This document shows, piece by piece, positions 1 through 39,591 of a stretch of DNA of 39,591 nt. The notes under the pieces are model-generated. The model was not told the origin of the DNA. It saw nothing but the letters and a program-made list of their open reading frames with translations, and ran no database searches. Numbering within the stretch: position 1 is the stretch's first letter; each line of letters starts with the position of its first letter. The position numbers and the translations under genes are program-made. Source of the stretch: a bacterium (GTDB lineage Bacteria > JACRDZ01 > JAJRWM01). The stretch lies in contig JAJRWM010000100.1 in the NCBI GenBank assembly GCA_024276815.1, positions 1 to 39,591 on the forward strand. The letters are read 5' to 3'.

Positions 1-12
1 GCGGTAAATACA

Positions 13-139
13 GGGATTATCAACTTTTAAAGTTTTTAGCGCTTGAACGACGCGCACGGCTCGCCTGGAAAGGAGCGCGGGGAAGAAACCTTTTCAGACA
101 AGAGGTTTGCCCCACAAAATTTCCGGGGGGAACTCCAAA
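13..139 (+). repeat. Intergenic repeat element, copy 1: invariant 5' module with a GCTTGAAC box, then a GGGG-stem-loop-CCCC hairpin at 79-113
   Basis: nt 13-73 are 61/61 identical to the reverse complement of 12257-12317. Similarity continues to about 139, with differences concentrated in the hairpin. The copy may extend left of the window. Confidence 0.85.
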
Positions 140-148
140 ATTTTGCCC

Positions 149-178
149 TTGATTTTTCTAATATTTAAATGCTAGTAT
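149..178 (+). promoter_or_regulatory. Candidate sigma70-type promoter upstream of dnaA
   Basis: TTGATT (149-154), 18-nt spacer, TGc-TAGTAT (extended -10, 173-178). By eye only. Confidence 0.3.
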
Positions 179-314
179 GAACCAGTTGGAAAAAGTAGTC
201 GGAGGTGTTTCTGAAAGTCCAACTATTTCCTTTTGTTAATCTTATCGGGCATTTACGAAGATTTTTAAACTCTTTTAGATACCATATTAGACAAACTGAT
301 TCAACCGGCTGGCT

Positions 315-346
315 TTATCCACAACTGTGGATAAGTCTGTGGGTAA
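315..346. promoter_or_regulatory. DnaA-box cluster upstream of dnaA
   Basis: TTATCCACA 315-323, inverted TGTGGATAA 326-334, TGTGGGTAA 338-346 (1 mismatch). Sits 20-50 nt upstream of the dnaA start. Confidence 0.8.
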
Positions 347-366
347 CTTGTTAAAGGATGTTTTGA

Positions 367-1698
367 ATGAACGACCAGATATGGACTTTGACCAAAGACA
401 AACTACGGGGACAAATCAACGAACATATTTATGAAACCTGGATTCAGCCTACCACCTTCTATTCTTATTCTGAAAGCAGTAAAACCTTGGTGGTTTCCGT
501 TCCCAATGAACGTTTTTCCCAATGGCTTACCGAGCGTTACTACGATCAAATTACCGACATAATAGAGAATATCTCCCAAAACAAGATAAAAATTGTTTTT
601 ACTCCCTTAAAGGATGTTGAGAAACCTGACGGTAAACAACTGGACTGGACGGCTAATTACGAATCAAAATCTGATGATTTCATGCTTTCGCCCCGGTATA
701 CCTTTGATCAGTTTGTGGTCGGCAGTTCCAACCGCTTCGCTCACGCTGCCGCCATGAGTGTCGCCGAATCGCCGGCCAACTCCTACAACCCCTTATTTAT
801 CTACGGCGGTGTGGGATTAGGCAAGACCCATCTTTTACAGGCAATCGGCAACAATATTCTCAAAAAACATAATAACTGCAAACTTTACTATCTTTCCATA
901 GAAAAATTCACGACTGATTTTATTAATTCAATACGCTACGCTGACGATCTTTCCTTTAAAAACAAATATCGCAACGTCGATGTGCTGTTAATAGACGATA
1001 TCCAGTTTCTGGCCGGCAAGGAAAGAACCCAGGAAGAATTTTTTCATACCTTCAACGCTTTATATAACGCGCAGCAACAGATTGTTATCTCATCTGACCG
1101 GCCACCAAAAGATATGGACAAGCTTGAGGAAAGGCTAAGATCGCGGTTTGAATGGGGATTGATAACCGATATTCAGGCTCCTGACCTGGAAACCAGAATC
1201 GCCATTCTTCACAAAAAATCAGAATTGGAAAAATTAAGCATTCCCGACGATGTTATTTATTTCATCGCCAACAACATAACGAGCAACATCAGGGAACTGG
1301 AGGGATCGTTAATCAGAATCGTCGCTTTCGCTTCCCTGACCAATCGCGAGGTAAGCGTCGCTCTGGCTAAAGAAATTCTCAAGGATGTCTTGCCGCGCAC
1401 CGAGCAAAAGCCGACCATCAACCTTATCCAGGAAAAAGTAAGTAAGTTTTTTAATCTCTCGGTTCGGGAAATGAAGACCAAAAAGAGAAACCAGTCTATC
1501 GCTTTTCCCAGGCAAATAGCCATGTATCTGGCCCGGCAGTTAACCGATATGTCTCTTCCAGAAATTGGCGAGAATTTCGGCGGTCGCGATCACAGCACTG
1601 TTTTACACGCCTGCGCCAAGATAAAGAAGAAACTGGAAAAAGAAGAGGATTTTATAAAAATTATCAATGACATAAAAAATAGTATCATGTTAAAATGA
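367..1698 (+). CDS. dnaA: Chromosomal replication initiator DnaA
   Basis: 443 aa. Walker A GGVGLGKTHLL, Walker B LLIDDIQF, C-terminal DNA-binding signature FGGRDHSTVLHA. Followed by dnaN and recF. Confidence 0.97.
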   Translation: MNDQIWTLTKDKLRGQINEHIYETWIQPTTFYSYSESSKTLVVSVPNERFSQWLTERYYDQITDIIENISQNKIKIVFTPLKDVEKPDGKQLDWTANYESKSDDFMLSPRYTFDQFVVGSSNRFAHAAAMSVAESPANSYNPLFIYGGVGLGKTHLLQAIGNNILKKHNNCKLYYLSIEKFTTDFINSIRYADDLSFKNKYRNVDVLLIDDIQFLAGKERTQEEFFHTFNALYNAQQQIVISSDRPPKDMDKLEERLRSRFEWGLITDIQAPDLETRIAILHKKSELEKLSIPDDVIYFIANNITSNIRELEGSLIRIVAFASLTNREVSVALAKEILKDVLPRTEQKPTINLIQEKVSKFFNLSVREMKTKKRNQSIAFPRQIAMYLARQLTDMSLPEIGENFGGRDHSTVLHACAKIKKKLEKEEDFIKIINDIKNSIMLK

Positions 1699-1921
1699 TG
1701 TTTAAAAGCTGGGGATAAAAACAGCGTTTTCCGGTTTTTATTTTTTTCCGGGGATAGTGTGGATAACCCAAACAAGTTATCCCAAGCTTTACCAACGTTA
1801 TTTTTTCAATTATGTTGCGTATTTAGATGGTTTATCCAGTTATCAACAGGCATAACTGTTACTGCTACTATCTAATTAACTTAAAATAAGTTTATTTTGT
1901 TATAGTTTGAGGAGAGCCTAG
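1699..1921. other. Candidate oriC segment: DnaA boxes plus an AT-rich unwinding region in the dnaA-dnaN spacer
   Basis: TGTGGATAA 1758-1766 (perfect), TTATCCCAA 1777-1785, TTATCCAGT 1832-1840, TTATCAACA 1840-1848. AT-rich stretch about 1866-1910. A weak hairpin plus T-tract at 1713-1747 may terminate dnaA. Confidence 0.55.
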
Positions 1922-3025
1922 ATGAAAATTGTCTGCCAGAGATCGTTAATTCTCAAAGCTATCAATGATGTTTTGGGGGTAACCAATAAAGATACCCTGC
2001 CGATACTTTCCAATATTCTGCTGGATGGCCGGGCCAGTGGTCTGGAACTGGTTGGCACTGACTTGGAAGTCGGCATTAAAACAGTTTTGCCTGATGTGGT
2101 AAAAGAAATTGGCGCGATCACTGTTTCCGCCCGTAAACTCAGCGATATTATCAGGGAACTGCCGGAAGCGGAACTGCAAATAGTTCTGGATGATAACAAC
2201 AATGTTATTATCTCCTGCCAAAACGCCCAGTTTTGTTTGAATGGCATTAGAAAAGAGGAGTTCCCCCTGTTTCCGGAGTTTTCCGAGGCGGAGTCTTTTG
2301 AGATATCGTCGGAAATTTTAACTGACATTATAAAGAAAACCATCTTTGCCGTAAGTAAGGAAGAAAGCCGGTATACTCTTAACGGAGTTCTTCTTAACGC
2401 TACCGCCGGGAGTTTGACCTTAGTCGCTACCGATGGTCATCGTTTGGCCGTGGCCGGCACAACGTTGGAAAAAGTCTCCTCGGATGATATCAGTATTATC
2501 ATTCCCATCAAAGCCTTGAATGAACTGAGCAAAATTCTATCCGTCGAGGAAAAGTCTTCTGTTCGATTGATGGTTGAAGAAACCCAGGTTATTTTCAAGG
2601 TTGGTTCCACGATAATTGTTTCCAGGTTAATAGAAGGTCCTTTTCCTGATTACGATAGAGTTATTCCTAAAGAGGTCAACCAGAAAATAACTTTGTCTCG
2701 GGATGAACTGACTCATGTTATCCGGCGGGTATCTTTACTGGCGAACCAGAAAACCTGCTCGATAAAGTTTATTCTGAAGCATGATGAGATGGAGATTGTC
2801 GCTAAAAACCCTGAGGCTGGCGAAGCCAAGGAACTGCTGAAGATTAATTATCAGGGTGATTTTATTAAACTTGGTTATAATTACCGTTATCTCCTGGACG
2901 TCCTGAAATGTATCAAGAGCGAGAATATTATTTTTGAAATAACCCAGCCGCTTAATCCCGCGGTAGTCAGACCAGAAAGTGAAATTGAGAATTATCTGTA
3001 CGTGATCATGCCCATGAAAGTCTGA
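1922..3025 (+). CDS. dnaN: DNA polymerase III beta sliding clamp
   Basis: 367 aa, typical length, ATDGHRLAV motif, position between dnaA and recF, GAGGAG RBS upstream. Confidence 0.95.
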   Translation: MKIVCQRSLILKAINDVLGVTNKDTLPILSNILLDGRASGLELVGTDLEVGIKTVLPDVVKEIGAITVSARKLSDIIRELPEAELQIVLDDNNNVIISCQNAQFCLNGIRKEEFPLFPEFSEAESFEISSEILTDIIKKTIFAVSKEESRYTLNGVLLNATAGSLTLVATDGHRLAVAGTTLEKVSSDDISIIIPIKALNELSKILSVEEKSSVRLMVEETQVIFKVGSTIIVSRLIEGPFPDYDRVIPKEVNQKITLSRDELTHVIRRVSLLANQKTCSIKFILKHDEMEIVAKNPEAGEAKELLKINYQGDFIKLGYNYRYLLDVLKCIKSENIIFEITQPLNPAVVRPESEIENYLYVIMPMKV

Positions 3026-3154
3026 TCATACGAAGAAAACAGCGCTTTCACAACCCTTCTCATCCCGATTCTGATAAAATTTAAAAACTGAAATTAAAAC
3101 TGATAAGTTAAAATAGCAACGACCACCTTACCCGTCAGACCAGGGAAAATAATA

Positions 3155-4294
3155 TTGTCGATAAATAGTTTAACCCTTAATAAATTCAGGAACTTTGATA
3201 AAGAAACACTCTCCTTTGAAAGCCGCTATGTTTTTTTTCTGGGCCAAAACGCCCAGGGGAAAACCAACCTCCTGGAAGCTATTTATTATTTAACCTGCGC
3301 CAAGTCGTTCAGGACGTCCAGGATAAGCAATTTGGTTAATTTTAACAGCGATTATTTTTATCTGAAGGGAATTTCGCTAAAAAATAACCTGGCCGATGTT
3401 TTAGAGGTTTCATTTAAGAACGGTGAAGGAAGAAAACATAAATATAATGGCGTGCTTCTGAAAAAAGGCGAGTATCCCTGGGGCATAATTCCCACCATCA
3501 GCTACAGCAGAAAAGATTTGAAATTAAGCGAGGAAGAGGCTAGTTTGCGCCGCAAGTTTATCGACCAGGAATTGTCTTTTCTTTCTAAAACCTATTTTTA
3601 TCATCTTAAGAGATATAATCGCGCGCTGAAGCAACGGAACGCGGCTTTGAAAAATAAACATTCCGGAGAGTCGGAGGTCAGGCTCTGGGATGAGGAACTA
3701 GTTGTTCACGGCTTGTATATTATAAAAAAAAGAAGAGAATTTATTGATACGCTTAACATTCTCTCCCGGTTAGCCTATCGCCGGTTAACCGGGAGCTCTG
3801 AAGAACTTAAAATAGGGTTTCGCTGTCAGCTCAACGATCTTAAGGAAAAAGATCCTGAGTCCGCTTATCGCGCTCGTTTAACAAGTGTTTACCAGCGGGA
3901 AAGGAAACTCGGTTACACCCTGTTCGGGCCTCATAAAGATGATCTGGAAATTGTTATTAATGATAATGATATCAGGCAGTTTGGCTCAAGCGGTCAACAT
4001 AAAAGCGTTGTGCTCTCAATCAAGTTGGCCTTGATCGAGATTGTGAAAAAAGAGAGCGGCGTTTACCCGCTTTTGTTATTGGATGAGGTTTTTAGCGAAC
4101 TGGATGAAAAGCGCATCGTTTCGTTAGTACAGATAATCAAGCGGAAAAAGATACAGGTGTTTTTCAGCGGCGATCATCTGCCCGCCTGTTTGAGTAAATT
4201 TTTTACTGATAACACCACCTTTTTTCTTGTTTCCGATAATCAGGTTAAATTACAGGAACGACCGCTTGCGGTCAGACCTGACCTTGCTTCATGA
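3155..4294 (+). CDS. recF: DNA replication/repair protein RecF
   Basis: 379 aa. Walker [16 protein letters not shown], Walker [15 protein letters not shown]-like signature [12 protein letters not shown] start in the ORF track. Confidence 0.9.
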
Positions 4295-7180
4295 CCGCTT
4301 TTTTCCCGTTACCTCATAACGGGGCAGAATATTTATCCAGCGTAGCCGCAGTGAATTGGTTACTACATTTATCGAACTGAAAGCCATGGCTGCTTCAGCG
4401 ATTACCGGGTGAAGCAGCCCGATAATCGCCAGGGGTATCGCGACCACATTATAGAAAAAGGCCCAAAACAGGTTCTGGCGTATTTTGCCAAAGATGGCCC
4501 GGGAAAGTTTGATAGCGCTGATCACGCTGCCGATATTCCCTCGCACCAGTGTAATGTCAGCCGCTTCGATAGCGATATCAGTGCCACTACCGATTGCCAG
4601 CCCCACATCAGCCTGGGAAAGCGCCGGCGCGTCATTAATGCCGTCTCCCACCATCGCTACCCGGCCGCGTTTATCCTGCAATTTTTTTATTTCGTTAAGC
4701 TTTTGATCCGGCAACACCTCCGCGACCACCTGGTCGATTCCCAGTTGACCGGCGATCGCCTCGGCGGTGCGGATATTATCCCCGGTCAGCATGACGGAAT
4801 TAATGCCCATCTTTTTCAGCTCGGCGATGGCCGGAACGGAATCATCCTTCAAACGATCGGCAATTGCCAGGAAACCGGCGAGCCGGCCATTTTTCACCAC
4901 GGCAATAACTGTTTTCGCCGCCGATTCCAACTCGGCGACGCTGACCTGCCATTCCGCCAAATTCAACCCCAACTCCTTTACGGCTGAAATGGAGCCGACA
5001 AAAACACTTTCGTAGTTTATTTTTCCCTTAATACCTTTCCCCGGCAAAGCCTCAAAGCCTTGCGGTTGAACCAGGGTTAAATTATGCCGCAGGGCCTCGT
5101 CTTTAACCGCAGAACCCAAGGGATGCTCTGAGCCTTGTTCCAGGCTGGCGGCCCAGGTCAGCAACTCAAAAGCCGTTACGCCGGAAACCAGTTTCAGGTC
5201 AGTAACCACCGGTTTACCGATGGTTAAGGTGCCGGTTTTATCAAAAACAACAGTCGTGATGTCTTTCAGAATTTCAATGGCCTCGCCTCTCCTGATCAGC
5301 ACTCCGGCGGAAGCGCCTTTACCGCTTCCCACCATTAAAGCTGTTGGGGTCGCTAATCCTAAAGCGCAGGGACAGGCGATCACCAGCACGGCGACCGAAG
5401 CTAAAACAGCGGCGGAAATACCCTGCAAGTTGGGAGTTATCCAAGGCGCTAAGGAAGCGACGCCGGCCAGAAGTTCCTGCATGACTTGAGGCGCCCAGAT
5501 CCAGGCAAAAAAAGTCGCCAACGCGATCACCAGGATAACCGGCACAAAGTAGGCGACGACCCGATCAGCCAGATCCTGGATCGGCACCTTGGAACTCTGG
5601 CATTCTTCCACTAATTTCGCCACTTGCGACAAGAAAGTGTCCGGTCCGATTTTGGTCGCTTCTACTTTAAGAAGTCCCTGTTGATTGATGGTGGCGCCGA
5701 CGACCTGGTCGCCGGGCTTCTTCTTCACGAGTTGGGATTCACCGGTAACCATTGATTCATTGATAGAGCTTTCACCCTCCAGAATCAGGCCGTCGGTAGG
5801 TATTTTCTCTCCCGGGCGAACCACCATAACATCGTGTATTTTAACCGCTTCAATCGGCACTTCTTTTTCAACGCCATCAACCAGGACATGAGCTGTTTTA
5901 CTTCCCAACTCCATCAGTTTCCTGATCGCCTGGGAAGTTTTTCCGCGGGCCTGGTTTTCCAGATAGCGACCGGTTAAATAGATCGCCATAATCATGGCCG
6001 CGACGCCGCTGAAGTTGGCGATTCGGGTAAAGATCGAGAACAGCCCGGTAAAAAAGGCCGTCAGCGTACCCAGGGCCGTCAGCACTTCCATGTTGGCCGT
6101 ACCCAGGCTTACCGCTTTAACCGCTCCCTTCAAAGTTGCCCAGCCGCTGATGAAAATCACCGGAAAAGCCAAAACGACCATCCCGATATTAAACGCCTGA
6201 TGATTTGGCCAGGCAACGCCCCAGATCATTTCCGGCAGCATCCACAAAATTATCGGCACAGTGAACAGCCAGGCGTAGAACATCCTTTTTTTGCTGGCGC
6301 TGATGAATTTAGCTTCTTCTTCATCTTCGGCTTCTGAATCCTGGCCGGGCAGGGCGGCATGGTAGCCAACGCCAATAACCGCGTCAATTAATTTTTCGGG
6401 AGTCGTGTAATCAGCCGCGTAGGAAACATAGGCTTTTTCGTTGGCAAAATTAACCTTGGCCTCAAGAACTCCGGGAGTTTTCAATAAAGCTTTTTCAACC
6501 GTCTGAACACAGGAAGCGCAACTCATCTCATAAACATTCAAGGTGATCCTGGTAATTTTATCGCTGATGATCTTGGTGGGAGAGCTGAACTCCTTTTCCT
6601 GTTTGGGGTTGAGGTATTTCTCCGGATTGGCTTTGAACTTTTCCCGGCATTTGGGATTGCAGAAGTAATAGGTCAGACCTTGATAATCGTACTGACCGGC
6701 GGCGGTGTCAGGACTGACCACCATTAAACATACCGGATCGAAAATTTCCTGAGAGGAGGCAAACTTTTCCGTGTTTTCCTTTTTCAGGTATTTCTCCGGA
6801 TTGCTTTTAAACTTTTCCCGGCATTTGACATTACAGAAATAATAGGTATCACCTTTAAAGGAGTATTCGCCCGCGGCGGTCTTCGGGTCCACCTCCATGT
6901 GACAGACCGGGTCAACCGTCCTGGTTTCAGGCGTCCGCAAAAGCTTTTTAAGCGAAGCCCGGTTTTCAGAAAAGCCCAGAAAAACCTGATCGTTGATAAC
7001 AATGGTCGGAGTCGCCAGTCTTTGATATTTTTCAATAAGCTCTTGTTTGAAAACTTCATTTTCCACCGGTTTTTCCGTAAAATCAACCCTGTTATCAGTC
7101 AGGAATTTCTTGGCGGCCTGACAATCCGCGCAGGTGTTGGCCGTGTAGATTATAACCTTTTCTGAAAACATTAAGTCCAC
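4289..7180 (-). CDS. copA: Copper-translocating P1B-type ATPase with a glutaredoxin-like + 2x YHS/TRASH + HMA N-terminus
   Basis: 963 aa. CPC transmembrane metal site ([11 protein letters not shown]), DKTGTLT phosphorylation site, GDGINDAP hinge, HMA MSCASCV. Two DPVC..YYFCN.KCREKF YHS-type modules. N-terminal thioredoxin-fold segment with CADC. Confidence 0.9.
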
Positions 7181-7257
7181 CTTCGTTCGCTGTTGTCATC
7201 AAGCGCTTTATCGGGTTGGGAAGCTCTACAGCAAGAGCCATCCCCGGCCAAACCGCC

Positions 7258-7488
7258 CTAGTTATCCCCCATCATCATGCCCCTTTTACCGGGCATCGTA
7301 TTGTTATTGCCGCTTTTCTTTTTTCTCATACCTTTAAAATACCCCATGAAAGGATGGTTTTGCTTTTCGTTCTGAACGCTGCACTGGCAATTTTCGTCAA
7401 CAATGTCGCTCTGCTCTTCGGTCAGCAAAGCCCTTACCGCGAGATTAGTCGTAACACAGTCCTGGTAGATATCCGTGACCGCGCCCAT
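7258..7488 (-). CDS. C-terminal portion of a split CpxP/Spy/ZraP-like (LTXXQ) periplasmic protein with a Met-rich tail
   Basis: Contains LLTEEQ (LTXXQ motif) and the tail TMPGKRGMMMGDN. Its frame is open upstream through the A8 tract, where it joins the 7488-7907 ORF by a -1 shift. Confidence 0.6.
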   Translation of the reverse strand: MGAVTDIYQDCVTTNLAVRALLTEEQSDIVDENCQCSVQNEKQNHPFMGYFKGMRKKKSGNNNTMPGKRGMMMGDN

Positions 7489-7907
7489 TATCTCATAGAT
7501 ATTGTTGGAAATTTTTTTTGATCGGCGCCTGGATAAGCCAACAAGGTTTCCAGTTCAGCGGCGGCTTCCAGAGCCGCGGCGTTTTTACGGATTACCACTT
7601 TTTCATGATCCAGGTTCAGTTGAACTAATTTCCCTATTTGCTCATCACTAAAGTCCAATTTGGGCACAGCCTGCTCCAGTCCCAGCAAATCAATGATTTC
7701 CCTGTGTTTCTCATGAGCGTTGGCGGCCTTGTAAACCATGGTCCTTAAATATCTGACTGTCGCCATCAAGGTGTGCTGCCCGGCAAGATTTCTGGGCAGA
7801 CCGGCCCTGGAATCGTGCAAAGCCAACGGCGAGGCGCTAAAGCTTAGGGATGGAACAGCCAGCATTACCGCCAAAACGCTGGCAAACAAGATTTTGTACC
7901 GCTTCAT
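7488..7907 (-). CDS. N-terminal portion of the split CpxP/Spy/ZraP-like periplasmic protein
   Basis: Signal peptide MKRYKILFASVLAVMLAVPSLSFSA, first LTXXQ-like motif (DFSDEQ), AAGGAGGG RBS. Directly upstream of copA on the same strand. Confidence 0.7.
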   Translation of the reverse strand: MKRYKILFASVLAVMLAVPSLSFSASPLALHDSRAGLPRNLAGQHTLMATVRYLRTMVYKAANAHEKHREIIDLLGLEQAVPKLDFSDEQIGKLVQLNLDHEKVVIRKNAAALEAAAELETLLAYPGADQKKFPTISMR

Positions 7908-8070
7908 TGAAAACCCTCCTTTTAAATTACATGTATCCCGCCCGAGTTTGGGTAAAACAGCTCTTTCCAGTGGAGTTTAATGGTTTGATATTAGGACAGG
8001 GAAAAGGATTCCGTCTTTGATTTTAATTTATCTTGAATGAGGGAAAAGTTTTTTTTAGTCCGCCAGGAAA

Positions 8071-9870
8071 TTAATCCGTTTTCAAAACCGCCATAAAAGC
8101 TTCCTGGGGGATGCGCACATTACCAACCTGTTTCATGTGTTTCTTGCCTTTCTTCTGCTTTTCCAGGAGTTTGCGTTTCCGGGTAATGTCACCGCCGTAG
8201 CATTTCGCGGTAACGTCTTTCCGAAGGGCGCTGATGCTTTCCCGGGCGATTATTTTACCCCCGATCGCGGCCTGGATAGCGATTTGAAACAACTGCCGGT
8301 TGATCGTCTTGCGCAATCTTGCCCCCAGGTTGCGGCCCCGGCTGGCGGCGCTTTCCTGGTGGCAGATAAAGCTCAGGGCGTCAATCCGTTCGCCGTTGAT
8401 TAAAATATCGACCTTGATCATCTTGTCCTCCCGGTAGCCGATATGTTCATAGTCCATACTGGCATAGCCCCGGCTGACCGATTTTAAACGGTCATAAAAG
8501 TCGAGAACAATTTCATTCAGCGGCATCTCAAAGGTCAACATGGCCTGGGTCTCATCCAAATACTCAATGCCTTTGTAGTCTCCCCGCCGATCCATGCCCA
8601 GCTTCATGACCGCGCCCACAAATTGGGCCGGCGTGATAACCGTCAGGCGGATCCGCGGTTCGGCGATGGTCAAAATTTCCGTTGTGGGCGGCAGGTTTGA
8701 GGGATTTTCAACGTAGAGAGTTTTGCCCTTGGTCGTTTTCACTTCATAAATTACGTTGGGAGCCGTGGTCACGAGGTCCAGGTTAAATTCCCGCTCCAGC
8801 CGTTCCTGGACAATTTCCATGTGAAGCAGGCCCAGGAAACCGCAACGGTAGCCAAAACCGAGAGCCGGCGAGTTCTCCGGTTCGTAGTGAAAAGACGCGT
8901 CGTTTAATTTAAGCTTGTCAAGAGCTTCCTGCAACAGTTCATACTCACTGCTCTCGGTCGGGTACAGACCGCAGAAAACCATGGGATGGATTTCCTTGTA
9001 ACCGGCCAAAGGCTTGGTACAGGGGTTGCCGGCCACGGTGATCGTGTCTCCCATCACCACGTCCCTGATGGTCTTGATATTGCCGACAAAATAGCCCACT
9101 TCACCCGGCCCCAGTGCGTCTGTCGAGTTCATGCGTCCCGGCGTAAAAACGCCCAGGTCGCGGACCTCGTAGTCAGACTGACGGCCCATCATGCGGACAA
9201 TCATTCCCTTTTTGATCTCGCCCTGCATCACCCGGAAATAAACGATGACTCCCCGATAGGTATCGTATACGGAGTCAAACACCAACGCCTGCAACTGGTT
9301 ATCGGTGTCGCCCGGGGGAGGGGGGATTCTGGTGATGATGTTTTCGACCAAATCCTTGATACCGGTCCCGTCCTTGGCGCTGCACAGCAAAATCTCCTCC
9401 GGCAAAACGCCCAGGATGTGTTCCAGTTGATGAGTAACTTTTGGAATATCGGCGTTGGGTAAATCTATTTTATTAATTACCGGGATAATCTCCAGATCAT
9501 GCTCCAAAGCCAGGTAAGTGTTGGCCAGCGTCTGGGCTTCAACCCCCTGGGCCGCGTCAATAATTAACAACACGCCTTCACAGGCGGTCAGGCTACGGGA
9601 GACTTCGTAGGAGAAATCGACATGTCCGGGAGTGTCAATCAGGTTGAAAACGTATTCTTCCCCATCTTCAGCCCGGTAGTCAATCCGCACGGCGGAGGCC
9701 TTGATGGTTATCCCCCGCTCCCGTTCCAGTTCCATGCTGTCCAGTATCTGGGCTTTCAGTTCCCGGGACGAGATAGCGCCGGTAAACTCCAGGATACGGT
9801 CAGCCAGAGTGGATTTACCGTGATCGATATGAGCGATAATGGAAAAATTTCTTATTTTTTGTTTATCCAT
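8071..9870 (-). CDS. lepA: Elongation factor 4 (LepA)
   Basis: G motifs [22 protein letters not shown], and a full LepA-type C-terminus. The ORF track starts at 9945, but conserved alignment begins at [21 protein letters not shown] (ATG 9870). Confidence 0.95.
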
Positions 9871-9960
9871 AATAATCGTTATATTATAGCGGAAATCCCG
9901 CGATTTTAATACCTGAAAAGGACCGAACCCCAGGGCAACAGGCAAACTCCAAATAGGACA

Positions 9961-10833
9961 TTAACAATCAAAAAACGAAAAACCCGTACGCCCGCCTTCT
10001 CGGGGAAAGCCCTGATTGGTCTCGTAGGCCGGGAATCCTCCAGATCCCGGCATACGCCGGTCACAGAGATACAAGACGTCAATAACCGCGCCCCTGTTTT
10101 TCCAGGCGCTTGAGCGCCCGCCGTAAATTCTGGTTGCCGGGGTCTTTTTCAGCTCTTCTTTAACTGATTTCAGCAGGCGTTCTTTCCGGAAACGCTTTTC
10201 ACCATAAACCCGGTTAATTTTCCTGGCCCTCAGGTATTGCCGGGCCGCTTTCAAATAGCGGCCCTGACGGTAATAGGCCACCGCCAGATTATAAGCCGCT
10301 TTAGCGTAACCGGGTTGTAACTTCAGGGCGGCCTGGTAATATTTCGCCGCTTGGGAAAAGTTTTTCCGCCGATGGAAAACCACTCCCAGGTTGTTATAGG
10401 AGACAGCGAAACTCTTGTCCGCCTCAATCGCTTTTAAATAATATTCTTCAGCCCGGGCAAAGTTCTTTTTTAAAAAGTAACAGTAGCCGAGGTTATTGTA
10501 AAGCTCGGCGTCGCTGGCTCCATCAGCTAGAGCCTTGAGGTATTCCGATAAAGCCAGGCTGACTTCCCGGGACTCCAGGTAGATATCGCCGAGCCGGGCA
10601 TGTTCATCCCCGGCGCTTAATTTTATGGTCGGAAAAAACATCAGAAGAAAAAGAAGTGCGAGCGGTAATCTGAAGCGAATTAAAACCTTGGGTGAGGCGA
10701 TGCGTGTGACCCTTTTTTTATGCCAAAAAAGAGTTTCCCCACGTCCCCTCTCCAAAAAATAAATTGGCCGATCGCGAAAACCTTGTATAAGCTTGAAATA
10801 CGCTCTAAAAAGCGAAGACCAGCGAGCAACCAT
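9961..10833 (-). CDS. TPR-repeat protein with a signal-peptide-like segment (start uncertain)
   Basis: Several TPR motifs (LYNNLGYCYFLKKNFARAEEYYLKAIEADKSF, AVSYNNLGVVF...). The hydrophobic segment RFRLPLALLFLLMFFPTIKLSAG has no canonical start in front of it. The first 45 codons of the track ORF overlap repeat copy 5. Confidence 0.6.
   Translation of the reverse strand: MVARWSSLFRAYFKLIQGFRDRPIYFLERGRGETLFWHKKRVTRIASPKVLIRFRLPLALLFLLMFFPTIKLSAGDEHARLGDIYLESREVSLALSEYLKALADGASDAELYNNLGYCYFLKKNFARAEEYYLKAIEADKSFAVSYNNLGVVFHRRKNFSQAAKYYQAALKLQPGYAKAAYNLAVAYYRQGRYLKAARQYLRARKINRVYGEKRFRKERLLKSVKEELKKTPATRIYGGRSSAWKNRGAVIDVLYLCDRRMPGSGGFPAYETNQGFPREGGRTGFSFFDC
10709..10812 (-). repeat. Intergenic repeat element, degenerate copy 5
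   Basis: About 40 nt match copy 2: cttttttt..ccaaaaa.g..t.tccccacg.cccct.tcca, plus the gctctaaaaa box edge. The GCTTGAAC box is degraded to GCTTATAC with an insertion. Confidence 0.5.
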
Positions 10834-11728
10834 AATTTTCCTGATCTTTCCAGGAGAAACGGGGAGTAAAATAATCCGTTACCCTTTTAATAAAGGTCTC
10901 TTCCTGTTTCTGATTGTAGTTCTCCGCCGCGTTAACCGCGCTGTAAATATTGCCCGAATACCAGCCGGACTCCATTAAAGCCATCAGGCCGCCCACAACG
11001 TATTTTTTTTCCTGGAATGAAACAACCGCCAAATAGGTGAACAGACCGTTAACGGTAAGGGAGGCGAAAGCGTCTCCCGGCCGGCCGCTGTAAAGCTGAC
11101 CCGCTCCGGGAAGCGCGGCTGATAACAAACCGGCGAAAAACGGCGAGCGGCGGGATATTTTCGAAGCCTTCTCCAGTTTGCCGGCCGCCTGACCCGCCGG
11201 CCGGCTCAACTCGCTGTTTTCCAGAGCCGCCAGCTCAGAGAAGACTTTTTGGGCGGCCGACCATTTTTTACTGTTCAGGTAACTAACGCCAATCATCCTG
11301 AGAAACTCCGGCTTCAACGGCTCATCCGGATGGGCGGCCAAAAAATATTCCAGTTCGCCCGCGCCCTCTTCGTACTTTTCCATTTCAAAGTAACTCTTGA
11401 CCATAATTAACAGAACTTCCCCGCGCTTCTGACTTTCAGGATAGCGGTCGAGATAAGTTTCACAAGCGTCAGCCGCCCTCGCGAACTGTTCTGCCTGAAA
11501 AAGGCTGTCAATTATTTCATAGAGTGCGGTCTGACTTCTGGGATCAGCCGGAAAGCGGAAGCGGAACCGCTCAAATTCCGTCACCGCCCGGTACAACTCG
11601 CCTTTTTGTTTTAAATGAAGGGCAAAGTCATAGACCTGATCCTGGTTTTCCGCTCTGATGGTCGCTGGTCGACCGAGGAGCAGCAACGCCAACAGAAAGG
11701 TCGTTGTCAGTAGTCGCGTTTTTAACAT
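10805..11728 (-). CDS. Secreted TPR-like protein with a C-terminal two-helix membrane domain carrying a PGxGQxY motif
   Basis: Signal peptide MLKTRLLTTTFLLALLLLGRPATIRA from ATG 11728; the track start at 11812 overlaps yidD and is unlikely. C-terminal FFAGLLSAALPGAGQLYSGRPGDA plus hydrophobic helices resembles the DUF5683-type PGxGQxY motif, from memory. Confidence 0.7.
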   Translation of the reverse strand: MLKTRLLTTTFLLALLLLGRPATIRAENQDQVYDFALHLKQKGELYRAVTEFERFRFRFPADPRSQTALYEIIDSLFQAEQFARAADACETYLDRYPESQKRGEVLLIMVKSYFEMEKYEEGAGELEYFLAAHPDEPLKPEFLRMIGVSYLNSKKWSAAQKVFSELAALENSELSRPAGQAAGKLEKASKISRRSPFFAGLLSAALPGAGQLYSGRPGDAFASLTVNGLFTYLAVVSFQEKKYVVGGLMALMESGWYSGNIYSAVNAAENYNQKQEETFIKRVTDYFTPRFSWKDQENYGCSLVFAF

Positions 11729-11757
11729 GCAGCAGTTTTTCCTTTCGCTCAAACCTG

Positions 11758-12159
11758 TCAGGGCAAATCCACCAGTCTCCCGTTTTTCACCGGGTAATGC
11801 GAAGCCGCGCAATAATTACAGCGCAACAGCCGGCCAGCGGTCATGACGATTCCTTTTAACAAACCATAGCGGACCAGGCATTGCCGGGAATACTCGGAAC
11901 AGGTCGGATAGAAATTACAACGCGGGCCATCGATGTGGGATATCCTGGTCTGGAACAAGTGTAGCGCGTCCTGGAAAAAAAGCCGGAAGACATTGGTCTC
12001 TTTCATCTTTTTTACGGCGGTCGTTTTCTTGGCCGCGATATCCCAAGGGCGCCACTCCGCCCGGCCGGTATTACTTGAAACCAGCAACAGAAAAAGCAAG
12101 GCGAACCCCGCAATGCCCCTGATTAATAACTTTACGTTCATTGCCAAGAAACCTAACAT
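11758..12159 (-). CDS. yidD: YidD-like membrane protein insertion efficiency factor homolog with N-terminal signal/TM extension
   Basis: ISHIDGPRCNFYPTCSEYSRQCLVRYGLLKGIVMTAGRLLRCN matches the YidD Cys-rich signature. AGGAGG RBS lies just upstream of the ATG at 12159 (2-nt spacer). Confidence 0.8.
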   Translation of the reverse strand: MLGFLAMNVKLLIRGIAGFALLFLLLVSSNTGRAEWRPWDIAAKKTTAVKKMKETNVFRLFFQDALHLFQTRISHIDGPRCNFYPTCSEYSRQCLVRYGLLKGIVMTAGRLLRCNYCAASHYPVKNGRLVDLP

Positions 12160-12190
12160 TCCTCCTGCCTGATGTCAACCCGTCACTCCG

Positions 12191-12317
12191 TTTGGAGTTT
12201 CCCCCGGAAATTTTGTGGGGCAAACCTTTTTTTCCAAAAAGGTTCTTCCCCACGCCCCTTTCCAGGCGAGCCGTGCGCGTCGTTCAAGCGCTAAAAACTT
12301 TAAAAGTTGATAATCCC
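12191..12317 (-). repeat. Intergenic repeat element, copy 2 (inverted twin of copy 1)
   Basis: The reverse complement aligns with 13-139: 61 nt identical, then about 10 differences or indels clustered in hairpin 12217-12251. Followed, in its own orientation, by TTGACA and the yidD RBS. Confidence 0.85.
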
Positions 12318-12405
12318 TCCTTGAAAAACCATGCTATTACAAATAGTTATAGCTAATTGATTGTTTTTTTGGGGGGCAGGGGGTTGTTTGGCATATTATC
12401 GACGA

Positions 12406-13410
12406 TCAGAAGGATTTTTTGTAATTGCCCGGAGTCAGGGTTATCCCGGCATAGACAAAGGACTTCACGTAATTAGCGTCCCGGTGATTAGAAATATTAT
12501 TCAAAGAGTCGTAGCCAAGGTTGAAGCTGAGGTAGTCGTTGACCTGGAAAGTAAAAGAATTATACACGCCCGTGAAATTATCAAGGCGCTTTTCATCCAG
12601 ATCAGCATCATCAGGGTCGATCGCGGCGTAATCCCGGTAAATACGCTGGCGCAGATGGCCGGTAACCTGCAAAAAAACGTGTTTGCCAAAACTTTGCCAG
12701 AGGTTGAGATAACCGTTATTATTTTGATAATCCCATTGGTCATCGTTCGAGTTGTTGACGCTGCTCTGATAGGTAATCCCGATACGGGTCGATTTGAATA
12801 TCCGCTGGTTAATGGAAACCTGTCCCCCGCTTTCCTGATCGTTCTGCAACACGGTATCCTCGGGGATTTCCTTGAGGGGATAAAGATATTGGTTGAACTG
12901 GTAAGCGCAGTTGAGCGAAGTGAACCTTGTCAGGTTATACCAGATTCCCGGCGAAACTCCGGAGTGAATAAAATAACCTGACTCATAGCTTGGAACCCCG
13001 CTCACTTCGTAAACCAGGGACAAGTCAGAGCTGAATTTGGGAGTAAAGAGATATTCCGTGAGCCAGGAAACGGTGGACGACTGGAAGGGCACAACGCTGT
13101 CCCGTTCCAGGCCGCGGTTCTCCGCTTCGTCCTCCAGCTTGCTCTGGGCCGGCTCAATATACTGAGATAAGGTGTAGCGGCCGGAAAGCGAAGTTCTCAA
13201 CTTCTTTCCGATGGTCGCGGTTAAGCGAACGCCGGGTAACAATTCATACGAGGTCGCTTTTTGCGGGTCATCCTTTTCGCTGAAAACATTTGAATCGGAA
13301 GTGTAGGTCGCTGACAGAATCGGAGCGAACGATAACTGAACCTCGCTCCAGAGACCGCTGGGTATACTCATCACGAGTACAATAAAACCAATAACCAGTT
13401 TCTTGTTCAA
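12406..13410 (-). CDS. Predicted outer-membrane beta-barrel protein
   Basis: 334 aa. Signal peptide, alternating amphipathic strands rich in Y/S/T/N/G, C-terminal ...GNYKKSF ending in Phe (OMP signature). Family not assigned. Confidence 0.7.
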   Translation of the reverse strand: MNKKLVIGFIVLVMSIPSGLWSEVQLSFAPILSATYTSDSNVFSEKDDPQKATSYELLPGVRLTATIGKKLRTSLSGRYTLSQYIEPAQSKLEDEAENRGLERDSVVPFQSSTVSWLTEYLFTPKFSSDLSLVYEVSGVPSYESGYFIHSGVSPGIWYNLTRFTSLNCAYQFNQYLYPLKEIPEDTVLQNDQESGGQVSINQRIFKSTRIGITYQSSVNNSNDDQWDYQNNNGYLNLWQSFGKHVFLQVTGHLRQRIYRDYAAIDPDDADLDEKRLDNFTGVYNSFTFQVNDYLSFNLGYDSLNNISNHRDANYVKSFVYAGITLTPGNYKKSF

Positions 13411-13465
13411 ACGAAATCTCCTCTAGAATCTGTCTGTAAGTCAAATAATTTTCAAGAAGAATCTC

Positions 13466-13541
13466 GGGGTCTCTTTTTGTAAAACACCACCCCCGATCCC
13501 CCACATATCTATCGTGCGAGTTGTTCAAGCTCTAAAACTTT
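13466..13541 (-). repeat. Intergenic repeat element, copy 3 (box subfamily shared with copy 4)
   Basis: The reverse complement reads aaagttttagaGCTTGAACaaCtCGCaCGatagatatgtggggg, followed by an imperfect GGGG...CCCC hairpin at 13466-13493. It begins about 20 nt after the giant gene stop. Confidence 0.6.
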
Positions 13542-13561
13542 CATTTGATCGTTAAAAGCTT

Positions 13562-16500
13562 TTAGTACAGATCAAATATGTGTAACCGCCCCAGGCCGCT
13601 GGCGCTGTCGCGTCGCAGGTATAACACCTTGTCCTGGTTGATCACCGGATTTATTTCATCAGCTTTCTGCCCGGTCAGAAGAAGTTTGCGGCCTTCAAAG
13701 AGGTCATAGAGATAAACGTCGCTGTCAACTCCGTTGTCCTCCTGCCAGACAGCCCGGTCGCCAAAAATTCGGGGGGCTAAATGATCAACCGTGGTATCAA
13801 AGGTCAAATCAACGGCCGTGGTATCGAAAACAACAATCTGGGTCTTCCCGGCCAGCCGGTCCTCTTCATAAATATATTTGTTTCCATAAACATCAGGTTT
13901 TCTCTGATTATAGGTTGTGTCCTGGACAATAGCGTAACTGACACCGCCCACAGCCAGGTCGAAGCCGTAAATATCCTCATCCCCGTTGCGGGTGTCTACC
14001 CAAACGACCCGGTTCCTGAAAATGCGGGGGTCGTATTCATCGGTGGTGGATATTCCGGGAATCAGCGTCTCCGTACTGTCAAAAAGATTGTAATAATAAA
14101 TATCGTACTGGGGGTTGTCGCGTCTGTCCTGCCAGACCACATATCTTCCATAGATGTCAGGATGCTCCTGAGCGCCGGTGGACACCGTATTCACCCGCTG
14201 ACCGCTGTCAACGGGATTGGCGAAATCATTCTTGTGAGCGTAATAAATATCCGCCGTGCCCTCCCGGTAATCTTCCCAGACAACGGTGTTTTCATAAATC
14301 GCGGGATTGAGCTGCGTGAAGCTGTTAATACAGACCGGAACCTCCGTTTTGGTTGTCAGATCAAAAAGGAAAATGTCCGGGTTGCCGTTTCGATCATCCG
14401 AGTAAACCAACTTATCCCCCCAGATATCCCAGCCATAAACATTATGAGGCGGTTGGGGTAAATCATGCTCGCCGGTCGGCTCCAGATCAAAGAGGTAAAT
14501 ATTCCAGTTGGGAGCCGCCGCGCCGTCATCCTGGGACCAGACTATTTTCTCCCCCCAGATATCGGGCTTGGCCTTATTCTTGGTGGCGGTAAAAGTGAGT
14601 CTCTTTTCCGAAGCGGTGGTATCCATCAAGTCTGTCATGTACAATTCGGCCTTGCTCGTAGCGTCCCGGTAATCCTCCCAGACGATCAGCGGCCCGAAAA
14701 TAACCGGGTTAAGCTGGCTTAAAGGCTCGTTTTGCAGCCGGGTATCTGTTGTGTTAAGGAGATCCCGGTACCAGATATCATAGTAACCGTCACGGTTGTC
14801 GCTCCAGACCAGAGAGTTCTCCCAGAGATCGGGACTGCTCTGGATGCCCGTCGAAGCGGCGACCGCCAGTTCGCCGGACAACGCGCTGATATCGGACATA
14901 AATAAATCCTGGTTAGTTGTGCCTCTCTCGTAAATCGCCGAAAGTTCCCAGAGAGTCGGATTATATGAACCAAGCATATCATTGGCCACTTCAACAGAGA
15001 CAAAAGGAGGCGCCGACAGGTCCATTTTATAGAGATAGTCGTAGGCGCTACTGTTTGAAACGTAAACCAGATTATTCTCGTATATTGCCGGCGTCATGTT
15101 GCTGAAACTACTATTTGCTGGTATCGCGAAGGTGCTGTCATAAAAGCCATCATACAGGTACAGGTCATAAAGGCCATCCATATTTTCGGAATAAACAACC
15201 TGGTCGCCCCAGATAGCCGGTTCAGCCTGATTCCAGGAAATGTCATTGCTCAGGTTCTGCTCTGTTTTGGTTGACAGGTTATACAGATAAACGTCGATAT
15301 CAAAACCGCTATTATTGCGATGATCTTCCCAGACCACCTTATCACCCCAGATCCGCGGGTTCTGCTGATCAAAAGCGGCGTTGGTAATTATTTTAATATC
15401 ACTGCGGGGAGCCGCGACCCGCTTTACCGGGTTGCCGTAAGTGTAATTACTGTCGATATCATAAGGATAGAGCTGGTAATAATAATACTCCTGGTTGATT
15501 AAGCCAAGGTCATTATAAGTGCTGTCCACGGAACCATAGTAAACCACATCGCCGTCGCCAAGGACGCTGCCCGCATTGTAGGAAATCCCGTTAACCGGGC
15601 CGGCGCCCGGGTAATCGCCCAGCTTGCGCAGGATAAGCACGCCGTCCCAGGCCGGATCAGTCAGGTTGTCCCAACACAGCTCAACGCTGGAGTCAAACCC
15701 CAAGGCCCAGAAAGGGTTGGGCTTGAGATCAATGTTCATGGAAGTCGGCGGGCTGACATTGCCCAGATCATCCCTGGCGAGCAGGGAAATACTGTTGGGG
15801 CCTTCATGGAGGGTGGTGTCAAAGGTCCAGGAACCGGAAAAAGGCGTGAAAGGAATCAGGGCGCCGTTGACAGAGATCGCTTCAACATCCGGTTCGCAGG
15901 TGCCGTCTATTGTCCAGGTCTGTTGGTGGGTTGAAAAATCAACGCCATTATAGGGTGTTACAATAATCGGCGCATTGACGGTTGTGTCGAAAATTATTTC
16001 GATAACATCGCGGGCGCTTTTCGTGCTGTCAGCGGCGACCCCGTAAACGCCAAGATAGTTGCCGCTGCCAGCCAGGTTGATGCTTTCAGTCCAGGTTGCG
16101 CTGTTAGGCGCATAAGCCGTTATCTGAAAGGTCGTATCCAGGGTAGCGTCCAGGAAGTATTTTTCAACAAAGATCGCTACGGTATTCGTGGAATCACAAC
16201 TGCCAGCCAGGGTTACCGGGGAAGCGGCGACCCGGACCGACAAACCACTGCCCGGAGAGGTGATTACCGGCGGCGCGATATAGGTTGAATCCAGAGTAAT
16301 CGCTATGTCTTCAAAAGCCCCGACATTGCTCGAGCTGTCATAACCGGCGAAATGAAAATAATTCACTCCGGTCTCCAGCGTGATGCCGGAATGTCCCCAG
16401 GAAGAATCATAGGCGGTAAAAGTATTAACCGGCATCGTGGTCTCCTGGCTGGCCGAGGTATGAGTAACTATAATAGCAACGGTATCGGAACTGCAATCCC

Positions 16501-18754
16501 CAAAGAAGTTGACAGTCGGGACCGGCGTGGTGAAATCATTGCCCAGGTTAGGTGCGTGCATTTGCAAATAACCGGTGCCCACTATTGCGCGCTGGATGAT
16601 GGTCGTATCAAAAGCCCCCCCAACTGAACTACTGTCATAGCCGGTAAAACGGTAGGAATTGTCCCCCAGCTCAAGCGAAGCCAGAAAAGACCAGGTTGTG
16701 TCCGTCGCGGTATAGTTGGGCAGGTTGAAAGATGTGTCGCTGGAAGAGGAGAGGTAATCCACGCCTATCGAATAGGTGTCGGGAGAACAAATACCCGTGA
16801 TTAGAAAAGTTGAGTCAAAGGTACCATAGACACCGGGAGCGGGCTTGGTGACCGCTAACATCTGCGTGCCGTAACTGATGATCGTAAAAGAATAGTTGAC
16901 GTTTACCTGGTTGCCGCTAAGATCGCTGGCTGTAATCGCTACCGGAACTGTCTGGGCGATAAGAAACAGCGTGTCTCTGAAGACCGTAACATTAAAGCCC
17001 CCGGCTCCGTCGCTAACTATTCCGCTTCCGCTGAAACCGGCCTGAACCACACCGTTCAGGATCGCCGCGGCGCTGTCAACCGTAACATTAATGGTCGTGG
17101 AATCCACTCCTGACAGGTTATCGTCGATTTCAAAATAAACGCTGGCGTTAACGGGAAGGTTGATCGCGCCGTCCGCCGGAATCAGGTTGGTAACGGTCGG
17201 CGGAGCGGTGTCGCCCACATCAACAGTGGTGAAGGAATAGGTTTCGGTCGGCATCGCGTTTGGGGTTGACGCGTAGTCCGAGACATCAACCTGCACGCTG
17301 ATCATTTGGTTGCCGCTGAATGGCGCTGGCGGAACAATGGTGACGTTGTAGCCGCCGGCGTCATCAGAAACCAGTTGACCACTGAAGCCGTTTTGGAAGA
17401 CTCCGTCGCTGATAGCCTGGAGACTGTTCGTCAGTGCGTTAAGCTTAAAGATTCCGTCGGTGGCGGCTTGAGCACTGTCCACCAGCACATTCAGCGTGTT
17501 CAGATTAACGCTGGAGCCAACGTCGTCAATTTCAAAATAAATACTGGTTGCCAGGGGAACGTTAACCGCGCCGGGCGCCGGGTTATGGTTGGTAATCACG
17601 GGGGCGGTTGCGTCGCCGGCCGGCGTGTAGGTAACATCCAGAGTCGCCGGCAACGCCAGGGTGCCCGACGGATGATAAGCATAGAATAAGAAGCTGTTCA
17701 ATCCCGAGGTCAGAGGGTGGGTTAGCGACCAGGTCGTGTCGGAAGCGACATAGCCGGGCAGCTCAAAGGTTGAGTCAAGACTACTGTCATAATCGGACAA
17801 ATAACTTACCACAAATATTCCGGTCGCCGGGTCGGTCGTGCCGCTGATCGTAATTGGCGAACCGGTCGTGACAAAGGGGGTGGTCGCGGGCGCGGTAATA
17901 GTCGGCGCCGGCAAGAGGGTTGAGGAGTCGAAATAAAGGGCTTGCTGGGCCGGCGGTACGTAAGTGCTGTCGGCGCCGATACCAAAAATATTAAACTGGT
18001 TAAAACCGGGAGCTAAATCGTAATCATAGCTCCAGGTGGTGTCCCCGGGTAAATAGGTTCCATTTGGAAACGAGGTTAGCGAGAAGGTCGTGTCCAGGCT
18101 GGGAACGTTGGTTGAGAAATAATTAACCCAGATATCGATCAGGGCCGGGTCGCAAGTGCCGGCGAAAGTGTGGCTTGGCTGACCGGTGAGAACACTGTTA
18201 CCGTTGAAAGGAGCCGTGATCACCGGTGAAGGCGGCCCACCGCCAACCTGGTAAACAAAGATGTTAACCGTGGAAAAATCACCGGTGGTTAAATCAGCGT
18301 AAGCGTTGCCGTAAAGGACGTTTTTATTGTTAAAACCAATTAAAAACACCTCGAAAAAACGATCCGAACCAACCGGGACATCCACCTCAAGCTCCGCGGC
18401 TGTTTGTCCGGGGGGAATATCGATTACCTTATTGATGTTATCAATATCGTCCGCGCTCACTGAAAGCCGGACCGCTTTGACCGGCGGCAAAGTCGCGACC
18501 AGCGTGGTGCCCCCGGCCGTCTTTTTGATTTGCCGCTTGATGTTGATGTTAACTGAAGCGTATCTGGTCGCCGAATGTCCGCCTGCCTGCTCGCTGTTTT
18601 TCGGCCCGCAACCATTAAGCGCGGAGAAGGAAAGAATCAACAAGATTACCAAGGATAAAAGCGGAATCGTTTTATTCCGCCACCGAAGTCGCCGATTATA
18701 TTCAGACGCTTCGTTCAGGTTGGCTGATTCGGGCTTTTTCTTATCAATCAACAT
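13562..18754 (-). CDS. Giant surface/periplasmic lipoprotein: 6 Ig-like modules, 2 SbsA/Big_5-like modules, an FN3-like domain and 14 beta-propeller-type repeats
   Basis: 1732-aa track ORF (GTG 18760). GGGAGG sits 5 nt before ATG 18754. Lipobox-like FSALNGC (Cys51). Repeated P.IT.P...G.CD...TTWS...G.N.F modules. Two APxxTNxxPAxGAxNxP...YFEIDD modules. 14 repeats of the form P.IWGD.VVWED.R.G..DIY.Y.L. Confidence 0.9.
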   Translation of the reverse strand: MLIDKKKPESANLNEASEYNRRLRWRNKTIPLLSLVILLILSFSALNGCGPKNSEQAGGHSATRYASVNINIKRQIKKTAGGTTLVATLPPVKAVRLSVSADDIDNINKVIDIPPGQTAAELEVDVPVGSDRFFEVFLIGFNNKNVLYGNAYADLTTGDFSTVNIFVYQVGGGPPSPVITAPFNGNSVLTGQPSHTFAGTCDPALIDIWVNYFSTNVPSLDTTFSLTSFPNGTYLPGDTTWSYDYDLAPGFNQFNIFGIGADSTYVPPAQQALYFDSSTLLPAPTITAPATTPFVTTGSPITISGTTDPATGIFVVSYLSDYDSSLDSTFELPGYVASDTTWSLTHPLTSGLNSFLFYAYHPSGTLALPATLDVTYTPAGDATAPVITNHNPAPGAVNVPLATSIYFEIDDVGSSVNLNTLNVLVDSAQAATDGIFKLNALTNSLQAISDGVFQNGFSGQLVSDDAGGYNVTIVPPAPFSGNQMISVQVDVSDYASTPNAMPTETYSFTTVDVGDTAPPTVTNLIPADGAINLPVNASVYFEIDDNLSGVDSTTINVTVDSAAAILNGVVQAGFSGSGIVSDGAGGFNVTVFRDTLFLIAQTVPVAITASDLSGNQVNVNYSFTIISYGTQMLAVTKPAPGVYGTFDSTFLITGICSPDTYSIGVDYLSSSSDTSFNLPNYTATDTTWSFLASLELGDNSYRFTGYDSSSVGGAFDTTIIQRAIVGTGYLQMHAPNLGNDFTTPVPTVNFFGDCSSDTVAIIVTHTSASQETTMPVNTFTAYDSSWGHSGITLETGVNYFHFAGYDSSSNVGAFEDIAITLDSTYIAPPVITSPGSGLSVRVAASPVTLAGSCDSTNTVAIFVEKYFLDATLDTTFQITAYAPNSATWTESINLAGSGNYLGVYGVAADSTKSARDVIEIIFDTTVNAPIIVTPYNGVDFSTHQQTWTIDGTCEPDVEAISVNGALIPFTPFSGSWTFDTTLHEGPNSISLLARDDLGNVSPPTSMNIDLKPNPFWALGFDSSVELCWDNLTDPAWDGVLILRKLGDYPGAGPVNGISYNAGSVLGDGDVVYYGSVDSTYNDLGLINQEYYYYQLYPYDIDSNYTYGNPVKRVAAPRSDIKIITNAAFDQQNPRIWGDKVVWEDHRNNSGFDIDVYLYNLSTKTEQNLSNDISWNQAEPAIWGDQVVYSENMDGLYDLYLYDGFYDSTFAIPANSSFSNMTPAIYENNLVYVSNSSAYDYLYKMDLSAPPFVSVEVANDMLGSYNPTLWELSAIYERGTTNQDLFMSDISALSGELAVAASTGIQSSPDLWENSLVWSDNRDGYYDIWYRDLLNTTDTRLQNEPLSQLNPVIFGPLIVWEDYRDATSKAELYMTDLMDTTASEKRLTFTATKNKAKPDIWGEKIVWSQDDGAAAPNWNIYLFDLEPTGEHDLPQPPHNVYGWDIWGDKLVYSDDRNGNPDIFLFDLTTKTEVPVCINSFTQLNPAIYENTVVWEDYREGTADIYYAHKNDFANPVDSGQRVNTVSTGAQEHPDIYGRYVVWQDRRDNPQYDIYYYNLFDSTETLIPGISTTDEYDPRIFRNRVVWVDTRNGDEDIYGFDLAVGGVSYAIVQDTTYNQRKPDVYGNKYIYEEDRLAGKTQIVVFDTTAVDLTFDTTVDHLAPRIFGDRAVWQEDNGVDSDVYLYDLFEGRKLLLTGQKADEINPVINQDKVLYLRRDSASGLGRLHIFDLY

Positions 18755-18776
18755 GCTCACCTCCCGACCTCGACGA

Positions 18777-19895
18777 TTAGTTAAGGTCAGTCCAATCGAG
18801 ACGTATTTTTACCCTGATCTTCTTTCGTTCCGTAGCGCTGGGCGGCAGATCGCGCGGCGGCCCTACGGGCGACCAGGGGGTTGCCCCGAAGGCGTCATCA
18901 GGAAATCCGTCGGGTTTTATCTCCGGGCTTTTGGTGCCATCAGTATTGCCCGTGTCAGGCAGGGCGCCCCCTGAATTGTCTTCAGGGAATAATTCATCCT
19001 CAAAAATTTCCTCAAGCGGCGGCAAGTCTTCCGGGATCAGGTCTTCCAGTTTTTCCTTTTGGTCTTCCCCGGCTTCCTTTACCCCTTCTTCCGGTACGCC
19101 CTCTTCCTTCACCTCTTCACCTGATTCTTCTGTCTGCTCAGTTTTTTTACCTTCTTCAGGCAGTGGCGGACCAGGTTTTTCCTTTATTTCTTCTATCGTC
19201 TCAAGAAGTTTTTTCTGAAAATTTTCTGGGAGGGATTTTATCTCGACCTGGTCGCCCCTTTTGACTAAAAGGCCTAATTGCTTGCCGGCGAAGACAGCAT
19301 GGGAGCGTCCCGGAGCGTCTTTGAAGGAGACTCTCACTTCCCCGGAAGCGACCGAGAGGTCGCCTTTGCCCTGCGGGGTGGAGCGGGCGAGATAAGAGGT
19401 GCCGTAAACGCCCATGACGGCGGTCGGCGTTTCCAGGTTATGAATATCCTGGCGGCGCAGTTTGTTGACCTTGGCCATCACCCGGCCAAAAAAGAGCCTG
19501 AACTTGGAAACTTTTTTGGTTTGCTTCTTCCTGAAAAAGAAGAGGAACCGTTTGCTTTCCCGCGTTTCGGAAAGATCCTTGATCTGAAACAGGGTTGGTC
19601 CGTCAAGCCTCAGTCTTTCGCTGTGAAAGACGATATCCATCCGGGACCTTGCCGGGACGTGGAGAACATCGCCCTTTTTGAGGACATTGCGGACCCGAAG
19701 TTTTTTCCAGAGCCGGTATTTTCGCAGAGAATCCTTGAGGTAGTCGGGCGACTTGTTGTTGCCGGTATAGATATAGGCTCTGCCTCTGACCAGCGTTACC
19801 CGACCGGTGACTTCCCTGGCCAGAGCCGGCGAGTTAATCAGCAAAAGGAAAGCCAGGAACATTCCCCAGAGCCGAAGATTTCTCCTACTATTCAT
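18777..19895 (-). CDS. FecR-domain protein with an acidic/Pro-rich C-terminal region
   Basis: Signal peptide ...LLLINSPALA. FecR-like pattern GRVTLVRG...LKKGDVLHVPARSRMDIVF...LETPTAVMGVYGTSYL...VASGEVRV. aa 233-335 are E/P/D-rich. The stop is 16 nt before the giant gene. Confidence 0.8.
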   Translation of the reverse strand: MNSRRNLRLWGMFLAFLLLINSPALAREVTGRVTLVRGRAYIYTGNNKSPDYLKDSLRKYRLWKKLRVRNVLKKGDVLHVPARSRMDIVFHSERLRLDGPTLFQIKDLSETRESKRFLFFFRKKQTKKVSKFRLFFGRVMAKVNKLRRQDIHNLETPTAVMGVYGTSYLARSTPQGKGDLSVASGEVRVSFKDAPGRSHAVFAGKQLGLLVKRGDQVEIKSLPENFQKKLLETIEEIKEKPGPPLPEEGKKTEQTEESGEEVKEEGVPEEGVKEAGEDQKEKLEDLIPEDLPPLEEIFEDELFPEDNSGGALPDTGNTDGTKSPEIKPDGFPDDAFGATPWSPVGPPRDLPPSATERKKIRVKIRLDWTDLN

Positions 19896-19992
19896 AAGCT
19901 AACTCCGCTCCCCGTATAGCAATTATTAATCCCTTTGTTGTTGAGAGCCGGGCGAACGCCTCTAGATTAAGACAAAGAACGCCCACTTGGTC

Positions 19993-20021
19993 AGTATAGA
20001 GCCAAAGGAGCAGGATGTCAA
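19993..20021 (-). promoter_or_regulatory. Near-consensus sigma70 promoter for the FecR/giant-gene operon
   Basis: On the minus strand: TTGACA (20021-20016), exactly 17 nt, TATACT (19998-19993). About 90 nt upstream of ATG 19895. Confidence 0.55.
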
Positions 20022-20083
20022 TTGGAAATTCCGTGTTGGTGGAAAAGGGAAGGAACATCGTACCCCCCTAAAAACTTTACACT

Positions 20084-20833
20084 CTAGCGGGGAAGAAACC
20101 AGAGCGGGTTTTTCGCTTTTCTTTTATACCTGACCTCGAAATGAAGATGGTTGCCGGTCGAATTCCCGGTTGAGCCGACATAGGCGATGGTCATCCCCTG
20201 TCTAACTTCCTGACCCACCGCCACCAGGTTCTTTTTATTATGGGCATAAACGGTCACATAATTGTTGGGATGCTGAATGATGATAAAATTGCCGTAACTA
20301 AGAGGTTGATAGTCCACGTATGATACCCGACCGCCGGCCGCGGCGACAACCGGAGTGCCGTTAGGCGCGGCGATGTCAATGCCAAAATGGGTGCCTCCAT
20401 GCGAAGCGTAGCGGGAGGTGATCTTGCCTTTTACCGGCCAGATAAAATCAATTTTGTCAGGTTTGCCAAGGCGTTGCAGCGGGGGAAGCGAGCTTAACAA
20501 GGAGGGCTTGCGAACTGTTTTTCGCCGTGAATTGGTTTTGCCGGGGACAGCTTTCAGTCGTTTCTGGCTGAAAGCTGGAGCAATCTGTCTAACCTTGGCG
20601 GCACCCGGGATAAACAACTTTTGACCAACCTTGATGTCGCTTTGATCGTCAAGACGGTTATAGCGGGCTATTTTATCGATATTTACCTGGTAGGCTTTCG
20701 CGATACGCCAAAGGGTCTGGCCTTTGCTCACGGTATGATAAACGCCGCCAACTCCTCCCGGCAACCGTAGCAGATAAACCGGCTGATTGCCGCTTCGAAG
20801 AGCGCAACCGCTGAGAAGCAGGCAACAAAGCAA
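20084..20833 (-). CDS. LysM domain-containing M23 family metallopeptidase (lipoprotein-like)
   Basis: LLLSGC lipobox. LysM YHTVSKGQTLWRIAKAYQVNIDKIARYNRL...GQKLFIPG. M23 motifs HFGIDIAAPNGTPV and GNHLHFEV. Confidence 0.85.
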   Translation of the reverse strand: MLCCLLLSGCALRSGNQPVYLLRLPGGVGGVYHTVSKGQTLWRIAKAYQVNIDKIARYNRLDDQSDIKVGQKLFIPGAAKVRQIAPAFSQKRLKAVPGKTNSRRKTVRKPSLLSSLPPLQRLGKPDKIDFIWPVKGKITSRYASHGGTHFGIDIAAPNGTPVVAAAGGRVSYVDYQPLSYGNFIIIQHPNNYVTVYAHNKKNLVAVGQEVRQGMTIAYVGSTGNSTGNHLHFEVRYKRKAKNPLWFLPR

Positions 20834-20855
20834 GCCCAGAGAGCGTTTGCTGAAA

Positions 20856-21152
20856 TTAGGTATAAGGCGAACCCCGATAAATAATTTTAAAATCTTCGAA
20901 CTCCCCGGTAGCCTGGCTCCAGCTTTCTATCACCTCGGTTACCCGAGCCATCGTCGGGCCGGTCTTAACCTGGCTCAGATAAGCAGTCAAACTTTTCTTA
21001 TCCCCTTCAGCGACTATTTCCACCTCGCCGGCCGGCATGTTTCTTACCCAGCCGGTCAGCCCCAGTTCCCGGGCGGCCGCTTCACCGAAGGCCCTGAAGC
21101 AGACACCCTGCACCCGTCCCTTCACGATCAAATGAATTCTTCCAAGCTCCAC
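20856..21152 (-). CDS. acyP: Acylphosphatase
   Basis: 98 aa. VKGRVQGVCFR and GWVRN signature motifs. Confidence 0.85.
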   Translation of the reverse strand: MELGRIHLIVKGRVQGVCFRAFGEAAARELGLTGWVRNMPAGEVEIVAEGDKKSLTAYLSQVKTGPTMARVTEVIESWSQATGEFEDFKIIYRGSPYT

Positions 21153-21157
21153 CGCGC

Positions 21158-21616
21158 TTACCCCTTACCGTCGGCCAGTTCCAGCGCCAACTCAACAGCG
21201 GCCGCCGGTTTGTCGACCTGGTGAACGCCGGGGATATCCCAGCTGTTGAGACTGATTACGGGAATCTCTGATTTCAGCGCGTAGGCAATTTCCGAGAGCG
21301 TGCCGGTTGAGCCGGCAACAGCGATAACGGCCTGGGCGGAACGGACGACAATGGAGTTTCTGGCATCGCCAATCCCGGTAACGATGGGGTAGTCCACATA
21401 TTGATTAGCGTCCTCCGCCCGCAGGCCGGGTAAAATCCCGATGGTTACTCCGCCTGAGCGCTTAGCGCCCCGACAAGCAGCTTCCATCACTCCTGTTAGG
21501 CCGCCGCACACCAACACCGCGCCGGCGAGAGCGAGCTTTTCCCCTACGGACTCAGCCACTTTAATTTCGGCCGGGCTGGCTTTATGACCGCCGATTACTC
21601 CAATTTGTAAAACCAT
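21158..21616 (-). CDS. TIGR00725-like / LOG-family Rossmann-fold protein
   Basis: 152 aa. IGVIGG...VCGGLTGVMEAACRGA...GILP...AVAGSTGTLSEIA pattern typical of this family. Confidence 0.7.
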   Translation of the reverse strand: MVLQIGVIGGHKASPAEIKVAESVGEKLALAGAVLVCGGLTGVMEAACRGAKRSGGVTIGILPGLRAEDANQYVDYPIVTGIGDARNSIVVRSAQAVIAVAGSTGTLSEIAYALKSEIPVISLNSWDIPGVHQVDKPAAAVELALELADGKG

Positions 21617-22024
21617 GTGAAAGCTCTCCTTTAAAGCGCGGTCAAGTTATAAATTTTGTTAAAGCGTCTTTCAGGCTTACGTAAGGTTTTTGCCGCAGGT
21701 ATATTTTAACTTTAGGTGATTATAAACGATCTCCCACAAGTTTTGCCATGTATCCAGAAACAATATGGAATAGTTCCTTCTCCCGATTATTGTAACAAAA
21801 TTCCAAAAAAATCAGAAAGCGAAAAACCAGCGCGCGGGGCTTTTTCAGGCTTCGCTGAAAAACAGCTCGTCGACAAACAGGCAAAAACCGCCCCCTCGGC
21901 ACCCCCCAAAAAACTTCAAACGGCCTGATCGGTAAGTCCTTTCGTAAACCGGAAAACGCTATCAATTTTGATATTTCAATAGATTAATCAAAGAAGCGAA
22001 TAGCCCTGAGGCTCAGCTTAAAAC

Positions 22025-22053
22025 ATTATCATTTCGCTTAAAACATGGTAAAA
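22025..22053 (+). promoter_or_regulatory. Candidate extended -10 promoter for the PEP-CTERM gene
   Basis: TTATCA (22025-22030), 17-nt spacer ending in TGg, TAAAAT (22048-22053). Implies a leader of about 175 nt. Confidence 0.4.
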
Positions 22054-22234
22054 TCATCCAACCGCCAACGATTTTTAATTTAAACTTAAGAAACCGCCTT
22101 CTTTGAAGGTCGTCATAAACTTCGTTCAGGATTCAGGGAAAAAGGTTTTCCTTCGAAGGGGAAGGAGGAATTTCAGGATTAATTTGGTCGGGCTTTACTT
22201 ATAAAAAAATGTTTTTAGAACAGGAGAAACAAAA

Positions 22235-22918
22235 ATGCTAAGAAATTTTCGCTTCCTTTTTATTGTCGCCTTATCTTCATGCTTGGCGTTGGCCTCGGTA
22301 AGCGCGGCTTCGTTTGTCACTTACAGCGACAGCTCAAGTTTCAACGCAGCGCTGGGCGGCACAGTTCTCAACACCCAGGATTTTAACAGTTATTCACATA
22401 TGGACAATTTGAATGGCGTCGAGTTGCTTCCCGGAGTGACGGTAACGTCCAACATGAGTAATATTGTCGCCTGGCAGGTATCGCAGCCCAATCCAATATT
22501 ATTCGCGTATGATAGCGTTATCCGCAACTCAACGACGGACGCTTACTATGATATTAACCTGGCCTCAGCGTATAATACAGTCCAGTTTACGATAGAAGCC
22601 TGGGACCCCGCCGCTCCCGGGCCGGGCACGATGGAAATTTTCTTTAGCGACGCGACCAGTTCTTCTTTGCAATTATTTCAAACCGGGGCTCATGAAAGCG
22701 ATCCAGTGTTTTTTGGCGTCATATCCGATGCCTCTATTGATAGGATTCGCTGGACTGAAGGTCCGGAAATATACGGTGGTGGCAACGAAGAAACGGGGCT
22801 GGATAATATTAGTGTGGGAAATGTAAACGCTATTCCTGAACCAGCCACGATTTTCTTGCTTGGCGGTGGTCTGTTGGGCATGTTTGGTCTTAAGAAAAAC
22901 AGCTCATCTGAGGCCTGA
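22235..22918 (+). CDS. PEP-CTERM sorting-domain protein
   Basis: Signal peptide. C-terminal IPEPATIFLLGGGLLGMFGLKKN = PEP motif + TM helix + basic cluster. GGAGAAAC RBS. Confidence 0.8.
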   Translation: MLRNFRFLFIVALSSCLALASVSAASFVTYSDSSSFNAALGGTVLNTQDFNSYSHMDNLNGVELLPGVTVTSNMSNIVAWQVSQPNPILFAYDSVIRNSTTDAYYDINLASAYNTVQFTIEAWDPAAPGPGTMEIFFSDATSSSLQLFQTGAHESDPVFFGVISDASIDRIRWTEGPEIYGGGNEETGLDNISVGNVNAIPEPATIFLLGGGLLGMFGLKKNSSSEA

Positions 22919-22930
22919 AGAACTTCTCGA

Positions 22931-22969
22931 AAAAAAGAGGCGTCCTGTTATGGGGCGCCTCTTTTTTTT
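22931..22969. terminator. Bidirectional rho-independent terminator between convergent genes
   Basis: AAAAAAGAGGCGtCC - tgttatg - GGgCGCCTCTTTTTTTT: a GC-rich stem flanked by an A-run and a T-run. Confidence 0.75.
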
Positions 22970-22970
22970 C

Positions 22971-23016
22971 TAACACGTCCCCTCCATATCCATCGCGCGA
23001 GCAGTTCAAGCATTAA
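22971..23016 (-). repeat. Intergenic repeat element, copy 4 (box only; the hairpin position is occupied by the terminator)
   Basis: The reverse complement ttaatGCTTGAACtgCtCGCgCGatggatatggagggga aligns with copy 3 (gcttgaac..ctcgc.cgat.gatatg..gggga). Confidence 0.55.
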
Positions 23017-23104
23017 ATTGCAATATTGGCCTGCGGCGAAAAAATCGTTGCCTGTGTTCGTAAAACGCTCTAAAAGGGGGAGGGTTCTTAATTATTGTCC
23101 TGCA

Positions 23105-23740
23105 TCAATATGGGTTGTCAATAAAGTTAAAGGGACAGCGCAACTCTTTGATCTCTTTAATGATTCTTGCCGGGACGCCGGCGGCGACGACATTCGCCGG
23201 CACGTCTTCCGTGACCACCGCTCCCGCGCCGATCAGGCTGTTTTCGCCTATCGTAATATGAGGCAGGAGTGTCGCGTTCGCGCCAATCTTGGCTCCCCGC
23301 TTGAGATGCGGCCCCTTAAGGCAACGTTTAACCTGCGGACATTGCGGATGAAAAGCGTTGGTGAAAGTGACGGCCGGGCCGATCCAGACATCCTCCTCCA
23401 AAACCGAATACTCCGGGATGAAGACATTGGAATGAATCCGCGCCCTGTTCCCTATTTTTACGTGGTGCTCAATCACCGAGTGAGAACCAATGCTGACCTG
23501 AGCGCCAATCGTGTTGAACTCTCGTATTAAAACGCCATGACCGGTCATAAAATGATCGCCGATTTTGTTGCCGTGATAAATTACCGTATGGGAACGCAGA
23601 ACGGCTTTGTCGCCAATCAGCGTTGAGGGGATTTTATCCCCGGCCTTGATGGAGTGTTCGCCGATGATGACATAGTCGCCGATAACGACATCCTTGCCCA
23701 GTACGACGTTAGGATGGATCCGATAATCTTTACCCGGCAT
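23105..23740 (-). CDS. Hexapeptide-repeat (left-handed beta-helix) sugar N-acetyltransferase, WbpD/WlbB-like
   Basis: 211 aa. Repeated [LIV]G..x hexapeptides throughout. Overlaps the upstream oxidoreductase by 11 nt. Confidence 0.8.
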   Translation of the reverse strand: MPGKDYRIHPNVVLGKDVVIGDYVIIGEHSIKAGDKIPSTLIGDKAVLRSHTVIYHGNKIGDHFMTGHGVLIREFNTIGAQVSIGSHSVIEHHVKIGNRARIHSNVFIPEYSVLEEDVWIGPAVTFTNAFHPQCPQVKRCLKGPHLKRGAKIGANATLLPHITIGENSLIGAGAVVTEDVPANVVAAGVPARIIKEIKELRCPFNFIDNPY

Positions 23741-24752
23741 AAGGTTCGATTTCCACCACTTTATTGTTATTTCTCAAAGACTCTTCGACCGCTTCCAGGA
23801 TCCGGACCACGCGCCAGCCGCTCTTGCCGTCGCTACGGGGCGTCAGCCCGTTTTCAATACATTCGATGAAGTGCGAACACTCGCTTCTCAAAGGTTCCTT
23901 CATGTTAATCTTGGGGATATTGATATCCCCGGAGTGCAGCCGGTATTGGTATTCACCGTATAACTCTTCTTCCTCCGGAACAAATATTCCCTTGTCATAT
24001 AACTTGATTTTGCCCTCGTTGTCCACGTCATCGTAAATAACCATTTTACGGCTGCCGACAATAGTCATCTTTCTTACCTTGCTCGGATCAAGCCAGCTTG
24101 CCTGAACATAAGCGGTAACGTCATCAGGAAAAGAAAGTGACGCGAAAACGACATCCTCGTTGCCCTTTTTAATATAGCAGCCGCCGGTCGCCACGACCTT
24201 ATTGGGCATTTCACCCAATAAATGGAGTAAAATCGATATGTCGTGCGGGGCGATATTCCAGAAGGCGTTAATGTCGTCCCGGTAGCGTCCCAGGTTAACG
24301 CGGTTGGCATAGATATAAAAAACCTTGCCCAGCACGCCGTCATCAATGAGTTCTTTTATTTTCAAGACGGCTGAATTATATTCAAAAGTATGGCCAACCA
24401 TTAAACACAGGCCTTTTTCTTGAGCCAGTTGAGTAAGCTCATGGGCTTCGGCGCTGCTCAGGGTCAATGGTTTTTCCACCAGGATATGCTTGCCGGCCAG
24501 CAAGGCTTTTTTGCCCAGCTTATAGTGAAGGTTGGCCGGCGTGATGATCGCGACGGCTTCAATCCCGGGATCGCTCAGCAACCGGTCAATATCGGTTTCA
24601 GTACGCAAATCAGGATACATCGCCGCCTGTTGCTGAAGCCTGGTTTCGTCCGTGTCACAAATCGCGACCAACTCGGATTTTGGTATCTGGAAAAAATTGC
24701 GGATAATATTGGGGCCCCAATATCCGCATCCGACAACTGCGACTTTTACCAT
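23730..24752 (-). CDS. Gfo/Idh/MocA family NAD-dependent sugar oxidoreductase, WbpB-like
   Basis: 340 aa. N-terminal Rossmann VKVAVVGCGYWGPN, EKPL motif (ILVEKPLT). Confidence 0.8.
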   Translation of the reverse strand: MVKVAVVGCGYWGPNIIRNFFQIPKSELVAICDTDETRLQQQAAMYPDLRTETDIDRLLSDPGIEAVAIITPANLHYKLGKKALLAGKHILVEKPLTLSSAEAHELTQLAQEKGLCLMVGHTFEYNSAVLKIKELIDDGVLGKVFYIYANRVNLGRYRDDINAFWNIAPHDISILLHLLGEMPNKVVATGGCYIKKGNEDVVFASLSFPDDVTAYVQASWLDPSKVRKMTIVGSRKMVIYDDVDNEGKIKLYDKGIFVPEEEELYGEYQYRLHSGDINIPKINMKEPLRSECSHFIECIENGLTPRSDGKSGWRVVRILEAVEESLRNNNKVVEIEPYAG

Positions 24753-24769
24753 CTTGTTAAAACTCCTTT

Positions 24770-25729
24770 CTATGATTCTGAATATTCTATTATACGATGT
24801 AAAAGCTCATCGATATCGACTTGTGGTTGATAGCCAATCAAATTTTTTATTTTTGTCAAATCGGGGGTGCGTTCCGGCATATCCTCAAAACCCTGTTCGT
24901 AAGCTTCCTCATACGGGATGAATTCGATGGGCGAAGAAGAGTCGGTCATCTTTTTTATTTTTTCGGCCAACTGTAATATGGTGATGGACTGGTTGTTGCC
25001 CAGGTTGAAAATCTGGCCCACCGCCGCCGGCGTATCCATCAGCTTGGTGATCCCGGTCAGTACATCGCCAACGTAAGCGAAACAGCGGGATTGCTGACCG
25101 TCGCCATGAACGGTTATCGGGTGACCCAGCAAGGCCTGCTTGACAAATCTGGGAATCACCATTCCGTACTGACCGGTCTGCCGGGGGCCGCAGGTGTTAA
25201 AAAGCCGAACAATTATTACCGGCAGTTTTTTCTCGCGATGGTAGGCCAGCGCCCAGAATTCGTCCAGAGCTTTGGTGTTGGAATAACTCCAGCGCGAGAT
25301 ATGGGTCGAGCCCAGCAAGCGGTCGTCTTCCTCGCTAAAGGGAGATTCCGTTTTCTTGCCGTAGATTTCGGAAGTTGACGCCAGCAGTACCTTCTTTTTG
25401 TATTTAGCGCTCAGTCTGAGGACAATCTCGGAGCCCAGGACATTGGTCTGGATAGAGCGCAGCGGGTTATCAATGATCCACTTGACCCCCACCGCCGCGG
25501 CCAGGTGAAAAACCTGGTCCACCTGTTTAATCAGGTTCTCCATTATTGATTCATCGCGGATGGTGTCCAGGATAAAGTGGAGGTTCCCGTGTTTTTCGAT
25601 CCCGGCAATGTTTTCCAGGCTGCCCGTGGATAAATCATCAATTATGAAGACCTCGTGGCCGGCCGCCAGCTGTTTTTCAGCCAGATGAGAGCCAATAAAC
25701 CCCGCGCCGCCGGTAATCAGTGTTTTCAC
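24770..25729 (-). CDS. NAD-dependent epimerase/dehydratase, UDP-glucuronate decarboxylase (UXS)-like
   Basis: 319 aa. TGGAGFIGSHL, catalytic YSNTK (YxxxK), extended SDR layout. Confidence 0.8.
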   Translation of the reverse strand: MKTLITGGAGFIGSHLAEKQLAAGHEVFIIDDLSTGSLENIAGIEKHGNLHFILDTIRDESIMENLIKQVDQVFHLAAAVGVKWIIDNPLRSIQTNVLGSEIVLRLSAKYKKKVLLASTSEIYGKKTESPFSEEDDRLLGSTHISRWSYSNTKALDEFWALAYHREKKLPVIIVRLFNTCGPRQTGQYGMVIPRFVKQALLGHPITVHGDGQQSRCFAYVGDVLTGITKLMDTPAAVGQIFNLGNNQSITILQLAEKIKKMTDSSSPIEFIPYEEAYEQGFEDMPERTPDLTKIKNLIGYQPQVDIDELLHRIIEYSES

Positions 25730-25842
25730 GTATCAAACTCCGGAAGAGAAAATTATTTAAAACGAATCATTATATCATAAAAGATTAGGCGCCCGATTTG
25801 ATTTGAGCACGTTAACGGCGGGGCCAACGCGTTCTTGAAATA

Positions 25843-25863
25843 GGGGCAAAACGGCGTTTCCCC
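25843..25863 (-). terminator. Weak terminator-like hairpin after citrate synthase
   Basis: Minus strand GGGGAAACGccGTTTTGCCCC followed by TATTT, 20 nt after the stop. The T-tract is poor. Confidence 0.3.
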
Positions 25864-25882
25864 GGTAAACGTCCGGAAGGTC

Positions 25883-27139
25883 TTAACTGCGTCTCTCGGC
25901 TAGGGGGAGATATTTTTTGTTTTCCGGCCCGACATAAATCGAGGCCGGCCTGATTATCTTCTTCCCGCTGATTAGTTCCTCGATCCGATGCGCGGACCAG
26001 CCGGCGACTCTCGACATGGCGAACAGGGGGGTATAAATCTCTTTGGGGAAGCCCAGGTTGTCATAGACAAAGCCGGAGAAGAAATCAACGTTAGGCGCGA
26101 TGATCTTGTCAAGACCTTTAACTTTTCTGAAGACCTCAGGCGTTAACTCGGCGACCTTGTTGTAAAGATTAAATTCAGCGCTTCGGCCATTTACCGACGC
26201 CAATTCCCGGGCTTTTTCTTTTAATAATACCGCCCGGGGATCCGACTTGGTATAAACCGCGTGTCCCATGCCATAGATTAAGCCTGAGCCGTCGCCCCTT
26301 TCCTTACGGACGATTTTACTTAGATAGTCAATTACCTGGCCATCGTTTTCCCAGTCCCTGACGTTCTTTTTGATTTCATCCATCATGGCCATAACTTTCG
26401 CGTTGGCCCCGCCATGCTTAGGTCCTTTCAGCGCGCCAATCGCCGCCGCGAACGCGGAGTAGGTGTCGGTATCGGTGGAAGTGACGCAATGAGTCGTGAA
26501 AGTCGAATTGTTGCCGCCGCTGTGGTCCGCGTGGATAACCAACATCAGGTCCAGGATCTCCGCTTCCAGGGGAGTGTAGCTCCGATCTTCCCGAAGCATG
26601 TAAAGAAAAGTTTCCGCGGTGGTCAGCCCCTCCTTGGGTTCATGAATAAACAAACTTTTGCCATCCAGGTTATATCGCTTAGCCTGGTAAGCGCGGGCGA
26701 TTATGGTGGGGAACTTGGCGATCAGGCTGATGCACTGTTTAATAACATTACCCACTGAAATATCATCAGGGTTAGGGTCTTTTCGGTAAAGCACTGTTAC
26801 GTTGGATTGCAGCTTGTTCATAATATCGGCGCTGGGGAAAGGCAGGATGATGTGCTGGACAAAGCCGGAGGGGAGCCTCCTTTGTTCATACAAAGACTTG
26901 GAAAACATCTCTAACTCCTTGGAACAGGGAAGTTCTCCGAACATCAACAGGTATACGGTCTCTTCAAATCCATGCCGACCCTCTCTCTTGAAACCTTCGA
27001 CCAGGTCCTTGATTTCAATTCCCCGGTAGACCAGCCGGCCTTCAACGGGGATAACCCGGTGCCCTTCTTTGTGATAACCGACGACATCGGAGATTTCAGT
27101 CAGAATGGCCTTGACGCCGGTGCCATCATCATTTCTCAA
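25883..27139 (-). CDS. Citrate synthase (main ORF; the N-terminal 24 codons lie upstream of an in-frame TAA)
   Basis: GPKHGGANAKV, YGMGHAVYTKSDPRA and NVDFFSGFVY match citrate synthase active-site regions. The track start is a TTG in the middle of a KRGLRNDDGTGV segment. Confidence 0.85.
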   Translation of the reverse strand: MRNDDGTGVKAILTEISDVVGYHKEGHRVIPVEGRLVYRGIEIKDLVEGFKREGRHGFEETVYLLMFGELPCSKELEMFSKSLYEQRRLPSGFVQHIILPFPSADIMNKLQSNVTVLYRKDPNPDDISVGNVIKQCISLIAKFPTIIARAYQAKRYNLDGKSLFIHEPKEGLTTAETFLYMLREDRSYTPLEAEILDLMLVIHADHSGGNNSTFTTHCVTSTDTDTYSAFAAAIGALKGPKHGGANAKVMAMMDEIKKNVRDWENDGQVIDYLSKIVRKERGDGSGLIYGMGHAVYTKSDPRAVLLKEKARELASVNGRSAEFNLYNKVAELTPEVFRKVKGLDKIIAPNVDFFSGFVYDNLGFPKEIYTPLFAMSRVAGWSAHRIEELISGKKIIRPASIYVGPENKKYLPLAERRS

Positions 27140-27160
27140 GCCTCTCTTGATATCATATTA

Positions 27161-27232
27161 TTTGTACCAATGGTCCTCTATGTTATTATTACGCATTGCT
27201 TTTTCCACCAGTAATTTGCTTAAATCAGACAT
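27161..27232 (-). other. In-frame upstream segment of citrate synthase (MSDLSKLLVEKAMRNNNIEDHWYK), cut off by TAA at 27158-27160
   Basis: ATG 27232 is in the same frame as the main ORF (offsets 18 and 90 nt, both multiples of 3), with GGAGGAAGGA upstream. Joined length is about 449 codons. Confidence 0.55.
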
Positions 27233-27553
27233 GTTTCTCTTTTATCCTTCCTCCTGATACTAATAAAAAAATACGCCCCGCGAGAAATATCCATCCGTTA
27301 ACACTCCTCGTGATTAGACAGCCCAAGCGATTGTTGATATTTTTTCGCGATGATCCGTGGGAACCGGACAATGAAAGTATTTTACCATTTTAGACGGAAT
27401 TCGTCGAGTCGGATGTTGATTGAGTTGTGGTTGAGGTTGATTCGGGGGTAACCGGTCAGTATTTTGTCGCCCGGTCCCGGTTTGTCATTCCCCTGTCGGC
27501 CAGTCCCCGGATTCCTCCGCTTCACGGATTCCTTACATTCGGGTAAAGTTTAG

Positions 27554-29119
27554 TTGTTCTCTCAATTAAATACCTGTTTGACCGCTAATTTGACAACTTG
27601 CTATAATCGTCATGTGGTGATCCTCTTGAAAATTAAAAAACTGGCGGGTTCCAAATACTTCCCGCTTCTGTCCCTGGTTTTTCTGGCGTTTATCATCAAG
27701 CTGGCTTTTCTTCTGGAAATAAACCAGTACCCCTTTCTTGACGAACTCTCCTTGGACCCGGGTTTTTTTGACCGCTGGGGCATGAGGATCGCCGGGGGGA
27801 AACTCCTCGGCAAACGGGCGTTTTTCGCCGCCCCCTTATATCCCTATCTGCTTGGCGCTGTTTACGCGGTCTTCGGCCACAGCTTGTTTATCGTCCGCTT
27901 TTTTCAGATAGTGCTCAGCAGTATAAATGTAATCCTGATATTTTATCTTGGGAAAGGTTTTTTCAACCAACGGACGGCCTGCCTCGCTTCTCTGTTTTAT
28001 ATCTTCTGCGGCGTTTTCTATTTCTATGAAAGCCTCATATTAAAAACAAGTCTGGGGGTTTTCTTCAATCTGGTTTTCCTGGTGTCTTTAGCGAGTTTTC
28101 AGGAAAAACCAAGCGGGGGGAAAATCTTTTTCGCCGGTTTTACCTTGGGATTGGCCGCCGCGATTCGGGGCAATGTCTTGTTACTTCTTCCGTTTTTATA
28201 TTTTTACCTTTGTTGTTTGGGAGACAGAAAAAAAAGGCTGAGGAATTGTCTGATCTTTTCGGCTGGTTTCGCTTTGGTTCTCTCGCCAATTACTTTGCAT
28301 AATTTTGTGGTCAGCGAAGATCTGGTTCTGGTTAACTCCAACGCCGGGGTAAACTTTTATATCGGCAACAATCCAAGAGCGGATGGAACTTTTAAAAGTC
28401 CGCCAGGTATCAGGGCGAACATGGAATACGAGGAAGCGGACTATCTGAAATTAACCTCCGAATGGCTGGGACGGGAGCCAAAGCCATCAGAAGTTTCGCG
28501 CATCTGGTTTCAGAGAGGACTGGACTTTTTAGTGAAAAATCCCGGGCAAGCGGTTAAATTATATCTGCGCAAGGTTTTACTTTTCTGGAACCGGATGGAG
28601 CTTTCAGATAACCAGGATTACTATTTTTATCGCTCGCTGAGTAAAATATTAAAAATCATGCCGTCCGGGTTTGGGCTGGTCGCGCCGCTGGGTCTCGCCG
28701 GTATGTTAATTCACCTTAAGCGCTGGCGCTCTTTATTCCTGCTTTACTTGTTCGTGGTTGTTTATTTCCTCTCGACCATTCTCTTTTTCATTTTTGCCCG
28801 CTACCGATTAGGCATGTTGCCCTTTTTAATCATTTTCGCGGCGGCCTTTTCGGATATTCTCTGGCAAAATTTTTGTGAAAACCGGTTAAAACAACTGTTG
28901 CCGAAAGCCGGAGCGCTGGCAATGGCCGCGATGCTGGTTTTTTGGCCAATACCCGGAATGAAGAGCACCCACACTCTGGCACTTTCATATAATAAATATG
29001 GACATTCTTTTTATAAAGCTAAAAAATATCAACAGGCGATTAACTACTATAACAAGGCGTTGGAATATTTCCCGGGCTATGTTGATGTTTATAATCGATT
29101 GGGAATTGTGTATTTATAG
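27554..29119 (+). CDS. GT39 (ArnT/PMT-like) membrane glycosyltransferase with C-terminal TPR repeats, ending at an in-frame TAG
   Basis: Multi-pass membrane N-terminal domain typical of family 39, then TPR (YNKYGHSFYKAKKYQQAINYYNKALEYFPGY...). The true start is probably 27614-27626. Confidence 0.8.
   Translation: MFSQLNTCLTANLTTCYNRHVVILLKIKKLAGSKYFPLLSLVFLAFIIKLAFLLEINQYPFLDELSLDPGFFDRWGMRIAGGKLLGKRAFFAAPLYPYLLGAVYAVFGHSLFIVRFFQIVLSSINVILIFYLGKGFFNQRTACLASLFYIFCGVFYFYESLILKTSLGVFFNLVFLVSLASFQEKPSGGKIFFAGFTLGLAAAIRGNVLLLLPFLYFYLCCLGDRKKRLRNCLIFSAGFALVLSPITLHNFVVSEDLVLVNSNAGVNFYIGNNPRADGTFKSPPGIRANMEYEEADYLKLTSEWLGREPKPSEVSRIWFQRGLDFLVKNPGQAVKLYLRKVLLFWNRMELSDNQDYYFYRSLSKILKIMPSGFGLVAPLGLAGMLIHLKRWRSLFLLYLFVVVYFLSTILFFIFARYRLGMLPFLIIFAAAFSDILWQNFCENRLKQLLPKAGALAMAAMLVFWPIPGMKSTHTLALSYNKYGHSFYKAKKYQQAINYYNKALEYFPGYVDVYNRLGIVYL
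27578..27607 (+). promoter_or_regulatory. Strong sigma70-like promoter for the GT39 gene
   Basis: TTGACC (27578-27583), 18 nt, TATAAT (27602-27607). It lies inside the 5' end of the track ORF, so the real start is probably GTG 27614/27617 or TTG 27626. Confidence 0.5.
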
Positions 29120-29359
29120 ATGAATAATTATCCGGAAGCGGAGAAAAACTTCAAGAAAGCGCTGGCGGCGGACCCTGATTTTTTAGAAGCCTTGTCCAAC
29201 TACGCGCAATTAATGGAGAGAATCAGTACTTCCCAGGCGATTAAACTCTGGCAAACCTATCTAATGAAAGCTCAAAACAAGCCCAAGGAAAGCCAATATC
29301 TCTCCTTCGCCCGCAAGCATCTTCAAAAATTGCGAAAAAGATCAGGGGAGTCACCCTGA
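29120..29359 (+). CDS. TPR fragment continuing the GT39-TPR frame after the TAG
   Basis: Same frame as 27554-29119. ...LGIVYL*MNNYPEAEKNFKKALAADPDF completes one TPR motif across the stop. Confidence 0.6.
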   Translation: MNNYPEAEKNFKKALAADPDFLEALSNYAQLMERISTSQAIKLWQTYLMKAQNKPKESQYLSFARKHLQKLRKRSGESP

Positions 29360-29384
29360 ACTGTTCAGAAGAAACAGTCCTGTT

Positions 29385-30821
29385 TCAGGTAAAGTGTTTT
29401 TTCAGAAGCTGTTTCAGGTTTAAGAGCGTGTTTTTGCTCCTTTCTATTTTCTGCGTCAACTGACTGACAGCGGCGCTGTCCGCCTGTCCGAACTTCGCCA
29501 TATCGCGGTTCAGCCGCTCAATTAAGTAATTCGCTATTGTTACCAGATTGCTTTTTATCATCGGCAGGTCGGCGTCTATCCGAGCGGCCAGTTCATACTC
29601 TTTAAGCGCCAGATCAAACTCGCCCCGCTTGCAGTAAATACTGCCCAGATTACAGTGGGCGGCGGCGTTGTTAGGGTTAATCCCAAGCGATGAGCGATAA
29701 CTGTCTATGGCTTTTTCGAAGTCCCCGCTCAACTCATGTGAAACGCCCAACTGGAAGAAAAGCTCCCAGGAAACAAACCCCAGGCTGGTCGCCAGGTTAA
29801 AGTTCTCTATGGCCTTACGCTGGTTGCTCATGGCCGTTTCCAACAGGCCAATCTGATAATAAATCGGCTGGTAGCCAGGCTTTATGAGGCGAGCTTTTCT
29901 CAGGTGTTTTCTGGCCTGGTTGAAATTGTTGGCGGCTAAATAAGTGAGGCCGAGGTTGTAAACAGCGTCGAAGTAATCTTCTTTAATCTTAATCGCTTTT
30001 AAAAAGCATTCCTCCGCTTCGGTAAAACAGTTTTTCAACTGAAAAAGGTTACCCAGAGCGTTTAAAATGTAAGGGTTTTCCGGTTCAAGCCGGTTGGCGG
30101 TCCGCAGGCTTTTCAGGGCCTTGTCGGGTTGTTCCAATTCCTTTAAGACAACGCCCATTTCATAATGGGCAAGAGCGTTGTCAGGCTCGTTCTTTACCTT
30201 TTTCTCGCCTAATCTCAGCCTGGTTCTCATCTTTTCCCTTGTTTTTTCTTCGCTCACCAACTGCCCGTAGTGATGTATGGGCAGTTCCGTTGACTGCACC
30301 TGAAAGCCCAGGGCCTTGATGGATTTATCAACAGTCTCGTGGACAACGCCCTGAAACCGGACTAGGGGATGGTTTTTAAACAAACGGATTTTGTATGACG
30401 GAATCCAGCCGGGCGCTCCCCGGGCGTGAGTATTGTCGTTCTCCACCGGCTGGAAACCGGCGACTCCGGTTTTTAAACAATAATTGCGGGTGACAAAGTG
30501 GAATGCCTGCGCCGGCGATAGTTCCGGCAGCTTTTTCAGGCGGGCTGCGTCATCGGGAGCGATATGTTCGTCGGGGTCGAGTATCAGGATGTATTCCCGG
30601 GAAGCTTGCCGCAGGGAAAAGTTGCGGGCGGCGGCGAAATCGTCAGCCCATTGATAATCAAAAACTCGTGCGCCTTGCCGCAGAGATATTTCTCTGGAGT
30701 TGTCCTGCGAACCGGTATCGACGTAGATCAACTCATCGGCTACGAATTTAGCCATCGGCCAGAACTCAGGCAAACGCTCGGCTTCATTCTTACCAATGAC
30801 ACACAATGAAATCGTGGACAT
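29385..30821 (-). CDS. GT2 family glycosyltransferase fused to TPR repeats
   Basis: N-terminal ISLCVIGKNEA...YVDTGSQDNS...ILILDPDE (GT-A fold with DxD-like motif), then at least 6 TPR motifs. Confidence 0.8.
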   Translation of the reverse strand: MSTISLCVIGKNEAERLPEFWPMAKFVADELIYVDTGSQDNSREISLRQGARVFDYQWADDFAAARNFSLRQASREYILILDPDEHIAPDDAARLKKLPELSPAQAFHFVTRNYCLKTGVAGFQPVENDNTHARGAPGWIPSYKIRLFKNHPLVRFQGVVHETVDKSIKALGFQVQSTELPIHHYGQLVSEEKTREKMRTRLRLGEKKVKNEPDNALAHYEMGVVLKELEQPDKALKSLRTANRLEPENPYILNALGNLFQLKNCFTEAEECFLKAIKIKEDYFDAVYNLGLTYLAANNFNQARKHLRKARLIKPGYQPIYYQIGLLETAMSNQRKAIENFNLATSLGFVSWELFFQLGVSHELSGDFEKAIDSYRSSLGINPNNAAAHCNLGSIYCKRGEFDLALKEYELAARIDADLPMIKSNLVTIANYLIERLNRDMAKFGQADSAAVSQLTQKIERSKNTLLNLKQLLKKHFT

Positions 30822-31016
30822 AAAAAAAGCTCCTGTTGATGATTATTTAAACATAAATTTAAAAAAACGACAAACCACCGTTACCCGCCTTGAGCCAAGA
30901 TTCAGCCGCAATTTTATTTTCAGGTTAAATATGATATGATGTTAGAGTTGTTTGTGCTAACATTTCATGGAACATGGTATTGTGGAAAGAAAAACAGGAT
31001 GAAAGGATAACAGGCT

Positions 31017-31874
31017 ATGAGCAAATTCGGACGTGTTTTTGTTCTTTGGGTTAATTCCATAAAAACGCTTTTTACCGCGCCCAAAATCTGGATACCGATA
31101 CTGGTTATGGGAGGAATCCACCTGACGCTTCTTGCCTGCCTGTACTTTTTCCCCCGACCGCCGCTGAGAATGGTCTTCGCGCCGATTATCAGACGTTTTT
31201 TTGGCGAGACCTACCTGCACTATCCCTATAATTTCGTGGTCTTGCCTTACCTGGCTAAAATATTGCGACAGAGCCTGGTGATCTTTATCGATATTTACTT
31301 CATCGCGGTTTTAGCGAAATTAACCAGCCAGTCGCTGCGCGACCGCGCTTTGAGCCTGAAATCAGCCTTCAAAGACGCTCTTTTTAAAATTTTCCCCTTG
31401 CTGGCCTATTCCTTGCTCCTGGTCCTCATCCTGTACGTCGTGCAGAAAGTTCCCCCGTATGTGTTTAAAACGATCTATAAAAGCCCGATGATCGCGGATA
31501 AACAAATGGCTGTTTACAAGAGCATTAACCAGGGAATGTTTTACGCCCTGAAGTTTGTCGGCGTGGTTATTCAGGTTTTCTTCGTATATACGATACCCGC
31601 ACTGGTAGTCGGTGAGTACAGCCTGCTGCATTCGGTTGACCGCAGTTTCAGAATCGCGGCCCGTAATTTTTTTTCGACCCTGTTTTTGGTCCTGATCCCG
31701 ACCGCAGTCGTCTTCGGCATAGAGCAGTACGTCAAAACGCCCAAACCTTTAATAGAAAATTATTATCCGGAAGTAATCTTCCACATTTTGCTGGTGAATA
31801 TATTGCTATACGTAATGTTGAGTTATTTAACCATCGCCCCGGTCACCGAAGTTTACCTTGAGAACAGCAAGTAG
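31017..31874 (+). CDS. Polytopic membrane protein of unknown function (about 6-7 TM helices)
   Basis: 285 aa, hydrophobic segments throughout. I recognise no motif. Sits immediately upstream of the Wzz/BY-kinase gene. Confidence 0.6.
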   Translation: MSKFGRVFVLWVNSIKTLFTAPKIWIPILVMGGIHLTLLACLYFFPRPPLRMVFAPIIRRFFGETYLHYPYNFVVLPYLAKILRQSLVIFIDIYFIAVLAKLTSQSLRDRALSLKSAFKDALFKIFPLLAYSLLLVLILYVVQKVPPYVFKTIYKSPMIADKQMAVYKSINQGMFYALKFVGVVIQVFFVYTIPALVVGEYSLLHSVDRSFRIAARNFFSTLFLVLIPTAVVFGIEQYVKTPKPLIENYYPEVIFHILLVNILLYVMLSYLTIAPVTEVYLENSK

Positions 31875-31889
31875 GACGCGAATATAAGT

Positions 31890-33986
31890 ATGCATAGAGA
31901 TTTCGTCGCCAAATCCGATTTAAGAAAATATATCAAGATTGTTATCCGTCGCAAGTTTATCCTGATCTTTTCCACCCTGGTTATCTTCTCACTGTCAGTG
32001 CTGGGTATTTTTCTCAGCAAGCCGGTGTATCAGGCGTCAACCAAGGTCTTGATTAAGACCCCGGAGGGGCTGGGGCTGATTTCTGACGATGTCAATATGG
32101 TTGATAAAAGCATCAGGCCTATCCGCAGCCGGATACTCAGTTATGTTTATCTGAAAAAGGTGGTTGAGCGGTTGAACATGGTGAAAAGCCTGCGGGAAAA
32201 ATTCGCTGTGGGTAAATTCGCTGAAGCTCCCAGGGAAATGATCGAACGACTGATTATCAATAATCTCCAGCAACGGCGGTTAAGAGTTATTCCCAAGGGC
32301 AAATTCCTGTTTGAAATCCGGGCGCAACATGAGGACCCCAAGCTCGCCATGGACCTGGCCAATAATGTCGCCCAGGTGTTTATTGAGGAAAGTTTTCGGG
32401 ATGAACAGGCCGGGTTGAACGCTTTGTTCTCTTTTATCAGCGAGCAGTTGGAAAAATATAAAAACCGTCTGCTGGACGCTGAAGACAAGCTGACAGAATA
32501 TAAAATGAAAAACATTGTGCCCAAGGAAATTTCCCGCTCCAATAAAAAAATCAACGAATACGAGTCTCAAAAAGCCAAGCTGGAAATTAACCTGAGAGCG
32601 CTTAATATTGAGTTGGATAACCTGCGGAAAGTAATTCTTGAAAGCGACTCCAGAATCCTGGACTATTATGTCAACAACGTCCAGAGCTTTAAGGGGTTAC
32701 GCGTTCCAGATATAGAGACAAAGATCGAGGAGCTTAAATTTACCCTCGAAAACCTGCTCACCAAATACACCAGGAGCTACCCGGCGGTTATCGAGGTTCA
32801 AAGAAGAATCAACGGTCTTCAGGAGAAACTGCTGAACGAGGTCAAGCTGGGTATTCAGAAAAAGATAAACAGTTACCAGAAAGAGCTTGAGCGTTCAAAA
32901 CTGATAATGAAGGATCTGGATGCCAAAATCGAGGAATACAACAAACAGCTTATGTCGCTGCCGGCGCAAGAGGTTGAGTATGTGCGTTTGTTGAGATACA
33001 AGGAAACCAGTGAAAATATTTATAAACTGTTCATGAAGAAAATGGAAGATACGGAGATCGCCAAAGCGTCTGACCAGAAGAAAATCCGCATACCATACAA
33101 GATAATTGATCCGGCCCTGTTGCCCTTGGTACCGGTTAAACCCAACAAGAAAAAAATCCTGATTATGGGTCTTTTCCTGGGGTTTGGAGTAGGCTTCGCC
33201 TGGATTTTCCTGCTGGAGTTTTTTGATTCCTCCCTGAAAGATGTTGAGGATATCGCTCACATGGTTAAGGCGCCTAACCTGGGCGTGATACCATTAATTG
33301 GCTTGGGGAAAGGGCAGGCGCCGGAGATTGATAATTTATACGACCGGGAGTCGAACTACCTGACGGAATTTATTCGTCTTTATAAAAACATTGAAGTCCT
33401 GGGAACTCCCCAGGTGATACTGTTTACCAGTAGCTTGAAAAGCGAAGGGAAGAGCTTGTTAATCAGCAGCCTGGCCTTGACGGCGATACGTATGCAGCAA
33501 GAGCCGGTATTGCTGATCGATAGCGATTTAAGGGGCGGGCGGCTGCACCGGATTTTTAAAACGCCGAACGAGGTTGGTCTCTCGGATATTCTGACGGGTC
33601 AGGCGAAGCTGGACGAGGCGGTCAAGGAAACGAAATATCCCAACCTGAAACTGATAACCGTGGGGACCAGGAACAAGAACCCCGGTGAATTTGTCGAATC
33701 GCCGGCTTATGCCAAACTTATCAGGGAATTACGAACCAAGTACCGCTATATTTTAATTGACGCGCCGCCGGTTTTGCCGGTCAACGACGCTATCTCGATC
33801 AGTCGCCACGCGGACGGCGTTATCTATATCGTTTTGGCCGGCGAAACTCCTCTTGAGGTAATCAAGCGGGGGCTGGGTATCCTCGAACAAGCGCAGACCA
33901 AGGTTTTCGGCACGGTAGTTAATAACAAGAAAGAAGTTTTAAACGACGCCGGCTATGGCTATGATTACGCTTATCCCTATGAATAG
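31890..33986 (+). CDS. Polysaccharide co-polymerase (Wzz/GumC-like) fused to a BY-family tyrosine kinase, Wzc/EpsG-like
   Basis: 698 aa. N-terminal TM, long coiled-coil region, second TM. Walker A SSLKSEGKS, A' LLIDSDLRGG, B ILIDAPPVLPVNDA. C-terminal Tyr cluster GYGYDYAYPYE. Confidence 0.85.
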   Translation: MHRDFVAKSDLRKYIKIVIRRKFILIFSTLVIFSLSVLGIFLSKPVYQASTKVLIKTPEGLGLISDDVNMVDKSIRPIRSRILSYVYLKKVVERLNMVKSLREKFAVGKFAEAPREMIERLIINNLQQRRLRVIPKGKFLFEIRAQHEDPKLAMDLANNVAQVFIEESFRDEQAGLNALFSFISEQLEKYKNRLLDAEDKLTEYKMKNIVPKEISRSNKKINEYESQKAKLEINLRALNIELDNLRKVILESDSRILDYYVNNVQSFKGLRVPDIETKIEELKFTLENLLTKYTRSYPAVIEVQRRINGLQEKLLNEVKLGIQKKINSYQKELERSKLIMKDLDAKIEEYNKQLMSLPAQEVEYVRLLRYKETSENIYKLFMKKMEDTEIAKASDQKKIRIPYKIIDPALLPLVPVKPNKKKILIMGLFLGFGVGFAWIFLLEFFDSSLKDVEDIAHMVKAPNLGVIPLIGLGKGQAPEIDNLYDRESNYLTEFIRLYKNIEVLGTPQVILFTSSLKSEGKSLLISSLALTAIRMQQEPVLLIDSDLRGGRLHRIFKTPNEVGLSDILTGQAKLDEAVKETKYPNLKLITVGTRNKNPGEFVESPAYAKLIRELRTKYRYILIDAPPVLPVNDAISISRHADGVIYIVLAGETPLEVIKRGLGILEQAQTKVFGTVVNNKKEVLNDAGYGYDYAYPYE

Positions 33987-34013
33987 CCGGTTATCCCGGC
34001 CGCCTCGCAAGGA

Positions 34014-35147
34014 ATGATGTTTAAACGACTGCTAGTTTTGAATACCAGCGTTTCAGGAATGAATAAATTTCTTTTCCGCTCTTTGGCAAAAGAAGGCTGG
34101 AAGCTGGAAATTATCGATATTCCTTTGCCTCGTTCCGACATCCTTCGAGCCTACGCTGAGACCTTTAATCTTAATGTTAAATTGTGGAAAAAACAGGCGA
34201 CCGCGAAAATAGAAAGTTACCAGATCTCGCCTCGGATTTTTCGTAAACGTTCGCTTTACTGTGAAAAACTACTAAAGAAAGAATGGCGGCCCGGCGACTT
34301 GATCCTGCAGATAGCCGGCCTTTTCGCGCCGGTGGTCAGCCTGGAACATCTGCCCGGGCCTTACGCCGTGTTTCTAAGTTTTACCGCCAGGCTTTCCGCG
34401 CGTGAATACCCACCCTGGGTACCGTTTGAATCTGATAAAGATCGGGAGGGCTGGTTTAGATCAGAAGCCTTTCTTTATCAAAGCGCTTCCCTGATTCTTT
34501 CAACCAACGCTCATGCTAAAAAATCACTGGTTCAGGACTATCGGGTTGACGGACAAAAGGTAACGGTGATCGGTTACGGTATTAACCTGGAAAAGCTGGT
34601 CCGAGAAGAAAAAGATTATTCCGGGAAGAAAATTTTGTTTATCGGGTATGATTTTGTGCGCAAAGGCGGACCGACAATTCTGTCCGCTTTTGCCCAGGTC
34701 CGGCAAAGTCTGCCCGACGCGGAACTGATTATCATCGGGCCGCCAGTTCCCGATACCGTGCCGCAGGGCGTTAACTGGATTGGCCCGGTTCAGGATCGAA
34801 GCGTTGTTGCCGGGGCATTGCGGGAAGCGGTTGTTTTTGTCATGCCGTCAATCTGCGAACCCTTTGGCCTGGTGTTTTTGGAAGCGATGGCTAATGGTCT
34901 GCCTTGCATTGGCAGCTACCGCGACGCGATGCCCGAAATAATTCAAGAAAACGAAACGGGTTTTTTAATTGAGCCGGGCGATGCGGAAGACTTGGCGGCG
35001 AAGATGAAGAAGCTGTTAACTGACCGGGAGTTATGTCAAAGCATGGGGCAGGCCGCCGCGGTCAGGGTCGATCAGAATTTCACCTGGGAACTGGTCGGCA
35101 AAAGGGTAACCGAAGCAATCAATAAAACTGGCCGTCTTGTCGACTGA
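34014..35147 (+). CDS. GT4 family (GT-B fold) glycosyltransferase
   Basis: C-terminal half has the GT4 pattern ...FVMPSICEPFGLVFLEAMANGLPCIGS...E..TGFL. Confidence 0.8.
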   Translation: MMFKRLLVLNTSVSGMNKFLFRSLAKEGWKLEIIDIPLPRSDILRAYAETFNLNVKLWKKQATAKIESYQISPRIFRKRSLYCEKLLKKEWRPGDLILQIAGLFAPVVSLEHLPGPYAVFLSFTARLSAREYPPWVPFESDKDREGWFRSEAFLYQSASLILSTNAHAKKSLVQDYRVDGQKVTVIGYGINLEKLVREEKDYSGKKILFIGYDFVRKGGPTILSAFAQVRQSLPDAELIIIGPPVPDTVPQGVNWIGPVQDRSVVAGALREAVVFVMPSICEPFGLVFLEAMANGLPCIGSYRDAMPEIIQENETGFLIEPGDAEDLAAKMKKLLTDRELCQSMGQAAAVRVDQNFTWELVGKRVTEAINKTGRLVD

Positions 35148-35160
35148 TTGAGGGAAAATT

Positions 35161-36570
35161 TTGGAGAGTTACATCACGGAAGACCGGCTGGTAATTTTCA
35201 CGCCGCGGAACATCTTCAATTTTCTGGCTGGCTGTTTTTGTTTTTATCTTGGCTGGCTACATATTATGTATCCTTGGTATTACAGCCTGGGAGTCCTCTT
35301 TGGCGCCCTGTCGCTTTTCTTCGTTTTCAGTTATCCGCTGGTGGGGCTGTATCTTTTTCTGGCGATTGTCTACATCCGGCCCCAGGATTACTACCCGGTG
35401 CTGGGCGTCCTGAATTTAACGAGATCGGTAGCCATTTTAATGCTGGTGGTTTTCGCGGTCAAAACAGTGATCAGCCGCAAGCCTTTTGTCGTTTCCAAAC
35501 AGAATAAATACTTGCTTCTGATTACCTTGTTGATGGCCGCTTCCTCGTTGTTAAGCGGTTGGCCGGCGGAATCAATGGGGAAATGGTTTGATTACACGAA
35601 GAAGGTTTTGACCTTTTTCGTAATCATAAATCTGGTGGACACCAAGAAGAAATTTGTCTTTCTGATCTGGTTTTACGTTTTGCTGAACTTCGCCATCTCC
35701 GGGCAGTATATCTGGCAGTATATAACCGGCTACGGCTACCAGTACGGCCGGTTATTCGGTTTGACGACCGGGTTTTTGGGGAACGCCGACGAGATCGCCA
35801 TTACCTTTATCGTCAGTTTGCCCCTCGCGGTGGCTCTTTATTTTGAGCAGGAGAACTATTTCCTGAAAAGTTTTTTTGCCCTGGGAGCGTTTTCGCTCTT
35901 TTTCTCGACGATTCTCACCATGTCAAGAGGCGCATTGTTAAGCGTTATCGCCGTAATTTTCCTGCTGTTTTATATGTATCGCTCCAGCTTGAAAAAGATA
36001 CAGCTTTACCAGGTAATTCTGTTCTTGCTGGCCGCCGCCGCGGTTCTTTTCCGCTTGCGGGGAACGATTCTGGGGTTGCTCGAACGGTCGAATGATTTTG
36101 ACGACCCGGCGGTTACCGGTCGGTTTGACGCCTGGAAAACCGCCTGGAAGATAATCAAGGCTTATCCCCTGTTCGGCGTTGGGCGGGGTAATTTTGTTAC
36201 CTATTGGACGGATAACTTCGCCGCCGGCAGTTGGGGGCAAAGACAGGTCGCCCATAATATATTGTTGCAGGTGGCCGCTGAAACCGGGTTGATAAACTTG
36301 ATCTTCTATTTAAAATTTATCTTTCAGTCGCTGTTTGACTGGAACCGCTTTTTGTTCGCTGTTGAACCCAGGACGCGGGATGACCGCTTTATTCTTACGA
36401 CCATGCGTTGCCTGGTGGTCAGCATCCTCGGATTTTTGTCGGGCGGTATGTTTATCACGGTGGGCTTTACCTGGCACATTTTCCTGCTGGTGGCGTTTTT
36501 TGTCGCCGCGGAGAAAAACCTGCTCAATACTTATAAAATAAACGAATGGCAGGAAGATTCCCAACCATGA
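35161..36570 (+). CDS. O-antigen ligase/polymerase-like (Wzy family) membrane protein
   Basis: 469 aa, at least 10 TM helices, a large loop with ...TMSRGALL... and HNILLQVAAETGL typical of the Wzy_C/O-antigen ligase family. TTG start with GAGGGA RBS. Confidence 0.7.
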   Translation: MESYITEDRLVIFTPRNIFNFLAGCFCFYLGWLHIMYPWYYSLGVLFGALSLFFVFSYPLVGLYLFLAIVYIRPQDYYPVLGVLNLTRSVAILMLVVFAVKTVISRKPFVVSKQNKYLLLITLLMAASSLLSGWPAESMGKWFDYTKKVLTFFVIINLVDTKKKFVFLIWFYVLLNFAISGQYIWQYITGYGYQYGRLFGLTTGFLGNADEIAITFIVSLPLAVALYFEQENYFLKSFFALGAFSLFFSTILTMSRGALLSVIAVIFLLFYMYRSSLKKIQLYQVILFLLAAAAVLFRLRGTILGLLERSNDFDDPAVTGRFDAWKTAWKIIKAYPLFGVGRGNFVTYWTDNFAAGSWGQRQVAHNILLQVAAETGLINLIFYLKFIFQSLFDWNRFLFAVEPRTRDDRFILTTMRCLVVSILGFLSGGMFITVGFTWHIFLLVAFFVAAEKNLLNTYKINEWQEDSQP

Positions 36571-38747
36571 TCAGAGTAATGCACGTGGTTATCGATATGG
36601 ACAAGGGCGGCTTGCAGAATGTCGTGCTTAATCTCTGCCGGCAGATTAAACACCCGGAAATCGAACAGTTGGTCTGTTGCCTGGAAGCCGAAGGGGAATT
36701 AGTCCCGGTTTTAAAAGAGCTGGGGATACCGGTTTTTTTTATGGCCAAGGAACCGGGCCTGGACTTTCTTTTACCATTCAAATTAGCCCACTTGTTTAGG
36801 AAAAATAGAATAACCGTGGTCCATTCCCATGATACCGGGGCCAACTTTTACGGCGCTCTGGGCGGCTTGATCGCCGCCGTAAAATGCCTGCTTAAAACCG
36901 AACACGGCGGGATCAACCTCGCCACCCGGCGAATTATGAAGTTTGAGGGCTGGCTGATAAAAAAGATGAATAAAATGATTACCGTTTCCGGCTATTTGAA
37001 AGAACGGGTAATTTCCCGGCAGGGGGTTGAAAGCGACCGGATCATGGTTATCCATAACGGTATTGACGCTGACCAGTATTTATCGTCCGTTGATTTGGCG
37101 GCGAAAAGAAAGGAACTGGGCTTCTCGCCGGAAGATAAAATCATCTTTACGGTCGGACGGGTGGTCGCTTTAAAAAACATCCGGTTGTTGATCAAGGCGG
37201 CTTCCCGGCTAAGAGCTGAGTTTCCCGCAATTAAAATCGCCATAATCGGCAGCGGGCCGGAGGAGGAGAAGCTCAAAAAATTAACCGCTGAGAAAAATAT
37301 GGCGGACACCGTGAAGTTCCTGGGGCACCGCGCGGATATCTCCGAAATCATTCCCGCTCTGGATATTTTTGTGCTTTGTTCCCGGTTTGAGGGGCTGGGG
37401 CTGGTGCTTCTCGAAGCCATGGCGGCTAAAAAACCGGTGGCCGCGAGTAACGTCGGCGGTATCCCGGAAATAGTCAGGGATAAACAGAACGGCTTGCTGT
37501 TTGCTTCCGACAGCGAAGACGAGTTGGCCGAGGCGCTGAAAAAACTGCTGACGGAGCCGGAACTGGTTAATAAGCTGACCCGGGCGGGTTATCAAACGGC
37601 CTGTGAGGATTTCAGCGTACGGGAAATGGCCGAGGCCTATAGCGACGTTTACCGCTATCATACTTACAGCGCAACCGCCGGCCAGCGTCTTTACCAAAGC
37701 CTGGTAACCGGGTTGCGCCGTCTTATCAAAGCCACGGTCTATAATTTATGGTATTTCAGCGGCTTGGCTTTTCTCCTCCCGGCTAAAAACAGGCTGCGAG
37801 TTGTCACCTATCACCGGGTCGTTGACCGGGATGATCTTAACTCATCGCCGGTTGGCCTGGCGGTTACCAGAGAAACCTTTGAAAAGCATTTAATCCATTA
37901 TAAAAAATATTGCCATATTATTGATGAAGCAACGTTGCTAAATCATCGGGACAACCTTTCCTCGCTGCCCAGAAACGCTTTGTTGATTACCTTTGACGAC
38001 GGCTATATCGATAATTACGAGATCGCTCTCGGGATTATGAAAAAGCACGAAATCCCGGGGATTATTTTCGTCGCCGCTAATTATATCGGCAGGACCAGGC
38101 TGTTCTGGTCGGATATTGTCGCCTTTATTTTAAAAGTGGTCGCCGATGGCGAACTGGACGCTGAAAGGATCGCCGGCCGGCTTTCTCCAAAGCTGATTAA
38201 TCTTTTTTCCCGGGTCCTTGATTGCGGGCGTCCCCTCGCTCCCAAGCCGTATAATGATTTTATGAGCCGTTTAAAAGAACTGGCGGAGCGTGAGGAAATA
38301 ATAGGGACAATGGTTCGGGGCGCGGCTCTGGAGGCGGAGGGGATCGGGGAGCAAAAGCGATATAGCGTTCTCTCCTGGGAGCAGCTCCGGGAAATGGCGA
38401 AGGCCGGTATTGTCTGCGGCGCCCACACCCTGAATCATCCGGATGTTACGAAAATCTCTTCGGAAGAACTGCGAACGGAATTGGTCGAGGCGAAGAAAAT
38501 TATCGAGCAAAAGATGGGGCGGAGCGTTGACAGCTTCGCCTATCCCTACGGTTTTTATGATGACAGTTCCGCCGCCGAAGTTGAAAAGGCCGGTTACAAA
38601 GTCGCTTTTTCGCTGGAGGGGGGCGACAATAAATCTCTCTATCGTTTGCGCCGTCTTAATGTCTGGGAAGATTCCTTTAAGGGGGCTGGCGGAAAAATTT
38701 CCCCGGCGCTTTTAAAAATGGAACTCAGGGTGCTTTCCCGTGGTTAG
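36567..38747 (+). CDS. Bifunctional GT4 glycosyltransferase + NodB-type polysaccharide deacetylase fusion
   Basis: GT4 motif SRFEGLGLVLLEAMAAKKPVAASNVGGIPEIV. After a hydrophobic linker, TFDDGY and HTLNHPD (NodB motifs). ATG 36567 overlaps the Wzy stop (ATGA); the track start is 36546. Confidence 0.8.
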   Translation: MIRVMHVVIDMDKGGLQNVVLNLCRQIKHPEIEQLVCCLEAEGELVPVLKELGIPVFFMAKEPGLDFLLPFKLAHLFRKNRITVVHSHDTGANFYGALGGLIAAVKCLLKTEHGGINLATRRIMKFEGWLIKKMNKMITVSGYLKERVISRQGVESDRIMVIHNGIDADQYLSSVDLAAKRKELGFSPEDKIIFTVGRVVALKNIRLLIKAASRLRAEFPAIKIAIIGSGPEEEKLKKLTAEKNMADTVKFLGHRADISEIIPALDIFVLCSRFEGLGLVLLEAMAAKKPVAASNVGGIPEIVRDKQNGLLFASDSEDELAEALKKLLTEPELVNKLTRAGYQTACEDFSVREMAEAYSDVYRYHTYSATAGQRLYQSLVTGLRRLIKATVYNLWYFSGLAFLLPAKNRLRVVTYHRVVDRDDLNSSPVGLAVTRETFEKHLIHYKKYCHIIDEATLLNHRDNLSSLPRNALLITFDDGYIDNYEIALGIMKKHEIPGIIFVAANYIGRTRLFWSDIVAFILKVVADGELDAERIAGRLSPKLINLFSRVLDCGRPLAPKPYNDFMSRLKELAEREEIIGTMVRGAALEAEGIGEQKRYSVLSWEQLREMAKAGIVCGAHTLNHPDVTKISSEELRTELVEAKKIIEQKMGRSVDSFAYPYGFYDDSSAAEVEKAGYKVAFSLEGGDNKSLYRLRRLNVWEDSFKGAGGKISPALLKMELRVLSRG

Positions 38748-38757
38748 GGGGCAGGAG

Positions 38758-39591
38758 ATGTTGAGGGTTATGTTTTTGTCAAGCAATACCGGGCTTTTCG
38801 GCGCGGAAGGCGTGATTTTGAATTTAATGAAAAAACTGCCATCTTCGGTTCAGTTGTACCTGGGAAATTTTATTAACCGGCAAAATCCCCACGAGGAGCT
38901 GGCGGTCGCCGCCGCCAACCTGGGGGTTGTCGTCAAAAACCTTGACTGCTCCGGGCCGCTTGATGTTAAGACGATAAAAAAGCTGGTAAAAATCATCAAG
39001 GCGGAAAAAATTGATATAATACACAGCCACGGCTATAAATCGGACTTTTATGGACTGACCGCCGCCAGGCTGACCGGGCGGCCGATTGTCAGCACCTTGC
39101 ACAGTTTAAACTGGGCAGAAAAGAAGGTTGGCTTTTACGTTAAAATCCAAAAATTCCTTTTTCGCTATTTCAACGCGGTGGTCTGCGTTTCCGAAAAACT
39201 GCTTCAGGAAATGAAAGAAACCGCGGTCGCCAAAGAGAAGCTGAGAGTTATTGATAATGGAATTGACGTTGAAAGTTATCAACACGATAGAAGCGACCGG
39301 CTGAAAATGACGGGAAAATACCGGTTGACGGAAAAAACTGAATTTATCGGAACGGCGGGGCGGCTCAGCCAGGAAAAGGGGCAGGATGTTTTTATTAAAG
39401 CGGCGGCCAGGCTGGCCGGTGAATTCCCTGACGCCTGCTTTTTAATCGCCGGGAGCGGGCCGCGGGAAGCCGGTCTCAAGCGGTTGGTTGAGGAATTGAG
39501 GCTGGGAGAGCGGCTGAAATTTCTCGGTTTGATTGACGACATGATAAGTTATTATAACGCCTTGGATGTTTTTGTGCTGCCTTCCTTAACC
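38758..39591 (+). CDS. GT4 family glycosyltransferase, 3'-truncated by the window end
   Basis: Absent from the ORF track because it has no stop in the window. I translated it by hand from ATG 38758 (GGCAGGAG RBS): 278 open codons, MLRVMFLSSNTGLFGAEG...GRLSQEKGQDVFIKAAARL...FVLPSLT. Confidence 0.75.
   Translation, partial: MLRVMFLSSNTGLFGAEGVILNLMKKLPSSVQLYLGNFINRQNPHEELAVAAANLGVVVKNLDCSGPLDVKTIKKLVKIIKAEKIDIIHSHGYKSDFYGLTAARLTGRPIVSTLHSLNWAEKKVGFYVKIQKFLFRYFNAVVCVSEKLLQEMKETAVAKEKLRVIDNGIDVESYQHDRSDRLKMTGKYRLTEKTEFIGTAGRLSQEKGQDVFIKAAARLAGEFPDACFLIAGSGPREAGLKRLVEELRLGERLKFLGLIDDMISYYNALDVFVLPSLT

What the first reader, a model, noticed from the sequence alone, without database searches (positions are those of the whole stretch)
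12191..12317. The repeat element looks like a structured RNA: hairpin preserved by different sequences, with competing GGGG/CCCC/GGGGG pairings
In element orientation the layout is: a 61-nt invariant module (contains GCTTGAAC); GGGG; an inner stem-loop; CCCC; ACAAAATTTCC; GGGGG; AACTCCAAA. Copy 1 has inner stem AAACCTTT/AGAGGTTT with a 7-nt loop. Copy 2 has AACCTTTTT/AAAAAGGTT with a GGAA loop. Almost all differences between the copies fall in this hairpin, yet both still fold. The CCCC could pair either with the upstream GGGG or the downstream GGGGG, which is an attenuator-like alternative. A 1-nt indel (C5 vs C6 run) breaks every reading frame between copies, which argues against a peptide. 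I do not recognise this as any named RNA family.
Basis: partly seen in the sequence, partly recalled or inferred. Interest (0 to 1): 0.65.

Follow-up and report, generated by a model that had tools for sequence, protein, structure and literature searches.

The report
Mosaic hairpin repeat between genes
The 128-base element is one copy of a small non-coding repeat, scattered in whole and broken pieces through at least seven gaps between genes on this contig; it carries a long hairpin but shows no sign of being a riboswitch or attenuator, so it is most likely an ordinary "junk-or-helper" intergenic repeat of a kind known in many bacteria.

Summary
The repeat is real. It has two 128-nt copies, at 12-139(+) and 12191-12318(-), that are 92% identical with sharp edges. 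Both fold into a ~76-nt imperfect hairpin.

- The "C5/C6 indel" is a G-to-A substitution. The copies align without gaps, so reading frames are not broken.
- Copy 1 versus copy 2 shows no compensatory base-pair change. The differences are loop changes plus a 1-nt slide in homopolymer runs.
- The "competing" CCCC:downstream-GGGG pairing costs 4.8-12.8 kcal/mol. Its pair probability is at most 0.0003, and no terminator follows.

New here: the element belongs to a mosaic family with at least five further degenerate pieces in the same 39.6 kb. A 24-nt unstructured core is shared by four loci. One old copy (10683-10758) keeps a long hairpin with a different 3' arm.

All pieces lie between genes and are co-oriented with a neighbouring gene. 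There are no terminal inverted repeats and no target duplications. I found no match in Rfam, 185,579 species genomes, metagenomes, phages, plasmids or E. coli.

Best reading: a lineage-specific dispersed repeat, similar in kind to BOX, ERIC and BRE elements, that is co-transcribed with its neighbours. Any RNA-level role is inferred, not shown.

The parts
12191..12318 (-). Copy 2 (c2), the finding itself: a full-length 128-nt element between the orphan 334-aa gene (12406-13410) and the yidD-like gene (11758-12159), in the same orientation as both.
12..139 (+). Copy 1 (c1): a full-length 128-nt element, 92% identical to c2. It starts 11 nt from the contig start and ends 228 nt upstream of dnaA, in the same orientation as dnaA.
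12197..12272 (-). Long imperfect hairpin of c2 (element positions 47-122): -38.3 kcal/mol, z -5.6. The equivalent hairpin in c1 is 58-133(+): -29.9 kcal/mol, z -2.3.
12272..12295 (-). 24-nt core TTTARNGCTTGAACNNCNCGCNCG in c2. The same core lies at 35-58(+) in c1, 13513-13536(-) in c3 and 22994-23017(-) in c4. It is predicted to be unstructured.
   Evidence: (4 matches, 0.00 expected)
13464..13549 (-). c3: a diverged partial copy lying 13 nt after the stop of the 1732-aa gene and upstream of the orphan gene. It matches element positions 7-47 (86% over a 30-nt BLAST match), then has a short UCGGGG/CCCCGA helix. Its overall fold is not significant.
22978..23085 (-). c4: an upstream module U (23021-23083), then the core, then CGATGGATATGGAGGGGACG. 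It lies in a gap between convergent genes. It shares 40 nt at 80% with c3 and 58 nt of module U with c6.
22925..22968 (.). Bidirectional intrinsic terminator just downstream of c4 (AAAAAAAAGAGGCG..CGCCTCTTTTTTT). It is the only canonical terminator next to any family member.
23094..23121 (-). Sigma-70-like promoter match (TTGACA-16-GACAAT, 10 of 12) upstream of c4. Together with the terminator it would define a unit of about 160 nt. This is a consensus match only.
10707..10817 (-). c6: an old, near full-length copy that starts at the stop codon of the BamD-like gene and lies inside the annotated first ~45 codons of the TPR ORF. It aligns to c2 element positions ~10-101. Its hairpin module is 80% identical to c2 over 44 nt. 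The core is not conserved.
10683..10758 (-). Long hairpin of c6: -26.2 kcal/mol, z -3.55. The 5' arm is homologous to c2. The 3' arm has a different sequence but is complementary.
21630..21705 (+). c7: one or two tandem U-like (core-variant) modules in the gap between divergent genes. The profile match covers 21658-21700 (E 1.7e-4); a second module at about 21630-21655 was seen by eye only. c7 is co-oriented with the downstream gene 22235-22918.
20068..20079 (-). c5: possible debris. It is an exact 12-mer, TAAAGTTTTTAG, identical to element positions 17-28 and lying 5 nt after the stop of the M23 peptidase gene. Membership is weak.

Best explanation
The finding is one copy of a lineage-specific, non-coding, dispersed intergenic repeat built from interchangeable modules:
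- a 5' A/T-rich piece;
- a 24-nt single-stranded core;
- a G-rich linker;
- a ~76-nt imperfect hairpin.

Copies arise by duplication or some form of transposition and then decay piecemeal. That would explain two near-identical full copies alongside at least five older partial or diverged pieces in 39.6 kb.

Every piece is co-oriented with a neighbouring gene. Several sit between cistrons of what looks like one long minus-strand operon. The element is therefore probably transcribed as part of those mRNAs. I infer that the sense-strand hairpin then acts as a passive RNA structure, either a barrier to 3'-to-5' exonucleases or a processing site, that changes the fate of the flanking mRNA segments. 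This is what has been reported for REP/BIME, ERIC and BOX elements. The element may equally be selfish and neutral for the host.

Shown: the repeat family, its modules, the hairpins, its placement between genes and its orientation, and the absence of the family from public data.

Inferred: mobility, transcription, and any effect on mRNA.
For: - Two 128-nt copies are 92% identical, have sharp boundaries and have unrelated flanks.
- A 24-nt core occurs four times against 0.00 expected.
- Local similarities link c1-c2, c2-c3, c3-c4, c4-c6, c2-c6 and c6-c7, each pair over a different segment. This is a mosaic pattern.
- All seven loci lie in gaps between genes or at a gene boundary. The four that sit between co-directional genes all share the genes' orientation.
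- Long hairpins in c1, c2 and c6 are more stable than shuffles (z -2.3, -5.6 and -3.55). The sense strand folds better than the antisense strand in all three.
- The c6 hairpin keeps pairing despite a different 3' arm.
- No terminator-like site was found in the gaps that hold c2, c3 or c6. A near-consensus promoter (TTGACA-17-TATACT) lies at 20021-19993(-), upstream of the whole gene run. This fits co-transcription.
- The contig ends 11 nt outside copy 1, as happens when assemblies break at repeats.
- The family is lineage-restricted. I found no element in 185,579 species genomes, JGI metagenome contigs, viral contigs, plasmids, phages or E. coli. Six-frame peptides found nothing among 5.8 billion proteins.
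- The published properties of BOX, ERIC, BIME and BRE elements match in kind (PMC3049150, PMC3184786, PMC3110155).
Against: - There are no terminal inverted repeats (P 0.30 and 0.37) and no 2-10 nt target-site duplication. No transposase or RAYT gene lies in the window. Mobility is therefore unproven.
- Only one contig of this genome is available, so genome-wide copy number is unknown.
- Conservation is uneven. The core is kept in c3 and c4 while the hairpin is lost. The hairpin is kept in c6 while the core is lost. The 62-nt 5' part is invariant between c1 and c2 (P = 0.01). This could mean selection on particular modules, which would be a real function rather than neutral decay.
- There are no transcript data at all.
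Confidence: 0.5

Rival explanations
1. The loci are a family of related small RNAs or cis-acting leader/intercistronic RNAs under selection. A conserved single-stranded 24-nt core would act as a seed or protein-binding site, followed by a stabilising hairpin or terminator. This is the architecture of multi-copy sRNAs such as OmrA/B or Qrr.
For: - The core is the most widely shared module, is predicted to be unstructured, and is followed by a hairpin (c1, c2) or a canonical terminator (c4).
- c4 sits between convergent genes, with a sigma-70-like promoter match 70 nt upstream and a terminator downstream.
- The 62-nt invariant 5' part of c1 and c2 is unlikely under uniform divergence (P = 0.01).
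- Orientation is always gene-sense.
Against: - The scan found no promoter-like site upstream of c1, c2 or c3.
- No terminator follows c1, c2, c3 or c6.
- The core is lost in c6 and c7.
- Nothing similar exists in any other genome searched, whereas regulatory sRNAs are usually conserved at least within a genus or family. No such close relative of this organism is available, so this point is weak.
- A target scan of translation start regions gave nothing beyond chance.
Confidence: 0.2
2. The conserved core is a DNA-level site. It could be the binding site of a regulator or nucleoid protein, or the recognition sequence of the recombinase or transposase that spreads the element. Under this view the hairpin is incidental or acts as single-stranded DNA.
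For: - The core is an asymmetric linear motif with no RNA structure.
- It contains a -35-like TTGAAC preceded by an A/T-rich stretch.
- By eye, c1, c2 and c3 each end 10-15 nt before a -35-like hexamer (TTGATT, TTGACA, TTGAAA) of the downstream gene.
Against: - No -10 element lies at a workable distance from TTGAAC in any copy.
- By inspection, sigma-28, sigma-32, sigma-54, ECF, CIRCE and SOS-box consensus sequences do not fit.
- c4 has no downstream gene in its orientation.
- As DNA, the c1 hairpin is no more stable than shuffles (z -0.15).
- A binding site does not explain 128 nt of near-identity.
Confidence: 0.12
3. One reading: a cis-regulatory attenuator or riboswitch-like RNA in which CCCC switches between the upstream GGGG and the downstream GGGGG.
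For: - The three G/C runs exist in both full copies.
- c1, c2 and c3 lie upstream of co-oriented genes.
Against: - The alternative pairing is 4.8-12.8 kcal/mol worse, with pair probability at most 3e-4.
- In the best fold all three runs are paired at once within a single hairpin.
- There is no U-tract terminator and no sequestered ribosome-binding site.
- The likely promoters of dnaA and yidD lie downstream of the element.
- No Rfam family matches.
- The downstream genes (dnaA, yidD-like, an orphan gene) share no obvious ligand logic.
Confidence: 0.04
4. The element encodes a small protein: either the 31-aa reverse-strand ORF (20-115-, 12215-12310+) or the forward TTG ORF (43-168+, 12183-12287-).
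For: Both ORFs are open and of similar length in both full copies, because the copies differ only by substitutions.
Against: - All 6 amino-acid differences in the 31-aa ORF come from non-synonymous changes, and there are no synonymous changes.
- There is no convincing ribosome-binding site.
- The frames are not kept in c3, c4 or c6.
- Pfam gives no hit, including ribosomal protein L34, which was tested because of the position next to dnaA.
- No similar protein exists among 5.8 billion.
- A 31-codon open frame at this GC content is expected by chance about one time in five (my estimate).
- BOX elements also carry open frames on both strands without evidence of translation (PMC3049150).
Confidence: 0.03

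Closest known systems
BOX elements of Streptococcus pneumoniae (boxA/boxB/boxC modules)
   Same: - Short, non-coding and dispersed between genes.
- Built from modules that occur in different combinations.
- Predicted to fold into stable stem-loops when transcribed.
- Open reading frames on both strands.
- Co-transcribed with neighbouring genes; mobility was inferred without clear target duplications (PMC3049150).
   Different: - No sequence similarity was tested or is expected.
- The host lineage is different.
- Copy number here is known only for one contig.
- Transcription has not been shown here.
BRE, the ~90-bp Betaproteobacterial repeat element transcribed as BprJ sRNA in Bordetella
   Same: - Found either full-length or as conserved 40-60 bp partial copies.
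- Mostly in gaps between genes, sometimes several at one locus.
- Mobility is suspected but unproven; one copy is expressed as a small RNA (PMC3110155).
   Different: - BRE is GC-rich and spread across many Betaproteobacteria.
- The present family was found in no other genome.
ERIC (127-bp) and other MITE-type repeats (Correia, RUP)
   Same: - Similar size (128 nt), non-coding and intergenic.
- Long RNA-level stem-loop.
- Often in 3' or intercistronic transcribed regions, where they change mRNA stability (PMC3184786, PMC3049150).
   Different: - MITEs are defined by terminal inverted repeats and target-site duplications. Both were tested here and are absent.
- There is no sequence match in 5,426 E. 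coli genomes, which carry ERIC.
REP/BIME elements
   Same: - Extragenic hairpin-forming repeats in mosaic arrangements.
- Known to stabilise upstream mRNA or attenuate transcription within operons (PMC3184786, PMC3049150).
   Different: - REP units are short GC-rich palindromes, in some species with a conserved GTAG head, and are linked to RAYT transposases (PMC3184786).
- Here the conserved core is not palindromic, the hairpin is ~76 nt and A/U-rich at its tip, and no RAYT gene lies in the window.
Multi-copy trans-acting sRNA families (for example OmrA/OmrB, Qrr1-5); this comparison rests on my own knowledge
   Same: - Related copies share a conserved single-stranded 5' segment, followed by variable sequence and a 3' hairpin.
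- c4 has that look, with a promoter match and a terminator.
   Different: - Those families have their own promoters and terminators at every copy and are conserved across related species.
- Neither is seen for c1, c2, c3 or c6.

Membership tests
MITE (including ERIC, Correia, RUP) | Terminal inverted repeats | tested here: not met
   The best local match between the first 35 nt and the reverse complement of the last 35 nt scores 6 against 5.2-5.3 in shuffles (P 0.30 for c1, 0.37 for c2).
MITE (including ERIC, Correia, RUP) | Target-site duplication flanking the insert | tested here: not met
   No 2-10 nt direct repeat flanks c1 or c2. Only 11 nt of left flank exist for c1.
MITE (including ERIC, Correia, RUP) | Small (<~400 bp), no transposase, several copies, long stem-loop at the RNA level | tested here: met
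   The element is 128 nt with two full and at least five partial copies. Hairpin z-scores are -2.3, -5.6 and -3.55. No Pfam hit for its ORFs.
ERIC | Sequence similarity to the enterobacterial consensus | tested here: not met
   blastn (word size 11) against 5,426 complete E. coli genomes gave no match.
REP/BIME | Short GC-rich palindromic unit (GTAG head in some species) associated with a RAYT transposase | tested here: not met
   The shared 24-nt core is not palindromic and is predicted to be unstructured. No transposase-like gene appeared among the 20 window proteins scanned. The rest of the genome is not available.
BOX-like modular dispersed repeat (a kind, not a sequence family) | Independent modules found in varying combinations at different loci | tested here: met
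   The core is in c1-c4. The hairpin module is in c1, c2 and c6. Module U is in c4, c6 and c7. The 5' piece is in c1, c2 and c3.
BOX-like modular dispersed repeat (a kind, not a sequence family) | Many copies genome-wide, with insertion polymorphism between strains | not testable with these tools
   Only this contig is available. No sequencing runs or related genomes were found.
Any curated RNA family (Rfam 15: riboswitches, leaders, sRNAs) | Covariance-model score at or above the family's gathering threshold | tested here: not met
   The whole window gave 0 matches at gathering thresholds. Permissive scans of c1-c4 gave only sub-threshold chance or terminator-like matches.
Transcription attenuator / riboswitch expression platform | Two mutually exclusive structures of comparable stability, one of them a terminator or an RBS-sequestering helix | tested here: not met
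   The alternative pairing is +4.8 and +12.8 kcal/mol worse, with probability at most 3e-4. No terminator-like site lies at c1 or c2.
Structured functional RNA (general) | Base pairs kept through compensatory changes across homologues | tested here: inconclusive
   c1 vs c2: 0 of 39 pairs changed on both sides. c6 vs c2: at least 3 pairs changed on both sides in a 5'-arm-anchored comparison, but the 3'-arm correspondence is taken from the fold itself. The covariance model scores c3 and c4 at 8.5-10 bits. There are too few sequences for a statistical test.
Sigma-70 promoter | -35 and -10 hexamers separated by 16-18 nt | tested here: not met
   The scan found no site within or just upstream of c1, c2 or c3. 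TTGAAC in the core has no -10 partner. The organism does have consensus promoters elsewhere.

The most novel reading that the evidence does not exclude
The family is not selfish debris but a lineage-specific RNA system of an uncultured, deeply branching diderm bacterium. A 24-nt single-stranded core would be read by a dedicated RNA-binding protein or RNase (or would act as an sRNA seed). It would be joined to a sense-strand hairpin placed between the cistrons of long envelope-gene operons and next to dnaA. Together they would set the relative expression of neighbouring genes.
Probability: 0.15. Interest if true: 0.55.

Novelty: new member of a known kind. Interest (0 to 1): 0.3.

Why it matters
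If the reading is right, this is a new sequence family of a well-known kind, the small dispersed hairpin repeat. It comes from a lineage with no close relatives in public data: the best DnaA match is 56-57% identical, and one neighbouring gene has no homologue among 5.8 billion proteins.

Its practical value is modest but real:
- Such repeats break assemblies, and one sits at the contig end here.
- They mislead gene callers. One copy lies inside the annotated start of a TPR gene, and open frames run across the element on both strands.
- They can be mistaken for riboswitches.
- Because the family is dense on this contig (7 loci in 39.6 kb), it could serve as a marker for binning and strain typing of this organism.

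Only if the core and hairpin turn out to be a selected RNA signal would it teach something new about gene regulation.

Tried and rejected
**Searches that found nothing**
- Rfam at gathering thresholds on the whole window, and at E <= 10 on c1-c4: nothing credible.
- Exact 21-mer of the core in 185,579 species genomes: 0 hits.
- Degenerate 24-nt core pattern in the same genomes: 3 hits in Myxococcaceae and Burkholderiales with no similarity beyond the pattern, about the number expected by chance.
- 20-mer in JGI metagenome contigs: 8 unrelated chance hits.
- Viral contigs, plasmids, phages and E. coli: nothing.
- Six-frame peptides of the element against 5.8 billion proteins: nothing.
- Sequencing-run index: no run.
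- The window's own proteins are not on record elsewhere.
- dnaA loci of the two nearest relatives: no element.

**Ideas rejected by a tool result**
- A remnant of ribosomal protein L34 (rpmH), considered because rpmH normally lies divergent to dnaA and the reverse ORF has an FQxS-basic stretch: no Pfam hit even at E <= 10.
- Small-ORF coding: rejected for the reasons given under the rival explanations.
- A composite transposon or invertible 12-kb segment bounded by c1 and c2 as inverted repeats: no target duplication and housekeeping content (dnaA, dnaN, recF, lepA). Kept only as a note.
- An assembly artefact (an inverted duplication at a contig end): rejected because the copies differ at 10 positions.
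- sRNA target prediction against the 26 translation start regions: the top hit (yidD-like gene) is not beyond chance once multiple testing is considered.
- GC skew to place the origin relative to the copies: uninformative, because skew follows gene strand.

**Ideas rejected by inspection only**
- Sigma-28 promoter. TAAAGTTT is an exact match to the -35 consensus as I recall it, but the -10 CGA is misplaced by 1-2 nt, is absent from c3 and c4, and the downstream genes are not flagellar.
- Sigma-32 (CTTGAA matches, but CCCCAT is 50-60 nt away), sigma-54, ECF, sigma-B and sigma-H promoters.
- CIRCE (left arm matches 7 of 9, but there is no right arm), the Cheo SOS box, the cre site, dif, parS and Noc sites.
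- Integron attC: no RYYYAAC/GTTRRRY pair.
- CRISPR. GTTTTAGAGCT in c3 matches the first 11 nt of the Streptococcus pyogenes Cas9 repeat as I recall it, but there is no regular array and no cas gene.
- Diversity-generating retroelement: the differences are not adenine-specific.

Full report
**Setting**

The window is a whole 39,591-bp contig (one search lists 39,591 as the longest contig for its own DnaA) with 48.6% GC. It carries dnaA-dnaN-recF on the plus strand. A long run of minus-strand genes follows:
- a copper ATPase;
- lepA;
- a TPR protein;
- a BamD/YfiO-like lipoprotein;
- a yidD-like gene;
- an orphan 334-aa gene;
- a 1732-aa Big_5 protein;
- a FecR-domain protein.

The organism has no close relative in the searchable data. 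The best DnaA match is 56-57% identical. The orphan protein has no homologue among 5.8 billion sequences.

**Check of the observation**

The repeat is real. Positions 12-139(+) and 12191-12318(-) are 128 nt each. They align without gaps at 92% identity, and the flanks are unrelated.

So is the statement that most differences fall in the inner hairpin: 7 of 10 lie within 15 nt (P = 3e-4), and the first 62 nt are invariant (P = 0.01).

Both copies fold into one long imperfect hairpin covering element positions 47-122. Copy 1 gives -29.9 kcal/mol (z -2.3) and copy 2 gives -38.3 kcal/mol (z -5.6).

1. There is no indel. GGGGGGAAC versus GGGGGAAAC is a G/A substitution at position 119. Reading frames are therefore preserved, and two small ORFs are open in both copies.
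2. Between the two copies no base pair changes on both sides: 0 of 39. The stems have essentially the same sequence. The differences are one G.U to A-U change, a 1-nt register slide produced by length changes in an A-run and a T-run, and a replaced loop.
3. The proposed competition for CCCC is not thermodynamically credible. Forcing CCCC onto the downstream G-run costs 4.8 kcal/mol in copy 1 and 12.8 kcal/mol in copy 2, and its ensemble probability is at most 3e-4. In the best fold the downstream G-run pairs with the upstream CGCCUGG and extends the same hairpin. No terminator-like site is present.

**What else is there**

The two copies are not alone.

*The core.* A degenerate 24-nt core, TTTARNGCTTGAACNNCNCGCNCG, occurs four times against 0.00 expected. 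Besides the two full copies it lies at 13513-13536(-) (c3) and 22994-23017(-) (c4).
- c3 matches element positions 7-47.
- c3 and c4 share 40 nt at 80%.

*c6.* A further old copy starts at the stop codon of the BamD-like gene and lies inside the annotated N-terminus of the TPR ORF.
- It aligns to copy 2 over roughly element positions 10-101.
- Its hairpin module is 80% identical to copy 2 over 44 nt (score 23 against 8.2 +/- 1.3 in shuffles).
- It shares a 58-nt upstream module with c4.
- It has lost the core.

*c7 and c5.* A related upstream module lies at 21658-21700(+) (c7; E 1.7e-4). An exact 12-mer of the element lies at 20068-20079(-) (c5).

*Pattern.* Each pairwise similarity covers a different segment, so the family is a mosaic of modules. 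All loci are in gaps between genes or at a gene boundary. The four that lie between co-directional genes all share the genes' orientation. By my estimate the chance of that is 1 in 16. The remaining three are each co-oriented with one neighbour.

**Structure across the family**

- The shared core is predicted to be unstructured (z -0.05 to +1.4).
- c3 has no significant fold.
- The only strong structure in c4 is a bidirectional terminator.
- A covariance model of the full c1/c2 structure scores c3 at 10.1 bits and c4 at 8.5 bits, with E about 1-2.
- c6 folds into a 76-nt hairpin of the same architecture (-26.2 kcal/mol, z -3.55).

In c6 the 5' arm is homologous to copy 2, and the 3' arm has a different sequence that is still complementary. 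Anchoring on the 5' arm, at least three pairs differ on both sides yet remain paired: A-U to G-C, A-U to C-G, and A-U to U.G. The 3'-arm correspondence is taken from each copy's own fold, so this comparison leans towards the structure.

The gene-sense strand folds better than the antisense strand in all three hairpins (-29.9 vs -26.6, -38.3 vs -27.8, and -26.2 vs -21.8 kcal/mol). The numbers of G.U pairs are similar on the two strands, so the strand evidence is weak. As DNA, the copy-1 hairpin is no better than shuffles.

The hairpin module therefore appears to be maintained as a hairpin. The family as a whole is not one conserved RNA structure.

**Searches elsewhere**

Every search outside the window was negative.
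- Rfam: no match.
- Exact 21-mer and degenerate 24-nt pattern in 185,579 species genomes: 0 hits and 3 chance hits.
- 20-mer in JGI metagenome contigs: 8 chance hits.
- Viral contigs, plasmids, phages and E. coli genomes: nothing.
- The element's six-frame peptides against 5.8 billion proteins: nothing.
- Sequencing runs holding the contig: none listed.
- dnaA loci of the two nearest relatives: the canonical rpmH-rnpA-(yidD)-yidC cluster next to dnaA, and no element.

No transcript evidence and no comparative evidence beyond this contig can therefore be obtained with these tools.

**Most likely explanation**

The finding is a copy of a lineage-specific, non-coding, modular dispersed repeat. 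The reasons are:
- two near-identical copies with sharp edges;
- a trail of older, differently decayed pieces;
- strict placement between genes;
- a contig that ends 11 nt outside one copy;
- complete absence from other genomes.

These are the hallmarks of the small interspersed repeats described in many bacteria (PMC3184786, PMC3049150). The closest in kind are two families:
- The pneumococcal BOX elements are modular, carry open frames on both strands, are co-transcribed, and have no clear target duplication (PMC3049150).
- The Bordetella BRE occurs as full-length or 40-60 bp partial copies, and one copy is expressed as an sRNA (PMC3110155).

It is not a MITE in the strict sense, because terminal inverted repeats and target-site duplications were tested and are absent. 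It is not ERIC. It does not fit REP/BIME, because the core is not palindromic.

Several observations make co-transcription likely:
- c3, c2 and c6 lie between genes of one minus-strand run.
- No terminator-like site lies in those gaps.
- A near-consensus promoter lies upstream at 20021-19993.

The inferred mechanism is a passive sense-strand RNA hairpin that alters decay or processing of the flanking mRNA, as reported for REP/BIME, ERIC and BOX (PMC3049150, PMC3184786). That step is inference.

**Rivals**

- *An sRNA or cis-RNA family with a single-stranded conserved core.* This is the most serious rival. c4 has a promoter match and a terminator, and the core and the 62-nt 5' part look selected.
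- *A DNA-level protein site.* This cannot be excluded, but I found no consensus it fits.
- *A small peptide.* This is unlikely. All changes in the ORF are non-synonymous, and the frames are not kept in the other copies.

**Verdict**

There is a hairpin-bearing non-coding element, probably acting at the RNA level if it acts at all. It is not a switch. Novelty: a new member of a known kind. Interest is modest.

Noticed in passing
window 12-139(+) and 12191-12318(-): The two full copies are in inverted orientation and bracket 12 kb that holds dnaA, dnaN, recF, a copper ATPase, lepA, TPR and BamD-like genes and the yidD-like gene. Recombination between them would invert the origin-proximal segment. 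There is no target duplication, so it is not a composite transposon.
   Followed up: partly
window 1-366; compare L012 9328-10001 and L013 9515-10001: In the two nearest relatives, rpmH-rnpA-(yidD)-yidC lies divergent to dnaA. Here the contig ends 366 nt upstream of dnaA with no rpmH. A yidD-like gene with a long N-terminal extension (133 aa) sits 12 kb away, just downstream of copy 2 and without rnpA or yidC. The origin region seems rearranged.
   Followed up: partly
window 315-334 and 1699-1921: A palindromic pair of perfect DnaA boxes (TTATCCACAACTGTGGATAA) lies upstream of dnaA. The 33% GC dnaA-dnaN gap holds several DnaA-box-like sequences (TGTGGATAA, TTATCCAG, TTATCAACA). Either region is a likely oriC. 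Both full copies of the element also carry a 7-of-9 box (TTATCAACT).
   Followed up: no
window 12406-13410(-): An orphan 334-aa protein has no Pfam hit and no homologue among 5.8 billion proteins. It has an N-terminal signal-like segment and ends in ...YKKSF. A terminal Phe is typical of outer-membrane beta-barrels (my own knowledge). It sits downstream of a FecR-domain gene and a 1732-aa Big_5 surface protein.
   Followed up: partly
window 9961-10833(-): The annotated start of the TPR gene (ATG 10833) overlaps the BamD-like gene and runs through repeat copy c6. The first in-frame ATG/GTG/TTG codons after it are a TTG at codon 27, inside c6, and then an ATG that lies after the hydrophobic signal-like segment. 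The true start is therefore uncertain. It may lie within the repeat, as reported for some BOX elements.
   Followed up: partly
window 19993-20021(-): A near-consensus promoter, TTGACA-17-TATACT, lies upstream of the FecR-like gene. It could drive a ~12-kb minus-strand operon down to lepA, with c3, c2 and c6 as intercistronic elements.
   Followed up: no
window 12365-12390(+), 20062-20082(+), 21901-21921(+): Runs of the type TTTTTTTGGGGGG / CCCCCCAAAAAA recur in several gaps between genes next to family members. Two of them are 86% identical over 21 nt. Their meaning is unknown.
   Followed up: no
window 4289-7180(-), repeats 6609-6739 and 6783-6913: The P-type ATPase carries an N-terminal glutaredoxin domain, two YHS domains (the 131-nt direct repeat, 75% identical) and an HMA domain. 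This is an unusual N-terminal metal-binding array.
   Followed up: no
window 13513-13541(-): c3 contains GTTTTAGAGCT, identical to the first 11 nt of the Streptococcus pyogenes Cas9 CRISPR repeat as I recall it. There is no array and no cas gene, so I judge it a coincidence.
   Followed up: partly
window 13562-18760(-): The 1732-aa Big_5 protein contains several internal nucleotide repeats (families D2, D3 and D6), which suggests tandem domain duplications.
   Followed up: no

Follow-up and report, generated by a model that had tools for sequence, protein, structure and literature searches.

An outer-membrane barrel, a FecR-like protein and a giant lipoprotein as a divergent form of a conserved envelope module, with a possible role as input to CHASE2 signalling

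Results and discussion

Gene content of the locus

The window (the whole stretch of 39,591 nucleotides analysed here) carries on its minus strand a gene for a FecR-like protein, followed by genes for a giant lipoprotein and an outer-membrane beta-barrel (Table 1). All coordinates given by an earlier, sequence-only reading of this DNA proved correct, and the near-consensus promoter it described is indeed the top sigma-70-like site across 7.9-21 kb. This site sits in the 188-nt gap after a LysM-M23 peptidase gene. Since a scan at a looser threshold yields 21 sites against 11.2 +/- 3.8 expected, only the top site is notable. The tight packing claimed for the gene set holds for the FecR-like and giant genes, where the second begins 16 nt past the stop codon of the first, but not further downstream: 151 nt separate the giant and barrel genes, and 246 nt the barrel and YidD genes. 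Copies of a repeat element are present in both of these gaps, and full copies of the repeat motif lie upstream of dnaA and yidD.

Table 1. Features of the three-gene locus, with positions in the window
Feature	Position	Strand	Basis or remark
Sigma-70-like promoter TTGACA-17-TATACT	20021-19993	-	Upstream of the FecR-like gene; 11/12 positions match
FecR-like periplasmic protein, 372 aa	18777..19895	-	PF04773 match and LipL45-like match
FecR-like C-terminal motif GPPRDLPPSATERKKIRVKIRLDW	18792..18863	-	Loose fit to the motif of relatives
Giant lipoprotein gene, 1732 aa	13562..18760	-	Likely start ATG at 18754
Leader peptide and predicted lipobox (…SFSALNG-C51)	18608..18760	-	Read from sequence
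Conserved N-terminal domain of lipoprotein, aa 59-172	18245..18586	-	jackhmmer; no Pfam/PDB sequence match
Ig-like array, aa ~176-1105: two Big_5, several glucodextranase-B-like units, one fn3-like unit	15446..18235	-	PF13205 (2 stretches), PF09136; repeats read from sequence
Beta-propeller blades, about 14, aa ~1110-1732	13565..15433	-	TIGR04275 repeats, 297.7 bits, 10 stretches
Partial repeat motif copy	13513..13540	-	Between the giant and barrel genes (151-nt gap)
Outer-membrane beta-barrel, 334 aa, 14 strands, without TPR domain	12406..13410	-	AlphaFold2 and Foldseek

The FecR-like protein starts with a signal peptide (aa 1-26, cleavage read between SPALA and REV), followed by the FecR-type domain (aa ~28-235), an acidic, Pro-rich linker (aa ~236-344) and a C-terminal strand motif (aa 345-368). 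Its match to PF04773 scores 31 bits with a gathering score of 24, and the secreted FecR-domain protein with an acidic, Pro-rich tail described earlier is confirmed. The sequence is divergent and carries insertions, and an HMM of six sequences missed it. Its architecture is the same as in relatives (alignment A5), where the linkers are likewise flexible and rich in Pro, acidic or Gly/Ser residues. Most of the 63 complete FecR-like proteins encoded next to related barrels end in PP(I/V)xQ(Q/E)P...T(P)VxIxVxF(P), a pattern that the window protein fits loosely. This C-terminal motif may have a docking role.

For the giant gene the ATG in Table 1 is favoured as start because of a GGAGG Shine-Dalgarno sequence. 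The leader of its product is basic, then hydrophobic, and ends in L-N-G-C51, with a non-canonical Asn at position -2. A leader and Cys at the same place are found in 43 of 45 proteins that share the N-terminal domain (GG or SG usually come next), which makes the predicted lipoprotein status a trait of the family and bears out the lipoprotein proposed from the sequence. The N-terminal domain (~110 aa) follows Cys51 and shows the motif ...F.VPNG.NR.F.V.A....G..LY.GD...DL.G.P (alignment A7). Using this segment as a query, jackhmmer collected 46 proteins among the related loci, while no match appeared in Pfam or PDB sequence searches; judged by these searches, the domain is previously undescribed and unannotated.

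The remainder of the lipoprotein, which we refer to as its payload, consists of approximately nine Ig-like domains and a propeller region. Elsewhere, the Ig-like array resembles only generic multi-Ig surface proteins whose genes have no barrel or FecR gene beside them. A regular expression places 10 blade starts at aa 1135-1663 and about four more can be recognized by eye; the resulting ~14 blades probably form two 7-bladed propellers. Payloads in relatives vary (fn3, Big_5, beta-helix, CARDB or PD40 domains) and are not homologous to that of the window protein.

The third protein had been proposed to be a beta-barrel of the outer membrane, and the AlphaFold2 model agrees (pLDDT 80.5, pTM 0.73, built on an alignment of just 13 sequences), giving 14 strands as the answer to the strand number asked for in the sequence-only reading. 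Top PDB matches found with Foldseek are the 14-stranded OmpG, FadL, CymA and TodX. In the window protein the signal peptide is directly followed by strand 1, without the TPR domain that most relatives have in between. Several polar residues are invariant in the family (DSNV 39-42, W226-D-Y228, R275/D277 and N305/S307/N308). Given the usual topology of outer-membrane proteins, all of these would be located at the extracellular strand ends of the model, suggesting a functional site at the outer mouth of the barrel.

A conserved module in related genomes

We surveyed 76 related loci from Nitrospirota, Geobacteraceae, Binatia and others. The barrels encoded there mostly carry a fused N-terminal TPR domain, and their barrel part spans ~280 aa. 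Directly downstream of the barrel gene lies a FecR-like gene in 58 of 67 evaluable cases, commonly with a 4-nt overlap, and the genes of most of the 46 proteins with the N-terminal domain start 0-20 nt after the FecR-like gene, a range that includes the 16 nt of the window. The module comprises a 14-stranded barrel (mostly with a TPR domain), a secreted FecR-like protein and a lipoprotein with the N-terminal domain and a variable payload.

A phmmer search with the window barrel over 1.8 billion representatives matched P0010, and over its full length the window barrel can be aligned with the barrel half of TPR-barrel proteins, with which it shares motifs (alignment A4). When HMMs are built without the window sequences, all three window proteins are recovered: the barrel with 38.2 bits (E 6.6e-8), the N-terminal segment of the lipoprotein with 44.8 bits (E 6.6e-10) and the FecR-like protein with 37.4 bits (E 1.3e-7, HMM of 65 barrel-adjacent FecR-like proteins), each E-value at Z=1e6. 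In terms of sequence homology, this shows the three genes to be a divergent and rearranged version of an envelope module that is conserved and widespread but as yet uncharacterised.

The copy is atypical in its rotated gene order, its barrel without TPR domain, its propeller payload of ~14 blades and the absence of a cyclase gene in the 39.6 kb. Its order of lipoprotein gene and then barrel gene recurs in two loci (L047, with a 1182-aa PD40 lipoprotein, and L050), and the adjacency of a propeller protein and the barrel is kept in the close relatives L001 and L078. The window illustrates how far the module can drift: no TPR domain, order rotated, a lipoprotein of 1732 aa and no adjacent sensor.

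It had been suggested to look for co-occurrence of five genes, including those for YidD and TPR proteins downstream of the barrel. Co-conservation was found for the FecR-like, lipoprotein and barrel genes. The YidD and TPR genes were rejected as members, since they are not co-conserved with the barrel (in L001 the barrel gene is followed by rimP). Also the idea that the TPR part of a Slam-like system is split onto these neighbouring genes is not supported: with the fused TPR domain of relatives the 290-aa protein shares generic TPR similarity only, and the 335-aa protein none.

Link to CHASE2 sensors and proposed function

Relatives of the module show an arrangement of a barrel gene (with TPR domain), a FecR-like gene and a gene for a CHASE2 adenylate/guanylate cyclase. 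Of 38 evaluable loci, 21 (just over half) encode such a cyclase no more than 10 kb downstream, and the other 17 have none nearby. In four loci (L017, L047, L051 and L052) a single cyclase gene is preceded by two barrel/FecR-like modules in tandem. A fifth, L016, has two modules and no cyclase in the stretch examined. The tandem modules before one cyclase fit inputs that do not need to be adjacent to their sensor. We found no CHASE2 protein among the plausible ORFs of the window that reach 150 aa, and no other signalling output gene is present in the 39.6 kb.

Given the position of the module beside a CHASE2 sensor in relatives, it is probably a cell-surface signalling input rather than part of a random neighbourhood. 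The sequence-only reading had left open whether the genes serve surface display or sensing, and it is the sensing half that gains support from these cyclases. The function that we infer, and to which we assign slightly less than an even chance, is that of a lipoprotein antenna held by the barrel, with the FecR-like protein linking it to a CHASE2 sensor. The barrel would hold or present the lipoprotein at the outer membrane by means of the conserved N-terminal domain, and the large payload of binding type would act as antenna for a ligand in the envelope or outside the cell. Docked onto this barrel-lipoprotein complex, the FecR-like protein would span the periplasm with its long linker and terminal strand and so reach the CHASE2 domain of a cyclase or kinase in the inner membrane; this enzyme would in turn convert the event into a cyclic-nucleotide signal. 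In the source genome the partner sensor would be encoded elsewhere. Several observations weigh against this reading: the window holds no CHASE2 or other output gene, 17 of the 38 evaluable relatives likewise have no cyclase nearby, the predicted lipobox has Asn at -2, the barrel is without the TPR domain carried by nearly all relatives, the FecR-like protein is divergent, the barrel model draws on 13 sequences and the payload is unrelated to those of relatives.

It might even be argued that this constitutes a new trans-envelope route, in which a Slam-like barrel displays a lipoprotein with swappable payload, the N-terminal domain and the FecR-like strand couple it to CHASE2, and the window holds a detached 'orphan antenna' with a double-propeller payload feeding a CHASE2 protein encoded elsewhere. 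This extended version is doubtful, and we put it forward tentatively. Few extracytoplasmic sensor domains are as common in bacterial cyclases and kinases as CHASE2, and what it senses is unknown (PMC5192318). An outer-membrane complex of lipoprotein and barrel may be the input to CHASE2 signalling; if so, the physiological input of these sensors would be a protein partner, not a small ligand. As the module spans Nitrospirota, Geobacteraceae, Binatia and others, including the two cultured strains Geomonas limicola Red745 and Geomesophilobacter sediminis Red875, the hypothesis is directly testable.

Alternative explanations

The main rival retains the display and drops the signalling: a distant Slam relative without TPR domain would move the giant lipoprotein to the surface as an adhesin or polymer binder, similar to type XI secretion (T11SS), with the FecR-like protein as a periplasmic chaperone or plug. 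Slam barrels have 14 strands, as does our model; relatives combine a TPR domain and a ~280-aa barrel with an adjoining lipoprotein gene, the payload domains are typical of extracellular proteins and the window has no sensor gene. Weak matches point in the same direction, with PF04575 in 4 of 13 members of the barrel family (best E 1.2e-5, 17-21 bits, gathering score 22) and PF24575 in relatives (up to 26 bits, against 35). However, every Slam match stays under the Pfam cut-offs, whereas matches to EpsL and TIGR03016 are more consistent (11/13 members each). The window barrel itself has no match to PF04575 (SlipAM) even at E<=10, so the check proposed against this profile came out negative. Known T11SS cargo proteins share a C-terminal 8-stranded beta-barrel of TbpB type (PMC8406197); here it is the N-terminal part that is conserved and the C-terminus is a propeller. 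Display alone moreover leaves both the near-obligate FecR-like partner and the frequent CHASE2 cyclase unexplained. We regard this rival as somewhat unlikely. The Slam analogy drawn earlier survives as a resemblance in architecture, strand number and weak profile matches, but membership of Slam/T11SS is not supported, with scores below the cut-offs and no TbpB-type cargo barrel.

Less probable still is a periplasmic complex for structure or maintenance, tethered to the outer membrane. Here the lipoprotein would reside on the inner leaflet, anchored by the barrel and the FecR-like protein, and would use its propellers and Ig-like domains to bind peptidoglycan or polymers of the envelope. The weak similarity of the propeller to TolB (TIGR02800, E 5.5e-8) favours this explanation, as do envelope-related neighbours (the LysM-M23 peptidase upstream, a YbgF/BamD-like TPR protein and YidD downstream) and the existence of FecR-domain proteins fused to LysM (PMC5192318). 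These neighbours are not conserved with the module, though, and the free variation of payloads among relatives is what one would expect of surface domains that bind ligands or mediate adhesion. The polar residues conserved in the barrel, which the alignment and model would place at the extracellular rim, also argue against a periplasmic role. Finally, the barrel might be an EpsL-like component of a PEP-CTERM/exosortase polysaccharide system that stands beside the other two genes by circumstance. A gene for a PEP-CTERM protein lies 2.3 kb upstream (22235-22918), an EPS locus is found at 31-39 kb, and the window barrel matches TIGR03014 weakly (E 3.6e-4). Within the barrel family, 11 of 13 members match TIGR03014 and 11 of 13 match TIGR03016 (best E 1e-6 to 4e-8). 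However, the 19.7 bits of the window barrel fall far short of the curated EpsL cut-off of 275, the EPS genes lie on the opposite strand at a distance of more than 11 kb, and the conserved neighbours of the barrel family across the 76 loci are FecR-like and lipoprotein genes. The EpsL alternative named in the sequence-only reading captured a real but distant similarity; membership is not supported, all matches staying below the curated cut-offs, and we consider this explanation very improbable.

Comparison with known systems

Returning to the antenna reading, the module can be compared with several known systems. EpsL/TIGR03016 (BBP2-type) barrels show the most consistent remote sequence similarity to the barrel family, and a PEP-CTERM protein and EPS locus are present in the window, but scores remain far below the cut-offs and the conserved partners differ, being FecR-like and lipoprotein genes. 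With Slam/T11SS the module shares a modelled 14-stranded barrel encoded next to a lipoprotein gene and, in relatives, the N-terminal TPR domain and weak matches that run co-linear with both Slam Pfam models but stay under threshold. In contrast, the window barrel has no fused TPR domain, the matches in relatives do not reach the gathering scores, the C-terminal ~620 aa of the window lipoprotein are TIGR04275 propeller repeats unlike T11SS cargo, and the module nearly always has a FecR-like partner and frequently a CHASE2 cyclase, neither of them reported for T11SS. Hosts differ as well: Nitrospirota, Geobacteraceae, Binatia and similar for the module, host-associated Proteobacteria for Slam/T11SS. 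The module is possibly a deep relative of these lipoprotein translocators outside Proteobacteria.

The FecA/FecR/FecI system similarly couples a periplasmic PF04773 domain genetically to an outer-membrane barrel, and the logic proposed here, in which an outer-membrane event would be relayed across the periplasm, is alike. Unlike FecR, the FecR-like protein begins with a cleavable Sec signal peptide and has neither a cytoplasmic anti-sigma domain nor a transmembrane helix. A barrel of 14 strands without plug or STN domain is not a 22-stranded TonB-dependent transducer, and no ECF sigma factor or TonB-dependent receptor occurs among plausible window ORFs of at least 150 aa, as had been noted; the likely output in relatives is the CHASE2 cyclase. 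The earlier view that the FecR domain stands outside its classical FecI/FecA context is upheld, and extends to the conserved unit with lipoprotein and barrel. In its proposed layout, though with no sequence relationship, the module can also be likened to RcsF-OmpA/C/F of Enterobacteria, where a lipoprotein held by a barrel is an envelope or surface sensor signalling to an inner-membrane partner. RcsF uses general porins rather than a dedicated barrel and has no FecR-like intermediary.

Similar in gene content are the FecR/CHASE2 pairs, in which the gene for a secreted FecR-domain protein accompanies that for a CHASE2 sensor (PMC5192318, PMC9239204). FecR-domain proteins pair with CHASE2 kinases in Burkholderia (BiofilmReg, LysM-FecR/CHASE2 kinase) and P. 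aeruginosa (PMC5192318), and a cluster in Campylobacterota comprises a CHASE2 cyclase, a phosphodiesterase, a FecR-domain protein and, like relatives of the module, a TPR protein (PMC9239204). Both papers report gene clustering only; the barrel half of the TPR protein, the lipoprotein family and the FecR-like C-terminal motif are not described there. What we add is that the TPR domain is fused to a 14-stranded barrel, that the FecR-like protein ends in a conserved strand, and that the lipoproteins form a family sharing a new N-terminal domain, with payloads that are swappable. A loose remark in the literature on the clustering of FecR and TPR genes with those for CHASE2 cyclases has hereby become a defined module of three parts. 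The window copy departs from the pairs: a CHASE2 gene is missing from its surroundings, its barrel lacks a TPR domain and its lipoprotein is far larger.

In Sinorhizobium meliloti, the outer-membrane barrel protein NsrA acts upstream of the CHASE2 cyclases CyaD1, CyaD2 and CyaK and is needed for perception of the external signal (PMC7529298, PMC13001267). It differs from the window barrel in size (~1200 aa with the barrel at aa 600-1200, against 334 aa), and no lipoprotein partner has been described for it. By analogy, NsrA sets a functional precedent for a signal that passes from the outer membrane to CHASE2.

Gene set and genomic surroundings

The sequence-only reading described a FecR-domain protein, a giant lipoprotein and a barrel encoded without an ECF sigma factor or TonB-dependent receptor, and this is borne out by the ORF scan, the PF04773 match and the coordinates (see the table). 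Among the plausible window ORFs of at least 150 aa, none encodes an ECF sigma factor, a TonB-dependent receptor or a CHASE2 protein. The window starts with dnaA-dnaN-recF. Because a PEP-CTERM protein gene and an EPS locus lie further along, the source genome probably carries an exosortase system. DnaA, DnaN and three other housekeeping or neighbouring proteins are all singleton clusters at 90% identity among approximately 15 billion proteins; the source lineage is very sparsely sampled. The N-terminal region of the P-type ATPase is unusual, an array made up of one glutaredoxin, two YHS and a single HMA domain.

Features of the window and, in the last row, of related loci in other genomes
Feature	Position (nt)	Strand	Remarks
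Promoter-like site TTGACA-17-TATACT	20021-19993	-	11 of 12 positions match; top site in a 13-kb scan
FecR-like protein, 372 aa	18777-19895	-	First gene of the set
Giant protein, 1732 aa	13562-18760	-	Begins 16 nt after the FecR-like gene
Barrel protein, 334 aa	12406-13410	-	151-nt gap between barrel gene and giant gene
YidD homologue	11758-12159	-	PF01809, 62.7 bits
YbgF/BamD-like TPR protein	10805-11812	-	Follows the YidD homologue
P-type ATPase, 963 aa	4289-7180	-	
128-nt element, full copy	12-139	+	
128-nt element, full copy	12191-12318	-	
128-nt element, partial copy	13513-13540	-	
128-nt element, partial copy	22995-23011	-	
PEP-CTERM protein gene	22235-22918	+	
EPS locus	31017-38747	+	Wzz/GNVR chain-length protein, GT4 glycosyltransferases, Wzy_C/O-antigen-ligase-like protein, GT4-polysaccharide deacetylase fusion
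Lipoprotein of ~170 aa (other genomes)	L002 1587-2093; L006 7127-7630; L008 9423-9956; L011 9361-9885; L012 9016-9543		

A 128-nt element forms an inverted pair (92% identity); its full copies precede dnaA by ~230 nt and yidD by ~30 nt and flank the 12-kb dnaA-to-yidD segment. A 28-nt core of it, AGTTTTTAGCGCTTGAACGACGCGCACG, is present again before the barrel gene. Folding of the element is far better than that of shuffled controls (z = -3.6), and Rfam at gathering thresholds gave zero matches in the window, this element included. Candidate roles are a promoter or regulatory cassette, a small RNA and a REP/MITE-like repeat.

The barrel family

Judged by its sequence, the barrel is a near-orphan; an exact look-up of the protein gave no recorded contig. 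It has no Pfam family, and its sole named similarity is to EpsL (TIGR03014, 19.7 bits against a cut-off of 275). A word-indexed homology search returned no protein besides the barrel itself, and full HMMER over 1.8 billion representatives yielded three: P0008 (a fragment, 50% identical), a 63-aa fragment and P0010, a protein of 436 aa with 27% identity that combines an N-terminal TPR domain with a C-terminal barrel. A family of such TPR-barrel proteins (420-435 aa) was reached only by an alignment-seeded profile search. Their barrel halves align end to end with the window barrel, sharing DSNV, WDY, R-x-D, N-x-SN and a C-terminal aromatic residue (alignment A4).

With the A4 alignment as input AlphaFold2 reached a pLDDT of 80.5 and a pTM of 0.73, against a pLDDT of 31 from the single sequence. 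The strand number, which the sequence-only reading had left to prediction, is 14 in this model. The closest PDB structures are the 14-stranded OmpG, FadL, CymA and TodX (TM ~0.55-0.64), with no specific homologue among the structural matches; a PDB sequence search with the barrel profile gave nothing meaningful. Assuming the usual topology of outer-membrane proteins, the model would place nearly all family-invariant polar residues at the extracellular strand ends.

Matches to named families recur among 13 barrel-family members, all of them below threshold: PF04575 (Slam) in 4 (17-21 bits, gathering score 22), PF24575 (Slam TPR domain) at no more than 26 bits against 35, PF10082 (BBP2_2) in 8, and TIGR03016 (best E 4e-8) and TIGR03014 (EpsL, best E 1e-6) in 11 each. 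On these scores the barrel is therefore a separate branch within the outer-membrane barrel superfamily, assignable to neither Slam nor EpsL. The Slam-type barrel proposed by the sequence-only reading thus survives as an architecture, TPR plus barrel, seen in the relatives of the window barrel, whereas every Slam match stays below its cut-off. Its EpsL-like alternative holds as remote sequence similarity to the family, again without a score above the cut-off.

The FecR-like protein and the giant lipoprotein

A Sec signal peptide (...SPALA|REV) heads the FecR-like protein, which matches PF04773 at 31 bits (gathering score 24) and is weakly similar to the leptospiral FecR-domain lipoprotein LipL45. 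It carries an acidic, Pro-rich tail of ~110 aa. In related loci a low-complexity Pro-, acidic- or Gly/Ser-rich linker precedes a C-terminal motif, which in most of these proteins reads PP(I/V)xQ(Q/E)P...T(P)VxIxVxF(P); the window C-terminus, GPPRDLPPSATERKKIRVKIRLDW, fits it loosely. A 6-sequence FecR HMM does not detect the window protein, which is therefore a divergent member.

The giant protein opens with a basic, then hydrophobic leader ending in L-N-G-C51. Two Big_5 Ig-like domains and several glucodextranase-B-like units follow, and the C-terminal 620 aa are made up of TIGR04275 beta-propeller repeats (297.7 bits), whose spacing gives ~14 blades. The top database matches of the giant protein, P0003 and P0004, have no barrel or FecR neighbours, so that the similarity is of the generic Ig-repeat kind, and they were rejected as relatives of the module.

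The conserved part lies directly after Cys51, the putatively lipidated residue. A jackhmmer search with aa 59-172 alone (a 114-aa stretch; the N-domain) against all locus ORFs found 46 proteins. In 43 of 45 a hydrophobic leader and a cysteine precede the domain, typically as ...ASCGGG or ...LSCSGG, and most of the genes lie 0-20 nt after the FecR-like gene; the window spacing (16 nt) is likewise close. The domain motif is ...TVSG.DM..I...V.V.G......F.VPNG.NR.F.V.A....G..LY.GD...DL.G.P..V.I.M (alignment A7), and profile searches gave no match in Pfam or PDB sequences. Payloads beyond it vary freely: fn3, Big_5, DUF1565/NosD beta-helix, CARDB and PD40 propeller. Homology links the giant proteins encoded beside TPR-barrels in L002 and L006 but does not extend to the window giant, and a conserved giant cargo was therefore dropped in favour of a conserved N-domain with variable payload. 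A precomputed annotation assigns PF26549.1 to the window giant (P0002), a family that did not appear in our own Pfam scan at E<=0.01; it might correspond to the N-domain.

Conservation of the module in relatives

In six barrel-family neighbourhoods the TPR-barrel gene is followed by that of a 250-305-aa FecR-like protein. A CHASE2 plus Guanylate_cyc protein comes next in L002, L003, L004 and L007; the contigs of L005 and L006 end earlier. Scanning one genome per GTDB species, seeded with alignment A6 (A4 was too divergent as a seed), added 70 loci to give 76. These 70 come from Nitrospirota/Thermodesulfovibrionales, Geobacteraceae, Binatia and some delta- and gammaproteobacterial MAGs, and include the cultured Geobacteraceae Geomonas limicola Red745 (L011) and Geomesophilobacter sediminis Red875 (L012).

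HMMs built in this analysis were used for a census of the 76 loci. The FecR-like gene lies immediately downstream of the barrel gene in 58 of the 67 loci with enough downstream sequence, commonly with a 4-nt overlap, and a CHASE2 cyclase lies within 10 kb in 21 of the 38 with at least 9 kb. Of the five genes whose co-occurrence the sequence-only reading proposed to look for, three recur together across genomes (58/67, and 46 N-domain proteins). To prevent circularity all three HMMs were rebuilt without window sequences and scored at Z = 1e6; the window members were recovered at 38.2 bits (barrel, E 6.6e-8), 37.4 bits (FecR-like protein, E 1.3e-7) and 44.8 bits (N-domain, E 6.6e-10). The results as a whole show that the barrel, FecR-like and N-domain lipoprotein families are co-inherited across phyla, often joined by a CHASE2 cyclase.

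Five loci (L016, L017, L047, L051 and L052) hold two tandem barrel/FecR-like(/lipoprotein) modules each. All except L016, where no cyclase was found in the available stretch, have a single CHASE2 cyclase downstream of both, which suggests several input modules per sensor.

Geobacteraceae-type loci have a ~170-aa lipoprotein (...GIAGCGGG...) directly upstream of the TPR-barrel, and their FecR-like gene abuts the cyclase. With this lipoprotein the module may have a second, divergent partner family. Upstream, L002 and L006 also encode giant proteins that share a dockerin-like C-terminus, and large ORFs are found on that side in L008 and L012. Three gammaproteobacterial MAG loci (L067, L069 and L076) carry same-family barrels of ~330 aa, TPR-less and with no adjoining FecR-like gene.

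The window copy differs from the usual module. Its order (FecR-like, lipoprotein, barrel) is a rotation of barrel, FecR-like, lipoprotein; lipoprotein-then-barrel order is also seen in L047 (1182-aa lipoprotein, PD40 propeller) and L050. The barrel lacks the TPR domain, the payload is far larger than in relatives, and no cyclase is found near the module. In two close relatives, L001 (the P0008 locus) and L078 (a frameshifted metagenomic contig), a propeller-repeat ORF lies directly upstream of the barrel.

The YidD-like and TPR genes, counted as part of the set in the sequence-only reading, were removed from it. In L001 rimP, not yidD, follows the barrel, and in the window they are set apart from the barrel by a 246-nt gap with the repeat element. 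Matches of the 290-aa TPR protein to the fused TPR domain of the family are generic and piecewise (26.7 bits), and the 335-aa one has no similarity to it, the strongest TPR match being an unrelated GT2-TPR protein; neither was retained as a stand-in for the missing domain. Gap and TPR comparisons both speak for YidD and the pair of TPR genes as a separate unit. The YidD homologue and the YbgF/BamD-like TPR protein look like a unit of their own. The former is unusual in being extended at its N-terminus by ~60 aa that include a hydrophobic leader, and the latter has a C-terminal PGAGQLYSG motif with two apparent transmembrane segments.

Discussion

From these gene families we infer a function in which the barrel would hold or present the lipoprotein via its conserved N-domain, while the variable, binding-type payload would offer a surface for sensing or adhesion. 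Coupling of this outer-membrane complex to the inner-membrane CHASE2 domain would fall to the FecR-like protein, which has a long flexible linker and a terminal strand. Modules of this kind would act as inputs whose genes need not lie beside that of the sensor, a separation that the window copy would require; the loci with two modules per single cyclase fit this. Slam-like display in the absence of signalling is the chief competing reading, and it accounts for the barrel-lipoprotein pair. It leaves the near-obligate FecR-like partner unexplained, and the C-terminal 8-stranded barrel typical of T11SS substrates (PMC8406197) is missing from the cargo. We consider two further readings less likely than input to CHASE2 sensors: a purely periplasmic structural role, and an EPS role of the EpsL type, to which the sub-threshold family similarity would lend itself.

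CHASE2 kinases have been paired with FecR-domain proteins (PMC5192318), and a Campylobacterota cluster combines a CHASE2 cyclase, a phosphodiesterase, a FecR protein and a TPR protein (PMC9239204). NsrA of S. meliloti is an outer-membrane barrel protein needed upstream of CHASE2 cyclases (PMC7529298, PMC13001267). Since its barrel spans aa 600-1200 of a ~1200-aa protein (PMC7529298), we judged NsrA a functional analogue only, not a homologue. The literature found holds no description of the barrel half of the TPR protein, the lipoprotein family or the FecR-like terminal motif, and clustering of such genes with CHASE2 is noted only in passing. As an input to CHASE2 sensors the module is a concrete, testable candidate, and two cultured strains carry its canonical form. 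It varies on known kinds of system, namely cell-surface signalling and Slam-like lipoprotein-barrel pairs.
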